A DNA stretch of 64,000 nucleotides. Origin: a bacterium. GTDB lineage: Bacteria; Zhuqueibacterota; Zhuqueibacteria; Residuimicrobiales; Krinioviventaceae. Below the pieces are notes generated by a model. It was not told the DNA's origin. It was given only the letters and a program-made list of their open reading frames with translations, and ran no database searches. Position 1 is the stretch's first letter. Each line of letters starts with the position of its first letter. The DNA lies in the NCBI GenBank assembly GCA_963693055.1, contig OY843751.1:1184001-1248000 (forward strand). Reading direction: 5' to 3'. Positions 1 to 64,000 of the stretch are shown in pieces. Position numbers and translations under genes: made by a program.

Positions 1-105
1 AATGTTTCTGGTGATAATGATACAATGTTTCAATGGATTTTGAGTGTAGAATTGAACTATGACCATTTTTTTAGTTTTAATTAATATTTAATCCTTAATT
101 GTTTA

Positions 106-1179
106 TTATGCTAACAATTTTATCCTTGTAAAAATATAATCCAGATAATCTTCATTTAAAACAAGACGATAATATCCTGAATCGTTTAATTGCTGTGGTT
201 CGTGGGGATTATACTCCAGGTATTTCTTGTGCTTGTGTATATTAAACCAGTAAACTAGAAATATTTTTCCATCCTGAATTTCGATATTACTAATGCCTCT
301 TTTTCCAATTGCACACCCGGTATTGAACAAACAGGGAATGATCATATCGTTATTGTATAAACTACTACGATTACCTAATTTTTTATTATTGGTATTAAAA
401 AAATCCAGTTCCTTTTTTAAGCGAATAATTTCATCGTGAATATACTTCTTTTTTTCCTCATCTGCATTTGGGTAACCCCGAATTAGATTTTCCATTTCGA
501 ACTTTATAAAATCCAGTTTTGATAAAGATTCAAACAAAGGGCGGTGAGTATGCCCTATAATAGTCATGAGTTTATTTTTGGTTGAAAAATTGTATACTTT
601 TTTTTCAACCTTGAATCTTCTTTTGCTGTCATAAGCTGTAGAGCGGTTAGTTATGCCAAGGGGTTTTACAAAATAACGCAGCATGAATCCAAAAATCATA
701 TTAAACTTGTCTATCATATGAGAAGCCTGGTGTCCGTGAATAATGAAAATTTTATTTTTTCCATATCTCAGCACCAGCGCAGGTAACAAATCCTTATTGA
801 GTTTTTCATATTTCATAAACAAGTCATAATCGTGATTGCCAACAATCTTGAAAAGTTGATTTCTGTTTTTAAATTCTTTGAAAATGCGATATATCTTTTT
901 CCATCTTTTTATGATGATAGATAATGGGAATTTTTGAAGCTCTTCAATATCGCCATTGAGGATCAATGTGTAATTGTTTTTAAGATAGTAATCTTGAAGG
1001 ACGGTTCTGAATAATCTTGAATTCTTTTTAAAATCGTCTTTTGAACCGCCATCACCTAAATGCAGATCACTGAATATTGCAATTTTTTCTTCAGGCCCGG
1101 GAGTATACTCTTTTGCTTCTTTTAAAAGCGTATACAAGTTTTCTTCTATTAAAAGTACTCGTTTTTTGTAACTCAACAT
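106..1179 (-). CDS. Calcineurin-like metallophosphoesterase (LpxH-like)
   Basis: Motifs SDLHLG, NGD, GNHD, HGH, GHTH in order. Confidence 0.8.
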   Translation of the reverse strand: MLSYKKRVLLIEENLYTLLKEAKEYTPGPEEKIAIFSDLHLGDGGSKDDFKKNSRLFRTVLQDYYLKNNYTLILNGDIEELQKFPLSIIIKRWKKIYRIFKEFKNRNQLFKIVGNHDYDLFMKYEKLNKDLLPALVLRYGKNKIFIIHGHQASHMIDKFNMIFGFMLRYFVKPLGITNRSTAYDSKRRFKVEKKVYNFSTKNKLMTIIGHTHRPLFESLSKLDFIKFEMENLIRGYPNADEEKKKYIHDEIIRLKKELDFFNTNNKKLGNRSSLYNNDMIIPCLFNTGCAIGKRGISNIEIQDGKIFLVYWFNIHKHKKYLEYNPHEPQQLNDSGYYRLVLNEDYLDYIFTRIKLLA

Positions 1180-1675
1180 AATATGTCCAGATAAACATCC
1201 GCTTGAGATTAAATTTATAAAGATCTTTTATTAATTTCAAATTAAATAAATGTTATCAAAGAATTATTCTGTTTTTAACAAATCAGTAAAATAAAATATT
1301 CATATTTTTCAAACACTGGTGAACGTTTCTATAGATTATAAACTTGAGGGGAGTGGCAAACTCTTGATTGTTATTTTTAACATTTTAAGAAATCAAGCGA
1401 GATGTGAGTATAGCAGAAATTATTGCTAAATTCCTGTTAAAATACCCACCAGAATTGGAATAAAAAAATAGAAATACGGGTTTTGTTTTTGATTGAAATA
1501 CCCTGTACAAATACTAATATTAACTTTTGACTAAATCATGAAATGAAAAATATCAAATCATGAATTTTTTTAAGAGATTTTTATAAATAACTTGAATGTT
1601 GATTTGATTTGTAATAATTTGTTAAATGTACAGGATTAATTAATGTGATTTGAAAATGAAACCTGGAGGCGAAAC

Positions 1676-2089
1676 ATGGCTAACTACAAAATCAGTGACA
1701 TTGAAGGCATTGGACCTGCATATGCAGAAAAATTACAAAAAGTTGGTGTTCGTTCTGTGAGTGCTTTGTTAAAAAGAGGTGCAACTCGTAAAGGACGTGG
1801 TGAATTGGCTGAAAGCAGTGGTATTGATGAAACCTATATTTTGAAATGGGTAAATATGGCTGATTTGTATCGTATCAATGGTGTAGGTAGTGAGTATGCA
1901 GAATTGCTAGAAAAAGCAGGTGTAGATACTGTAAAAGAATTAAGAAATCGTAAACCAGAGAATCTTTATGAAAAGATGAAAGAAGTTAATTCTGAAAAAC
2001 GTGCGCTTGTACGGGTTTTACCTGGCTTGAAAAAAGTACAGGGATGGGTTGAAGAAGCTAAAAAACTTGATCCTGTAGTTACTTATTAA
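1676..2089 (+). CDS. DUF4332 family helix-hairpin-helix protein
   Basis: Two HhH motifs (IEGIGPAYA, INGVGSEYA), AGVDTVKEL; GGAGG RBS upstream. Confidence 0.8.
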   Translation: MANYKISDIEGIGPAYAEKLQKVGVRSVSALLKRGATRKGRGELAESSGIDETYILKWVNMADLYRINGVGSEYAELLEKAGVDTVKELRNRKPENLYEKMKEVNSEKRALVRVLPGLKKVQGWVEEAKKLDPVVTY

Positions 2090-2104
2090 GAAAAGGAAGT
2101 TAAA

Positions 2105-2539
2105 ATGGGAATGTTTGATTTTCTTAAAGATGTTGGTGCCAATCTTTTTGGTAAGGGAAACGAAGCTGAAAAAGTTAAAGAGCTTTTGGAAAAAGAATTG
2201 GGCAGCTCTATAACCAACCTGACAACAGCATTTGATGATGGTGTTGTAACCTTGACCGGAGAATGTGATACGGTAGCAACAAAAGAAAAAGCTGTTCTTC
2301 TTGCAGGTAATATCAAAGGTGTTGAAAAAGTTGTAGATGATCAGTTAACAGCACCACCTGCTGAGGAAGAAACCGAATTCTATACGATAAAATCAGGTGA
2401 TACTTTGTCAAAAATTGCAAAATCATATTATGGTAATGCAATGAAATACCCGGTTATTTTTGAAGCAAACCGTGAAGTCATTAAAGATGCGGATTTAATT
2501 TATCCGGGTCAAACCATACGAATCCCCAAATTGGGATAA
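2105..2539 (+). CDS. BON + LysM protein (Kbp/YgaU-like)
   Basis: MGMFDFLKDVG N-terminus, BON segment, LysM YTIKSGDTLSKIAK..YG..IFEAN..LIYPGQTIRIP. Confidence 0.9.
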   Translation: MGMFDFLKDVGANLFGKGNEAEKVKELLEKELGSSITNLTTAFDDGVVTLTGECDTVATKEKAVLLAGNIKGVEKVVDDQLTAPPAEEETEFYTIKSGDTLSKIAKSYYGNAMKYPVIFEANREVIKDADLIYPGQTIRIPKLG

Positions 2540-2555
2540 CTGAAAAGAGGGAAAA

Positions 2556-3140
2556 ATGTCAGGTTTTATTGACGAATTGATGCAATCTTTTGGACCTGAA
2601 ATTTCTAAGCAACTACATAATAATCTGGGCCTAAATACCAAAACTGCCCAACAACTCATTCCACAAGTAGCTCCATTAATATTGAGTGGTCTTCGTAAGC
2701 AAAAAGATGAATTTGGCGGTGAAGCTCGTGTTGATCATATTTTAAATAAATATGGCAGCGCAAGTGTTCTCAATAATATTGGGGAACTCTTTGCCGATAA
2801 ATCCCAGGATGATAGTCCTGATCCCAAACTGGGTGGATTATTGGGTGATTCAGGAGTTCAAGCTGCTGATTTATTATCCAAACAGTTCAATATCTCTGGC
2901 GATACTGCCGCCAAGATAATCCCAATGCTTGCACCTGTGATATTGGGTGCTTTGACCCAAAAACGAGATAGTGGTGCGGGGTCTGGTGGAATTGCGTCGT
3001 TACTTGATCAGGATGGTGATGGAAGTATTTTAGATGATGTTGCCAGTTTTATGATTCAGGGCCTTGGAAGTTCCAGTCGTTCAGGTTCTGGAAATGTTTT
3101 GGGTGGGTTACTAGGTGGTTTGTTCGGTAAAAAAAGATAA
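2556..3140 (+). CDS. DUF937 family protein
   Basis: Helical repeat organisation, LLDQDGDGSILDD, C-terminal GGLLGGLFG. Confidence 0.75.
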   Translation: MSGFIDELMQSFGPEISKQLHNNLGLNTKTAQQLIPQVAPLILSGLRKQKDEFGGEARVDHILNKYGSASVLNNIGELFADKSQDDSPDPKLGGLLGDSGVQAADLLSKQFNISGDTAAKIIPMLAPVILGALTQKRDSGAGSGGIASLLDQDGDGSILDDVASFMIQGLGSSSRSGSGNVLGGLLGGLFGKKR

Positions 3141-3146
3141 GATATA

Positions 3147-3977
3147 ATGATAACTAACCAGATCAAAACAGTATTATTGATGACTGTTTTAACACTGTTA
3201 CTGATTTGGGTTGGAAATTTATTAGGCGGCCCCGAAGGTGCTTTTATTGCATTTTTACTGGCCGCCGCTTTAAATTTTTACTCATATTGGTTCAGTGATA
3301 AAATGGTGTTGAAACATTATAGGGCCATGGAGGTAGATGTTTCAAATCAACCCAGGCTTTATGGAATTGTTTCAAGATTGGTTGAAAAGGCCAATCTGCC
3401 TTTGCCTAAAATTTATTTGATCCCAGAAAAAAATCCAAATGCGTTTGCTACAGGACGGAATCCCAAACATGCTGCTGTTGCCGCAACAGAAGGTATTTTG
3501 CAGCTACTTGACGATGATGAGCTTGAGGGTGTAATGGCTCATGAACTTGCTCATGTAAAACATCGGGATATTTTGACTGGAACAATAGCAGCAACATTTG
3601 CGGGAGCTATAGCAATGCTTGGGCAAGTGGGACGATATAGCAGTGGGCGAAACAGAAACCGGTCTAACCCGGTTCTTTTATTGATATTGATTATTGGTGC
3701 TCCTCTTGCTGCAATGATTGTAAGAATGAGTATATCCAGAGTACGTGAATACTCTGCTGATAAAGGTGGTGCAGATATTTGTGGTAAACCATTGGCGCTA
3801 GCCAATGCTTTGCACAAGTTGAAACATGGAGTGGCCAAATATCCTTTGACTCGCGGAAATCCTGCACATTCACATATGTTTATTGTTAATCCTTTCCTGG
3901 GTAATTTGCAAAATTTATTAACAACACATCCCCCTATTGAAGAAAGAATTGCAAAACTCGAACAAATGACAGATTAA
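3147..3977 (+). CDS. htpX: Membrane zinc metalloprotease HtpX (M48)
   Basis: PNAFATGR, HELAH, SRVREYSAD, THPPIEERI; N-terminal TM helices. Confidence 0.92.
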   Translation: MITNQIKTVLLMTVLTLLLIWVGNLLGGPEGAFIAFLLAAALNFYSYWFSDKMVLKHYRAMEVDVSNQPRLYGIVSRLVEKANLPLPKIYLIPEKNPNAFATGRNPKHAAVAATEGILQLLDDDELEGVMAHELAHVKHRDILTGTIAATFAGAIAMLGQVGRYSSGRNRNRSNPVLLLILIIGAPLAAMIVRMSISRVREYSADKGGADICGKPLALANALHKLKHGVAKYPLTRGNPAHSHMFIVNPFLGNLQNLLTTHPPIEERIAKLEQMTD

Positions 3978-4015
3978 TCTGATATTATGATATTGATGCT
4001 ATACGGAGGTATGCA

Positions 4016-5413
4016 ATGAAAATAAGGTTTCTTGGCGGAGCTCGTATTGTTACCGGCTCGCAACATTTATTAGAAGTAAATGGTAAGAAAATATTACTCG
4101 AGTGTGGTTTGTACCAGGGACGGCGTAAAGATACGTACGAGTATAATAAAAATTTTATGTTTGATCCCTCTGATCTTGATGCAATGATTTTGTCTCACGC
4201 GCACATTGATCATAGTGGTAATATTCCCAACCTGGTAAGTAAAGGCTTTACCGGCCCCATTTATACTACAAGTGTTACTGTGGATTTGTGTCAATTTATG
4301 CTCAGAGACTCTGCGTATTTACAGGAAAAAGATGTAGAGTGGGTAAATAAACGTAAACAAAAAAAAGGTGAAACGCTTGTAGAACCATTGTATACAATGG
4401 ATGATGTTGAACTGGCCATGAATCAGTTTGTTGGAATGCAATATGATTATACTTTTGAGATTGTTCCCGGTGTTAAAGTAACATTTAGAGATGCGGGCCA
4501 TATACTGGGTTCTGCAAGTGTGTTACTGGAGATTAATGAAAATGGTAAAAAATATCGTCTGGGATTTACAGGAGATATGGGCCGAACCAATATGCCAATT
4601 ATTCGGGACCCCAATCAATTGCGTGATCTGGATATATTAATAATGGAAAGTACATATGGGGACAGAGTTCATGATGCATCTCCTGATGTTGAAAAGAGAT
4701 TTTCAGAAACAATCAAACGCGTTATTGACAGAGGTGGAAAGATAATTGTACCCGCATTTGCTGTAGGACGTACACAATTGCTTGTATATGAATTACATAA
4801 ATTATTTGATCAGAACCGAATTCCCAATATTCCAATATATGTAGATAGCCCTATGGCATGTAATGCAACTGATGTTTTTAGAATGCATCCCGAGTGTTAT
4901 GACAGGGAGACATATCGCTTGTTTGCTTCTGACCATGAAGATCCTTTTGGCTTTGGACGTTTAAAATATATTAGAAAAGCAGAAGAGTCCAAGTTGCTGA
5001 ATACAACTGACAATCCGTGTGTTATTATTTCGGCTTCGGGAATGGCAGAAGGTGGTAGAATTATGCATCATTTGAGAAATAATATTGGTGATCCCAAAAA
5101 TCTTGTACTTTTCGTTGGGTATGCTGCAGAGCATACACTGGCCCGCAAGATAATGGATGGTGAAAAGATAGTCAAGATTTTTGGTGAAGAACATGCTGTT
5201 CGTTGTGAGGTAGAAAAAATTGATGATTTTAGTGCCCATGCGGATAGAGATGAAATGATAGAGTACTTGAAATTCATAAAGCCGGACCAGTTAAAGCATT
5301 TATTCCTTGTTCATGGAGAAGAAGAACAAGCATTGCCCTTTAAGAAAAAGTTGGAATCTTTGGGGTATAAAAATGTTTATTTCCCAGAAAGAGGAAGTGT
5401 TTATACGGTGTAG
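4016..5413 (+). CDS. MBL-fold beta-CASP ribonuclease
   Basis: HAHIDH, AGHILGS, MESTYG, FAVGR, SGM..GGR, FSAHAD, LVHGE. Confidence 0.9.
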   Translation: MKIRFLGGARIVTGSQHLLEVNGKKILLECGLYQGRRKDTYEYNKNFMFDPSDLDAMILSHAHIDHSGNIPNLVSKGFTGPIYTTSVTVDLCQFMLRDSAYLQEKDVEWVNKRKQKKGETLVEPLYTMDDVELAMNQFVGMQYDYTFEIVPGVKVTFRDAGHILGSASVLLEINENGKKYRLGFTGDMGRTNMPIIRDPNQLRDLDILIMESTYGDRVHDASPDVEKRFSETIKRVIDRGGKIIVPAFAVGRTQLLVYELHKLFDQNRIPNIPIYVDSPMACNATDVFRMHPECYDRETYRLFASDHEDPFGFGRLKYIRKAEESKLLNTTDNPCVIISASGMAEGGRIMHHLRNNIGDPKNLVLFVGYAAEHTLARKIMDGEKIVKIFGEEHAVRCEVEKIDDFSAHADRDEMIEYLKFIKPDQLKHLFLVHGEEEQALPFKKKLESLGYKNVYFPERGSVYTV

Positions 5414-5429
5414 ATAGTCTGCATTTTAT

Positions 5430-5465
5430 AAAAGCTGCTTAAATAAAAATGAGCAGCTTTTTTTT
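5430..5465 (+). terminator. Intrinsic terminator
   Basis: AAAAGCTGCTT...GAGCAGCTTTT stem followed by T-run after the MBL gene. Confidence 0.8.
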
Positions 5466-5562
5466 GTTGAATAATGCTGTGATTTGATTTGATCCTAAAT
5501 TTGAAATGCTTGAGTTTATGTACGATTAGTGTTATATTCTATCTTAATAATTAAGGATTAAC

Positions 5563-6741
5563 GTGGTTTCATTTTTAACACAAAATAACGCAAGCATTAT
5601 TGAGCAGGCCATTAATGTATCTACTGAAGGCATTGTTATTACAGATGCACTTGATTCTCAAAATCCTATTGTGTATGTAAATAAAGGTTTTGAAAAAATA
5701 ACGGGATACACCAGGGATGAAATTATTGGCAAGAATTGCAGAATGCTTCAGGGGGCAGGTACCAATATTTCTGCTGTAGCAGCAATCAGCAATGCTGTTA
5801 GTGAAAAATCTGCATGTACTGTAGAGTTGATAAATTACCGCAAAGATGGCTCTCCCTTTTGGAACCGATTATCAATAACACCTTTGCGTAATATAGATGG
5901 AATTACCACTCATTTTGTGGGGGTACAATCAGATATTACAGAACTCCGTAATACCAAAGAAGAACTAGAAAAAGCCAATGCCCAGCTGGAAACATTTTTT
6001 ACAGAGATGATACGTGAAATGGAGCAGGCTCGTATAGCCCAGGAACATCTTATGCCACGCGAACTGCCAGAGTCCAGCTTTGTAAAATTTGCCGTCAAAT
6101 ATGATCCCCTTGAACAAATTGGTGGTGATTTTTATGATATTTTTGAATTGGGTGGGCATAATTATGGAGTTTTGTTGGCCGATACTACGGGGCATGGTAT
6201 ACCCGCGGCATTGTTAACATTCATGACTTCTAATACGTTCAAGGGAGCATACCCAGGGGAATTGTCTACTAGAAAAGTTATCGAAAAAACAAATAATACA
6301 CTTTTTAAACAAATGCCGGATGGAACATTTGTAACCATGTCTTATATGGTTTATAATTCAAAATCTAGAGAATTGTATTTTACACAAGCTGGTAGTCCCG
6401 CTGCCTTGTTGATTCGGACCCGTAAGAATACTGTTGATATATTGAGAACTCGAGGTACATTGGTTGGTATCATTCCTCCTGAAATAGCAAGATATGATCA
6501 AATTAAATTAGAATTACAAGCCGGCGATAAAGTACTATTGTTTACTGATGCTGTACTTGAGGCAAATAATTTAACAGGGGATATTCTTGATATTGAAACC
6601 TTGCAACAGTTTGTTCTGCAAAATATTAATCTACCCATTGAAAAATTAATAGATAGTGTTTACCAATTTGGACTCACTGCTGCTAACCGAGCAAAATATC
6701 TGGATGACGCAACACTCGTGGGATTTCAGGTATTATCATAG
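5563..6741 (+). CDS. LOV (PAS) domain + SpoIIE/PP2C phosphatase
   Basis: GKNCRMLQG, NYRKDG, FWN, FVGVQ; PP2C motifs GGDFYD, ADTTGHG, FTD, DDAT; GTG start with AAGGA RBS. Confidence 0.88.
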   Translation: MVSFLTQNNASIIEQAINVSTEGIVITDALDSQNPIVYVNKGFEKITGYTRDEIIGKNCRMLQGAGTNISAVAAISNAVSEKSACTVELINYRKDGSPFWNRLSITPLRNIDGITTHFVGVQSDITELRNTKEELEKANAQLETFFTEMIREMEQARIAQEHLMPRELPESSFVKFAVKYDPLEQIGGDFYDIFELGGHNYGVLLADTTGHGIPAALLTFMTSNTFKGAYPGELSTRKVIEKTNNTLFKQMPDGTFVTMSYMVYNSKSRELYFTQAGSPAALLIRTRKNTVDILRTRGTLVGIIPPEIARYDQIKLELQAGDKVLLFTDAVLEANNLTGDILDIETLQQFVLQNINLPIEKLIDSVYQFGLTAANRAKYLDDATLVGFQVLS

Positions 6742-6808
6742 TTAATTACCTCTTTATTTTCAATCTTGTTAAATAATACGCAAATATTTAAGGTATTGCG
6801 TGCCTGAA

Positions 6809-6824
6809 TGGTATAAATCTTGCT
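6809..6824 (+). promoter_or_regulatory. Putative sigma54 (-24/-12) promoter of the chemosensory operon
   Basis: TGGTATAAATCTTGCT: GG-N10-GC spacing, close to TGGCAC-N5-TTGC. Confidence 0.55.
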
Positions 6825-6967
6825 TTTAATGATTAATATTAATGAGCATTTTTATAACTTGTTGTTTTTTAATATTTTGTTGTAGTAGTTTTAATTTGGT
6901 GTTGGTTTATAAATGGGAAAAATAGTCTGCAACAATAAAAAAATTACTTGAATAATAAAGAGGTGTT

Positions 6968-7363
6968 ATGAAAATTCTTATTGTTGAGGACGATCCGGCT
7001 GGCGCAAAAATCCTTGAAGACATTTTGCAATCTGTTGGAGATTGTGATACTGTTATTGATGGGGAAGAAGCTGTACAGGCATTCAAGTTGGCGTATGAAA
7101 AGCAGCAACCTTATGATTTGATTCTTATGGACATTATGATGCCAAATGTAGATGGTCAAGAAGCTTTAAAACTCATTCGGGAAACTGAAAAAGAAAAGTA
7201 CAAAATTTATTCTAATGGTGTTAAGGTGATCATGACCACAGCGCTTGATGATCAGGTAAATGTTTTAAAAGCATTTTGTGAGGGTGGTGCCGCAAGTTAT
7301 CTTGTAAAGCCTATTACACGGAACAAACTTTTAGGCAAGTTGAATGAGATGGGTTTAATGTAA
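6968..7363 (+). CDS. Single-domain response regulator (CheY-like)
   Basis: ILIVEDD, LMDIMMP, MTTA, YLVKP. Confidence 0.9.
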   Translation: MKILIVEDDPAGAKILEDILQSVGDCDTVIDGEEAVQAFKLAYEKQQPYDLILMDIMMPNVDGQEALKLIRETEKEKYKIYSNGVKVIMTTALDDQVNVLKAFCEGGAASYLVKPITRNKLLGKLNEMGLM

Positions 7364-7411
7364 TGTTTGAAAATAATGTGAAATTTTTCATATTAACTAA
7401 ATGGGGTTGCC

Positions 7412-9175
7412 TTGAGTGAAATTAATGTAATCAAAGAAAACCTGTTGAATGTGAATAAAAGTTTGATTGCCCTTACAACGGGAACCGAAAAGGAATTTCT
7501 GGATATTGGAGCCAAGCTGGCGGATTATAGTGAAAGATCTAATAAAATTTTGGGTGTTGCTAAATCTACAACAGATCTTATTGCCGGTTCAGATATGAAA
7601 AATGTAATTCAAGAATTGGGTGAAATCTTGAACCGGATTAACCGTTATTTGGATTATAATTCTGAAGAGCTGGATGAAAAAATAAACCAGTTTAGTAAAA
7701 TTTTGGAAATTTCAGATAAAAATAATTCCCCACTTCAGGCACTTGAAAGAAAAACCATGGAACTCCGTATGCTTGGTGTTTCAACCCGTATTGAAAGTGC
7801 ACATATTAATTCGGAAAATTCAAGTTTTGTAACATTGTCAAACGAGGTAAATCAACTGTCTAATCAGATAGCTGGCAAGTTGGAGATGATAGAAAATGGA
7901 TTGATGGATTCTTCTCGAATTGTAAATAAAACATATAAAGAAGTTAGTGAATTTAAGTCAAAACAAGCCTCATCTGCAATTTCTATTTTTTCAAGAATCA
8001 ATCAATGTATTGAAGCTCTTGTAATTAAACATGATCAATCTGTAAATATGGTTAATTCAATCCGTGATGATAATCAAAGAATAACCGATGGAGTGAATGG
8101 TATTGTTGGTTCTTTGCAGATACATGACATAAGCAGACAAAAACTTGAACATGTTACCGAAGCTATTGATGATTTGGAGCCCGATGCTATTGATGTTCAA
8201 CAAGAAATTGATAAAGAATTCATCATGCAAACTGCTGATGTGTGCAAGCTTCAGATTCAACAATTATATAATACCAGAATGGAAATTTTAGATGCTTTTC
8301 AATCCATTATTAGTAATGGTAACAATATTGCTTCAACTACTCGCCAAATGGCTTCAAATACCAGCAAAATGATGACAACGTCAGATGAGAATAGCTCTGC
8401 TTTTTGTTTTGACGTTGAAAGTGGAATTGAAAGTGTAATTTCTTCATTACGAAATAATGCAAATATAATACATGATCTCAGTCAAACTACTATGCAGATT
8501 TCTGGTTTAATTAAAGAGATGTCTGTTTTTATTAAAGACATTAAAGAAATTGGGACCAATATAACTCTTATCGCTTTGAATGCCATAATTAATGCAGAGC
8601 ATTTACATAAAGAAGGTGCGGCACTAAGTGTTTTGGCTGATGCAATACAACAATTATCTGTGAACACCAAACTGGATATTGAAAAAATTGCCGACAATTT
8701 GGGAACAATAACTGAATTGGCTAAAAATTTAGCTTATATGAATTCTTTTGGTGATGAAAAGCTCGAAATTGATACTGTAGTTGATGAGATGTCAATCAAT
8801 CTTAATACTTTGCTGCAAAAATTAAACAAAATGTTTACAAACAGCTCTAGTTATTTGAGTCAAATTGAATCTGATGGAAATTCTTTATTTAATGATCTTG
8901 ATGCTACGATGAACAGTATTTCTGTTCACCATAAATTGGAAGCCAGTATTATTGATGCAATTGGTCTGCTTAATGCTGTAATTGACCAGGTCCAGAGGAC
9001 GGTGCCTGAATATGATGGTCAATCCAGGCAGATTAATACTGATAATTTGTCATCAAGATATACTATGCAATCGGAACGTTCTATTCATGATGCATTTGTA
9101 GATAATACCGTTCAAGATATTGCAGATTTTACTGAATCAGATGACGATTTGGGTGATAATATCGAGTTGTTTTAA
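7412..9175 (+). CDS. Soluble MCP-like chemotaxis protein with two degenerate signalling tips
   Basis: Coiled-coil, no TM; LRMLGVSTRIESAH and ITLIALNAIINAEHLHKEGAALSVLA; ends DDLGDNIELF; TTG start. Confidence 0.7.
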   Translation: MSEINVIKENLLNVNKSLIALTTGTEKEFLDIGAKLADYSERSNKILGVAKSTTDLIAGSDMKNVIQELGEILNRINRYLDYNSEELDEKINQFSKILEISDKNNSPLQALERKTMELRMLGVSTRIESAHINSENSSFVTLSNEVNQLSNQIAGKLEMIENGLMDSSRIVNKTYKEVSEFKSKQASSAISIFSRINQCIEALVIKHDQSVNMVNSIRDDNQRITDGVNGIVGSLQIHDISRQKLEHVTEAIDDLEPDAIDVQQEIDKEFIMQTADVCKLQIQQLYNTRMEILDAFQSIISNGNNIASTTRQMASNTSKMMTTSDENSSAFCFDVESGIESVISSLRNNANIIHDLSQTTMQISGLIKEMSVFIKDIKEIGTNITLIALNAIINAEHLHKEGAALSVLADAIQQLSVNTKLDIEKIADNLGTITELAKNLAYMNSFGDEKLEIDTVVDEMSINLNTLLQKLNKMFTNSSSYLSQIESDGNSLFNDLDATMNSISVHHKLEASIIDAIGLLNAVIDQVQRTVPEYDGQSRQINTDNLSSRYTMQSERSIHDAFVDNTVQDIADFTESDDDLGDNIELF

Positions 9176-9190
9176 AAGAATGGAAAGTAT

Positions 9191-9475
9191 ATGATAAAGT
9201 ATACGAAACGAGGTAAAAACAGAGTTATTACTCTGAATCAAAGTATTGGTATTGAACAGGCCGATGAACTTTATAAAGCTTTGATTGCTTGTTATAAAAA
9301 AGCAAACAAGATAAGTATTGAGATGAATAAACTCGAAACAATAGATTTATCTGCTTTGCAATTATTATATGCAGCTAAAAAAGCCTGTTTATTAAAAGGG
9401 ATTGATTTTTTATTCGATCCCAATGATGCGCCCTGTGTACAAGAACAATTATTAAAGACGTGTATAGAGATATAA
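9191..9475 (+). CDS. STAS domain protein
   Basis: 94 aa, IDLSALQLL motif, directly upstream of cheY. Confidence 0.75.
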   Translation: MIKYTKRGKNRVITLNQSIGIEQADELYKALIACYKKANKISIEMNKLETIDLSALQLLYAAKKACLLKGIDFLFDPNDAPCVQEQLLKTCIEI

Positions 9476-9491
9476 ATTAAGAGGCCTTTTT

Positions 9492-9857
9492 ATGTCAAAG
9501 ACAATAATGACAGTAGATGATTCCGCAAGTATAAGACAGATGGTGAGTTTTACTCTAAAAAGTGCCGGCTATATTGTGATTGAGGCCGTGGATGGCAGAG
9601 ATGCATTAAATAAAATTGAAAATTCTAAAGTTGATCTGATATTGGCAGATTTGAATATGCCCAATATGGATGGCATAACTTTGATTAAAAATGTTCGTAG
9701 CAATCCTGCATACAAGTTTGTTCCTATTGTAATGCTGACAACAGAATCTCAAGCGGATAAGAAACAGGAAGGAAGATCCGCAGGAGCAACAGGTTGGATT
9801 GTAAAACCGTTTAAACCGGAACAGCTTGTTGCTGTTGTAAAAAAGGTATTGGGCTAA
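9492..9857 (+). CDS. cheY: Chemotaxis response regulator CheY
   Basis: VDDS, DLNMPNMDG, MLTTES, GATGWIVKPF. Confidence 0.92.
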   Translation: MSKTIMTVDDSASIRQMVSFTLKSAGYIVIEAVDGRDALNKIENSKVDLILADLNMPNMDGITLIKNVRSNPAYKFVPIVMLTTESQADKKQEGRSAGATGWIVKPFKPEQLVAVVKKVLG

Positions 9858-9872
9858 AGAAAAGGTAATCCA

Positions 9873-11954
9873 ATGTCGAATTATCAGGAAGTATTTCTTC
9901 AGGAAGCGAATGAGTTACTCTATGAGCTGGAATCTCAACTTTTAGAGTTGGAACAAAATCCAGATGATCTTGATCTGGTTGGACGTATTTTTAGAGCATT
10001 GCATACCATAAAAGGTTCTGGTGCAATGTTTGGATTTGATAATGTATCACAATTTACTCATGATCTGGAAAATATTTTTGATTTAATTCGAAACGAAAAA
10101 TTAAAAGTATCTCATGATTTAATTGATCTTACTTTGAGATCGCGTGATTATATGCAAAGGTTACTGGATGACAATGATGTGATAACTGTTGCATTAAATA
10201 TAGAGGGACTAAAACTGACCGAGTCTATTCAAGTTTTGTTACCCCAAAATGATAAAGATGATACCGGCGATTCTGTTAAATCTGATGAAACTTTGCCGTT
10301 AGAAACGACAAATGCGGATGAACCAAAAGTTTATTTTATCTCTTTTAAACCATATCCTGATCTTTTTAAAACAGGTACCAACCCTGTATTGCTTCTTGAT
10401 GAGTTGCAGGAAATGGGCGAGTACTATATTAAATCAAATTTGGAACGCTTGCCCGATCTTGAAGAGATTGATCCCGAGTCATGCTATACGGAATGGAATA
10501 TTTTAGTCAAGACAACAAACGATAAAATGATAATACAGGATGTTTTTATCTTTGTTGAAGATGTTGCTGAAATTTCTGTTGTTGAATTGGGAATACACCC
10601 CACATTAACTCAGAATGTGCTGCAAAAAATGATTGACCAAATTCCATTCAAAGCAAATTTGGAAAAATATGATCTCATGCAAATTGCAGATTCTTTGACT
10701 GAATCGGGAAAAAAACAGACATCTACAGGTGGTGGGGTTGATACATTTGTGCAATCAGGAAAAGGACCAGAAGCGACTATTCGGGTTGCGTCTGATCGTT
10801 TAGATACGCTTGTGGATCTTGTTGGTGAGTTTGTAACCATGCAGGCACATCTGGCACAACATTCTAAAAAAAGTAGTGATTCTGAAACACAATTGATGTC
10901 AGAACAGATGGAACGCTTGACCAGTGAGTTGCGCGATAATGTAATGAGTCTGAGAATGCAGCCCATAGGTACTATTTTTGGTAAATTCAGAAGACTTGTG
11001 CGCGATCTGTCATCTGATCTGAACAAAGAAGTAAAATTAATTACCGAAGGTGAACAGACCGAATTAGATAAATCTGTTATTGAAAAATTGAATGATCCGT
11101 TAATGCATATCATCCGTAATTCAATAGATCATGGAATTGAATTACCTGACGATAGATTAAATAAAGATAAACCCAAAGAAGGAACCGTAAGGCTTGCAGC
11201 ATCTCATTCCGGTGCAAATGTTGTAATAAAAATAATTGATGATGGAAAAGGGCTAGATAAAAACGCAATTTATGAAAAAGCGCTTGAACGCTCTCTGGTA
11301 ACCAAAGAAGCAAGCTTGAGCGATAGCGAGATATTTCAGTTTATTTTTCATCCTGGGTTTTCTACCAATACTGTTGTAACCAATGTATCCGGGCGAGGTG
11401 TTGGCATGGATGTTGTCAAAAAAGCTATTGATGCATTAGGTGGAACGATAGAGATTAAAAGTGAAGCAGGCAAAGGGACAGAGATCTCTCTGGTATTACC
11501 ATTGACCCTGGCAATTATTGAAGGCCTGCTTGTCTCATTAGGAGATGATTTTTTTATTTTACCATTATCTATTGTAGATGAATGTGTAGAATTGATAAAA
11601 AGCCAGGATGCAATTGAAGGGCGTCATTTGATTAATGTTAGAGGTCATATGGTGCCATATCTCCGGTTACGTGAATATTTTGGGATGGAAAAGAGTAATT
11701 CTGGAATAGAGCAAGTTGTTGTTGCAGAAATAAATTCTAATAAATTTGGTTTTGTGGTTGATAATGTCATTGGTGGCCACCAAACTGTTATTAAATCATT
11801 GGGAAAATTGTACAAAAATATAGAAGGGATTTCTGGAGCTACAATTTTGGGTGATGGTTCAGTGGCCTTGATATTGGATTTAATAAAATTAGAGCAAGCT
11901 GCTTTACAGCTTTATGAAGAAAATACAACAATTGTTGAATATGCAACGTATTGA
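9873..11954 (+). CDS. cheA: Chemotaxis histidine kinase CheA
   Basis: P1 FRALHTIKG, HIIRNSIDHGIE, SGRGVGMDVV, C-terminal CheW domain SGATILGDG. Confidence 0.97.
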   Translation: MSNYQEVFLQEANELLYELESQLLELEQNPDDLDLVGRIFRALHTIKGSGAMFGFDNVSQFTHDLENIFDLIRNEKLKVSHDLIDLTLRSRDYMQRLLDDNDVITVALNIEGLKLTESIQVLLPQNDKDDTGDSVKSDETLPLETTNADEPKVYFISFKPYPDLFKTGTNPVLLLDELQEMGEYYIKSNLERLPDLEEIDPESCYTEWNILVKTTNDKMIIQDVFIFVEDVAEISVVELGIHPTLTQNVLQKMIDQIPFKANLEKYDLMQIADSLTESGKKQTSTGGGVDTFVQSGKGPEATIRVASDRLDTLVDLVGEFVTMQAHLAQHSKKSSDSETQLMSEQMERLTSELRDNVMSLRMQPIGTIFGKFRRLVRDLSSDLNKEVKLITEGEQTELDKSVIEKLNDPLMHIIRNSIDHGIELPDDRLNKDKPKEGTVRLAASHSGANVVIKIIDDGKGLDKNAIYEKALERSLVTKEASLSDSEIFQFIFHPGFSTNTVVTNVSGRGVGMDVVKKAIDALGGTIEIKSEAGKGTEISLVLPLTLAIIEGLLVSLGDDFFILPLSIVDECVELIKSQDAIEGRHLINVRGHMVPYLRLREYFGMEKSNSGIEQVVVAEINSNKFGFVVDNVIGGHQTVIKSLGKLYKNIEGISGATILGDGSVALILDLIKLEQAALQLYEENTTIVEYATY

Positions 11955-11958
11955 GTAA

Positions 11959-12459
11959 ATGGAGGAAAACATGTCAGAAGTTTTAACATTGGAACAAACT
12001 CAATACCTCAGCTTTTATTTGGATGATGAACAATACGCTTTAGATATAACGCAGGTTAGAGAGGTATTGGATGTAACTAGAGTAACCAAGGTACCAAAAA
12101 CCCCGGACTATATGTTGGGGGTCATTAATCTTCGTGGTAGTGTTGTACCGGTAATAGATATGTGTCTTAAATTTGGCTTACCCAAAATCGAAATTACCCG
12201 AGATAGCTGTATTATTATAGTTGAAGTTAAAGTTGAGGAGGAAAAGGTCGTTTTAGGAGCTCTGGCTGATTCCGTCAAAGAAGTTTTTGAATTGGGATCA
12301 GAAGAGATAAAAGATGTACCTCAAATGGGTACCCGTTTGAAAACAGATTTTATTAAAGGTATGGGAAAATATAATGATGATTTTGTAATAATTTTAGATA
12401 TTGATAAAATTTTCTCTACCCAAGATCTAAGTCTGGTTCAAGAAGTAAATGAAGCATAA
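11959..12459 (+). CDS. cheW: Chemotaxis coupling protein CheW (true start probably ATG 11971)
   Basis: VREV, GVINLRG.VVPVID; GGAGG at 11961-11965 precedes ATG 11971. Confidence 0.95.
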   Translation: MEENMSEVLTLEQTQYLSFYLDDEQYALDITQVREVLDVTRVTKVPKTPDYMLGVINLRGSVVPVIDMCLKFGLPKIEITRDSCIIIVEVKVEEEKVVLGALADSVKEVFELGSEEIKDVPQMGTRLKTDFIKGMGKYNDDFVIILDIDKIFSTQDLSLVQEVNEA

Positions 12460-12484
12460 AATTAGGATGTAAGGGGTAATTAAG

Positions 12485-14539
12485 ATGAATTGGAAAGACC
12501 TGAAATTAAGTAATAAATTTGGTGTCGGGTTTGGAGTTGTGTTGGTATTATTGGCCGTTGTTGGTGTTTGGGCCATATTGGGAATTAGCGGAATAGTTTT
12601 TAACGCAAGTGAAGTTATTGGTGGTAATAAACTCAAAGCTGAAATGGAAGGCAGAATTGTTGACCATTTGAACTGGGCGGAAGATTTAAACCGTTACATG
12701 TCTGATAAAACCATGAACAAAATGACCGTGCAAACTGATGCACATCAATGTGCTTTTGGTAAATGGTATTATAGTGATGCCCGTAAGCAGGCTGAAGCTT
12801 TGGTTCCCGAATTAAAGGAGGTTTTTGCAGAAATTGAAGAGCCTCATACCCATTTGCATGAATCTGCAATAGAAATTAATGATTTATTTGTAAGAGCAGA
12901 TTTAGAACTGGGGAACTTTTTAAGAGAGAAAAAGACCGATCATTTGGCATGGGCCCACAGTGTTAAAGATGTTTTTGTGAACACATCGCTAACTACGATA
13001 AACGCGCAAATGGATCCTACTCAGTGTTCTCTGGGAAAATGGATGTATTCAGATGAGGTAAAGGAATTAAAACGTCAATATCCTGAATTTGCTGAATATC
13101 TTGAGGCTTTGGATAAACCTCACAGAGATTTGCATAATAGTGCCAGAGAAATTCAAAATTATCTCGGAAATAATAAAAGGACCCAAGCAGCATCATTTTA
13201 TATGGAGAATACAAGTCCTTTAGCCAGTGAATGTCTTGCTAGAATAGATAAACTACTCGAGTGGCAGGATGACAGGGTAGCGCAAATGAATGTTGCCAAA
13301 GACGTTTATGTTGAAAAAACAAGTCCCAGTTTACATACTGTACAGTCATTACTAACTAAAGCTGTTGACATTACAGATGAAAATGTAATGACTGATGATG
13401 AGATGCTCAGTGCCGCAGTTAATACCCGTACGGGTGTTATAATATTTGGCTTATTGGCAATACTGTTTGGTATAGGTTTGGCAATCACTATTGCAAAAGG
13501 TATTATTAATCCTATCTCTAAAGGGGTTGATTTTGCCAGGATTGTGTCAGAGGGCAATTTAACAGCTACAATTGATGTCAATCAAAAAGATGAGATTGGT
13601 ATGTTAGCTTCTGCTCTTCAAAATATGGTTGAAAAATTGAGCAATGTTGTTGCAGAGGTAAGATCAGCTTCGGATTATGTGTCTTCAGGGAGTTTAGAAC
13701 TCAGTTCAAGCGCGCAGGAATTATCTCAAGGTGCCAGTGAGCAGGCTGCCGCAGCTGAAGAGGCATCGTCTTCTATGGAACAAATGAGCTCAAATATTCA
13801 GGCCAATTCTGACAATGCACAGCAAACTGAGAAAATTGCTATCAAAGCTTCTCAGGATGCAGAAGCAAGTGGCAGAGCAGTATCTGAAACCGTTCAAGCG
13901 ATGAACGAAATTACAGAAAAAATATCTGTAATTGAAGAAATTGCAAGACAGACAGATCTGTTGGCATTGAATGCTGCCATTGAAGCCGCAAGAGCGGGTG
14001 AACATGGTAAAGGTTTTGCTGTTGTAGCAGATGGTGTTAGAAAACTTGCTGAACGCAGTCAGCAAACTGCTGCAGAAATTAGTAATATTGCACGTTCAAG
14101 TGTAGATGTAGCGCAAAAAGCCGGCGAAATGTTAAACCAGCTGGTACCAGATATCAAGAGGACTGCTGATCTGGTTCAGGAAATTAATGCTGCAAGTATT
14201 GAACAAACTGCAGGTGCTGACCAGATAAATAAAGCAATTCAGCAACTCGACCAGGTTATTCAGCAAAATGCATCCGCGGCTGAAGAAATGTCTTCTACTT
14301 CTGAAGAACTTGCAGGTCAGTCGGAACAATTACAAAGCACAATAGAGTTTTTCATAGTTAACCAGTATACATCACAAAAGAATAAGACGGTTAAAGCCAG
14401 GGCCAAGGTTGCTCATATTAATGGTGCAAATAATGGTTCCAACTCGAATGGGAATGGTGAACATTATTCCGGAGTTGACATAGATTTGGATATATCTTCT
14501 GGTGGAGATAAACTGGATAAAGATTTTGAAAGATTTTAA
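12485..14539 (+). CDS. Methyl-accepting chemotaxis protein: TM-CZB-CZB-TM-HAMP-MA
   Basis: [27 protein letters not shown]; two DH..W/C..GKW/H..LH sets; C-terminal DFERF. Confidence 0.93.
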
Positions 14540-14541
14540 TT

Positions 14542-14577
14542 AAAAAACTCTCCCCAAATTATTGGGAGAGTTTTTTT
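14542..14577 (+). terminator. Intrinsic terminator-like hairpin between mcp and cheR
   Basis: AAAAAACTCTCCC..GGGAGAGTTTTTTT. Confidence 0.75.
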
Positions 14578-14614
14578 AATATTTTGGTAGCGAACTTGAA
14601 CACAGGACCAACAA

Positions 14615-15442
14615 TTGTTTCAATTAACATCCAAAGATTTTAAACGTCTGAGCACTTTTATTCAGGATGGATATGGAATAAAAATGCCAGATACAAAAAT
14701 TACCATGTTGCAATCGAGATTGCAAAAAAGATTACGTTTGTTGGGTATGAATTCTTTTTCCGATTATTGTGATATGATTTTTTCTTTAGAGCAAGGTGAA
14801 GATGAATTGGTACATATGATCGATGCGGTCACAACAAACAAGACTGATTTTTTCCGTGAACCCGCCCATTACCGATATTTAATAAATACTGCATTACCTG
14901 ATTTGATGTCTCGTAAGGAAAATAGAAATATAAATGTATGGAGTGCAGGGTGTTCGACCGGAGAAGAACCCTACACATTGGCTATGGTGCTTGATAATTA
15001 TTTGTCTTATGAACATTTTACTTTTTCAATTATGGCAACTGATTTATCATCACGGGTATTGGAAACAGCTCGAATGGCTGTGTATGACGAGAGCAAAGTG
15101 GCCCCCGTTCCATTTGAAATGAAAAAGAAATACCTGCTAAGGAGTAAAGACAGAGCAAGTAAGCAGGTGAGAATTGTACCCGAGTTGCGGTCAAAGGTAC
15201 AATTTAAATCTTTGAATTTTATGGACAATGAATTTAGAACCATAAACACAACTTTTGATCTTGTCTTTTGTAGAAATGTTATCATTTATTTTGAGCGGGA
15301 TATTCAGGCAGAAATTATTGGAAAACAGGTGAAATTTTTAAATCCCGGAGGTTATTTGTTTTTAGGTCATTCAGAAACATTATTTGGTTTAGATTTACCT
15401 TTAAAACTGGTAGCTCCAACGATTTATCAAAAACTAAAATAA
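14615..15442 (+). CDS. cheR: Chemotaxis methyltransferase CheR
   Basis: TTNKTDFFRE, WSAGCSTGEEPY, FCRNVIIYF, GHSE; TTG start. Confidence 0.95.
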   Translation: MFQLTSKDFKRLSTFIQDGYGIKMPDTKITMLQSRLQKRLRLLGMNSFSDYCDMIFSLEQGEDELVHMIDAVTTNKTDFFREPAHYRYLINTALPDLMSRKENRNINVWSAGCSTGEEPYTLAMVLDNYLSYEHFTFSIMATDLSSRVLETARMAVYDESKVAPVPFEMKKKYLLRSKDRASKQVRIVPELRSKVQFKSLNFMDNEFRTINTTFDLVFCRNVIIYFERDIQAEIIGKQVKFLNPGGYLFLGHSETLFGLDLPLKLVAPTIYQKLK

Positions 15443-16528
<1,086 letters not shown>

Positions 16529-16550
16529 GATTGATACCGGGAGGAACTAT

Positions 16551-17441
16551 ATGTCCCATTTATCAGATGATCAATTGTTAAAAGAGTTGGAAAACCGATT
16601 AGAAGACCATAAAAATATGATTGCGAAAACCGGATCTTTGATGGTTGAATTGGAATTATTAAATAAAAAGTTGATAGATTCAGAATCTTTAAAAAGTAAT
16701 TTTTTATCAAATATACGTAATGAAATTTTTAATCCCCTAAGCGTGATTTTGGGTTTGTCACAAAATTTGATGGATAATTCCATTATGGATCCCCAAAAGA
16801 TTAATGATATTGGGTATCTGCTTTTTAAAGAATCTTTTTCATTACAATTTCAGTTTAATAATATTTTTCATGCGGCTGACCTTGAAGCAGGAGAATTTCA
16901 AATTGAGCCTGTAAATGTAGAGATTGGCGCATTCATCCAGTCCATTATAAAATCTTATGATCATCTATTAAAAGAAAGAAATCTGGAATGTTGTATAGAG
17001 ACGCAAAGTGAGGATAGTAAGTATTTTGTTTCAGATTCTGATAAACTTTCTATTATAATTGTAAACCTTTTAGATAACGCTATAAAATTTAGTGAAATAG
17101 AAAGCAAGATTCTTGTAAATTATTCCATAAATGATAAAACTTTATTATTGTCAGTTCAAGATAGTGGTGTTGGAATAGATAAAAAAGACCATTTAAATAT
17201 TTTTGACAGATTTACACAACTTGATTTTGGTTCTACAAAAAAACATCATGGGCATGGTTTGGGATTATCACTGGTTAGAGAAATTGTGAAATTAATGGAA
17301 GGAGAAATCAAAGTAGAGAGTGAAACGGGAAAAGGCGCGAAATTTATTCTCATACTTCCGGAGATTTTAACCGATCCTGATAAAGATTTATATTCATCGA
17401 GTTCAAATGAGGAATTTTTTGAGGCTGGTGAGATATTTTAA
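16551..17441 (+). CDS. Histidine-kinase-like protein lacking the phospho-His
   Basis: H-box reads FLSNIRNEIFNPL; N box NLLDNAIKF, G1 DSGVGI, G2 GHGLGL intact. Confidence 0.85.
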   Translation: MSHLSDDQLLKELENRLEDHKNMIAKTGSLMVELELLNKKLIDSESLKSNFLSNIRNEIFNPLSVILGLSQNLMDNSIMDPQKINDIGYLLFKESFSLQFQFNNIFHAADLEAGEFQIEPVNVEIGAFIQSIIKSYDHLLKERNLECCIETQSEDSKYFVSDSDKLSIIIVNLLDNAIKFSEIESKILVNYSINDKTLLLSVQDSGVGIDKKDHLNIFDRFTQLDFGSTKKHHGHGLGLSLVREIVKLMEGEIKVESETGKGAKFILILPEILTDPDKDLYSSSSNEEFFEAGEIF

Positions 17442-17930
17442 ATGGTTGAGCAGTTAAAAACCGACAGTTATTATTTGTACCCGGGAGCTATTTTTGCAGA
17501 TAGATCTCCACATGTTGTAACGACGGTGTTGGGATCTTGTGTTTCTGTTTGCTTGTGGGATCCTGTGAATAGAATTGGAGGTATTAACCATTACATGCTG
17601 CCTTTTTGGAATGGGTATGGTTTGGCTACTCCTCGATATGGAAGCATTGCCATTGAAAAATTGTTGGAAAAAATGTTGGAATTGGGCTGTAAAAAAGAGA
17701 ATTTGATTGCCAAAGTATTCGGTGGAGCCAAAGTTTTAAATACAAAATCAAATTATCTGGATATTGGTAATAATAATATAAATATTGCAAAAAGTATTTT
17801 AGCCCAAAAGAATATTCAGATTTTAAGTAATAGTACCGGTGGGGAACAGGGGCGAAAATTAAAATTTTATACCGAGAGTGGTGTTGTACTGATGAAATTC
17901 TTAAACAATTCATATTCAGATACCCCATAG
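17442..17930 (+). CDS. cheD: Chemoreceptor glutamine deamidase CheD
   Basis: TVLGSCVSVC, GGINHYMLP, AKVFGGA, IG.NN. Confidence 0.93.
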   Translation: MVEQLKTDSYYLYPGAIFADRSPHVVTTVLGSCVSVCLWDPVNRIGGINHYMLPFWNGYGLATPRYGSIAIEKLLEKMLELGCKKENLIAKVFGGAKVLNTKSNYLDIGNNNINIAKSILAQKNIQILSNSTGGEQGRKLKFYTESGVVLMKFLNNSYSDTP

Positions 17931-17940
17931 GAGTTGTTTA

Positions 17941-20900
17941 GTGTCTAAAGTAAAACTGTTACTTGTTGAAGATGAAATTATTTTTGCAATGGATATGAAA
18001 CAGAAGCTGGAAAACGCCGGTTACTCTGTTTTAGGAATTGTTACCAATATGCAAGAAACCATGGCTGCCATTCAGAAAGAAGTCCCAAATATAATATTGA
18101 TGGATATAATGCTGAATGAAGAAGATGATGGGGTCAGCATTGCTAAAAAAATCAGACAGAATTATTTTATCCCCATAATTTTTATTACTGCTTTTACCGA
18201 CAAGGAAACATTTGACAGGGCAAAAGAAACAATGCCTTATGGCTATATTTTAAAGCCGATCTCTGAAAGAGATTTGTTTGTAACTATTGATCTTGCATTA
18301 TATAAACATTCTATAGAATTGCACCTGAAAGAGCGTGAAGAATGGTTTGAAGCTACACTTACCAGTCTGGGGGACGCTGTTATTACAATCGATTCAGATG
18401 GTTTTATTACTTATATTAATCCTACAGCAACTCAAATTACGCAATGGGAGACGAGTGATGCTATTGGCCAATATGTTCTTGATATTTTTAATGTAACAGA
18501 CTATATAAAATCAAATAAAGATAATCAATCTTTCATGTTGGAAGATAATACTTTTAAAACATTAGAGTCAGAATTAAAAACAAAATTTAATACAAATGTG
18601 CCTATAGAATTCAATATTAAACCAATATCGCGTGAAAAATTTGCAGCCAAAGGATATGTGATTGTATTCCGGGACATATCTGATAGAAAAATGGCCGCAA
18701 AGGCTCTGGTTAACTCTGAAGAAAAATACCGTACACTTGTTGAGAATATGCATGAAGTTTTATTTCATGTGGACCTGGATGGAAAGGTAACGTACATAAG
18801 TCCGGTTATACACAGAATTACGGGATTTTTACCAAGTGAGATTGAAGGTAAGCATTTTAGCACTTTGCTAGACGGGGAAAGTAAAGATGCCGCGAAAATA
18901 GTTTTTCAAAACACTCTTGATGGACAAAATCAGCATTTAGAAAGCAGAATTGTTCATAAAAAAGGTATAATAATATTTGTAAAAATTATGTGCCAGTTAA
19001 TAAGTAATGAGGGTAAAGTTACGGGGATTTCTGGAATCATTACTAATGTGTCTGAACAAAAGATCGCTGAAAAGAATTTAGAAAATGAGCAACATCTCTT
19101 AAACACGCTCATGAAACAATCTACAGATTTTATCTATTTTAAAGATAAGCAAGGTAAATTTATTCGGGTAAACGATAAAACGTTGTCAAAACATCATTTG
19201 TCTTCTTTTGGTGAAATAATTGGAAAAACCGATAAAGATTTTTTTATTGAAGCGTATGCTCAACAGGCATCTGAAGATGAACGTACCATTGTAGAAACGG
19301 GTATTGCCATTGAAAATTATGAAGAATTGGAGATATCACTTGATGGGACAACGAGTTGGGTTTCAACATCAAAAATGCCGTTAACTGATTTGCATGGTGA
19401 GATAATAGGAACATTTGGAATATCTCGTGATATTACTGAACTTAAAGAAGTGACAAATCAGTTGGTTGAATCTGAAAAGCGATTCAAAGACCTTGCAAAT
19501 TTGTTACCCCAGACTATATTTGAAATGAATGATGGAGGTATTTTTACTTTTGTAAACCAGCACGGACTGGAAAAATTTAACTGCTCAGCGGAGGAATTAA
19601 AGAACGGTGTCAGTTTTGTCGAGTTTATTGTACCCGAAGAAAGGGAACGGGCATTAAATAATTATGCTAAAAGAATAAGTAGTAAAGATATTGCAAACTC
19701 GGAATACAACGTACAATTAAAGGATGGTACTCGATTTCCAGTATCTGTTTATGCATCTCCAATATTCAATGATAAAAAATTTTCAGGTATGCGTGGTATT
19801 ATTATTGATATTACTGAAAGAATGCAAATGTTTGAGCAAGTGGAAAAGGCCAGGTTGGCAGCTGAAAAAGCGAATAGCGCCAAAAGTGAATTTCTTGCCA
19901 ATATGAGCCATGAAATCAGAACCCCAATGAATGGTATCGTTGGTATGCTTGACTTGTTAAAAGATTCCGTATTTGAGGAAAAAGAAAAGCAATATTTGAC
20001 GATTGCTGAAAAATCGGCTGAAACGCTTTTAAATATTATTAATAATATCCTTGATTTATCAAAAATTGAAGCCGGTAAATTAAAATTGCACAGTAGTGAA
20101 TTTAACCTTCGCATTCTCCTGGAAAATCTGGTTTCAATGCACCGTTTATCAAAACGTAATGATAATATTGAAATATCATTCAAAATTGATCCCTCAATTC
20201 CTGTCATTCTTGAAGGTGATTATGTCAGGTTGGAACAGATATTAAATAATTTGCTTAGTAATGCAGTAAAATTTACAAACCAGGGCAGTGTTAGAATTGA
20301 AGTGAAAAACAAAGATCTTGATTGGAATGTAGAAAAAGATCTAGATTTGCAGATTCAGGTTGTAGATACGGGTATTGGAATTGAAAAAGAAAAACAAAAA
20401 CTGGTATTTGATCATTTTACACAAATCGATAGTTCTTTAACCAAGCAGTTTTCCGGTACCGGTTTGGGACTAACAATTTGTAAACAACTTGTTACTTTGA
20501 TGGGCGGTACTATGGAACTGGAGAGCGAGCCTGGCTCAGGAACTACTGTATTTGTTAACCTTGAATTAAAAGCAGCTGATTCCTTGAAACAGCTGGTGTA
20601 TAAAAACTATATTAATATATTGCCTTGTTATATCAATGTGAAAAACAGTCAAGAACTTTTGCGACTATTAGAGCAATTTGATATCCAGGTGTTAAAAGAT
20701 GATTCGGATTTGAAATCTAATGATGATTTGATAATCATTGTTGAATATGATAAATTAAATGAAATTAAAGAAATAATCCTATCAAAACATAAAGTTGTGA
20801 TCTTGACAGATAAAGCTGACTCTAAGCTATATGAGAAATATACCCAGTCAATTCTGCTGCCGTTACAATTCAATAAATATGAATTGTTAAAAATACTTTA

Positions 20901-21669
20901 TGATTCGAGTATAAACAGTTTATATAAAACTGATATAGAGAACAAGAATGATAAGGAAAAGGAAGTTGACAATTTTTCTGATGGTTCTTTAATAAATGTG
21001 CTGGTTGCGGAAGATGATAAAGTAAATCAAATGGTCTTTGTGAATTTATTAAAAGATTATAAAGTAAATGTAACTCTGGCCCAGGATGGATATCAGGTAT
21101 TAGAAAAGTTGAAAACAGACACATTTCATCTTATTCTAATGGATATTCAAATGCCTCGAATGAATGGTTTGGAAGCTATTAATATTATACGTAACTCGGC
21201 TGAGAAAAATATTCCCACTGATATTCCCATTATTGTAGTAACGGCTTATGCGTTAAAAGGTGATGAAGACAAGTTTAAGCAAGCCGGTGCTAATGATTAT
21301 CTGGATAAACCTATTGATCGTAAATTGTTACTTGAAAAGATAATCAAATGGAGCGGCAAGATGCTCGTTTCAAGTGCTGAGAAAAGAAAACGACCTGATT
21401 CGGCAGCGGGAAATAAAATTCGCTTAAAAATTAAAGATTTTGATAAAATAGCTGAGACCATGGAAACATTGATCACATTGTTGGAAGAGAACGATGAAGC
21501 ACATGTACAGAAACATGCAATGACATTGTGTGATATGATTAAAAAATCAGATCATGATTATATATCACGGTTGGGTTTCAGGTTGGAGCTGGCAGTTGTA
21601 AATCAAAATTTTGCAAAAAGTAAAACGATATTGATCGAAATGCAGGAATTTTTCAAAATGAATTGTTAA
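17941..21669 (+). CDS. Hybrid sensor kinase REC-4xPAS-HisKA-HATPase-REC
   Basis: N-terminal REC, PAS/PAC repeats ending DI(S/T), FLANMSHEIRTPMNG, NAVKFT, GTGLGL, second REC LMDIQMP. Confidence 0.93.
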   Translation: MSKVKLLLVEDEIIFAMDMKQKLENAGYSVLGIVTNMQETMAAIQKEVPNIILMDIMLNEEDDGVSIAKKIRQNYFIPIIFITAFTDKETFDRAKETMPYGYILKPISERDLFVTIDLALYKHSIELHLKEREEWFEATLTSLGDAVITIDSDGFITYINPTATQITQWETSDAIGQYVLDIFNVTDYIKSNKDNQSFMLEDNTFKTLESELKTKFNTNVPIEFNIKPISREKFAAKGYVIVFRDISDRKMAAKALVNSEEKYRTLVENMHEVLFHVDLDGKVTYISPVIHRITGFLPSEIEGKHFSTLLDGESKDAAKIVFQNTLDGQNQHLESRIVHKKGIIIFVKIMCQLISNEGKVTGISGIITNVSEQKIAEKNLENEQHLLNTLMKQSTDFIYFKDKQGKFIRVNDKTLSKHHLSSFGEIIGKTDKDFFIEAYAQQASEDERTIVETGIAIENYEELEISLDGTTSWVSTSKMPLTDLHGEIIGTFGISRDITELKEVTNQLVESEKRFKDLANLLPQTIFEMNDGGIFTFVNQHGLEKFNCSAEELKNGVSFVEFIVPEERERALNNYAKRISSKDIANSEYNVQLKDGTRFPVSVYASPIFNDKKFSGMRGIIIDITERMQMFEQVEKARLAAEKANSAKSEFLANMSHEIRTPMNGIVGMLDLLKDSVFEEKEKQYLTIAEKSAETLLNIINNILDLSKIEAGKLKLHSSEFNLRILLENLVSMHRLSKRNDNIEISFKIDPSIPVILEGDYVRLEQILNNLLSNAVKFTNQGSVRIEVKNKDLDWNVEKDLDLQIQVVDTGIGIEKEKQKLVFDHFTQIDSSLTKQFSGTGLGLTICKQLVTLMGGTMELESEPGSGTTVFVNLELKAADSLKQLVYKNYINILPCYINVKNSQELLRLLEQFDIQVLKDDSDLKSNDDLIIIVEYDKLNEIKEIILSKHKVVILTDKADSKLYEKYTQSILLPLQFNKYELLKILYDSSINSLYKTDIENKNDKEKEVDNFSDGSLINVLVAEDDKVNQMVFVNLLKDYKVNVTLAQDGYQVLEKLKTDTFHLILMDIQMPRMNGLEAINIIRNSAEKNIPTDIPIIVVTAYALKGDEDKFKQAGANDYLDKPIDRKLLLEKIIKWSGKMLVSSAEKRKRPDSAAGNKIRLKIKDFDKIAETMETLITLLEENDEAHVQKHAMTLCDMIKKSDHDYISRLGFRLELAVVNQNFAKSKTILIEMQEFFKMNC

Positions 21670-21801
21670 AAATACCCTGGGGGCACGGATTCATTTCTCA
21701 CGATTCTGCAATTAATAACCTTTTGTAAAAAAACAATTTGAAAAGCTTGATTATTTGGTTATTTTAAATATTGAATTTTGACCATAATAAAGGAGTGTTC
21801 A

Positions 21802-22722
21802 ATGAGAAAAATGTTGAGGATTAGTATCTTGATCTTGTTAACAGGTTTGCAATTGTCATTTGCACAGACTCTGGCAGAAAAGCTGGGTTATAAAAATACG
21901 GATAAACTTTTGATCGTAAATTGTGATGATGTGGGTATGTGCCATTCGGCAAATGTGGCGGTTATGGATGCTATGGTGAATGGAATGATCACATCGGGTA
22001 CAATAATGACTCCATGCCCCTGGTTCAACGAGATTGCTGATTTTGCTAGAAGCGGAGCAAAAAGCGATTTGGGAGTACATTTGACCCATACTGCAGAATG
22101 GAAACATTACCGTTGGGGAACCGTTGCTTCTAAAAATCTTGTAAGCGGATTACTGGATCCACAGGGATATATGTGGGAATCGGTTGAAGATGTATATAAA
22201 CATGCCAACGCCGAACAAGCTTATATTGAAGGCAAAGCGCAGATCCAAAAAGCGCTTGATGCCGGTATTGACGTTACGCATATTGACTCACACATGGGTA
22301 CCATGCAGCATGATCCCGAGTATTATCAGGCATATGTGAAATTGGCCAAAGAATACAACTTGCCGTTAAGAATGCCTTCCCAATCTACCACGGAAAAATT
22401 TGGTATGCCCGGTCTTCGCAGCCAGGTTTCCTCAATGGGGCTGATCTTTCCTGATTATTTTGTATATGAAGAATTGCACAACTATGGAGAGGTTAAACCT
22501 TTTTGGACCAATATTTTGAAAAATTTGAAACCCGGTGTTACAGAGATTTATATTCATGCGGCTGTTACAACAGATGAATTAAAAGCCATTACAAACAGTT
22601 GGAAAACACGCAGTAAAGAGTATGAGACCTTTAATCAGGACCCGGATATCAAGAAACTGATTGAGGATGAAGGAATAGTTTTAATTGGTTATCGTCCATT
22701 AAGAGAACTGCAGCGTAAATAA
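21802..22722 (+). CDS. YdjC/ChbG-family deacetylase with signal peptide
   Basis: NCDDVG, GVHLT, HIDSHM, EIYIH; AAGGAG RBS favours ATG 21802 over TTG 21778. Confidence 0.8.
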   Translation: MRKMLRISILILLTGLQLSFAQTLAEKLGYKNTDKLLIVNCDDVGMCHSANVAVMDAMVNGMITSGTIMTPCPWFNEIADFARSGAKSDLGVHLTHTAEWKHYRWGTVASKNLVSGLLDPQGYMWESVEDVYKHANAEQAYIEGKAQIQKALDAGIDVTHIDSHMGTMQHDPEYYQAYVKLAKEYNLPLRMPSQSTTEKFGMPGLRSQVSSMGLIFPDYFVYEELHNYGEVKPFWTNILKNLKPGVTEIYIHAAVTTDELKAITNSWKTRSKEYETFNQDPDIKKLIEDEGIVLIGYRPLRELQRK

Positions 22723-22741
22723 TAATTCAAAGAGGGATAAT

Positions 22742-24253
22742 ATGAAAAAAATATTATTCAGTATTTTGGTTTTATTTTTTACGGTTCAAATACTTTTATC
22801 CAAACCGGTTGAAATTGAAAAATCGGTTTTAAAAGACAAGATTAAAGGCGGTTGGGCGGGACAATTGATTGGCTGCACCTATGGCGGCCCAACCGAATTT
22901 AAATTCAACAGTACCATTATTCCCGATTATCATCCTATTGACTGGAACAGTACTTTGATTGAATGGTGGTTTGATAACCATCCCGGATTGTATGATGATA
23001 TCTATATGGACCTTACGTTTGTTGATGTTTTTGATAAACAGGGTTTGGATGCACCGGCAGAGGCATTTGCAAAAGCGTTTGCGAATGCAGAGTATCCGCT
23101 TTGGCATGCAAACCAGGCAGCCAGATATAACATCCTAAATGGTATAATGCCACCCGAGTCAGGACATTGGCTTAACAATCCCCATGCAGATGATATTGAT
23201 TTTCAAATTGAAGCGGATTTTGCCGGGTTGATGAGTCCCGGTTTGGTGAATGCTGCATCCGGTTATTGTGATCGTATTGGTCATATTATGAACTATGGTG
23301 ATGGCTGGTATGGTGGAGTATATGTAGCTGCCATGTACTCGCTTGCGTTTATATCGGACGATATAGATTTTATTGTCAATGAAGCATTGAAAGCCATTCC
23401 CGCGCAAAGCACATATTATCAATGCATGCAGGATGTGATCTCGCTGCATGATAAATTTCCCAAAGACTGGAAACGTTGCTGGTTCGAGATTGAAAAAAAA
23501 TGGGGAGAAGACATTGGTTGCCCCGATGGTGTTTTCCGTGCATTTAATATTGATGCCAAGATAAATTCTGCATGGATTTTACTAGGGCTTTTGTATGGTG
23601 AAGGCGATTTTGGTAAAACCATTGATATAAGCACGCGTGCGGGAGATGATTCGGATTGTAATCCTGCAAGCTCGGGGGGCATACTGGGTGCTATGATTGG
23701 TTACGAAAAAATCCCCGATGCGTGGAAACAAGGTCTGCATAAAGTAGCTGACCGTAATTTTCAATATACCCGGATATCTCTGAACAAGGCGAATGAGTTG
23801 TCTTTTCAACAGGCATTGCAGGTTATCAGTGATAACGGGGGAACTATAGAAAAGGATAAAGTGCTTATTCCAGAACAGGATGTTAAACCAGTCCCGCTTG
23901 AAATTGGTTTTGAGGGCCATTACCCGATTGAGAGAAAGACAATTGATGCTGAGCTTGATTCTAAAACCGAACTAGAGTTTGAAGGAATTGGATTTACGTT
24001 GCAGGGGAGGATTGTTAAAGAACAGGATGTTGAGATTACATTTCTGGTAGAAATGTATATTGACAACGAACTGGTTGAAACTGCCAAGTTGCCGTCATTG
24101 AGGCATGATCGAAAAAATCCCATGTTTTGGAGATATAAGCTGGAAGAGGGTAAACACCGTATAAAATTCAAGGTATTGAATCCTGCCTCCAACGCAAGAA
24201 TGCATTTGACTGAAATGATTATATATACAGCTACGGATAAGCGGAATCAATAA
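22742..24253 (+). CDS. ADP-ribosylglycohydrolase family protein with signal peptide
   Basis: DKIKGGWAGQLIG, DDIYMD, GDDSDCN; MKK plus hydrophobic N-terminus. Confidence 0.85.
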   Translation: MKKILFSILVLFFTVQILLSKPVEIEKSVLKDKIKGGWAGQLIGCTYGGPTEFKFNSTIIPDYHPIDWNSTLIEWWFDNHPGLYDDIYMDLTFVDVFDKQGLDAPAEAFAKAFANAEYPLWHANQAARYNILNGIMPPESGHWLNNPHADDIDFQIEADFAGLMSPGLVNAASGYCDRIGHIMNYGDGWYGGVYVAAMYSLAFISDDIDFIVNEALKAIPAQSTYYQCMQDVISLHDKFPKDWKRCWFEIEKKWGEDIGCPDGVFRAFNIDAKINSAWILLGLLYGEGDFGKTIDISTRAGDDSDCNPASSGGILGAMIGYEKIPDAWKQGLHKVADRNFQYTRISLNKANELSFQQALQVISDNGGTIEKDKVLIPEQDVKPVPLEIGFEGHYPIERKTIDAELDSKTELEFEGIGFTLQGRIVKEQDVEITFLVEMYIDNELVETAKLPSLRHDRKNPMFWRYKLEEGKHRIKFKVLNPASNARMHLTEMIIYTATDKRNQ

Positions 24254-24274
24254 ATCAACAATTGGGAGGCGGTT

Positions 24275-25207
24275 ATGAGAAAATTTTTACTGATAGTTTT
24301 TATTATAATTCTTTATGTGTCTTTAAGCTCTGCTGCTGATAAACAAAAGATTATATTTGATTGTGATCTGGGTGATGATATTGATGATGCATTTGCCTTG
24401 GCTATGATACTCGCCAGTCCAGAGTTAGATGTTCTGGGTGTTGTTTTGGATTATGGTAACACACCTGAACGCGCCAAAATAGCTTGCCGTATGTTGTACG
24501 AAACTGGCAGAGAAGATATCCCTGTGGTTGTGGGCAGGCAAACGCATGATATTTACTCGCCTCAATTCAACTGGGGAAAAGGATTTGATAAAGTAAAACC
24601 TGTAGACACACCGGCTGATGAATTTATAATCTCTCAATTAAAGAAATACCCCAATGAGGTTGTTTTGATAACAGTGGGTCCGGTTCCCAATATGATGGAT
24701 GTGATTAAAAAGGACAAGGATGCATTAAAACTCTCCAAACATATCTATTCCATGTATGGATCTTTTTATATGGGATACAACAAGGAACCTATACCCAGTG
24801 CGGAATGGAATGTACGTGCCGATGAAGATGCATCTAGACTGTTTTCTGCCTGTGGTGCAGAGATCACTTATGCCGGGCTGGATGTAACCACCTTTGTAAA
24901 GTGGAATGACGAACGTCGTTTAAAACTGTTGATGCGCCAGTCACCCCTTACCAATGCTATATGTGGACTATACAGCTTGTGGCCGCATGAAACGCCAACT
25001 TTGTATGATTGTGTTGCAGTAGGTATGGTGATTTGGCCGGATCTGTTTACAACCCGAAAAGCCTTTGTTAAAGTGATTGATGGCGGATATACGATTATTG
25101 ATGAGAGCAAGACACCCAACTGTGAGGTTGGAGTAAGCATTAAAACTGAAACATTTTTAAACAGATTGATGGATGTATATTTAACTCAGAACCTGATGCG
25201 CGAATAA
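24275..25207 (+). CDS. Nucleoside hydrolase with signal peptide
   Basis: DCDLGDDIDDAFA, AEWNV, LYD; MRK plus hydrophobic N-terminus. Confidence 0.88.
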   Translation: MRKFLLIVFIIILYVSLSSAADKQKIIFDCDLGDDIDDAFALAMILASPELDVLGVVLDYGNTPERAKIACRMLYETGREDIPVVVGRQTHDIYSPQFNWGKGFDKVKPVDTPADEFIISQLKKYPNEVVLITVGPVPNMMDVIKKDKDALKLSKHIYSMYGSFYMGYNKEPIPSAEWNVRADEDASRLFSACGAEITYAGLDVTTFVKWNDERRLKLLMRQSPLTNAICGLYSLWPHETPTLYDCVAVGMVIWPDLFTTRKAFVKVIDGGYTIIDESKTPNCEVGVSIKTETFLNRLMDVYLTQNLMRE

Positions 25208-25226
25208 TTCCATAGGTGAGTACGCT

Positions 25227-26159
25227 TTGGAGAAAACTTTGAGAATAGTAGTTGTTGGCAGTTCCAATACAGATATGATTGTTAATGTACCCAAAATACC
25301 CGTAGCAGGTGAAACGGTATTGGGAGGCACATTTAGTCGTGCGGCCGGCGGCAAAGGCGCAAATCAGGCAGTTGCCGCGGCACGGGCAGGTGGTAATGTA
25401 ACATTCATTGCAAGAGTGGGGAACGATAGCTTTGGAGAAGAAGCAATTACCGGGTTTGCCATAGATCATATCCAGACGCAATATATCTTTCAGGATGAAA
25501 AAGCCCCTTCAGGTATTGCTGAAATTTTTGTTTCTGATAACGGAGAGAACTGTATAGCCGTAGCCCCCGGTGCAAATGCTCTGTTAAGCTCTGAGGATGT
25601 ATTAAAAGCTAAATCTGAAATTGCCTCTGCGGATGTTTTGGTTGCCCAGTTGGAAACCCCTCTTGAAACTGTGGAAACGGCAATTTCTATCGCAAGTCAG
25701 AATCGCACCAAAGTGATCCTGAATCCTGCTCCGGCATGCGAGCTCCCGGACGAGTTATTGTCTCGGGTATCGATTCTGACCCCCAATGAAACCGAAACCG
25801 AATTTTTGACAGGAATTGCTATAACTGACCTTAAAAGTGTAGAAAAGGCGAGTGAAGCTTTGCGGCAAAAGGGTGTACAAATGGTAATTATAACGCTGGG
25901 CAGCAAGGGTGTGTATGTCTCCACAAGCGAATTTGGCGGATTAATACCCGGCTATGAGGTGGATGCTGTGGATACAACCGCTGCCGGTGATGTATTTAAC
26001 GGCGCGCTTGCTGTAGGCATTGCAGGCAGAATGATGTTGAATGAAGCTGTGCAATTTGCCCAGGCTGCGGCAGCGCTTTCTGTTACCCGCATGGGTGCCC
26101 AACCATCCTGTCCTACTCGTAAAGAGATACTGGATTTTATCTCTCAACAACAATATTAA
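25227..26159 (+). CDS. rbsK: Ribokinase
   Basis: GSSNTD, GGKGANQAVA, NPAP, PNETE, DTTAAGD. Confidence 0.93.
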   Translation: MEKTLRIVVVGSSNTDMIVNVPKIPVAGETVLGGTFSRAAGGKGANQAVAAARAGGNVTFIARVGNDSFGEEAITGFAIDHIQTQYIFQDEKAPSGIAEIFVSDNGENCIAVAPGANALLSSEDVLKAKSEIASADVLVAQLETPLETVETAISIASQNRTKVILNPAPACELPDELLSRVSILTPNETETEFLTGIAITDLKSVEKASEALRQKGVQMVIITLGSKGVYVSTSEFGGLIPGYEVDAVDTTAAGDVFNGALAVGIAGRMMLNEAVQFAQAAAALSVTRMGAQPSCPTRKEILDFISQQQY

Positions 26160-26194
26160 TTTATTTTGATTTAAATCTGACCTTATTTAATACC

Positions 26195-26223
26195 TTGCGC
26201 ATTTATCCGAGTATTTGTATTTT
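26195..26223 (+). promoter_or_regulatory. Putative sigma70 promoter with degenerate operator in the spacer
   Basis: TTGCGC-N17-TATTTT; TATCCGAGTA (26204-26213) matches TACTCGAGTA at 8/10. Confidence 0.4.
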
Positions 26224-26282
26224 GAAATAACCCTGTTTTATTGTGTTTCCGACAATTTATTAATAAATAAAGAGGTCTGGGT

Positions 26283-27653
26283 ATGCAAAATGATTTGAAA
26301 ACATCAAGGCGCGAGTTTTTGAAAAATTCTACTGCCGCTGCGGTAGGAATAGGCGCATTGGGCGCACCTGTCATTAAACCGGTTTTAGGGGCAAATGATA
26401 AAATCCGTATGGGATTCATTGGGGTTGGCAACCGGGGAACGCAATTGTTACACAGTTTTGTTGAAAACAAGGATGTAGATCTGGTAGCTCTGTGTGATGT
26501 GTATGAACCCTTTACCTTGCGTGATCCCTCAAAATTAGATCCCATCTTTGTAGAAAAACTGGGCAAACGATTACCGGCTTTGGGTGAAAAGTTTGGTAAA
26601 TATGATCGCTATTCAGATTTTAGAAAACTTTTGGAACGCAAAGATATAGATGCGGTTTGCATTGCAACTCCGGACCACTGGCACTCTATTCAAATGATTG
26701 AGGCATGCGAAGCTGGTAAAGATGTTTATGTGGAAAAACCCCTGACCATTGCTTTAAAAGAGGGACGTCGGATGGTTGATGCCGCAGAACGTACAGGGCA
26801 AATTGTTCAGGTGGGCTTGAACCGCAGGGGTTCTACTTTGTATCAGCAAATGGTTAAACTGGTACAGGGAGGCAAGCTGGGTAAAATAACCACCGCTCGA
26901 GCTTCACGTATCAGCAATATGTATCCTAAGGGCATTGGAAATGAAAAACCTGCTGATCCCCCAAAGGATCTGGATTGGGATATGTGGCTGGGTCCCCGGG
27001 AATACAGACCTTTTCAATATAATATTATGCCTTATTTTTTCCGCTGGTGGAAGTCGTACTCTTCGCAAATGGGCAACTGGGGAGTGCACTATTTTGATGT
27101 AATGCGCTGGATGATGGGAGAGCGAGCCCCTGTTGCTGTTACGGCAATTGGTGGGAAATATGCCTTAACGGATGACCGAACCATTCCTGATACCACTGAA
27201 GTGATTTTTGAGTTTGCTTCCGGTGCAATTATGACTTTTTCAATTTATGAAGCCAGTGGCGGCAGAGTTATTCAAAAGGGTGAAGTAGAGCTACGCGGTA
27301 CCAAAGGTACGCTGTATACAACCGATAATAATTACACCATTGTACCCTCAAAAGCAGGGCAATTCCAGGATTGGGACGAGCTGGTTGAAGAAACAGACCA
27401 GGATATTTCTGTGCCGGAAGATATTACTTCCAAGTTGATCCGTAATTTTCTGGATTGTGTAAAATCCAAAGCTGAACCCTGGTGCCCTCTGGAAGAAGGA
27501 CATCGGTCAACTTCATTTGCGCATATTGCCAATATTTCTCTGGAAGTTGGCGGACGACTGGAATGGGACGCAGAAAAAGAACAATTTATAAATAATGATA
27601 AAGCAAACGAATTGTTGGATTATGAGTACAGGTCGCCATGGAAAAAAGCATAA
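26283..27653 (+). CDS. Tat-exported Gfo/Idh/MocA oxidoreductase
   Basis: SRREFLK Tat motif, GVGNRG, IATPDHWH, YVEKP. Confidence 0.9.
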   Translation: MQNDLKTSRREFLKNSTAAAVGIGALGAPVIKPVLGANDKIRMGFIGVGNRGTQLLHSFVENKDVDLVALCDVYEPFTLRDPSKLDPIFVEKLGKRLPALGEKFGKYDRYSDFRKLLERKDIDAVCIATPDHWHSIQMIEACEAGKDVYVEKPLTIALKEGRRMVDAAERTGQIVQVGLNRRGSTLYQQMVKLVQGGKLGKITTARASRISNMYPKGIGNEKPADPPKDLDWDMWLGPREYRPFQYNIMPYFFRWWKSYSSQMGNWGVHYFDVMRWMMGERAPVAVTAIGGKYALTDDRTIPDTTEVIFEFASGAIMTFSIYEASGGRVIQKGEVELRGTKGTLYTTDNNYTIVPSKAGQFQDWDELVEETDQDISVPEDITSKLIRNFLDCVKSKAEPWCPLEEGHRSTSFAHIANISLEVGGRLEWDAEKEQFINNDKANELLDYEYRSPWKKA

Positions 27654-29134
27654 GTATATCTGTAAAACGGAGATCGTTTGTTAAAGCCCTGACGGGTTCC
27701 GCTGTTATGGCTTTATTACAGCCTGATAGCATTTTTGCCGGTAACCGTGAACGTTTGCCTAATATTGTATTTATTATTTGTGATCAAATGCGGGGAGATG
27801 CGCTGAGCTGTTTAGGCAGTCCAAATGCCCGTACTCCGCATCTGGACAAGCTGGCTGAAAAAGGGGTATTGTTTAAAAACTTTTTTTCAAACAATCCGGT
27901 TTGTGCGCCTTCACGGGTATCTTTTTTTACAGGTCTTTATCCGCATCAGCATGGTAAATTGACCAATCCCAGCGGCAAGTTTGTTGAATCATTCGATGCC
28001 TGGATGCCCGGATATTTCCGCAAACAAGGATACAAAGTCGGATGGGTGGGAAAAAATCACACGGCCAGTAAACAAGTAATGCAGCGAATGGATTCCAGCA
28101 CCATCAGGGCGAGAGAACCCTTTCGGCAATATAACAAGTTTGTGCCACCATGCTGGCATTCGGATTTGTATTGGCCTGATGAACAGTGTTATCCCGCAAT
28201 GAATACCCGTGACGCGACCAAGTTTGTAAATGAATCTGCGGACACTCTTTTCTTTTTGCATGTGAGTTATTTTGATCCTCATCCACCGTATATGGCTTCA
28301 TCAAAATATACCATTCAATACGCTGGCAAGGACATGGTTTTACCCGAGTATATTGACCCTGCTAAATTAAACAGTCGCCTCGCTAAACAAGCCAGGGCCC
28401 TGCACTATGACAGAATACAGGATTCGGACTTGAAAGAAACCCTGCGATATTATTATGCTGCAATCGAAGGGGGAGTAGATGCTCAAGTGGGTCAGTTGAT
28501 GGACGCTCTTGAGAAAAAAAGATTAATGGATAATACTATAATTGTGTTCACATCAGATCATGGTGATTTTATGGGTGAGTATAGAATGGTGCGTAAAGGC
28601 ATGTTTCATTATGATGCTTTGGTGCATATCCCGTTTATTATATACGCACCCGGAATAACCGGAAAGGGTATTAAACTCGATACTATGGCACAGGGAGTGG
28701 ATTTGTATCCGACCCTGATCGAATTGACTGGTGGAAGAGTGCCGGGTACATTGCCGGGACGGTCGTTAGTTTCTTACTTGTCCGGTGATAAAGAGGACGT
28801 TCCCGATGCAACCGTGTTTGCTTCGGCAGCATATAGTGATTTACCGGAAGATTATTTTGAAAATCCGGAACCGGCCTATAATCCGGACAGTGATGTACCG
28901 TTTCATACGCGCGTGCAAAATCTGACCTGGAAAGCTGAACGGCGAACCATTATGGCGCGTACTCGCGAGTGGAAACTGATTGTGAACGAGACGGGTGAAA
29001 ACGAGCTGTATCATATGGATGGTGGATATACTGAAAAAGAAAATCTGATACATGATGAGCGATACGCAGAGATACGACAAAAGCTTTTAAAGAAAATCAT
29101 GCAGCAATGGGACTGGCAAAACAGCAAGATCTAA
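27638..29134 (+). CDS. S1 formylglycine-dependent sulfatase (Tat)
   Basis: KRRSFVK; CAPSR, GKNH, DPHPP, SDHG. Confidence 0.92.
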   Translation: MEKSISISVKRRSFVKALTGSAVMALLQPDSIFAGNRERLPNIVFIICDQMRGDALSCLGSPNARTPHLDKLAEKGVLFKNFFSNNPVCAPSRVSFFTGLYPHQHGKLTNPSGKFVESFDAWMPGYFRKQGYKVGWVGKNHTASKQVMQRMDSSTIRAREPFRQYNKFVPPCWHSDLYWPDEQCYPAMNTRDATKFVNESADTLFFLHVSYFDPHPPYMASSKYTIQYAGKDMVLPEYIDPAKLNSRLAKQARALHYDRIQDSDLKETLRYYYAAIEGGVDAQVGQLMDALEKKRLMDNTIIVFTSDHGDFMGEYRMVRKGMFHYDALVHIPFIIYAPGITGKGIKLDTMAQGVDLYPTLIELTGGRVPGTLPGRSLVSYLSGDKEDVPDATVFASAAYSDLPEDYFENPEPAYNPDSDVPFHTRVQNLTWKAERRTIMARTREWKLIVNETGENELYHMDGGYTEKENLIHDERYAEIRQKLLKKIMQQWDWQNSKI

Positions 29135-29161
29135 ATATGAATTGATAATACAGGAACCAAT

Positions 29162-30448
29162 ATGGCAATTCGAATTAAAGCAACTGATGCAAATTTTGAA
29201 AGAGAACCCCTAATCAGACCTTTTGGCTTTAAAGGGGGATATATGAATGAGATATGGCAGAGCGCCGCATTGATGGAAAGTGAAAACGGTTTCCGCGAGG
29301 TGGGCCTGTGTACGCACAGTGTTTTGTGGTCAGATGCCAAAGTATTTGCAGACCATTCAGATACCGGCGGTAATGCTTTAATGCATTCCATGACCGAATA
29401 CGCACTGCAATTGGTAAATGATATTCCTTTTGACAATCCCGTACAATTATTAGATCAGCTTTTGGAACCGGTTTACGAGTATGGAAAAATGATTACGGGC
29501 AATGTAGATCTTCGCAAAACCTTTGCTTTAAATGCCCTGGTAGGTGTTGATAATGCAGCCTGGTTAATTTATGCAAAAGAATTGGGAATCAATAATTTTG
29601 ATGATCTGGTTCCGGCTGCATTCAAGCCGGCGCTCTCTCATCATCATAAAAAGGTTGCCAGTATTCCTTTGATGGCATACGCAATACCCATTGAAGAAAT
29701 TGTAGATGCCGTTAACCAGGGATATTTCTTTATGAAAATCAAGATCGGTCAGCCTGGTACTCAGGAAGAAATGTTGGAAAAGGACAAGGCCCGGCTTTCA
29801 GCTATTCATAAGGCTATTGGGCATATGGAGACCGGGTATTCCCAATCCGGTAAACTCCCTTATTATTTTGACGCCAATGGCAGATACGAGAGCAAAGAAA
29901 TGTTAAAACGCCTGTTGGATCATGCTGATAAAATTGGTGCGTTTGATCAGATTGCCATTGTTGAGGAACCGTTTCCAGAACATGTTGAGGATTTTGTTGG
30001 CGATTTGGGAGTTCGTATTGCAGCGGATGAAAGCGCACATACGGATAAAGATGCCCTGGCTCGCATGGAAATGGGATATGGGGCTATGGCTTTAAAGGCT
30101 ATTGCAAAAACCTTGAGCATGACGTTAAAAATTGCTCAACTGGCACATGAAAAAAATGTGCCCTGTTTTTGTGCGGATTTGACTGTGAATCCGATTTTGG
30201 TTGAATGGAATAAAAATGTGGCCGCCAGATTGGCACCGTTCCCTGAATTGGGCCTGGGATTAATGGAAACCAACGGTCACCAGAATTATAAAAACTGGAA
30301 AACAATGGTGGAGAAGCATCCTTATCCTGACGCGAAATGGCGGGAAACGCATAAAGGTGTGTTTGATCTGGATGATGATTATTATGAAAAAAACGGGGGT
30401 GTTTTTACTCCTTCCCCTTTTTACGCTAGAATGTTTGAGAAAAAATAA
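29162..30448 (+). CDS. Enolase superfamily (MR/MLE-like) enzyme, substrate unknown
   Basis: KIKIG, DANG, EEP, ADES metal-ligand pattern. Confidence 0.75.
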   Translation: MAIRIKATDANFEREPLIRPFGFKGGYMNEIWQSAALMESENGFREVGLCTHSVLWSDAKVFADHSDTGGNALMHSMTEYALQLVNDIPFDNPVQLLDQLLEPVYEYGKMITGNVDLRKTFALNALVGVDNAAWLIYAKELGINNFDDLVPAAFKPALSHHHKKVASIPLMAYAIPIEEIVDAVNQGYFFMKIKIGQPGTQEEMLEKDKARLSAIHKAIGHMETGYSQSGKLPYYFDANGRYESKEMLKRLLDHADKIGAFDQIAIVEEPFPEHVEDFVGDLGVRIAADESAHTDKDALARMEMGYGAMALKAIAKTLSMTLKIAQLAHEKNVPCFCADLTVNPILVEWNKNVAARLAPFPELGLGLMETNGHQNYKNWKTMVEKHPYPDAKWRETHKGVFDLDDDYYEKNGGVFTPSPFYARMFEKK

Positions 30449-30459
30449 TAGGAAGTAGA

Positions 30460-31224
30460 ATGGGACCGTTATTTGATTTAAACTCCCGAGTGATTCTGGT
30501 AACCGGATCAGGCGGTGGTTTGGGATATACCATGGCAAAAGGCCTGGCACAGGCAGGCGCTTTTGTGGTACTGAATGGTAGAAATGAAGAAAAATTAGAG
30601 GCTGCTGTAAAAAGTTTGAAAAATGAAAATTTGACTGTTGTAGGTGTACCCTTTGATATAAATGACGAGAAACAGGTAAAGAGCAGTATCGTGAAAATCG
30701 AAAAAGATCTGGGCCCTATTGATGTGCTGGTTAATAATGCAGGAATTCAGCACCGGGGCTCGTTAGAGACCATTGAGAAAAAAGATTTTGATAAAGTCAT
30801 TGAAACAAATCTGACAGGTGCGTTTCTGGTCAGTAAACATGTTGTGCAGGGGATGATCAAACGCCAAAAGGGTAAAGTTATTAATATCTGTTCATTAATG
30901 AGCTCGCTGGGAAGATACACTGTAGGGCCATATGCTGCCGCCAAAGGAGGTTTGGCCATGTTGACCAAAGCTATGGCAGTAGACTGGGCGCAATACAATA
31001 TTCAGGTCAATGGCATAGCTCCCGGATATTTTATAACAGAAATGACCCAGCCATTGGCCGATGATCAGGAATTTGATACCTGGCTAAAGAAACGAACACC
31101 CGCAAACCGTTGGGGGGATCCCACGGAATTAATTGGCACCGCTATTTACTTGTCTACACAGGCTTCGGCTTTTGTAAATGGTCAAGTAATTTATGTAGAC
31201 GGTGGAATAATGGCATCAATTTAA
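30460..31224 (+). CDS. SDR oxidoreductase, gluconate 5-dehydrogenase/KduD-like
   Basis: TGSGGGLG, VNNAG, YAAAKGG, NGIAPGY. Confidence 0.85.
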   Translation: MGPLFDLNSRVILVTGSGGGLGYTMAKGLAQAGAFVVLNGRNEEKLEAAVKSLKNENLTVVGVPFDINDEKQVKSSIVKIEKDLGPIDVLVNNAGIQHRGSLETIEKKDFDKVIETNLTGAFLVSKHVVQGMIKRQKGKVINICSLMSSLGRYTVGPYAAAKGGLAMLTKAMAVDWAQYNIQVNGIAPGYFITEMTQPLADDQEFDTWLKKRTPANRWGDPTELIGTAIYLSTQASAFVNGQVIYVDGGIMASI

Positions 31225-31245
31225 GCTAAAACGGCAACATTCTAC

Positions 31246-31287
31246 TTGACCGGGAGTATAGAGTTTATTATATTAAGTACTCGAGTA
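31246..31287 (+). promoter_or_regulatory. Putative sigma70 promoter of the lacI-family gene with palindromic operator
   Basis: TTGACC-N17-TATATT (31246-31274), then perfect palindrome TACTCGAGTA at 31278-31287. Confidence 0.65.
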
Positions 31288-31305
31288 AGTAAAAAGGGGT
31301 AGTTT

Positions 31306-32313
31306 GTGGCTGTAAGACAGATAGATATTGCTAAAAAACTTGGCGTTACACGTATCACGGTTTCAAAGGCTTTATGCGACCATCCGGATATATCGGAGGC
31401 CATGAAAGTCAAAGTGCGCAAAACCGCTGAAGATATGGGGTATATACCCAATCGGTTAGCCAGTCAATTGCAAACCAAAAAGTCATACACCATTGGTGTA
31501 GTTGTTCCGGGTATTGCAAATTCATTTTTTTCACTGGTGACTCATGGTATAATCGATTATGCTACTCCTAAAGGCTATCATATTATTCTTACGGTATCAC
31601 TTGAAAATCCGGAAATGGAGCTGGAAAATCTGCGTACTCTTATGTCCATGCGGGTGGATGGTATCCTCATTTCCGTTTCTCAAAACACGATTGATACCGG
31701 TATTTTTGAATTGATAAAGCAGTATGAAATTCCCCTGATCTTTTTTGATCGGGATATTCCGGGGCTGGATTGTTTCAGCCGTGTAGGCATTGACAATGTA
31801 AAAGCCGCAAAAGAACTTTTAGATTTTGTTTTAGATAAAGGCTATACCCGTGTAGCGCATTTGGCGGGTACACAGGTATCTACTATAGGCAGAGACCGTT
31901 ATGAGGGCTATTTACAATCCATGAAAGCACATGGCATTGAACCTGATCCAAAATTGTTTATTGAAGGCGGATTTGATGTGAAATCCGGTTATAATGGCTT
32001 TATGCGCCTGCTTGAACAAGGTGGAATGCCGGAGGTGGTTTACGCGGCTAATGATCAGATAGCTCAGGGTGTTTACCATGCCTGTGAAGACAAGGGCATA
32101 AAAATACCGGAAGATTTAGGTGTAGTTGCCTTTGGGCATGACGATTTTGCAAATATAATGAGCCCCAAATTAACCATAATTGATAATCCCCCGGAATTGT
32201 TGGGGAAAACTGCCATAGAGCAGTTGATTGATGAAATGAAAGGAACGCCCAATACCAATCCGTCAACGGTGCTGGTTGATTCACATTTGGTAGTAAACCG
32301 GTCTATATTATAA
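31306..32313 (+). CDS. LacI family transcriptional regulator
   Basis: HTH QIDIAKKLGVTRITVSKAL, GYIPN, sugar-binding domain with IPEDLGVVAF; GTG start. Confidence 0.93.
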   Translation: MAVRQIDIAKKLGVTRITVSKALCDHPDISEAMKVKVRKTAEDMGYIPNRLASQLQTKKSYTIGVVVPGIANSFFSLVTHGIIDYATPKGYHIILTVSLENPEMELENLRTLMSMRVDGILISVSQNTIDTGIFELIKQYEIPLIFFDRDIPGLDCFSRVGIDNVKAAKELLDFVLDKGYTRVAHLAGTQVSTIGRDRYEGYLQSMKAHGIEPDPKLFIEGGFDVKSGYNGFMRLLEQGGMPEVVYAANDQIAQGVYHACEDKGIKIPEDLGVVAFGHDDFANIMSPKLTIIDNPPELLGKTAIEQLIDEMKGTPNTNPSTVLVDSHLVVNRSIL

Positions 32314-32323
32314 ATTAACTGGA

Positions 32324-34654
32324 GTGATACCTTTGAGGCATTTCAAACTCTGTATTCCATTGATCCTGATTAGCGTTTTCTTTTCATGTACGGATACGTC
32401 ATCTGTATCAGAGAAAGTGGACTGGAAATCGTTCATGACTCGTCATGACATGATCTGGAAAAAGTTACCAACAGAGTGGAGTCAGGGGCCGTTTTTCGGA
32501 AATGGATTGATTGGATCGTTGATCTGGAAGGATGGAGACAAGAACCGTTTTCGGATGCAGGTGTTTCGCTCGGATGTGCAGGAGCACCGTTCCTTTGAAT
32601 ATGGACATGCAGGGTATGCCCGCTACCGCATGCAAATTGGTTCTTTTTATTTCGAGCCTGTTGGTGAAATAAAAGGATGTGACTGGCGACTGGATCTGTA
32701 TAATGCCGAGCTGGTAGGCACGATCCAAACAGACAAGGGTGAGATCCGTATCCGTCATTTTACCCACTCTCATGATATGATACTCTATACCGAGCTTGAA
32801 ACAAGCGGTGATGAAACCGGCTGCAAATGGACCTGGGAGCCAGCTGATCCCTGGCCCACACGACAAGGTTTCCCCGAGTCGGAAGAACAGATTCCCTATG
32901 TACAAAAGCGATATGATTCAAAGTTCCCCACAAAGGTTTATGATCGCAATCCTGCCCCCCGGATTGAAGAACGGAATGGCGTGAATGTCTGCATTCAGGA
33001 GCTGACACATGGTGGTCAGCATTCAACCGCCTGGACGCTAAAAGAAAATAATCATCTGCAACAGCATATCGTCTGTATTGCCAAGAGTTGGCCCGATGAA
33101 TCGGCAGTATCGGCCAAGGATGCGGTACATGCTGTACATACCATTGCAGATTTGAATAATTATGATAAATGGAAACAGGTGCATTACGACTGGTGGCACC
33201 AATATTACCCCAAAAGTTTTATTTCCCTCTCCGATACTCGTGCGGAAACGGTATACTGGACACAGATGTACAAACTGGCAAGCGCTTCACGGCATAACCG
33301 TCCTATGATGGATACTGCAGGATTGTGGCAGGTCCCTTCAAGTTGGCCTTTTGTGACCTGGAATCTGAATGTACAATTGTGTTACTGGGCACCTTTTCCT
33401 GCCAACCGCATGGGTGTCGGAGAATCTCTAATTTATAACCTGTGGAAGTTTAGACAAAACCTGATAGACAATGTGATGCCGGAAGAATGGCGCAATGATT
33501 CCGCAATGACCTCTGTGAATTCCGGTAATGATATGGCACAGCCCTGGGGTATGGATAATCGTGATTTTGCCACAAGCCTGGGAAATCTGGTTTGGGCACT
33601 GCATGATGTTTGGCTGCAATATCGCTACAGCATGGATGATGAAATGCTGCGGGAGAAATTGTATCCGTTGCTGCGCCGATCCGTAAACTGGATGCTACAC
33701 CATGTTTATGAAAAAGATGGGGTGTATCACTTGCCGCCTTCAGGTTCACCGGAATATGGCAAGGCGCCTGATTGTAATTATGACCTGGCGTTGTTGCGCT
33801 GGGGATGTGAAACTTTGCTGAAAATTAATGACCATTTGAACCTGAATGATCCTTTGAAAGAAAAATGGCAAGATACTCTGGACCACCTTGTTCCTTTTTA
33901 TATTGATGAAAACGGATACATGGTGGGAGCAGGTGTGCCATTTGTAAATGCTCACCGTCATTACTCTCATTTATTAATGTTTTATCCCTTGTACCTGGTC
34001 AGCCCTGAAGAGCCTGAACAAAAAAAGCTACTTCTCAAATCCCTTAAACATTGGCTCGACACCAATCGTAAGGAATATGAAAGATCGGGTAACTGGGGTG
34101 TGTTTGCTGCATATACCCATACCGGGGCATCATCCATGTACGCTGCACTTGGAGATGGTGATAGGGCATTGGAATATTTGAACGGATTTATTGATTATCC
34201 TTTGGTAAGAAAAAATAGTTTATATGCGGAATCCGGTCCTGTGCTGGAATCTCCGCTTTCAGCTGCACAAAATGTGCACGATATGTTAATCCAGAGCTGG
34301 GGAGCCAAGATTCGTATATTTCCCGCAGTGCCGGAATTGTGGCCTGATGTCATATTCCACAACCTCAGGTCCGAAGGAGGATTCCTGGTCAGCGCGGAAC
34401 GAAAAGCTGGCTCCCTGCAATGGATTCGTGTAACCAGCCTTGCAGGTGAACCCTGTACGTTGAAGGTTGATTTTGATGCACCGTATGAAATGGAACTTGG
34501 CGGTAAGACAACAACCTGCAATGCTGAACAAAAAATAGTATCTATTAATCTTTTAAAAGACCAAACCGTTCTATTAAAAATACCCGGAACCAAACCTAAA
34601 GTCCATGCCGTACCTGCTCAGACTGAAAATCTCAACTGGTATGGAGTGAAATGA
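32324..34654 (+). CDS. GH95-like alpha-L-fucosidase/L-galactosidase, probable lipoprotein
   Basis: WNLNVQLCYW, SPEY, HRHYSHL, MLIQS, IFPAVP; lipobox-like VFFSC. Confidence 0.8.
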   Translation: MIPLRHFKLCIPLILISVFFSCTDTSSVSEKVDWKSFMTRHDMIWKKLPTEWSQGPFFGNGLIGSLIWKDGDKNRFRMQVFRSDVQEHRSFEYGHAGYARYRMQIGSFYFEPVGEIKGCDWRLDLYNAELVGTIQTDKGEIRIRHFTHSHDMILYTELETSGDETGCKWTWEPADPWPTRQGFPESEEQIPYVQKRYDSKFPTKVYDRNPAPRIEERNGVNVCIQELTHGGQHSTAWTLKENNHLQQHIVCIAKSWPDESAVSAKDAVHAVHTIADLNNYDKWKQVHYDWWHQYYPKSFISLSDTRAETVYWTQMYKLASASRHNRPMMDTAGLWQVPSSWPFVTWNLNVQLCYWAPFPANRMGVGESLIYNLWKFRQNLIDNVMPEEWRNDSAMTSVNSGNDMAQPWGMDNRDFATSLGNLVWALHDVWLQYRYSMDDEMLREKLYPLLRRSVNWMLHHVYEKDGVYHLPPSGSPEYGKAPDCNYDLALLRWGCETLLKINDHLNLNDPLKEKWQDTLDHLVPFYIDENGYMVGAGVPFVNAHRHYSHLLMFYPLYLVSPEEPEQKKLLLKSLKHWLDTNRKEYERSGNWGVFAAYTHTGASSMYAALGDGDRALEYLNGFIDYPLVRKNSLYAESGPVLESPLSAAQNVHDMLIQSWGAKIRIFPAVPELWPDVIFHNLRSEGGFLVSAERKAGSLQWIRVTSLAGEPCTLKVDFDAPYEMELGGKTTTCNAEQKIVSINLLKDQTVLLKIPGTKPKVHAVPAQTENLNWYGVK

Positions 34655-35622
34655 AAATAAAATATATACTTTTGCTTTTTTTATTATCTGTTTCCATTAT
34701 TTATGCTAAAAGTAATTTGCTGGGAGCACTGTCTTCCCCAATTCTATTCAAGGGTGATGATACAAACGCTTATCGTGATCCTGCGGTTCTGTATATTAAT
34801 CAAACCTTTTATCTCTTTTTTACGCTGGTGCAGGTAGAGCCTGATGGCGCAGTTTATTCATATACCGCGCAGAGCAAAAGTCGTGATCTGCAAGACTGGA
34901 GCACACCGGTGATTATAACGCCAAAGGGGCAGGACCTCAACTATTGCAGTCCCGGAAACGTTATACGATATCAAGACCAATGGGTGCTGTGTTTACAAAC
35001 CTATCCACGTCCCGGATATAATATTAAAGATCAACCGGTTTACGGTAACCAGACTGCCCGGATTTTTATCATGAAAAGCAATGATCTGGAGTATTGGTCA
35101 CAGCCGGAGCTGCTCCGGGTTAAAGGACCCAATATACCGGTTCAAGATATGGGACGTATGATTGATCCTTATCTGATTAAAGACAAGTATGATTCCGCTA
35201 AATGGTGGTGTTTTTATAAACAGAACGGTGTCAGCATGTCATGGTCCAGGGATCTGGAAAATTGGACCTTTTTCGGGCATACTCAATCCGGTGAAAATGT
35301 GTGTGTGCTGGTAGAAGATGATGAATATGTGCTGTTTCATTCACCTTCCAATGGTATTGGGATCAAACGATCATCTGATCTGAAAACATGGCAGGACCAG
35401 AGTAGATTGATCACATTGGGCCAGAAAAATTGGCCCTGGGCGCAAGGACGATTGACAGCCGCTACAGTAATTGATTTGCGCCATGTACCGGGTATTGAGA
35501 AATATGTTATGTTTTTTCATGGATCCGGGCCTGAGCCTGAATCGAAAATGTTTGATCAGTATGCAAGTATAGGTATTGCATGGAGCAAGGATTTATTAAC
35601 TTGGGAGTGGCCGGGAAAATGA
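34651..35622 (+). CDS. Secreted five-bladed beta-propeller glycosidase-like protein (GH32/43/117-like fold)
   Basis: AYRDPAV, MIDP, repeated S.DL..W boxes; signal peptide. Confidence 0.65.
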   Translation: MKIKYILLLFLLSVSIIYAKSNLLGALSSPILFKGDDTNAYRDPAVLYINQTFYLFFTLVQVEPDGAVYSYTAQSKSRDLQDWSTPVIITPKGQDLNYCSPGNVIRYQDQWVLCLQTYPRPGYNIKDQPVYGNQTARIFIMKSNDLEYWSQPELLRVKGPNIPVQDMGRMIDPYLIKDKYDSAKWWCFYKQNGVSMSWSRDLENWTFFGHTQSGENVCVLVEDDEYVLFHSPSNGIGIKRSSDLKTWQDQSRLITLGQKNWPWAQGRLTAATVIDLRHVPGIEKYVMFFHGSGPEPESKMFDQYASIGIAWSKDLLTWEWPGK

Positions 35623-36632
35623 AAAAAACTGTATTGATGCTAATTATATGTTTTCTATTGTCTCAATCTATTGTATTGGCACAGCATAAGCCCATTATTG
35701 AGCGTTTATTGCCTGTTCCCAAAGAGGGTGGGTTTAAAATGGACGGTTACTTTGTTTGGGGAGGCTCGTTAATTAAAGCGGATGGCAAATACCATCTCTT
35801 TGCATCCCGATGGCCGACTTGGGAGACTTTGGGAAAGGAATTTGTCGAGAACGGTCCGGTGAGTATATTGGGCTTGTACCGCGAGTATTCCGAGATCGTT
35901 CATGCGGAAGCAGATGATCCGTTGGGCCCCTATACCTTTAAAGACGTGGTTGTGTCCGGTCGTGGTGACGGCTATTGGGATGGGCAAATGTGTCATAATC
36001 CTAAAATCATCAAGATTGATGATGAATATGTTTTGTTTTACATTGGTAGATATACTGACCGTCCTGAACGCAAAGTAGGCTATGCGGTTGCGTCTTCAAT
36101 TAACGGACCCTGGAAAAGAAGCGAAACACAAATCTTGTTGACCGAAGATGCCAACAATCCTGCACCCTATGTGAATAAAGATGGTAGCGTCTTGTTGTCT
36201 TTTCGTGACAGGCATCTTGCAAACTTTATTGTCAAAGCGGAAGCCTATGATGGAGATTACGAGTTTTTAGCAGGAAATATAACACCGGGTAAAGCGTTTG
36301 AAGACGCTTCAATATTCTACAAAGACAATGTTTACCATATGGTAATGGAAGATAATCGAGGATTATTTACCGGACATGTTCGTCATGGTGCGCACCTGGT
36401 ATCGGAGGATGCTATAACCTGGAAAGTTTTTGATCCTGTTCATATATATACACACACTGTACAATGGAATGATGGCACGGAAACCACGTTTGACCGACGA
36501 GAACGTCCAGAGTTGGTCAATCTGGATAATCCCCCAGAACGCAAGTATGATGGAGAACCCACACATCTGCTCACCGGTGCACAAATAGGTATGACGAGTT
36601 GGTGCATTATTCAAGAGATTGCAAAAGAATAA
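35619..36632 (+). CDS. Secreted beta-propeller glycoside hydrolase-like protein (GH43/62/68/117/130-like)
   Basis: WGGS, YHLFASRW, HNP, NNP, ED, RERP; ATG 35619 overlaps previous TGA and starts a signal peptide. Confidence 0.65.
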   Translation: MKKTVLMLIICFLLSQSIVLAQHKPIIERLLPVPKEGGFKMDGYFVWGGSLIKADGKYHLFASRWPTWETLGKEFVENGPVSILGLYREYSEIVHAEADDPLGPYTFKDVVVSGRGDGYWDGQMCHNPKIIKIDDEYVLFYIGRYTDRPERKVGYAVASSINGPWKRSETQILLTEDANNPAPYVNKDGSVLLSFRDRHLANFIVKAEAYDGDYEFLAGNITPGKAFEDASIFYKDNVYHMVMEDNRGLFTGHVRHGAHLVSEDAITWKVFDPVHIYTHTVQWNDGTETTFDRRERPELVNLDNPPERKYDGEPTHLLTGAQIGMTSWCIIQEIAKE

Positions 36633-36656
36633 GTAATTTTGTTGGAGGTTGGCAAG

Positions 36657-38132
36657 ATGAAAGTTAAACTTTTTTTGATATGCATAATACTAACAGGTTT
36701 TATTACTACTGCAACTGCAGTGGAATACAAAACCAAAGCATACGAACCAGAATGGGAGTCATTGATCCAGCATCCCACACCGGACTGGTTCAAAGATGCC
36801 AAGTTTGGTATTTATTTCCATTGGGGTGTGTATTCTGTCCCGGCACATGGTAATGAATGGTATCCGCGTAATATGTATCGTAAGGACAGTAAATTGTTCA
36901 ACTGGCACCGAGAGAATTGGGGGCCGCAGGAAGAATTTGGTTACAAGGATTTTATTCCCATGTTTACTGCTGAAAAATTCAACGCGGATGATTGGGTAGA
37001 TTTGTTTGTGAAATCAGGAGCGAAATTTGTCGGACCGGTTGCCGAACACCATGACGGTTTTGCCATGTGGGCAAGTAAACTAACGGATTGGGATGCAGGT
37101 GATATGGGACCCAAGCGCGATATTGTAGGTGAATTAGCAGAGGCTGTTAGAAAGCGTAAAGGATTAAAGTTTTTAACTTCATTTCATCATGCGTATAACT
37201 GGAAGTATTATGAACCCGCTTATGATTATGATGCCGGTGATGCACGTTTTGCAGGATTGTACAATTTACCGCATGCTGATGGTGCTCCCGAATCGGATGA
37301 TTTTTTAGAGGACTGGCTGGGTAAATTAATTGAAGTGATTGACAATTATCAACCGGATTATATCTGGTTTGATTTTGGCTGGCGTGAACATACTTTTGAT
37401 GCCTATAAGCGAGAATTCCTTGCTTATTACTATAACAAGGCAGAAGAGTGGGGCAAAGATGTGGTTGTTTCGTACAAACATGAACATTTACCTGTTGGTG
37501 CGGGAGTTTTGGATATGGAACGCGGTCGTCTGGATTCTTTGCGCCAGATTTACTGGATTACCGATACTTCTATTGATAAAGTATCATGGTGTTACGTAGA
37601 GCATCCTGATTACAAGGATGTCAATACCATGGTTGACAATCTGGTAGACCGGGTTAGTAAAAACGGTAATACCCTGATGAATATTGCACCCCGCGCAGAC
37701 GGGACCATTCCCGAAGGGCAAAAAGAACGGCTGCTGGGTATTGGTAAATGGCTGGGCGTAAACGGTGAAGCCATATACGGTACACGGCACTGGTTTAAAT
37801 ATGGAGAAGGTCCTACCCAGTTCAAAGGTGGTGGTTTTATTGATAAAAAGAAACTTGTATATACGGCAAAGGATGTGCGGTTTACCACCAAAGGCAATAC
37901 TTTGTACGCAATTGCATTGGATTGGCCCGAGAATGAATTAACTGTTGAATCGCTCAAGGTTTTGGATGCAGATCAAATTAAATCGGTTTCACTTTTGGGA
38001 AGTAAAGAAAAGGTTGACTGGGAAATGACAGAAACCGGTTTGAAATTGGTAATGCCCAAAAATAAACCTTGTGAACATGCATATTCTTTCAAGATTGAAT
38101 ATGGCGTGCGTTTGCCCCGTTCGGCAAATTAA
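36657..38132 (+). CDS. GH29 alpha-L-fucosidase
   Basis: WFKDAKFGIYFHWG, EHHDGF, YIWFD, NGEAIYGTR; GGAGG favours ATG 36657. Confidence 0.93.
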   Translation: MKVKLFLICIILTGFITTATAVEYKTKAYEPEWESLIQHPTPDWFKDAKFGIYFHWGVYSVPAHGNEWYPRNMYRKDSKLFNWHRENWGPQEEFGYKDFIPMFTAEKFNADDWVDLFVKSGAKFVGPVAEHHDGFAMWASKLTDWDAGDMGPKRDIVGELAEAVRKRKGLKFLTSFHHAYNWKYYEPAYDYDAGDARFAGLYNLPHADGAPESDDFLEDWLGKLIEVIDNYQPDYIWFDFGWREHTFDAYKREFLAYYYNKAEEWGKDVVVSYKHEHLPVGAGVLDMERGRLDSLRQIYWITDTSIDKVSWCYVEHPDYKDVNTMVDNLVDRVSKNGNTLMNIAPRADGTIPEGQKERLLGIGKWLGVNGEAIYGTRHWFKYGEGPTQFKGGGFIDKKKLVYTAKDVRFTTKGNTLYAIALDWPENELTVESLKVLDADQIKSVSLLGSKEKVDWEMTETGLKLVMPKNKPCEHAYSFKIEYGVRLPRSAN

Positions 38133-38173
38133 AGATGTACTTTTGATGGTTTTATCTTTTAATAAATGGATTT

Positions 38174-39721
38174 TTGATGCATAGACGCTCGTTTTTGAAA
38201 TCATTTTCAGTTGCAATGGGGACTGCATTGGCAGGTGGATTTTTAAATTGTCAACGCGCTCAAACCCAGCCCAATATAGTCTTTATTTTAGCAGATGATT
38301 TGGGATATGGAGAGTTGGGTTGCTATGGTCAGGAAAAGATTGAAACTCCCAATATTGACAAGCTGGCAACAACCGGAATGCGATTTACACAGTTTTATTC
38401 AGGCGCACCGGTATGTGCCCCGGCAAGATGTGTACTGCTTACCGGTAAACATAGCGGTCACGCTTATATCCGCGGTAATGATGAATGGGCCTCTCGCGGG
38501 GATGTTTGGGATTATGCCAAGATGGTCGAGGACCCCAATCTGGAAGGACAGCGACCCTTGCCGCAGGATACCGTCACTATCGGAAAACTGTTACAAACTG
38601 CCGGATATAAAACTGCGGTTGTAGGCAAGTGGGGACTGGGTGCACCCAATACTGAAGGCATCCCCAACAAGCAAGGCTTTGATTTCTTTTATGGGTATAA
38701 TTGTCAAAGACAAGCGCATATCTATTATCCCAAACATCTTTGGAAGAATACTAATAAACACTGGCTGGACAATGAACTGGTTATACCCAATACCAAGCTT
38801 GATAAAGATGCGGATCCTTATGATCCTGCCAGTTATGCAAAATTTAGTCAAAAATATTATGCCCCGGATTATATGTTTCATGAGATCCTCAATTTTGTGG
38901 ATGAGAATAAAAATACACCATTTTTTCTGTACTGGGCAACCCCCATTCCACATGTGTCTTTACAGGCCCCACAGAATTGGGTAGAAACATATGTGAAAAA
39001 GTTTGGTGATGAAGAACCATACCTGGGAGATATGGGGTATCTGCCGCACCGGTATCCACATGCTGCTTATGCGGCTATGGTTTCATATCTGGATGACCAG
39101 GTTGGTCAATTGATTGAAAAATTGAAATCATTGGGCATTTATGATAATACATTGATTATATTTACATCTGATAATGGTCCAACTTATGCGGGTGGGGCAG
39201 ATTCGGAATATTTCAATAGTGCATCTCCATTTTCAAATAAAAGGGAGCGCATTAAAGGCAATGTCTATGAAGGAGGGGTCCGAGTACCCATGCTTGCATC
39301 CTGGCCACGCAGGATTCAGGCGGGTTCACAATCGGTCCACATGGCAGCGTTTTATGATGTGCTCCCGACTTTATGTGAGGTGAGTGGTACAGTCGTTCCA
39401 GAGGATACGGATGGAATCAGCTTTTTACCGGAACTGCTGGGGAATGAGCAAAAGAGCCACGAGTTTCTGTATTGGGAGTTTCCTGGTTATGGTGGTCAGC
39501 AGGCTGTCAGAATGGGAGACTGGAAAGGCATTAGACGTGATCTGCAAAAAGGAGCGTCTGAAATTGCATTATATAATCTAGCCGACGATATTAAAGAAGA
39601 GCATAATGTTGCTGATAAATATCCCGATGTTGTAAAAAAGATTAGAGAAATAATGCAGCGTGAGCATGCCATTCCCCGGATTAAACGATTTCGTATAAAA
39701 GGTATGGGAGATATCGCTTAA
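38174..39721 (+). CDS. S1 arylsulfatase (possible Tat lipoprotein)
   Basis: HRRSFLK..FLNC; ADDLGY, CAPAR, GKW, SDNG. Confidence 0.92.
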   Translation: MMHRRSFLKSFSVAMGTALAGGFLNCQRAQTQPNIVFILADDLGYGELGCYGQEKIETPNIDKLATTGMRFTQFYSGAPVCAPARCVLLTGKHSGHAYIRGNDEWASRGDVWDYAKMVEDPNLEGQRPLPQDTVTIGKLLQTAGYKTAVVGKWGLGAPNTEGIPNKQGFDFFYGYNCQRQAHIYYPKHLWKNTNKHWLDNELVIPNTKLDKDADPYDPASYAKFSQKYYAPDYMFHEILNFVDENKNTPFFLYWATPIPHVSLQAPQNWVETYVKKFGDEEPYLGDMGYLPHRYPHAAYAAMVSYLDDQVGQLIEKLKSLGIYDNTLIIFTSDNGPTYAGGADSEYFNSASPFSNKRERIKGNVYEGGVRVPMLASWPRRIQAGSQSVHMAAFYDVLPTLCEVSGTVVPEDTDGISFLPELLGNEQKSHEFLYWEFPGYGGQQAVRMGDWKGIRRDLQKGASEIALYNLADDIKEEHNVADKYPDVVKKIREIMQREHAIPRIKRFRIKGMGDIA

Positions 39722-39810
39722 AAAGCTGTAAATTAACATGTATTTTAATTTTTTTTTTTGTATACTAGAATTGATATAAACTATGTGAAGTAATTGTCAA
39801 TAAAAAGGAA

Positions 39811-41064
39811 TTGTTTATGCAAATTGGAAAATATTCATTTGGTGTTGGTGACCGTTTTGGCCACCAGGGAAAAGCACAACTGGCAGCATTTATTGAAGCC
39901 AAAAAACTGGGAGTAGATATTTCACCGGTTTGGAATAAATCATATCGTGAACATTCAACTATTCATACAAATCCTCAAGATACGCGTATGGAAGCCGATG
40001 AAGCTGTAAAGACATTGAACTGGGATGCCCCTTATTATGTAGATGCCGATCATATAAATATGAACAATGTTGATGGATTTATTGCATACAGTGATTTTTT
40101 TACATTGGATGTAGCGGATTATATTGGTAAAAAAGCAGAAGATGATACCATTCAGTCTTTTTACAAAAATAACGAAAAGTATTTGGGCTCTTTAAGCATT
40201 CCGGGAATTGATGAAACATTCGAGATCACCCAGGACCAATTAATGGGAATTGGTGTCAAGTATTTGTTTGCGGTTCAGGAAGCTGGTCGTATTTATCGCC
40301 ATATTCTGGAAACCAAAGGTAAAGATAATATGGTTATTGAGGTTTCCATGGATGAAACCGATGAACCTCAAACACCTGTTGAAATGTTTTTTATCCTTTC
40401 CGCAATTGCCGCAGAAGGTATTCCCGCACAGACTGTTGCACCCAAGTTTACCGGTCGTTTTAACAAAGGTGTGGATTATGTAGGAAACCTGGAACAGTTT
40501 ACCAAAGAATTTGAGCAAGACCTTGCAGTCGTCAGTTTTGCTGTTAAAGAATTTGGCATGCAGGAAAATTTGAAATTGAGTGTACACTCGGGAAGTGACA
40601 AGTTTTCAATTTATAAACCTATCCGCAAAGCCCTCCGCAAGTTTGATGCTGGTTTGCATCTCAAAACCGCAGGCACTACCTGGTTGGAAGAATTGATCGG
40701 TCTGGCTATGGCGGGTGGAGAAGGTTTGGAACTCGCCAAAGACGTTTACAGGGTTGCCTATGATCGTTTTGATGAATTGTGCAAACCTTATGCTACAGTG
40801 ATTGATATTGATGTAGAGAAACTTCCTGCTCCCTCTGTAGTAGATGAATGGGATGGAGACATGTATTCGGAATCGCTGCGTCATGATCAGAGTAATCCCC
40901 GTTATAATCTGCATTTTAGACAATTGCTACACGTAGGTTACAAAGTAGCAGCAGAAAAAGGTGACGAATACCTGGGTGCATTAAAGAAATTCAGTGATAT
41001 TGTTGCCAAGAACGTAACCGAGAACATTCTCGACCGTCATGTTAAACCCCTGTTTCTTGATTGA
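39811..41064 (+). CDS. uxaE: Tagaturonate/fructuronate epimerase
   Basis: SFGVGDRF, DADH, EVSMDET, SVHSGSDKF, HLKTAGTTWLE. Confidence 0.85.
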   Translation: MFMQIGKYSFGVGDRFGHQGKAQLAAFIEAKKLGVDISPVWNKSYREHSTIHTNPQDTRMEADEAVKTLNWDAPYYVDADHINMNNVDGFIAYSDFFTLDVADYIGKKAEDDTIQSFYKNNEKYLGSLSIPGIDETFEITQDQLMGIGVKYLFAVQEAGRIYRHILETKGKDNMVIEVSMDETDEPQTPVEMFFILSAIAAEGIPAQTVAPKFTGRFNKGVDYVGNLEQFTKEFEQDLAVVSFAVKEFGMQENLKLSVHSGSDKFSIYKPIRKALRKFDAGLHLKTAGTTWLEELIGLAMAGGEGLELAKDVYRVAYDRFDELCKPYATVIDIDVEKLPAPSVVDEWDGDMYSESLRHDQSNPRYNLHFRQLLHVGYKVAAEKGDEYLGALKKFSDIVAKNVTENILDRHVKPLFLD

Positions 41065-41084
41065 TCTATTTTTGAGGTAAGAAT

Positions 41085-42119
41085 TTGAAATGCGCACAAT
41101 TTCCGGGGGTGCGAAATATAGAATTGACCGAATTGGAACAGCCCGTTATTAAGAATGACGATGATGTTTTGATTCGTGTGGGTTCAGTTGGAGTATGTGG
41201 TTCGGACATCCACTATTATGTGGATGGCCGGATCGGGGACCAGGTTTTAGACTTTCCTTATATTCCGGGACACGAGTGTTCCGGTACAGTTGTAAAAACG
41301 GGCAAAAAAGTCAAACATATTAAACCAGGAGACAAGATTGCTGTTGAACCGGCTGTCTCTTGTGGCAAGTGCGATCAGTGCCTGGCAGGACGTGAAAATA
41401 CATGCCGCGAATTAAAATTTCTGGGTACTCCCGGAGAGCTGCGTGGATGTATGACTGAGTACCTGATTATGCCTGAACGTAACTGTTTTTTACTACCTGC
41501 CGGAATGACCCTTGAGCAGGGTGCTTTTGCCGAACCGTTATCCATATCCATATATGGATTAAAATATGTGAAAGAGATGGATGGCAAAAAGATGGCAATT
41601 CTTGGTTCGGGACCTATAGGCTTGACCGCTTTACTTGAAGCGCGTTTTAGAGGTGCGGAAACCTTGTACGTTACAGACAAGCTGGACAATCGTCTGCTCA
41701 CCGCAAAAAAGTGTGGAGCAGACTGGATCGGGAATCCCGATGATGAAGATATTGTGCAGGCTATCCTGGAAAAAGAACCCCTGGGTCTTGATGTTGTTGC
41801 GGAATGCTGTGGACAACAGGAAGCCATTGACCAGGCTGTAGATCTGTTAAAGCCGGGAGGTATACTGTTGTTAATAGGTATACCAACTGTTGATCGCATA
41901 TCTTTTAATATTAGCCGATTGCGTAGAAAAGAGATTACCATATACAATGTACGCAGACAAAATGATTGTTTGGGATTGGCTGTTGAACGTATTCACAAGG
42001 GACAGGTAAAAATTGATTCCTTGATAACACATTCCGGGAATTTGTCTCAAACAAAGGAATTTTATGATATGGTTGCAGATTACAAAGATGGAGTAATCAA
42101 AGCTATGATTACTATATAA
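41085..42119 (+). CDS. Zn-dependent (MDR) sugar/sugar-acid dehydrogenase
   Basis: GVCGSD, GHE, CxxCxxC..C structural Zn site, GSGPIG. Confidence 0.9.
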   Translation: MKCAQFPGVRNIELTELEQPVIKNDDDVLIRVGSVGVCGSDIHYYVDGRIGDQVLDFPYIPGHECSGTVVKTGKKVKHIKPGDKIAVEPAVSCGKCDQCLAGRENTCRELKFLGTPGELRGCMTEYLIMPERNCFLLPAGMTLEQGAFAEPLSISIYGLKYVKEMDGKKMAILGSGPIGLTALLEARFRGAETLYVTDKLDNRLLTAKKCGADWIGNPDDEDIVQAILEKEPLGLDVVAECCGQQEAIDQAVDLLKPGGILLLIGIPTVDRISFNISRLRRKEITIYNVRRQNDCLGLAVERIHKGQVKIDSLITHSGNLSQTKEFYDMVADYKDGVIKAMITI

Positions 42120-42126
42120 GTTTGTT

Positions 42127-42165
42127 TTCCCAATAATTGGTTTTTGATTATTGGGAATTTTTATT
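42127..42165 (+). terminator. Intrinsic terminator-like hairpin
   Basis: TTCCCAATAAT..ATTATTGGGAA followed by T-rich tract. Confidence 0.65.
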
Positions 42166-42174
42166 TATTTTTAC

Positions 42175-42197
42175 TTACTCGAGTAATTAATCGGGTA
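42175..42197. promoter_or_regulatory. Putative LacI-family operator (perfect 12-bp palindrome plus degenerate copy)
   Basis: TTACTCGAGTAA at 42175-42186, TAATCGGGTA at 42188-42197, just upstream of the AKR gene. Confidence 0.65.
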
Positions 42198-42217
42198 TTT
42201 TGCAGTAAGGATGATGT

Positions 42218-43258
42218 ATGCTGTACAAGTCTCTCGGTAATTCAGAGATATCTATTCCGCCTATTATTTTTGGTACCAGTTCTCTTGGTAATTTGTACCA
42301 GGCATTGAGTTATGAAACCAAATTCAAGATCATGAATGCTATTTATGAACAGATGGATGGTCCTTTTGTAATGGACACTGCCGGTAAATATGGTGCAGGT
42401 TTGGCACTTGAAGTCATTGGACAGGGATTGGATGATCTTGATATAACGGATGAAGCAATTATCAGTAACAAACTGGGTTGGATTAGGACACCTTTGAAAA
42501 CTCCCGAACCTATATTTGAACCGGGTGCCTGGATTGGCCTTGAAAACGATGCTGAGCAAAAGATCAGTTATAAAGGCATATTGGAATGCTGGGAACAGGG
42601 TTGTGAATTATTGGGTGGCAGAGAACCGCAGATCGTATCTGTGCATGATCCTGATGAATATCTGGCTCCGGCACAAAATGAAAAAGAACGAAAAGAACGA
42701 TTTGATGATATTTTGCAAGCCTACCGCGGGCTTGATGAACTTCGAAAAGAGGGTAAAACATCCGCCGTGGGTGTAGGCGCCAAAGACTGGCATGTAATAC
42801 GTAATATTGTGGAACAAGTGGATTTGGATTGGGTAATGCTGGCAGTAAGTTTTACCATATATACCCATCCACAAGAGATGCTCAATTTTTTGGATGAACT
42901 GCAAAAACGCAATATTGCGGTAATCAATTCTGCGGTATTTCATGCCGGATTTTTAACCGGCGGCAAATACTTTGATTATCAGGTATTGAATGAGCAGAAT
43001 GCTGAACATAAACATTATTTTGAATGGCGGGAACAGTTTTTTTCTCTTTGTAAAGAATGTCATGTACTGCCTTCTGATGCTTGTGTGCAGTTTGGAATGT
43101 CTCATCCTGCGGTTGTGAGTATTGCATTAAATACAAGCAAGCCGGAGCGAGTAGAACAGAATATTCGTTCTGTCTCAGCAGAAATCCCCAATGATTTTTG
43201 GGAAGCAATGAAATATAAAGGTTTGATGGATAAAGCTTATCCTTATGTAGCCAATTGA
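42218..43258 (+). CDS. Aldo/keto reductase, L-fucose/L-galactose 1-dehydrogenase-like
   Basis: FGTSSLGNL, DTAGKYG, SNKLG, VHD; context with lactonase and fucP. Confidence 0.8.
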   Translation: MLYKSLGNSEISIPPIIFGTSSLGNLYQALSYETKFKIMNAIYEQMDGPFVMDTAGKYGAGLALEVIGQGLDDLDITDEAIISNKLGWIRTPLKTPEPIFEPGAWIGLENDAEQKISYKGILECWEQGCELLGGREPQIVSVHDPDEYLAPAQNEKERKERFDDILQAYRGLDELRKEGKTSAVGVGAKDWHVIRNIVEQVDLDWVMLAVSFTIYTHPQEMLNFLDELQKRNIAVINSAVFHAGFLTGGKYFDYQVLNEQNAEHKHYFEWREQFFSLCKECHVLPSDACVQFGMSHPAVVSIALNTSKPERVEQNIRSVSAEIPNDFWEAMKYKGLMDKAYPYVAN

Positions 43259-43263
43259 GATGA

Positions 43264-44100
43264 ATGATGAAAATCATTGATTCACACCAACATTTTTGGA
43301 AATACACTCAATCGGAGTATGACTGGATTGATGACAGTATGCAGGTGTTGAAACGCGATTTTTTGCCACAAGACCTTGCCGCGGTTTATGCTGAAAATAA
43401 TATTTATGGATGTATCGCTGTACAGGCAAGGCAAAACCTTAAAGAAACCAATTGGTTGTTGGAGCTTGCTGAAAAGAATCCCTTTATTTTGGGTGTTGTT
43501 GGCTGGGTTGATCTTGTCAGCGAAAATGTTGATGAACAATTGGAAGCATTTACGGAATCAAAAAGTGCAGTTGGCGTTCGGCATGTTTTGCAGGACGAAC
43601 CGGATGACCGGTACATGCTGCAAGATGATTTTTTACGCGGTATTAGTCTGATTGAAAACTACGGGCTGGTTTATGATATTCTGATTTTTTCCCGTCAATT
43701 GCCATATGCTTGCGATTTGGTCAAACAGTTTCCTGAACAACAGTTTGTGTTGGATCATATTGCAAAACCTTTGATCAAAGACGGGATATTGGAATCCTGG
43801 GCCGGGAATATTCAGAAACTGGCGCAATATTCTAATGTGTCTTGCAAAGTTTCAGGAATGGTTACAGAGGCTGATTGGAATCATTGGACGGTTCAGGATT
43901 TTGGACCGTATCTCGATGTTGTGTTTAAAGCGTTTGGACCGGACCGGATTCTGTTCGGCTCGGATTGGCCGGTTTGTACAGTAGCCGGACAGTATAAGGA
44001 AATTTTGAATATAATTAAATCGTATTGTAATCCGTTGGATGTCTCTGATCAAATCAAAGTATTTGCAGACAATACGGAAAGAATATATAGTTTAAAGTAA
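43264..44100 (+). CDS. Amidohydrolase, L-fucono/L-galactono-1,5-lactonase-like
   Basis: IDSHQHFW, VQA, GVRH, LDHIAKP, FGSDWPVC. Confidence 0.88.
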   Translation: MMKIIDSHQHFWKYTQSEYDWIDDSMQVLKRDFLPQDLAAVYAENNIYGCIAVQARQNLKETNWLLELAEKNPFILGVVGWVDLVSENVDEQLEAFTESKSAVGVRHVLQDEPDDRYMLQDDFLRGISLIENYGLVYDILIFSRQLPYACDLVKQFPEQQFVLDHIAKPLIKDGILESWAGNIQKLAQYSNVSCKVSGMVTEADWNHWTVQDFGPYLDVVFKAFGPDRILFGSDWPVCTVAGQYKEILNIIKSYCNPLDVSDQIKVFADNTERIYSLK

Positions 44101-44112
44101 CAGGAGTATACA

Positions 44113-45168
44113 ATGTCAAATAGTATGAAAGCAGCAGTTTTAACCGAATATAAAAATATTGAATGGAAAACCATACCAGTACCGGAGATCAGTGATGAAG
44201 AAGTGTTGATCCATGTAAGTTATGGCGGTATCTGCGGAAGTGATCAGCACATCTTTTTAGGAGAATTTGCACCGCGTACATCCACACCTCTTGTGCAGGG
44301 CCATGAATTTGGTGGAACTGTAACCAAGGTGGGCGATAAAGTAACGGGATTCAGGGAAGGAGACCGTGTTGTTGTGGACCCCATTATTCCATGTGGGGAG
44401 TGTGGTGCGTGTAAGGTTAAACATTATCCCGCCTGTACAACATTAAAGCTGGTTGGTGTAGATCTTGATGGCGGCTTTGCTGAATATGTCAAAGTTCATG
44501 AAGGCATGGTCTACAAGATCTCTGATAAAATATCAGACAGACATTCGGCACTGGTTGAACTTTTTTCAATAGGTTTTCATGCCAGCAATCGTTCCGGAAT
44601 TCAGGCGGGGCAGTCAGCATTGATCTGGGGTGGTGGACGTGTAGGTCAGTGCATTATGCAGGCTGCGCGAACCATTACTGATAAATCCATTTTTGTGGTT
44701 GATGTATTGGACAAACGTTTGGAAATTGCCCAATCTACCTGCAAGGATATTACCATTATTAATCCGTTAAAGGAAAATCCAGTTGATGTGGTTATGGAAG
44801 CAACCGGTGGTATGGGTGTAGATGTTGCCTTTGAAGCAGTAGGACATGGAAAGCATCTGGAGAATGTGCCGGACCCGGTTTTGGGATGTGTAAAGTCCAT
44901 TCGAGGTGGCGGAACCATCTGTGTATTAGGTTTGTCAGATGAACCAGTACCTCTGGTAATGAAACATATTATCTGGAAAGAAGCAAAGCTCATTGCTTCC
45001 CGTGTTAGCCACGGAGAATTTAAAGAGGCCATTGAATATATGGATAAAGGTGAGCTGAATCCTGAAGTATTGATCTCTGCAGAATTTGGCGGCGATCAGG
45101 CACAACATGCTTTTGAGATTCTGGACAAGGAACCACAAAACTATCTCAAAGTGTTGTTGAAATTTTAA
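44113..45168 (+). CDS. Zn-dependent (MDR) dehydrogenase, candidate L-galactonate 5-dehydrogenase
   Basis: GICGSD, GHE, CGECGAC..C, DGGFAEY; substrate inferred from context only. Confidence 0.8.
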   Translation: MSNSMKAAVLTEYKNIEWKTIPVPEISDEEVLIHVSYGGICGSDQHIFLGEFAPRTSTPLVQGHEFGGTVTKVGDKVTGFREGDRVVVDPIIPCGECGACKVKHYPACTTLKLVGVDLDGGFAEYVKVHEGMVYKISDKISDRHSALVELFSIGFHASNRSGIQAGQSALIWGGGRVGQCIMQAARTITDKSIFVVDVLDKRLEIAQSTCKDITIINPLKENPVDVVMEATGGMGVDVAFEAVGHGKHLENVPDPVLGCVKSIRGGGTICVLGLSDEPVPLVMKHIIWKEAKLIASRVSHGEFKEAIEYMDKGELNPEVLISAEFGGDQAQHAFEILDKEPQNYLKVLLKF

Positions 45169-45180
45169 ATCAGAAAGTTT

Positions 45181-45582
45181 ATGGCAGAAACATTTAAACG
45201 CTATTGTAAAACATTAGAGTTGGTTGACAATTCTCAATTGATTGCAGAATACAAGAACCGTCATGCCATGGGTGCAGCCTGGTCGCAAGTGACTGAAGGA
45301 ATGAAAGCTGTTGGTATTCTGGATATGGAGATTTATATTAATGGTACATCTCTGTTTATGATCATGAATACCACGGCAGATTTTGATCACGATAAAGCTA
45401 TGGAAATGCTTGCCGGTTTACCCAGACAGCCTGAATGGGAAGCTTATATGTCTGATTTTCAAAAGACAGTCAAAGGTTCTTTGGAAAAAGAAAAGTGGAA
45501 GTTGATGGAACGCGTCTATAAAATGGAACAGGATGCGGAATACAAAGCAGTAGGCGGACAGGTTGAAAAAATAAATATATAA
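45181..45582 (+). CDS. L-rhamnose/L-fucose mutarotase family protein
   Basis: RYCKTL.L, EY..RH, GI.DMEIY, WE.YM..FQ. Confidence 0.85.
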   Translation: MAETFKRYCKTLELVDNSQLIAEYKNRHAMGAAWSQVTEGMKAVGILDMEIYINGTSLFMIMNTTADFDHDKAMEMLAGLPRQPEWEAYMSDFQKTVKGSLEKEKWKLMERVYKMEQDAEYKAVGGQVEKINI

Positions 45583-45603
45583 TACTGTATTGAAAGGGTA
45601 AAA

Positions 45604-46947
45604 GTGATGACAAATACAGCTACAGATCCAGTTACGGGTACCAGAAAAGAGACTGTCATTCCCAAAGAGTATTTTTTCTCATTTGTGTTGGTGACGAGTT
45701 TATTTGCTTTATGGGGATTTGCCAATGATATAACCAATCCCATGGTTGCGGCATTTAAAACCATATTGTTAACCAGTCATTTTCAAAGTTCTCTGGTGCA
45801 GTTTGCATTTTATGGTGGTTATTGTGTTATGGCAATTCCGGCAGCTCTTTTTATTAAACGATTTACCTACAAAAGTGGAATTCTTGTGGGGCTGGGTCTT
45901 TACTCGTTAGGTGCTTTGTTGTTTTTACCTTCCAGTTTGCTTGTAGCGTTTTGGGCGTTTTTAATCTCTTATTTCATTCTTACATGCGGTTTGTCTTTTT
46001 TAGAGACCAGTTCTAATCCTTACATATTGTCAATGGGACCAGAAGAAACATCTACTCGCCGTTTGAATTTTGCTCAGGCATTTAATCCTCTAGGTTCACT
46101 TACGGGTATGTTTATTGCCCAGCAGTTTATTCTGGCTCGTCTGGATGTTCGTTCTGATGAAGAACGACATCTCTTGTTGGAGACAGCCCCGGATAAATTC
46201 AGAGCATTACAGCTTAGCGATTTGGCAATTCTAAGAACTCCCTATATTATTATTGGTTTGATTGTACTGGTGTTTTTTCTGATTTTTGTATTGGCGCGCC
46301 TGCCTAAAACAAAAGGTGAAGAGGGTAAAGAACTTGATCTGAGTCCCACCTTGAAACGATTAGGTGCAAACAAAAAATATGTAGAAGGCGTAATAGCTCA
46401 GGCGTTTTATGTGGGTGTTCAGATTATGTGCTGGACTTTTATCATTCAATATGCTATGAATGAGTTGGGTATGACCAAAGATGCCGCACAAGGTTACAAT
46501 ATTATGGCTATGATCATTTTTTGTTCTAGCCGGTTTATCTGTACCTATTTGTTGAAATATTTCAGTCCCGGTGGTTTATTGATGAACCTTGCCGTCGCCG
46601 GATTGGTTTTGATACTTGGCACCATATTTATTAAAGGTATGGTCGGATTATACTGTCTGATTGGTGTGTCTGCGTGCATGTCTCTCATGTTTCCTACAAT
46701 TTATGGTATTGCTTTAAAAGGTTTGGGAGATGATGCCAAGTTGGGCGCAGCGGGTTTAATTGTTGCAATTGGTGGTGGTTCTATAATGCCGCCCATGCAG
46801 GCAGCAATAATGGATTTGAATGATTTTAATCTCGGTTTTATGACATTGTCCAGTACACGGGCATCTTTTGTATTACCGTTGATCTGTTTTATAGTTATTG
46901 CAATATATGGATTTAGAGCTTCATTGATTCATGGACATAAATATTAA
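45604..46947 (+). CDS. fucP: L-fucose:H+ symporter family MFS permease
   Basis: SLFALWGF, QFAFYGGY, LETSSNPY, RRLN.AQ.FN, YVG.Q, SLMFPTI. Confidence 0.88.
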   Translation: MMTNTATDPVTGTRKETVIPKEYFFSFVLVTSLFALWGFANDITNPMVAAFKTILLTSHFQSSLVQFAFYGGYCVMAIPAALFIKRFTYKSGILVGLGLYSLGALLFLPSSLLVAFWAFLISYFILTCGLSFLETSSNPYILSMGPEETSTRRLNFAQAFNPLGSLTGMFIAQQFILARLDVRSDEERHLLLETAPDKFRALQLSDLAILRTPYIIIGLIVLVFFLIFVLARLPKTKGEEGKELDLSPTLKRLGANKKYVEGVIAQAFYVGVQIMCWTFIIQYAMNELGMTKDAAQGYNIMAMIIFCSSRFICTYLLKYFSPGGLLMNLAVAGLVLILGTIFIKGMVGLYCLIGVSACMSLMFPTIYGIALKGLGDDAKLGAAGLIVAIGGGSIMPPMQAAIMDLNDFNLGFMTLSSTRASFVLPLICFIVIAIYGFRASLIHGHKY

Positions 46948-48374
46948 TGAGCATGAATCGAAGACAGTTTATTCGGAGGTTGGGTCAGGCAGCCGGATTC
47001 ATGGGACTATCCGGCTGCTCCTTTAATACACCGGCGGCTGATAAGCCAAATGTGCTGTTTATTTTTGCGGATGATCAGGCATTTGATACAATCAATGCAT
47101 TGGGCTATGAAGAGGTGCAAACACCGAACCTTGATCGTCTTGTTAAGAGCGGTGTTACGTTTACACATGCCTATAATCAGGGTGCCTGGCATGGTGCGGT
47201 TTGTGTAGCCAGCAGAACCATGCTAAATACAGGCAGATTTTTATGGGACGCTCAAAAATTGGAACCGGAACTGAAACAGGAGCAAAAGCATGGCCGGTTC
47301 TGGTCTCAGTATATGAAATCTGCCGGATATGAAACCTATATGAGTGGAAAATGGCATGTTAAGATTGATCCGCAACTTATCTTTGATCATGTTTTGGATG
47401 TAAGGCCCGGTATGCCCAATCAAACTCCTGAAGGATATGACCGGCCCCATAAGGGCAAAGATGATGTCTGGAAACCCTGGGATACCAGCAAAGAAGGATA
47501 CTGGAAAGGTGGCAAACACTGGAGTGAAGTGTTGGGCGATAACGCGGAAAAGTTTATTAATGATGCCCGGAATAAAGAGAATCCCTTTTTTATGTATCTG
47601 GCGTTTAACGCTCCTCACGATCCCCGCCAGTCTCCCAAAACGTTTGTAGAAAAGTACCCGGTTGAAGAAATATCAGTTCCGGAAAATTATCTGGATGAAT
47701 ACCCCTACAAAGATGCTATGGGTTGCAGTAAGGACCTTCGTGATGAGCGGCTGGCTCCTTTTCCCCGAACAAAATACGCTGTTAAAGTACATCGGCAAGA
47801 GTATTATGCAATTATCACCCATATGGATAAACAGGTTGGCCGCATTCTGGATGCGCTTGAAGCATCAGGTAAAGCTGAGAATACCGTCATCTTGTTTACT
47901 GCCGATCATGGATTGGCAATTGGCCATCATGGACTGATGGGAAAACAAAACATGTTTGACCACAGTATAAGGGTGCCTCTTTTTGTTTCCGGCAAAGGGA
48001 TCCCTCAGAATGTTAAAATTGATACCCCAGTGTATTTGCAGGATATAATGCCCTCAGCTCTCGAGATTGCAGGTGTTGTACAACCAGAGCAGGTCCGTTT
48101 CAAGAGTTTGATGCCGCTTTTGGATGGAAAGCAGCATGACCATTATGACAGTATTTATGGTGGTTATATGAATTTACAGCGGATGATTTGTGATGGGCAA
48201 TACAAACTCATCTATTATCCAAAGATTGAAAAAAATATTTTATATGACTTGGTTAATGATCCGCTTGAAATGAAAAATATTGCCGATGATCCTGCTTTTG
48301 CTGCTGTTGTTAGCAGACTGCAAAAGCAAATGATGAATAAACGTATTGAATATGGTGATCCTGCATTAGATTAG
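46947..48374 (+). CDS. S1 sulfatase (possible Tat lipoprotein)
   Basis: NRRQFIR..LSGC; ADDQ, CVASR, GKWH, APHDP, DHG. Confidence 0.92.
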   Translation: MSMNRRQFIRRLGQAAGFMGLSGCSFNTPAADKPNVLFIFADDQAFDTINALGYEEVQTPNLDRLVKSGVTFTHAYNQGAWHGAVCVASRTMLNTGRFLWDAQKLEPELKQEQKHGRFWSQYMKSAGYETYMSGKWHVKIDPQLIFDHVLDVRPGMPNQTPEGYDRPHKGKDDVWKPWDTSKEGYWKGGKHWSEVLGDNAEKFINDARNKENPFFMYLAFNAPHDPRQSPKTFVEKYPVEEISVPENYLDEYPYKDAMGCSKDLRDERLAPFPRTKYAVKVHRQEYYAIITHMDKQVGRILDALEASGKAENTVILFTADHGLAIGHHGLMGKQNMFDHSIRVPLFVSGKGIPQNVKIDTPVYLQDIMPSALEIAGVVQPEQVRFKSLMPLLDGKQHDHYDSIYGGYMNLQRMICDGQYKLIYYPKIEKNILYDLVNDPLEMKNIADDPAFAAVVSRLQKQMMNKRIEYGDPALD

Positions 48375-48403
48375 GGTAATGATGCAGATTGTCTATTCAT
48401 TCT

Positions 48404-48436
48404 AGAGGACCAGTTGGGTAGACTGGTCCTTTTTTT
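48404..48436 (+). terminator. Intrinsic terminator
   Basis: AGGACCAGT..ACTGGTCCT followed by T-run. Confidence 0.85.
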
Positions 48437-48488
48437 ATTTGTATTCATGTTTTGAAAATTGTATTTTAATTAGATGTTTTGACGGAGG

Positions 48489-49169
48489 ATGTACACCATG
48501 GCTGATAAAGTAATACTTGTTCTTTCCTTGATACTCTTGTTTACCCTTTATGGTCGAAATACGAATGCCGCTACTTTTTTAACCATTGGAGATTCTAATG
48601 GTGCCAGTGAACACGGCTGGGTTGTGCAACTGCAAAAAATTTATCCCGATGTAAGAATTATTAACCGGTCTATTAGCGGTAATACCATTGGGTTTGATAA
48701 TAATGGTGACATTGGCTTGAACACATTACGTAAAATAGATCAATATCTTGCTACAGCCGTTAAGGATGCCAAACCTGAAAAGATTGATAAAATTCTGATT
48801 TGTCTGGGTACCAATGATTGCAAAGCCGTATTTGCCGACAGTCTGGCCAAAGTACCAGATAATATGAGGCAGTTGATTGTAAAAATACGTTCATTTTATA
48901 ATGAAAGCAGTCCCGAAATTATTATTGTTTCTCCACCGCCATACGGTCCTGATCGGATTTTGAAAGAAAAATATCATGGTGGTGATTCACGTGTCAAGGT
49001 ATTGACTTTTTTGCTCAGAGCTTTGGCTAAAGAAATGAACTGTGGATTTGTTGATATTTACTCTGTCCTTGAACCTGTTTATGAACAATATGCACCGGAT
49101 GGTGTTCATATGAAAGCTGAAGGACAAATGATTATAGCAAAAACCATTCAAGATTATTTGGATAAATAA
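48489..49169 (+). CDS. Secreted SGNH/GDSL hydrolase (carbohydrate esterase-like)
   Basis: GDSN, SG, GTND, DGVH; signal peptide. Confidence 0.88.
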   Translation: MYTMADKVILVLSLILLFTLYGRNTNAATFLTIGDSNGASEHGWVVQLQKIYPDVRIINRSISGNTIGFDNNGDIGLNTLRKIDQYLATAVKDAKPEKIDKILICLGTNDCKAVFADSLAKVPDNMRQLIVKIRSFYNESSPEIIIVSPPPYGPDRILKEKYHGGDSRVKVLTFLLRALAKEMNCGFVDIYSVLEPVYEQYAPDGVHMKAEGQMIIAKTIQDYLDK

Positions 49170-49183
49170 AAAGGGAGTCTCTC

Positions 49184-50740
49184 ATGGCTGATGTATCTCG
49201 TAGAAATTTCACAAAAATGATGGCAGGGGGAATTATATCGAGTGCAGCCGTTACTTCTACAATTGCACCTAAAAATGCACAGGCTGCTAAAAAGAAACCC
49301 AATATTGTTTTTATCTGTTCGGACCAGCATAGTTATAAAGTCAATGGATTTATGGGGCACCCTATTGTACGAACACCCAATCTTGATCGTATTGCAAAAG
49401 AGGGTGTTGTGTTTGATAATGCCTACAGTGGGCATCCGGTATGTACCCCGGGACGGGCCAGTATGATGACAGGTATGTTTGCGCATGACAGTAATTCTTT
49501 CTGCAATTCAACCGTTTGGGATGGCAGTCAGCCGCTGTGGTCAAATTATTTAAAAGGTGAAGGGTATTATTGCCGGGCTATAGGCAAGCTCGATCTTTCT
49601 GATGAACATGATACCGGCTTTGAAGAAATTGAAACATCGCATGGACATCAATATAAACCGGATATTACCTCATTGTTTCGCAGACCGGTTGCATACCGTG
49701 TGAATGAACGCCCGAATGTTGATGGAAAGCCGCGTAATAAAGCGCACAAAGATGCCCAAAAAACTCAACTCGGACTCGATTTTTTACAAAAAGAAGCTAA
49801 AGATAAAAAACAGCCCTGGGCATTATACGTGGGTTTGACCCAACCGCATCCCGCTTTTGTTGCATTGAAAAAATATTATGACATGTATCCAACATACAGT
49901 ATGGATATGCCCAATATTCCACCGGGATTTTTGGAAGAACAACATCTGGTTTATCAGGAATTGCAGAGATTTAAAAGAATTGCAACTCCAATTAGTGAAG
50001 AACGGATACGCAAGGCGCGTGCCGCGTATTATGGAATGGTGTCTGAATTGGACGAGTATGTAGGCAAGATTTATAATGAACTGAAGCAGTCCGGCGAGTT
50101 GGAAAATACCCTGTTTATCTATACATCCGATCATGGAGAATCTTTGGGCGAACATGGTTTATGGTTCAAGAATAATCTGTATGATATGGCTGCACGTGTT
50201 CCGCTGGTAATGGCAGGTGCGGGTCTGCCAAAGGGTAAGCGGGTAAACGCACCGGTGGCGCATGTTGATGTAGCCGCCAGTATGCTGGACCTTGCCGGTT
50301 CAGATGGAGTTGAAAAACTACGTGGACACTCTTTGATCCCCATGGTGTTTGATCAAAAGGGTGACCATCCGGGATACGCGTTCAGCGAGTGTCATTCAGA
50401 GGGCAACGCAACCGGTTCATACATGATTCGTAAAGGCGACTGGAAATACATCCACTTTACCTGGTACGATGACATGTTGTTCAATATGAAAGACGATCCC
50501 GGCGAGTTTAATAACTTAATTGATGATCCCGCGGCTCAGGATGTAAGAAAAGAGCTTGAAGGTATTCTCAATTCACTGGTTGATGCGGATGCGGTTACCC
50601 TCAAAGCATTCAAAGCCCAGGAGGAAAAGTTGAACAGTATAGCTAAAGATAAATCCGTTACTGATTTGTTTGAACTGTTCAAAGGACGATTGGGAGATGG
50701 ACTTGCCATGGCGCTTGCAATGAAAACAAAAGGGAATTGA
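49184..50740 (+). CDS. S1 sulfatase (Tat), choline-sulfatase-like
   Basis: SRRNFTK; SDQH, CTPGR, QPHP, SDHGE. Confidence 0.92.
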   Translation: MADVSRRNFTKMMAGGIISSAAVTSTIAPKNAQAAKKKPNIVFICSDQHSYKVNGFMGHPIVRTPNLDRIAKEGVVFDNAYSGHPVCTPGRASMMTGMFAHDSNSFCNSTVWDGSQPLWSNYLKGEGYYCRAIGKLDLSDEHDTGFEEIETSHGHQYKPDITSLFRRPVAYRVNERPNVDGKPRNKAHKDAQKTQLGLDFLQKEAKDKKQPWALYVGLTQPHPAFVALKKYYDMYPTYSMDMPNIPPGFLEEQHLVYQELQRFKRIATPISEERIRKARAAYYGMVSELDEYVGKIYNELKQSGELENTLFIYTSDHGESLGEHGLWFKNNLYDMAARVPLVMAGAGLPKGKRVNAPVAHVDVAASMLDLAGSDGVEKLRGHSLIPMVFDQKGDHPGYAFSECHSEGNATGSYMIRKGDWKYIHFTWYDDMLFNMKDDPGEFNNLIDDPAAQDVRKELEGILNSLVDADAVTLKAFKAQEEKLNSIAKDKSVTDLFELFKGRLGDGLAMALAMKTKGN

Positions 50741-50741
50741 T

Positions 50742-52088
50742 ATGAGACGAAGAGAATTTATGAAATCATTGGGAGTATTGGCGGCAACAACAATGACCGG
50801 CAGTATTGCCTGCTCGAAACCCAAAAAACTGCCCAATATTGTATTGATCATCTCTGATGATACCGGCTGGCATGATGTAGGATATCACGGATCAAAAATC
50901 AAGACTCCGGTTTTAGACAAGCTGGCAAAAGAAAATGTAGAGCTGGACCGGTTTTATGTGTATCCGGTTTGTTCACCCACGCGTGCTTCATTGTTGGGAG
51001 GAAGACCTCCAAGCAGATGGGGGATTAACGCACCCATAGGTGGCAGAAGTAAACAAGCATTGCCACATGAACAGCCTACGCTGGCGGGACTGCTGCAAAC
51101 AGTAGGCTATAAAACCGCTTTGGCTGGTAAATGGCACCTGGGATTACGACCGGAAGTGGGTCCCCGAAAATACGGATTTGACAGTACCTATGGCTATCTG
51201 CATGGGCAGATCGATCAGTATACGCATCATTATAAAAACGGAGACCGCAGCTGGCACCGCAATGACCAGTTTATTGATGAAGAAGGGCATGCAACCGATC
51301 TAATCACAAACGAAGCCAAGCGAGTGATCACCGAATGGAGCAAGGCCCCGGAGCCGTTTTTTCTACACATTGCATACAGTGTGCCGCACTATCCTTTACA
51401 AGAAGAAGATAGATGGGTTGAGCCTTATAATGATACTATTGAAAACAAGTCACGCAGATTGTTTGCGGCTTCCATGACGCACATGGATGCTCGTATAGGA
51501 GATGTGTTAGAGACCATAAAAGAATCCGGTATTGAGCAGGAAACCCTGGTGATCTATCTCAGTGACAATGGCGGGCAAAAAGACTGGTATCCTAAAACCG
51601 AGTATAACTTGAAGCATGGCCCCAATGATGTGCTGGGTAACAACCTGCCACTTAACGGATGGAAAGGGGATCTGTATGAGGGCGGCATCCGTGTGCCGGC
51701 AATTGTAAGATGGCCTGGTAAACTCGGCAGTGCCAAAGTGGATGAAACTATTATTGTTTATGATATTTTGACAACCGTATCCAGACTGACCGGTGTAACT
51801 TTTCAGCAGGATTGGGTATATGAAGGCATCGATGTTTGGCCAGCACTTGCTGAACAATCCAAGCTCCCGGAAAGGGTGTTCTACTGGCGCTCAAATAAAG
51901 AATATGCAGTGCGCAAAGGGAACTGGAAGCTGGTCCATGTTGGGAAAAAGCTGGAAGAGGGAGAAGAACTGCTGTTTGATGTGATTGCCGATCCCTATGA
52001 ACAATCGAACGTTTTGGACAATCATCCGGATATTGTGGCTGACTTGAAAGCCGAGATGGTAAAGCAAGCAGCAATGGATTTGGAATGA
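50742..52088 (+). CDS. S1 arylsulfatase (possible Tat lipoprotein)
   Basis: MRRREFMK..SIAC; SDD, CSPTR, GKWHLG, SDNG. Confidence 0.92.
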   Translation: MRRREFMKSLGVLAATTMTGSIACSKPKKLPNIVLIISDDTGWHDVGYHGSKIKTPVLDKLAKENVELDRFYVYPVCSPTRASLLGGRPPSRWGINAPIGGRSKQALPHEQPTLAGLLQTVGYKTALAGKWHLGLRPEVGPRKYGFDSTYGYLHGQIDQYTHHYKNGDRSWHRNDQFIDEEGHATDLITNEAKRVITEWSKAPEPFFLHIAYSVPHYPLQEEDRWVEPYNDTIENKSRRLFAASMTHMDARIGDVLETIKESGIEQETLVIYLSDNGGQKDWYPKTEYNLKHGPNDVLGNNLPLNGWKGDLYEGGIRVPAIVRWPGKLGSAKVDETIIVYDILTTVSRLTGVTFQQDWVYEGIDVWPALAEQSKLPERVFYWRSNKEYAVRKGNWKLVHVGKKLEEGEELLFDVIADPYEQSNVLDNHPDIVADLKAEMVKQAAMDLE

Positions 52089-52120
52089 AAAAAAGCCGCA
52101 AATTTTAGCGGCTTTTTTTT
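52088..52120. terminator. Bidirectional intrinsic terminator between convergent genes
   Basis: AAAAAAAGCCGC..GCGGCTTTTTTTT. Confidence 0.9.
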
Positions 52121-52139
52121 ATTATGGTTTTACAAATAT

Positions 52140-53396
52140 CTACTTTATCAGCAAAATCTTTTGCAAAATACTCTCATTCCCACTTTGCCATTTTACAAAA
52201 TAGACACCACTATGCAGGTCCTTGGGAGTATAGTGTAATGTATAGGTGCCGGGTTTGTGGTATTCGGATTTGAGTGTTTCTATATGCTGTCCTATTACAT
52301 TGTAAACATCCGCGTGTACCATGCCAGGTGAATTCACTTTATACGAGAATACCGTAGACGCGTTAAAGGGATTGGGATAGGCATTGCTCAGTTCAAAGGA
52401 TTGTGGGAGTGCTGTTTCATTTTGGGAAACACCAGTAGTACTGTTGAAAACAATATCGGTGCAGACGGGCAGGTGGTCCGATGCAAGATAGAGGGCATCA
52501 GCTATACTGTCCGCAACGGCCTGGTTGGTACCTCCGTTGATATTGTTATTGAAATGTAGCCCGTCATTGCCAAAGGCTTGATATGATTCAGGGATACAGT
52601 ACCAGTCGCCTGGTTCCATTAAAGCTTTAGATACGAGAATAAAATCAAAGCGGTCATCCATGCCACCACCGGCTCCATCATCTACGCTGGAATAACGGGT
52701 TGACTGGGTATGGTAGGGGGTAACCGAGCGACTGTTGTTGTTATGCCAGGCAACCATGAGATCCACAGGATCATAGCATCTGCCATTGTTGTTTTCCTGC
52801 TCACCAATCAATACCTGGTAGGCTTCTTCCTGTGCGGTGTAGAGGTTGAAATCTCCGGCAACAAAAAAGCAAGCGTCCGATGGAAGTTGGTCCAGTTCTG
52901 CGCGCAAAATCTCTGCTTCGTTTTTGCGTAATAGTCGTGACCTGTCATCGTCACTGGCTTTGAGGTGCAAGGAATAGATGCGCAGCTTGGGCGCGTCTGA
53001 ATTGGTTTTCAAGGTAAACATGTATTCGCTGAAATCACGTAATCCGGATTGGATCTGTCTGTTAGACAAGAGAGAGATTCTGGACTTTTTATAAAACATC
53101 ATATTGTCAGTATCATTGCCATCGACATAAGGAGCATTGCTGTAGGTGTCCGGCATATAATAATTTAATATATCATTTTTAAAATAATCTACACCGCTTT
53201 CAGATGTTAGTTCCTGAATGACCAGCACATCCGGCTGCATTTCGTTCAGTACTTTGCGGAATCCGGGGATACGATTCTGTGCATTGACGTCTGGGAATTT
53301 CAATGTATTCCATGTTGCTATACGCAGGGTATCTTGAGCATTGGCAAATCCAAAACAAAATAATATAATCAGTAACAAAATTTTTTTCATATTCAA
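52140..53396 (-). CDS. Secreted endonuclease/exonuclease/phosphatase (EEP) protein with T9SS-type CTD (start probably ATG 53390)
   Basis: Signal peptide; ATWN, QE, HLKA, GDFN, RFDFIL, SDHLPV; CTD YPNPFN..GVYFV..KILLIK. Confidence 0.88.
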   Translation of the reverse strand: MNMKKILLLIILFCFGFANAQDTLRIATWNTLKFPDVNAQNRIPGFRKVLNEMQPDVLVIQELTSESGVDYFKNDILNYYMPDTYSNAPYVDGNDTDNMMFYKKSRISLLSNRQIQSGLRDFSEYMFTLKTNSDAPKLRIYSLHLKASDDDRSRLLRKNEAEILRAELDQLPSDACFFVAGDFNLYTAQEEAYQVLIGEQENNNGRCYDPVDLMVAWHNNNSRSVTPYHTQSTRYSSVDDGAGGGMDDRFDFILVSKALMEPGDWYCIPESYQAFGNDGLHFNNNINGGTNQAVADSIADALYLASDHLPVCTDIVFNSTTGVSQNETALPQSFELSNAYPNPFNASTVFSYKVNSPGMVHADVYNVIGQHIETLKSEYHKPGTYTLHYTPKDLHSGVYFVKWQSGNESILQKILLIK

Positions 53397-53503
53397 CTCC
53401 AGTTTGATTCTTGAATAATATACAAAATTTTAACCAGTAACCCAAATGTACAATGTGTTTCCGATTTTGCTAAAAAAATTGTATCTTGTAAAAAGGAGAT
53501 TCG

Positions 53504-54193
53504 ATGAAAAAGATACTAGTTTTGTTATTGATTGTTTGTTGGATTGGTTTTGGCTGTAATTCAAATAAAAACAGTGATGTATTGACTTTTATGGATGTAG
53601 GGAGTTCATTGCCTTCAACAAATCCTGATGAATGGCTTATGGCTTTTGTAGATGTAGAGACAACCGGATTGATTCCCGGATATCATGAGATGATTGATAT
53701 CGGTATGGTGATAACGGACCTGGAAGGAAACGTAATTGATAGTATGTTTTGTCTTGTTCAACCGGAACATCCTGAGCGGTTATCTGAGGGTGCCTATGCG
53801 GTTAACGCTTTTGATCCGCAGCTCTGGAATTCAAGAGGAGCATTGTCTTCTAAAGCTGCTGTAGACAGTATCATGTCTTTTCATAATCGGGTTGCGGATG
53901 GAAGGTATGTTTTATTGACGGCATTTAACAGCCAGTTTGATACAGCTTTTATGGACCATCTCTTCAGGTCTTGTGATCATTCATGGCGTGAGTTGTTTCA
54001 TTATATGGTACTCGATGTTCCCTCTATGGCATGGGGACTTGGATTCCGGGATATCAGACCCTATACTTTGATGGAAAAATATAATGTGACGGATGAGCCA
54101 CATGTTGCAAAAGATCATACCGGAATAACTGGTGCTATGTTAAATGTTCGAATTTATCAGGCGATTATTTATCATTTAGAGCATATTCATTAA
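53504..54193 (+). CDS. DEDDh (DnaQ-like) 3'-5' exonuclease family protein with lipoprotein signal
   Basis: VDVETTGL, EMIDIG, FNSQFD; MKKILVLLLIVCWIGFGC lipobox; AAGGAG RBS. Confidence 0.8.
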   Translation: MKKILVLLLIVCWIGFGCNSNKNSDVLTFMDVGSSLPSTNPDEWLMAFVDVETTGLIPGYHEMIDIGMVITDLEGNVIDSMFCLVQPEHPERLSEGAYAVNAFDPQLWNSRGALSSKAAVDSIMSFHNRVADGRYVLLTAFNSQFDTAFMDHLFRSCDHSWRELFHYMVLDVPSMAWGLGFRDIRPYTLMEKYNVTDEPHVAKDHTGITGAMLNVRIYQAIIYHLEHIH

Positions 54194-54201
54194 ATTTACT
54201 G

Positions 54202-54356
54202 TTGACTCGTAAGTTAAAAATGTTAAATTGAATTGTTGAAAATGATGTGACCCCGCTGATATGAGATTAAGATTTTCTTAATTGTGGCTTAATATTGCCT
54301 TAAATCCTAGTCCTTAAAATTAAATCTTGAATTATGAAAATTTTGTGTTTTATAAT
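54202..54356 (+). promoter_or_regulatory. Two candidate sigma70 promoters upstream of the 54393 operon
   Basis: TTGACT-N16-TAAATT with TG extension (54202-54229) and TTGAAT-N18-TATAAT (54327-54356). Confidence 0.35.
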
Positions 54357-54392
54357 TTCCTGCAATTGTTCACTTAAACGATATAGAAAAGT

Positions 54393-56654
54393 ATGAAATT
54401 AAGTAATGTTGTTATCCTGAATTTATTACTAGTAGTTACTACCGGGTTATTCTCTCAAGCACCAACGCGCCCCTCATATATCCCAAAAGATCTGAAAAAA
54501 GTAGATGTCGATGATTACTGGCATTATCATGATGTTGGTAACCTGGGTTTATCTATTACCAATTATGGTGTATTGGGTGAAGGATATAATAATCCTGATC
54601 AGCCGTCTTGTATGTATCAGTTGAATACGGATAATATGAGAAAGCAGATTGAGCACATGTCATATGGTGGTCTGTGGATTGGTGGTCGTGGTGGTAACGA
54701 TGGTGCTGTACACGTTTCAACCGCAATCATAGATGGTGTGTTTGAAGCGGGAGAAGAAGGTTTTGAATTTACCAACACCAGCGATACCGGAGATACTATT
54801 CGGGTCCGTTCTTCCATACCAACATCTCCGTCTTTTGATCCGCAGGCTGTTTCACATCAGGACTTTATTTGTGATTTTACAGATGTGAATACAGTAGTGC
54901 CGGGGTCTGATTTTGAGATCCCCAATCACAATCCTCTTGGTTTGATGGTCCATCAGGAATCTTATGCCTGGAATTTTTCTTATACCGACGCATTTATCAT
55001 TTTAAATTATACAATTACCAATATTAACAGTTCTCCCATAACTGATATTTATGCTGGATTTTGGGCTGATGCTGCAATTGGTAATATGAATTATACCAGT
55101 ATTTATGAACCCGGTGGCGGTTGGTCCTGGTATGATAATATGAATGGTTTTGATGATGATTACAAGATGGCGTTTCAGTATGATGATGATGGTGATGATG
55201 GTTTTGCAGAGAGCTATTTTGGTATCCGGTATTTGGGTTCTTCTGGTTCACAGGATGATATCCTGGTTACATATGACCAATGGCAATGGTCTTCACCTTC
55301 AAGTCTTGCGTTCCCGGATTATGTAATGCCCATTGATGATGAAGGGCGATATGAAGTTATGCAGGGCCGTCATATTGGTAAATACCACAATGCGGTAACA
55401 GCAGGCGGGTATCCTACGGATCCATTAGAAGCCGCAAGCTGGATGCTTGTATTATCCGCGGGCACGTTAGGAGATCTTGATCCCGGTGAGTCATTGACAT
55501 TTACATTTGCCATTGTTTGTGGTGAATGGGCAAATAAAGATGAATTAGATAACGCGGAACGTCGCGCTAAATTGCGTTTGAATTCGGATTGGGCGCAGAT
55601 CGCTTATAATGGAGAAGATGTGGATGGCGATGGAAAACTTGATCCCGATGAAGATGTAAATGCCAATGGTGTTCTTGATCCCGAAGAAGATGAATATAGA
55701 GCTGATCTGGATTTGAACGGTAATGGTATTTGGGATCCGGGTGAAGAGATTTTTGGTGATGGCGATGGGATATTGGATATTGAAGAAGATGTTTATGCCA
55801 ACACTCTTAAAGGTATTATTGCCGGTAATGGAATTATTGACAGATTTATTCTTCCCAGTCCGCCTCCATCTCCGAACCTTAAAGTGATTCCCGGTGAAGG
55901 CAAAGTTACATTATATTGGGATAATGCCAGCGAGGAATATGAAGACCCAATAACTCGTGAAAAAGATTTTGAAGGATACAAGATTTATAGCGCTCCCAAA
56001 ACTGCCGGTAGTGAAGAAGACGAAACCATTCTTGCCCAGTTTGATAAAATAAATAATCTGGGTTATGACACCGGTTTTGAATTGATTAAAGTTGATACTG
56101 TAATTGATGGAAAAACATATAATTACAGATTTACCAATTCTAACCTTTTGAATGGTTGGCCTACCGAGTATTGGTACAGTGTTACCGCATTCGATTCAGG
56201 AAATCCTGACAATAATCTTCCCAGTTTAGAGAGCTCAATCCTCGAAAATAAAGTTTATGCAATCCCCGGTTCTAATCCTGCACAATCCAAAATGCGTCAG
56301 ATCACAGTATTTCCCAATCCTTACAAAGCAAATGCAATGTGGGATGGTAGTGGAGATCGTGATCGTATGCTTTGGTTTGCAAATTTACCGGAACGTTGTA
56401 CAATACGTATTTACACAATGGCTGGTGATTTGGTTGATGAAATTGACCATGATGGCGCCACCTATGACGGTGATGATGTTCAGCTCATGTCTGATCGAAT
56501 TGCCGGTAACAATACAGTCCTATCAGGCGGTATGCACGCCTGGGATCTGATCTCAACACATGATCAGGCAATAGCTACCGGTCTCTATATTTACAGTGTT
56601 GAAGATTTAGATACCGGTGACACGCAGGTAAGCAAGTTTGTAATTATAAAATAG
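54393..56654 (+). CDS. Secreted hypothetical protein with acidic Ca-binding-like repeats, FN3-like domain and CTD-like end
   Basis: Signal peptide; PPPSP..VTLYWD..DFEGYKIY..YSVTAFD; VFPNPY..IRIYT..GLYIY..KFVIIK. Confidence 0.75.
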   Translation: MKLSNVVILNLLLVVTTGLFSQAPTRPSYIPKDLKKVDVDDYWHYHDVGNLGLSITNYGVLGEGYNNPDQPSCMYQLNTDNMRKQIEHMSYGGLWIGGRGGNDGAVHVSTAIIDGVFEAGEEGFEFTNTSDTGDTIRVRSSIPTSPSFDPQAVSHQDFICDFTDVNTVVPGSDFEIPNHNPLGLMVHQESYAWNFSYTDAFIILNYTITNINSSPITDIYAGFWADAAIGNMNYTSIYEPGGGWSWYDNMNGFDDDYKMAFQYDDDGDDGFAESYFGIRYLGSSGSQDDILVTYDQWQWSSPSSLAFPDYVMPIDDEGRYEVMQGRHIGKYHNAVTAGGYPTDPLEAASWMLVLSAGTLGDLDPGESLTFTFAIVCGEWANKDELDNAERRAKLRLNSDWAQIAYNGEDVDGDGKLDPDEDVNANGVLDPEEDEYRADLDLNGNGIWDPGEEIFGDGDGILDIEEDVYANTLKGIIAGNGIIDRFILPSPPPSPNLKVIPGEGKVTLYWDNASEEYEDPITREKDFEGYKIYSAPKTAGSEEDETILAQFDKINNLGYDTGFELIKVDTVIDGKTYNYRFTNSNLLNGWPTEYWYSVTAFDSGNPDNNLPSLESSILENKVYAIPGSNPAQSKMRQITVFPNPYKANAMWDGSGDRDRMLWFANLPERCTIRIYTMAGDLVDEIDHDGATYDGDDVQLMSDRIAGNNTVLSGGMHAWDLISTHDQAIATGLYIYSVEDLDTGDTQVSKFVIIK

Positions 56655-56682
56655 TTTAATCATTTAACGAAAGGAGCACTCT

Positions 56683-59310
56683 TTGAAAAAGTTGTTATTA
56701 GTACTCTTGATGGTTGGATGCCTTGCCGGTGTAACTATGGCACAGGTAACCCCAATTCATGACATTCAGTATACAGAAGACGAAAGTGGTGATTCTCCAC
56801 TGGCAGGTCAGACTGTTACTATTTCCGGTATTGTAACCGGTGAACCTGGTGCGTTTGGCAGCAGCTATTATGTTCAGGATGCTGAAGGCCCCTGGAATGG
56901 TATCATGGTTTATGATGGTGGCCGTGAAGTTGCTGAAGGTGATTCTGTAACTTTGACCGCTGAAGTTAGCGAGTATCATAACCTTACTGAACTTTCAAAT
57001 GTAACCGAGTTTACAATTGAAAAAGAAGGTGTATTTGGAATTAATCCCGATACTTTGACTACTGCTGAAGCTTCTACAGAAGCTTATGAAGGCTGTTTGG
57101 TTACTGTAGAAAACCTGACCATTTCTAACAATGATTTGGGATATGGTGAATGGGAAGTAGATGATGGCTCTGGTCCATGTGTTGTTGACAATGTAGCAGA
57201 TTATTATTTTGATCCTACTACAGCTACCGAAGTTGCTTCTATTACCGGTCTTATTGGTTATGATTATGGTGCATACAAAATCAGACCACGTTTGGCTTTT
57301 GATGTTGTTGAAGCTGGTGACTATACCCGTATTCAACGTATTCAGCAAGTACGTCAGAGCGACCTTGAAAAAGCTCCTTACGACAATACATCTGACATCA
57401 GCTATCTCGATGGAGATACATTGAAAATTAAAGGTATTGTTACTATGCCTACCGGTTTGAGTTATGCAGGTGACGGTATCAAATTTATCATCAGTGAACC
57501 CGACGGTGGTCCATGGTCTGCTGTTTTATCATACAATGCAGATTCTACAGCTTATCCACAGTTGTTCGAAGGTGATGAAATTGAAATGTCTGGTTATATT
57601 GGTGAATATTCCACCAGCCCCAGTAACATGACTGAATTCTGGATTACCAGTCCTATTAATATTTTGAGCATTGGTAATGAATTGCCAGAACCCGATTCTA
57701 TTGCTACAGGTGATTTGCGTTGGCCCACCACTGCAGAACAATGGGGCAATGTAATTGTTCAGGTTGGTAATGCAGTTGTAGATAATGTAACCCCGCAGTA
57801 TGAATTGTTCTCTGTAAATGATGGAACAGGTAGTGTATTGGTTGATGATGATTCTGACAGCCTTGCAAATTACGAAGACCCACCATTGGGCGCAATTGCA
57901 GAATATCTCTCTGGTTGGGTTTATCACCATTATGGTAGTTATGCAGACTCTACTGCTTATAAACTTGAACCTCTGTATGTAGGTGATATTGTTTGGGGCG
58001 CTGGTCCTCCTTCTGTAAAAAACACAGTACGTAGTATTGCTGCTCCTACAACACAAGATGATGTAGATGTAACAACTGAAGTTCAAACCAACCTTACTAT
58101 AGCCCAGGCTACCCTGAGTTATAATGTAGATGGTGGTGATTATACTGATGTTGCAATGACTGACAATGGTGATGGTACCTGGACAGGTACAATCCCTGCA
58201 CAAGCTGAAGGTGCTTATGTTAGTTATTACGTAACAGCAACTGATGATGAAGAACAGTCAACAACTGATCCTGCTGAACCTACCAGATTGAATTACAGCT
58301 ATACTTCAACAGATGCTGCATTAACAATTGCTGATTTGCAAAATACTCCATGGGAAATTGCTGACAGTCCTTATAACGGTTACGAAGTAGAGGTTTCCGG
58401 TTTTGTAACTGCTGGTGATGCATTCCTGGGTATCTATGAAGGTTTTGTAATTCAGGATATGACCGGTGCATGGAACGGTGTATATGTTTTCGATCAAACT
58501 GCTGATGATGTTAGCTTGCCGGCACTTAATGTTGGCGACTTTGTAATTGTAAGTGGTACTGTAAGTGATTATAATCCTGATTATCATTACAAATGGGACA
58601 ATAATACTGTAATTCTTGCAGACAGTGTAAAGAAACTGATTTCTAAAACTGCTTCTGAAATGCCAGAACCTGTCGTTGTTTCTACAGGTGATCTTGCTGA
58701 TGACGCTGATACTGCAGAACAATGGGAAGGTGTATTGACACGCGTTGAAGATGTAACTGTTAGCAGTGTTAATTCTTATGATTTTTCTGTAACAGATGGC
58801 TCTGGCGAATGTCGTATCGACGATGATGGTGTTGAAGATACTGTACTTGAAATCAATTCTGATGACGCCTATGTTGTTGTGAATGGAACAGATACACTTC
58901 GCGTTGGTGATGTTATTAGTGGTATTCAAGGTGTATTTACCTTTAGCTTTGGAACCTTTAAAATTGAAGTACGCGACGTAAATGATATGGGTGTAACAAC
59001 CGGTGTTAATGATGACTTTGTAGCTGCTCCATTGGCATACAATTTGGGTCAGAATTATCCCAACCCGTTCAACCCTGAAACCCGTATTTACTTTACTTTG
59101 CCACATACCCAGAATACACAAATTGTAATTTACAATGTTATGGGTCAGCAAGTACGTACATTGGTTGATCAGCAGTACCAAGCTGGACAACATGTTGTGA
59201 ACTGGAATGGCTTGAACAATGCCGGCCTCAAAGTTCCTTCCGGTGTATATTTCTACAGAATCGTTGCCGGTGATTTTGTAGCTACCAAAAAAATGATGAT
59301 GTTGAAATAA
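56683..59310 (+). CDS. Secreted multi-OB-fold (YhcR/ExeM-like) protein with T9SS/FlgD-Ig CTD
   Basis: Three repeated units (I..IQ, V.GIVT, QD..G.W.G..V, GD.V...G.V.EY, E..EG.L, V.DGSG); CTD QNYPNPFNP..SGVYFY..KKMMMLK; TTG start with AAGGAG. Confidence 0.75.
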   Translation: MKKLLLVLLMVGCLAGVTMAQVTPIHDIQYTEDESGDSPLAGQTVTISGIVTGEPGAFGSSYYVQDAEGPWNGIMVYDGGREVAEGDSVTLTAEVSEYHNLTELSNVTEFTIEKEGVFGINPDTLTTAEASTEAYEGCLVTVENLTISNNDLGYGEWEVDDGSGPCVVDNVADYYFDPTTATEVASITGLIGYDYGAYKIRPRLAFDVVEAGDYTRIQRIQQVRQSDLEKAPYDNTSDISYLDGDTLKIKGIVTMPTGLSYAGDGIKFIISEPDGGPWSAVLSYNADSTAYPQLFEGDEIEMSGYIGEYSTSPSNMTEFWITSPINILSIGNELPEPDSIATGDLRWPTTAEQWGNVIVQVGNAVVDNVTPQYELFSVNDGTGSVLVDDDSDSLANYEDPPLGAIAEYLSGWVYHHYGSYADSTAYKLEPLYVGDIVWGAGPPSVKNTVRSIAAPTTQDDVDVTTEVQTNLTIAQATLSYNVDGGDYTDVAMTDNGDGTWTGTIPAQAEGAYVSYYVTATDDEEQSTTDPAEPTRLNYSYTSTDAALTIADLQNTPWEIADSPYNGYEVEVSGFVTAGDAFLGIYEGFVIQDMTGAWNGVYVFDQTADDVSLPALNVGDFVIVSGTVSDYNPDYHYKWDNNTVILADSVKKLISKTASEMPEPVVVSTGDLADDADTAEQWEGVLTRVEDVTVSSVNSYDFSVTDGSGECRIDDDGVEDTVLEINSDDAYVVVNGTDTLRVGDVISGIQGVFTFSFGTFKIEVRDVNDMGVTTGVNDDFVAAPLAYNLGQNYPNPFNPETRIYFTLPHTQNTQIVIYNVMGQQVRTLVDQQYQAGQHVVNWNGLNNAGLKVPSGVYFYRIVAGDFVATKKMMMLK

Positions 59311-59317
59311 TAAATTT

Positions 59318-59344
59318 TGCCTCCCGGATTTTTTCCGGGAGGCA
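59318..59344. other. Strong intra-operon hairpin without U-tract
   Basis: TGCCTCCCGGA-TTTTT-TCCGGGAGGCA, 11-bp perfect stem. Confidence 0.75.
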
Positions 59345-59362
59345 TATAACCTGATAAAGCAA

Positions 59363-60877
59363 ATGAGACCGTTTAGATACTATATATTATTAGCCATAGT
59401 TTTTCTTGTTGCTGTGCAATGCAGTATAAAAGACCCTTTTGGGGATGAAAAAGATTCTCAATTGTTAGAGAATCAACCACCTGAAACCCATCTTTATCTT
59501 TTTGTTGATCAACAACAGATCACACAGTTTGATACGGTGCAGGCAGGTGATACAACTCAAATTATTCCCAAAACCTATACCACTGGAATTGATACCACCC
59601 CTAGTAAGCAAATTGTGCACTGGTGGGGAGATGACCCTGATGGTCAGGTCGTTGGTTATTATTATCAATGGGATTATGAGACCGAACCCACTTTTACTAC
59701 AGCAGAATATGATACGTTTTATGTCCCTATTCAAAGCAGTTATGATGAATTTGAAATCAAAGTGTGGGCTGTTGATAATGAGAATCTGTCTGACCCTTCT
59801 CCGGCAGTACTGATCTATCCCGTATTTAATACTCCGCCTGAAATTGCATTTAGGTTGGGTAGTAATCCGTCGGTCAGTAATAATCCGGAAGTAACTGCAT
59901 ACACATTCCCAACAAGAACATTTGTATGGGAGGCGTTTGATGATGATGGTAGAGAAACCATTACCAATATTTATTACGCCCTGGATGATACAACCACCTG
60001 GATTGCATTACCTGGTGATGAAACACAAATAACCTTGCGTGAACTTGAGCCTGGTGAGCATCGGTTCTTTGTTAAAGCACAGGATATTTCGGGTAAATTC
60101 AGTAATGTCGTTTCTTTCCCTGATCCTGATGATGATAATGTACCGCATCGTTGGGAAGTTCAGCCCGTACAAGGCTCTGTTTTACTTGTTAATGATTTTG
60201 CTCAAGATCAAAACCTCTATGAAGTACAAAATTTTTATACCGATATTTTGGATGAACTTTTAGGCTCTGATGGATATTCAGTTTGGGAGATCGGTACGGA
60301 TAATACACCGGTTGTGAATCCTGAAAATGCGATTCCATATTCTTCCATAGATATTGAAGCAAACTTGTCATATTTTGATAAAGTGATTTGGTTCTCGCAT
60401 TTGGGTAGACCCAGTTTAACAAGTGCCGGTTTGTCTATTACAAAGTTTATGAGTACTGGCGGTGGAATATTGATTACCAATGGTAATGAAGAAACCCCTG
60501 ATACAACATGGACTTTTACCAGTATTGATTCCGTATATCGTTTGAATCCGGGTGGACGTTTGCTACCGGGTATTGATATTCTTGCCTCATTTGGCAGCGA
60601 TAATGATGATGCTTATGATCTGAATCTGGGGCAGCTGGTTGGTAACCGCGTTTCGGCATTGATTCCCGGTTCCGATGCGGATGTAGTGTATTCAATGCAA
60701 CCCGATTCAACAGCATCGGTAACTGTTCCTTATACAGGGTCACCACCTGTTGGTATTCGATATCGGATAGGAAGCGGAGAATCGATCTATTTTTCATTGC
60801 CGTTACATTATTGTTTTGGTAATGATAACATGACAGACGTTCTAAGGTATATACTGTTTGAAGAATTTGAAAATTGA
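59363..60877 (+). CDS. Hypothetical lipoprotein with two Ig/FN3-like repeats
   Basis: Lipobox VAVQC; repeats N.PPE..W...D.DG....YY..V.A.D. Confidence 0.7.
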   Translation: MRPFRYYILLAIVFLVAVQCSIKDPFGDEKDSQLLENQPPETHLYLFVDQQQITQFDTVQAGDTTQIIPKTYTTGIDTTPSKQIVHWWGDDPDGQVVGYYYQWDYETEPTFTTAEYDTFYVPIQSSYDEFEIKVWAVDNENLSDPSPAVLIYPVFNTPPEIAFRLGSNPSVSNNPEVTAYTFPTRTFVWEAFDDDGRETITNIYYALDDTTTWIALPGDETQITLRELEPGEHRFFVKAQDISGKFSNVVSFPDPDDDNVPHRWEVQPVQGSVLLVNDFAQDQNLYEVQNFYTDILDELLGSDGYSVWEIGTDNTPVVNPENAIPYSSIDIEANLSYFDKVIWFSHLGRPSLTSAGLSITKFMSTGGGILITNGNEETPDTTWTFTSIDSVYRLNPGGRLLPGIDILASFGSDNDDAYDLNLGQLVGNRVSALIPGSDADVVYSMQPDSTASVTVPYTGSPPVGIRYRIGSGESIYFSLPLHYCFGNDNMTDVLRYILFEEFEN

Positions 60878-60884
60878 TATAAAT

Positions 60885-63623
60885 ATGAAGAAAATGACAA
60901 AACTGAAACTATTATTCGTTCTCGTTATGCTGCCGGTTCTTGCATTTTCGCAAGCAATTAATACGACTATTTCAGGCCATGTCTATGACAAGGATACAGG
61001 TGATGGTCTGCCCGGTGTAAACATAATCGTTCAGGGTACTTATAAAGGTACTGCTACGGATGCAAATGGTTATTTTGAGATCAAAAGCCTTTCTCCTGGT
61101 GATTATGATATTAAAGCATCAATGATTGGTTACATTGTACAGATCCAAACCGGTATCAAAGTACAATTGAACCGTACAACAACTCTCGACTTTAAACTCG
61201 AACCTACAGTGTTGGCCTTTGGTCAAACCGTAGAAGTCGTTGGTGAAAAACCATTGTTTGATGCTGAATTGACAGCTTCTGAACAGCGCATGTCTGAAGA
61301 AGAAATCAAACAAAAGGTTGTTGAAGATGTAAATGATCTGGTAGCTGACCAGGTAGGTGTTGTAGTGCAAGACAACAAGATCTTTATTCGCGGTGGTCGT
61401 GCTGATGAAAGTATGTATGTGATCGACGGCCAGTCCATCAAAGATCCTTTGTCTGGTTATTCCAACACACTCTATATTAATGCTTCAGCCATCAAAGAGC
61501 TCAAGGTGATTACCGGTGGTTTTGACGCGGAATATGGTCAGGCCATGTCAGGCATTATTGACGTAGAGACCAGAGAAGGTGGAGATGAGTACGAGGGTAA
61601 CTTTGTGATCAAGACTGACAATCTTTTGTCAAACTATGTCAACAGTCACAATACAGATATCATCCAGTTTAATATTGGTGGTCCTGACCCTATTACTTCA
61701 AATTTGCTCCCCAATATCGGATTGGATCTTCCGGGTGAACTGGCATTCTTTTTCAGTGGTTATACTCATTTGTCAGATACCTACTTGCCTCATGCGAACA
61801 AACTCTATCCGTCAAAATCAGCATTTAATGATTTTGCACCCCGTGAGGAAAATGACTGGCATATACTTGGCAAATTGTCATGGACACTTAAACCCGGTCA
61901 AAAATTGACGTATTCCTATGATCGTTCATTAAACATTAACCAGGGATACTTTTTACCTCGTGTAAGTGGTGAACGTGGTTATCCTTATGATTTTCAGGAA
62001 AATCTGGATCATTATAACACATTTACCAAAGAGGGGTTCCTGAGTACTTTAAAGTGGACCCATACCTTGAATGCTACTACTTTTTATAATTTGAGCATTT
62101 CAAGATTTTATACCAGTTTACACTCTGCGGTTCAAAATAAACACTGGTCCGACTATGTTCAGTATCTTGACCTTGAACCTATCTATTATTATCCCACCAG
62201 TGATGGTAGTATTGAAACCCGCTTTGGAGATGGTTTCTGGGATTATGGTGATTCAGAAAACTGGTATGATTACTTTAGTGATACCTGGACTTTGAAGGGT
62301 GATTTTACCTATAACCCCAATGAACGCCATTCTATGAAAATGGGATTAGAATCCCGATATACGGATATGCAGGTGATTGATATCAATGCACCCTGGTATG
62401 GTGAATCTGGACTGGGACGTAACCATGATTTTTTCAGAGTATTTCCCAATGATGGCTCTTTATACATTCAGGATAGAATTACCTACAGTGGTATGATTGT
62501 GAATCTGGGATTGCGTTACGATTACTGGTTCCCGGGAAAATATGTTGACGATGCCATTCAAGATCCAGAAACCGTGATCATTACAGATGAAGCCCGTGAA
62601 AAATATCTTGAAGATACATTTGAGGTTTTTGGGCTGCACGGAAAAGGCCACCTGAGTCCACGGTTGGGTATTTCTCACCCAGTTACAGATAATGATGTGC
62701 TTTATATGCATTATGGCCATTTTTCTCAAAAGCCAAAAGGTCAATATGTATATGCCAAGTTGAAATCTACTTCCGAGGCAACATACCAATTGTTCGGGAA
62801 TCCTAATCTTGATCCTACAACTACGGTTGCGTACGAGTTGGGTTTAAAACACCGTTTTAACGCAAACCAGACAATTGAGATCAAGGCATATTATAAAGAT
62901 ATGTTTGATTATCCCACGGCTGTGAGTGTTAAAAAATACAGTCCGCGTTATGGAAACATTAGTTATCTCATGTATGTGAATATGGATTATGCAAGATCCC
63001 GTGGTATTGAGATGCGTTTTCGTCGTAGGTATTCAAAATACCTGAGTGGCAATATTGATTTTTCATATGCTGTTGCTACCGGTAAAAGCTCTTCACCCAA
63101 CACCAATCTGTTGGTTGCCGCGGGTAAAGTGGAAGAAAAACCACTTGGCGAAACCAGCCTGTCTTGGGACAAGCCCTACAGGGTTTCAACTGACATTTAT
63201 TTTGATGTTCCTAAAGGAGATGGCTGGAATTTATTTGGATTTAAAATGCCCGAAGATTGGGGTGTTAGCGTACGCTGGGAGCTTGAATCCGGTAAGCGAT
63301 ATACCAAGCTTGTGGATGTAGACAATAATATATATGAAAGCGACGAGTACAACAGCCTGTCTAAAATGAAAATGCGAACAGATTTAAAATTTTACAAGAA
63401 TTTTACAATGTTCAACACGCTGTTGTCCTTTTTTGTAGAAGCTGAAAATGTTTTCAATAATAAAATACCGAGAATCATCAACCCGGTAACCGGCCAGCCT
63501 TATGAGCCGGGGGATGTAATTCCCGTAACCTGGTATGATGAAGCACAGGATCTACCACCGTCAAACCCTGCCCGCTATGAATGGCCACGACGGGTTATGA
63601 CCGGTCTTGAATTTCAGTTTTAA
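60885..63623 (+). CDS. TonB-dependent receptor with N-terminal carboxypeptidase-regulatory-like domain
   Basis: ISG.V.D..TG..LPGVN, plug IRGGR..E..YVIDG, GGFDAEYG, SPRLG, terminal Phe; ATG 60885 preferred over TTG 60858. Confidence 0.92.
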   Translation: MKKMTKLKLLFVLVMLPVLAFSQAINTTISGHVYDKDTGDGLPGVNIIVQGTYKGTATDANGYFEIKSLSPGDYDIKASMIGYIVQIQTGIKVQLNRTTTLDFKLEPTVLAFGQTVEVVGEKPLFDAELTASEQRMSEEEIKQKVVEDVNDLVADQVGVVVQDNKIFIRGGRADESMYVIDGQSIKDPLSGYSNTLYINASAIKELKVITGGFDAEYGQAMSGIIDVETREGGDEYEGNFVIKTDNLLSNYVNSHNTDIIQFNIGGPDPITSNLLPNIGLDLPGELAFFFSGYTHLSDTYLPHANKLYPSKSAFNDFAPREENDWHILGKLSWTLKPGQKLTYSYDRSLNINQGYFLPRVSGERGYPYDFQENLDHYNTFTKEGFLSTLKWTHTLNATTFYNLSISRFYTSLHSAVQNKHWSDYVQYLDLEPIYYYPTSDGSIETRFGDGFWDYGDSENWYDYFSDTWTLKGDFTYNPNERHSMKMGLESRYTDMQVIDINAPWYGESGLGRNHDFFRVFPNDGSLYIQDRITYSGMIVNLGLRYDYWFPGKYVDDAIQDPETVIITDEAREKYLEDTFEVFGLHGKGHLSPRLGISHPVTDNDVLYMHYGHFSQKPKGQYVYAKLKSTSEATYQLFGNPNLDPTTTVAYELGLKHRFNANQTIEIKAYYKDMFDYPTAVSVKKYSPRYGNISYLMYVNMDYARSRGIEMRFRRRYSKYLSGNIDFSYAVATGKSSSPNTNLLVAAGKVEEKPLGETSLSWDKPYRVSTDIYFDVPKGDGWNLFGFKMPEDWGVSVRWELESGKRYTKLVDVDNNIYESDEYNSLSKMKMRTDLKFYKNFTMFNTLLSFFVEAENVFNNKIPRIINPVTGQPYEPGDVIPVTWYDEAQDLPPSNPARYEWPRRVMTGLEFQF

Positions 63624-63644
63624 CCATGATTAATGATATTGGGT

Positions 63645-64000
63645 ATGAATGTGAAACAAATTAAATATATTACTTATGCACTAGTATTTTTATCTGCATC
63701 TTTTGTGTATTCACAAGGTTTGCTGCCAAAATTGGGTGAACAGCGTGCAGGAACAGCATCAATGACATTTTTAAAAATTGGAGTGGGTGCACGAGCTGTA
63801 TCCATGAGTGGTGCATACGTTGCAATGGCCGATGACGGTTCTGCAATGTACTGGAACCCCGCTGGAATTGTTCAAATTGGTAAAAATGAACTTGTAATGT
63901 CACATATGGATTGGCTTGCGGATATTAAATATGAATTTCTTGGGTACGCGCACCAGTTGAATTCAAATATTGGTATTGGTATGTATGTGGGCTATCTGCA
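63645..64000 (+). CDS. PorV/PorQ (UPF0164)-like outer-membrane protein, truncated by window end
   Basis: Not in ORF track; translated by hand: MNVKQIKY..FLKIGVGARAVSMSGAYVAMADDGSAMYWNPAG..SHMDWLADI; open to 64000 (alternative ATG 63633). Confidence 0.85.
   Translation, partial: MNVKQIKYITYALVFLSASFVYSQGLLPKLGEQRAGTASMTFLKIGVGARAVSMSGAYVAMADDGSAMYWNPAGIVQIGKNELVMSHMDWLADIKYEFLGYAHQLNSNIGIGMYVGYL

Follow-up and report, generated by a model that had tools for sequence, protein, structure and literature searches.

The right-hand end of the window (the whole stretch of DNA analysed, 64,000 nucleotides from a member of the Zhuqueibacterota) carries two genes for nuclease-fold proteins followed by a cassette of six conserved genes. 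The first two encode an EEP (DNase I-like) enzyme (52140..53396, minus strand) and an exported DnaQ/DEDD-fold lipoprotein (53504..54193, plus strand). The cassette encodes, in order, a 753-aa protein (54393..56654), an OB-fold protein of 875 aa (56683..59310), a 504-aa lipoprotein (59363..60877), a TonB-dependent receptor of 921 aa (60858..63623) and a PorV/PorQ-family barrel of 337 aa (63633..64000 in the window, ending at 64646), all on the plus strand, and then an NHL lipoprotein of 410 aa, which lies outside the window (64646-65878 in window numbering). A sequence-only reading had taken this region for a PUL-like system that captures, cuts and imports nucleic acids and runs off the window end. 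The open reading frames it named all lie where it placed them and have hydrophobic N-termini or lipoboxes (read by eye), in agreement with its claim that every gene here is exported; its gene list left out the 753-aa protein, a core gene.

A hairpin with an A-run before it and a T-run after it (52084..52123), between a sulfatase block and the EEP gene, is likely a two-way terminator that forms the left boundary of the locus. Between the DEDD gene and the cassette lie 199 bp that contain promoter-like sites, a weak signal (11 sites, versus 8.0 in shuffled sequences). In the source genome a sulfated-fucan cluster (the fucan/sulfatase block, 26-52 kb) abuts the locus, and beyond the NHL lipoprotein gene lie apparent haem-synthesis genes (recognised from sequence), rather than the glycan or peptide enzymes that would have spoken against the sequence-only reading. 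The fucan block and the haem genes were both considered as parts of the cassette and excluded, because neither is conserved beside other cassettes except in a genome of the same genus.

The EEP enzyme (Pfam Exo_endo_phos) ends in a type IX secretion system (T9SS) type A C-terminal domain (CTD; TIGR04183), as had been proposed. N30, E62, H144, GDFN181, DRFD248 and SDH306, which we take to be its DNase I-type motifs, are kept in 13 homologues, and the protein is likely a secreted accessory nuclease or phosphodiesterase. Phosphatases also occur among EEP enzymes, and the closest chain of known structure is nocturnin (E 7e-6). The gene is on the strand opposite to the cassette, and the family is absent from 67/88 receptor-bearing genomes of Zhuqueibacterota and 71/101 of Marinisomatota. 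Where a genome holds both, the EEP gene lies within 15 kb of the receptor gene in 12/21 (Zhuqueibacterota) and 12/30 (Marinisomatota) cases, far above the chance expectation of about 1% for a 30-kb span, in four arrangements and on both deep branches of the receptor tree.

The DEDD-fold protein was initially read as a lipoprotein DEDDh exonuclease. The lipobox and the fold (Pfam RNase_T) hold, while the canonical active site does not. D50, E52, D146 and H205 (the Exo I D-x-E, the Exo II D and the general-base His) are invariant in 120/120 homologues, and the fourth carboxylate of Exo III (H-x4-D), its position set by alignment to PDB 7t2s, is replaced by Gly210 (H-x4-G) in all 120. The invariant D151, D171, E198 or N214 might stand in for it. 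DEDD genes adjoin cassette genes in four other genomes (G001, G030, where the neighbour is an OB paralogue, G065 and G142); those 16-18 kb from the receptor gene in G061, G094 and G148 head a purine-synthesis run in a single lineage and lend little support to linkage. PADLOC matches of the protein are to generic exonuclease models, and a role in defence was set aside because the N-terminus is hydrophobic in 107 of the 111 homologues in which it is long enough.

The OB-fold protein contains three double-OB units (about 56743-57315, 57319-58002 and 58321-58980), an Ig domain (58003-58317) and a type A CTD (59056-59298). The three units of the sequence-only reading are thus retained, each of them double, giving about six OB folds plus the Ig domain instead of three folds. 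Only OB and Ig domains are seen in the structure model (pLDDT 88.7), and no catalytic domain was found in the protein. The proposed likeness to OB units accessory to extracellular nucleases is borne out by a match to the ExeM N-terminus (E 6e-21); against NF033681 (ExeM/NucH) the score is 74.9 versus a cut-off of 300, over the N-terminal part only, and the match to DUF5689, the family of Bacteroides DdbD, is marginal (30.2 bits versus 28.6) and was missed in the genome-wide search with the same family. Seventeen matches to the OB unit were found in a plasmid collection, and 7 of the 10 that are annotated are N-termini of ExeM/NucH, SpnA or 5'-nucleotidase. Close copies fused to metallophosphoesterase and EEP domains occur beside other cassettes, and fold matches include CTC1, p204 HIN, POT1 and RPA. 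OB folds also bind sugars and proteins, and YgiW was one of the matches. In the source genome the OB profiles match this protein only. The protein is predicted to capture nucleic acid. Of the genome's 208 CTD proteins only one is more acidic than this one, whose net charge is -0.12 per residue (-0.03 to -0.14 in homologues); such a charge argues against simple electrostatic binding of nucleic acid. Downstream of its gene, an 11-pair hairpin without a U tail (59318..59344, plus strand; -23.8 kcal/mol, z -5.85, with 0/200 shuffles as good) may adjust how much transcript the first two cassette genes yield.

The 753-aa protein comprises a beta-supersandwich, acidic repeats, an FN3 domain and a PorZ-like C-terminal domain. 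No solved relative was found by sequence; its model (pLDDT 71.5) resembles the N-terminal sandwich of GH116 (Z 17.2, rmsd 3.8, 269 residues aligned), and its tail matches the PorZ C-terminus weakly (E 1.9e-6, 26.6 versus a cut-off of 260). It is predicted to be a surface partner held by the PorV/PorQ-like barrel; a complex prediction pairing its N-terminal domain with the receptor barrel scored 0.00, which counts neither for nor against a contact. Eleven paralogues are present in the genome, each adjoining genes for a TonB-dependent receptor and a PorV-like protein, and the triad of receptor, partner and barrel is a general scaffold with 11 more copies, mostly beside glycan or peptide enzymes.

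The identities first proposed for the receptor and barrel were upheld. The receptor has a plug domain and an N-terminal extension, forms its own clade and is not a SusC (TIGR04056, 61.9 versus a cut-off of 368.25), and the whole 337-aa barrel protein matches Pfam PorV (35.7 versus 27). The 504-aa lipoprotein, single-copy in the source genome, has no Pfam or NCBIfam match and no PDB match by sequence, with FN3+DUF4960 as an Atlas lead at 0.89 only; it is a candidate lid or second binding protein. In the profile scan no SusD family member and no CAZyme or peptidase catalytic family was found among the locus proteins, consistent with the reported lack of CAZyme or peptidase motifs; a weak CBM56 match fell below the cut-off.

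The same six-gene order occurs across three little-known phyla and is identical in 55/55 and 45/45 complete cassette copies in two surveys, whose members are relatives and not independent of one another; two rearranged copies were met afterwards. The OB gene is present in 59/80 cassette loci, that is, in every locus with enough upstream DNA, the remaining 21 having <2.2 kb, too short to judge. The receptor clade was found in 88 of the 167 Zhuqueibacterota genomes searched (53%) and in 101 of 151 for Marinisomatota (67%). The cassette is nearly always single-copy and is retained in small genomes. In the receptor tree, a single clade (support 1.0) unites 49 cassette receptors and leaves out 12 paralogues.

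Other cassette copies have neighbours with nucleic-acid and phosphate functions. These include other EEP families (G030, G142, G155, G157, L164 and L221), nucleotide pyrophosphatase (L144, L145 and L172), 5'-nucleotidase (L105 and L116), cdd-udk-tdk-nupC (L125), pstSCAB (L034 and L063), a Na/Pi transporter (L179), a nucleoside hydrolase (G142) and, following the cassette in some loci, ssb; one set of 40 of the regions inspected was hand-picked, partly for known EEP linkage. Around the 12 paralogous receptors, used as a control, no EEP, DEDD or OB protein was found among the 59 of 87 surrounding proteins scanned, and the neighbours are amylases, GH2, GH28, GH43, pectate lyase and M6/S8 peptidases, with GDPD and metallophosphoesterase also near one triad. 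Among loci with 1.5 kb or more of flanking sequence, 37/68 and 30/56 have no marker enzyme within 5 kb. In one Marinisomatota branch a C69 dipeptidase-like gene lies upstream instead (6 and 9 loci), an M6 peptidase occurs at one cassette locus, and in three loci genes of the GH97, GH31 and GH57 families occur a few genes farther out. Both nuclease families are associated with the receptor clade in lineages other than this one, as the sequence-only reading would require, and the nucleases are accessory, outside the conserved core.

We consider it probable that the six genes form a TonB-powered outer-membrane importer of environmental DNA or RNA fragments, in which capture of the polymer is the predicted task of the OB protein and its cleavage that of the adjacent EEP enzyme. 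The overall PUL-like reading is kept, without the nucleases as core components and with a DEDD protein that lacks a catalytic Asp. The genome encodes the SprA translocon and two PorU sortases, and type IX secretion would therefore carry the EEP and OB proteins, with their CTDs, to the surface; no GldM/PorM motor was matched in the genome, and controls likewise gave no match. The 753-aa protein would be clipped by its PorZ-like tail to the cassette's own barrel, as PorZ is on PorQ. The OB array, a module of the ExeM/Xds type, would bind nucleic acid, probably via Ca/Mg bridges and base stacking because it is acidic. Interchangeable accessory enzymes, whose linkage is observed, would cut the polymer and free phosphate, and the receptor would import the oligonucleotides. 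A 5'-nucleotidase and an ssb-cdd-udk-tdk-nupC cluster, present elsewhere in the genome, could complete salvage.

An unlikely alternative is a role of the cassette in scavenging small nucleotides and other phosphodiesters (NAD, ADP-ribose, cyclic nucleotides or glycerophosphodiesters) instead of polymers, with the EEP enzyme acting as a phosphatase. The kinship to nocturnin, the acidic OB units, which suit a metal-bridged small ligand, and neighbours including ADP-ribosylglycohydrolase-like protein, nucleoside hydrolase, NPP, GDPD, 5'-nucleotidase and Pst genes would all fit. However, the number of OB folds in an array, four to eight, points to a polymeric ligand, the same enzymes are expected downstream steps of nucleic-acid breakdown, and the DNase activity of Xds requires the same OB module, according to the available text of PMC6746945.

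It is quite improbable that the cassette is instead the outer-membrane step of natural transformation, with nutrition secondary, like the DUF5689 and receptor pair of Riemerella. Digestion is the better fit for the adjoining surface nucleases, phosphatases and phosphate transporters, although the core itself lacks a nuclease, is almost always single-copy and persists in small genomes. ComEC is present in G000, but was also matched in 10/14 control genomes, and ssb follows some cassettes, while neither comEC nor dprA was found beside any cassette among the neighbours scanned. The G155 cassette cluster includes a helix-hairpin-helix protein, a type essential in Riemerella by the available account (PMC8459023), but it has no BLAST match in G000.

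Very unlikely is a glycan or peptide importer, or a structural surface complex, with nucleases as chance neighbours: the 753-aa sandwich fold occurs in glycoside hydrolases, OB folds can bind sugars, a C69-like peptidase lies upstream in one branch and the fucan cluster abuts the locus, but the sandwich is a non-catalytic domain common to all triads, a glycoside hydrolase is never the immediate co-oriented neighbour in annotated loci, the fucan block is cut off by the terminator and absent beside cassettes outside the genus, and the EEP linkage far exceeds chance.

No description of the cassette was found in the literature searched (main texts, mostly of non-subscription papers). The nucleic-acid importer proposed here is likely a variant, built from different parts, of the DNA-utilisation locus ddbABCDEF of Bacteroides thetaiotaomicron (Sharan et al. 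2025, PMC12478041). As far as the available text of that paper goes, both combine a TonB-dependent receptor, a DUF5689 OB-fold protein and secreted nucleases in a PUL-like arrangement without SusD, and in both the nuclease content varies (in ddb, between subtypes). The receptors (DdbC in ddb) are likened by locus type, not by sequence. In contrast to ddb, the DUF5689 protein of the cassette has three double-OB units and is a predicted T9SS cargo; its 504-aa lipoprotein sits between that protein and the receptor, here and in surveyed copies; it has a dedicated PorV/PorQ-like barrel, the 753-aa partner and the NHL lipoprotein; and its nucleases lie outside the core, the EEP enzyme having intact motifs here and predicted activity and being absent from most cassette genomes.

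Other systems share fewer parts. Riemerella anatipestifer RA0C_RS04915/RS04920 also pairs a receptor-type barrel with a DUF5689 protein and is linked to DNA uptake; it consists of two genes needed for transformation, and a PorV-like barrel or CTD partner is not described in the available text (PMC8459023). ExeM/Xds extracellular nucleases have the same OB module, joined to EEP in one chain and, in the available accounts, with no dedicated importer (PMC6085458, PMC6746945), whereas the cassette locus has two divergent genes; relatives of the EEP and OB proteins also carry lamin-tail domains. PorZ, a surface protein whose atypical CTD is not cleaved, sits on a small barrel of its own, PorQ, and the 753-aa tail is weakly similar to that of PorZ; unlike PorZ/PorQ, the predicted cassette pair shares its locus with a TonB receptor and occurs 12 times in the genome. 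The logic of capture, cutting and import is that of SusC/SusD PULs (PMC12478041, in part), without a SusC/SusD family member, CAZyme or regulator gene; paralogous triads do carry CAZymes and LacI-type regulators. In the available text of PMC8630151 a Marinisomatota class is reported from DNA-amended cultures and the locus itself is not described, and the Lipocone preprint (10.1101/2025.01.14.632903), as far as seen in its text, is unrelated to the cassette.

The recyclers of the large extracellular DNA pool in seawater and sediments, and their mechanism, are poorly known. To our knowledge, dedicated DNA-utilisation loci were first described only in 2025, in gut Bacteroidales. The cassette offers a specific, highly conserved candidate marker of DNA recycling in Zhuqueibacterota and Marinisomatota, and suggests that SusC/SusD has a general alternative in these phyla. 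More tentatively, and at somewhat less than an even chance, KSB1, Calditrichota and Marinisomatota (SAR406) may share a SusD-free importer composed of a TonB receptor and a partner on a PorQ-like barrel, with the nucleic-acid version in two thirds of Marinisomatota genomes. If so, these abundant uncultured groups would specialise in consuming DNA/RNA, both dissolved and in sediment, by means of a divided ExeM-type system that places the OB array and the nuclease on different surface proteins, together with an exported family of DEDD-fold proteins whose active site has been rewired.

The sequence-only reading also suggested a downstream role for an exported nucleoside hydrolase/ribokinase cluster at 22-26 kb, a link that has some support for one gene. 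The ribokinase at 25227 has no signal peptide, and the window's nucleoside hydrolase shares only 28% identity with the one that adjoins the G142 cassette. The exported ADP-ribosylglycohydrolase-like protein (503 aa; 22742..24253, plus strand) is encoded 28 kb from the cassette here, and its orthologues (57-60% identical) lie co-oriented directly upstream of the cassette in G142 and G157, so that it possibly acts in the same pathway.

The source genome (G000) is a single contig of 6.5 Mb. An extracellular nucleic-acid utilisation locus had been proposed at 52140..64000 by the sequence-only reading, and the ORFs it named are present at its positions, but it left out a plus-strand gene at 54393 (753 aa) that lies between 53504 and 56683. 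The EEP (DNase I-like) enzyme (52140-53396, minus strand) carries Pfam EEP and a T9SS C-terminal domain (CTD). On the plus strand are also the DEDD-fold lipoprotein 53504 (229 aa, RNase_T family match), 56683 (875 aa, DUF5689/OB and CTD by family scan), the lipoprotein 59363 (504 aa), the TonB-dependent receptor 60858 (921 aa, plug domain match) and 63633 (PorV family match), whose complete barrel of 337 aa ends beyond the window. Past 64000 we find the rest of the barrel gene, an NHL-repeat lipoprotein (410 aa) and then apparent haem-synthesis genes. Family scans of the locus proteins match no CAZyme or peptidase catalytic family, in agreement with the reported absence of such motifs.

The 753-aa protein, OB-fold protein, 504-aa lipoprotein, receptor, barrel and NHL lipoprotein form a conserved cassette. 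A search of genome contigs using the OB protein (80 kept of 122 related loci) recovered all six genes in 55 loci, with identical order in 55/55; the 12 receptor-less loci all stop <2 kb from the OB match, and the 753-aa gene is missing from 2 loci although space suffices. Scanning of metagenomes with a receptor alignment (80 kept of 270 loci) gave the complete set in 45, again in identical order (45/45), and the OB gene in 59/80, the remaining 21 having <2.2 kb of upstream sequence. Two further genomes (G065 and G142) have a rearranged order with the lipoprotein first. The receptor clade, nearly always single-copy, occurs in 88/167 genomes of the window's phylum and 101/151 Marinisomatota. In a FastTree analysis of 61 receptors, the 49 cassette receptors form one clade (support 1.0) separate from 12 G000 paralogues. 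A deeper cassette branch has two double-OB units rather than three, often with an added lamin-tail domain.

The structure model of 56683 (pLDDT 88.7) has four OB-fold matches plus an Ig domain (421-525); its first and third units are homologous by hhalign (E 3.8e-44), and we therefore read the protein as three double-OB units. Foldseek matches include CTC1, p204 HIN, POT1 and RPA, with low whole-chain TM-scores. By sequence, the OB unit most resembles the N-terminal regions of ExeM/NucH, SpnA and 5'-nucleotidase proteins; DNase activity of Xds is reported to depend on this module (PMC6746945), and ExeM to need Ca (PMC6085458). The protein ranks second in acidity among the 208 CTD proteins of G000, which counts against simple nucleic-acid binding. 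SprA and two PorU proteins are encoded in G000; type IX secretion of the CTD proteins is predicted, as is anchoring of the 753-aa protein on the small barrel.

The EEP enzyme retains DNase I-type motifs. Its family is present in 25/167 genomes of the window's phylum, of which 21 also have the receptor (counted by hand: on the same contig at <15 kb in 12, on different contigs in 9), and in 40/151 Marinisomatota, of which 30 also have it (at <15 kb in 12, at 22 kb in one, on different contigs in 17). This linkage is well above chance, with placements upstream co-oriented, upstream divergent (as in the window), downstream co-oriented and downstream convergent. Both nuclease families are linked to this receptor clade in other lineages too, but most receptor genomes lack the EEP family (67/88 and 71/101), so we regard the enzyme as accessory. 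The DEDD family is rarer (3/167 and 13/151 genomes). Its gene adjoins cassette genes in G000 and G001, has an OB paralogue and a further EEP gene as neighbours in G030, and is <4 kb from the receptor in G065 and G142. A purine operon separates three more from the receptor, at distances of 16-18 kb; 8 of the 13 lie on other contigs, and the second copy of G030 is surrounded by nitrogen genes. The exported family (window 53504-54193) has 1002 relatives at E<=1e-20; among the best 120 aligned, Gly replaces the fourth Asp of DEDDh in 120/120, and exonuclease activity is therefore not assured. In another locus (L244, G155:C14), a long co-oriented run ahead of the cassette encodes three EEP domains along with a 5'-nucleotidase fusion, proteins of lamin-tail/OB type and one with a helix-hairpin-helix.

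Markers of nuclease, phosphoesterase, nucleoside-salvage or phosphate-uptake function, picked by us from locus annotations, occur within 5 kb in 31/68 and 26/56 of the loci whose flanks are 1.5 kb or longer, many of the counted loci being close kin. Beside the cassette are cdd-udk-tdk-nupC (L125), NPP (L144, L145, L172), an OB-fused metallophosphoesterase with EEP+DUF5689 (L164) and pstSCAB with a phosphate porin (L034, L063); G142 has EEP, ADP-ribosylglycohydrolase, DEDD and nucleoside hydrolase genes, and G157 has metallophosphoesterase, EEP and ADP-ribosylglycohydrolase genes. The cassette is probably a system for nucleic-acid capture, cutting, oligonucleotide import and salvage: the OB array would capture nucleic acid at the surface, interchangeable secreted enzymes would cut the polymer, TonB-driven import would take up oligonucleotides, and phosphate and nucleosides would be salvaged. 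Gene content, domains, order and linkage are observed directly, as is the presence of T9SS and salvage genes; the binding, the cutting and the imported molecule are predicted. That the cassette serves small nucleotides or phosphodiesters instead is unlikely.

The proposed mode of action resembles that of the ddb loci of gut Bacteroidales, which share DUF5689 with the cassette; in the ddb loci as described (PMC12478041), however, the DUF5689 protein is the adjacent partner, which it is not in the cassette, and three to four core cassette genes have no ddb counterpart. We therefore do not class the cassette as a ddb member, on gene position and content rather than on comparison of its receptor with DdbC. 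A SusC/SusD PUL identity was also rejected. DUF5689 is likewise common to the cassette and the Riemerella transformation pair (PMC8459023), and a role in natural transformation seems quite improbable. A Ddb-like way of working is already known, while no earlier description of the six-gene cassette was found in the literature searched and it is apparently undescribed.

The model of the 753-aa protein is a beta-supersandwich resembling the non-catalytic N-terminal domain of GH116/GH94 (Z 17.2, rmsd 3.8, 269 aligned), followed by FN3 and a tail with a weak PorZ match. Its 11 paralogues in G000 all adjoin a receptor and a PorV-like gene, indicating that this triad is a general scaffold; within G000, the OB protein and the two cassette lipoproteins (504-aa and NHL) are unique to the present copy. 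The eleven further triads lie on G000:C1 near 190288, 352865, 579588, 2441256, 2455008, 2504436, 2546789, 2832458, 3253173, 3625582 and 4815474; several are accompanied by starch, pectin or GH2 enzymes and LacI-type regulators, which is a SusD-free PUL design. Among 59/87 proteins scanned near 12 paralogous receptors (barrels and some housekeeping genes omitted) were amylases, GH2, GH28, GH43, pectate lyase, M6/S8 peptidases and one GDPD and metallophosphoesterase pair, and no EEP, DEDD or OB proteins. A glycan, peptide or structural role for the cassette, to which the C69-like gene carried by one branch (6 and 9 loci), an M6 peptidase in one locus and glycoside hydrolases a few genes away in three loci would point, is very improbable. 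A triad also occurs in a cultured organism, on Rhodothermus marinus plasmid pRMAR01 (L261, 9542-18312), where genes for a peptidoglycan-recognition protein and a serine hydrolase come next. The partner protein there is assigned to the 753-aa family with 99.8% probability, and this copy is a possible test bed for the triad.

In the window, 21778-26159 encodes YdjC-like, ADP-ribosylglycohydrolase-like and nucleoside hydrolase proteins, all three bearing export signals; the ribokinase that comes next is cytoplasmic. The suggestion that this 22-26 kb cluster acts downstream of the cassette's products gains modest support, because 57-60% identical orthologues of its 503-aa gene at 22742 lie directly upstream of the cassette in 2 of the 5 Marinisomatota genomes where a close orthologue and the receptor occur together. 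An ssb-cdd-udk-tdk-nupC-like run at G000:C1:5777889-5782661 has an equivalent, matched by eye, directly after the cassette in L125. Window 26283-52088 is a cluster of sulfated-fucan type that lacks a TonB receptor of its own and contains GH95, GH29, GH43, five sulfatases, a GDSL esterase, genes of sugar catabolism and a LacI regulator, and 6968-21669 is a chemosensory cluster (CheA, CheW, MCP with CZB domains, CheR, CheB, PAS kinases). At about G000:C1 2553544-2562627, repeats read as spurious ORFs are followed by CRISPR-Cas-like genes, as judged by eye.
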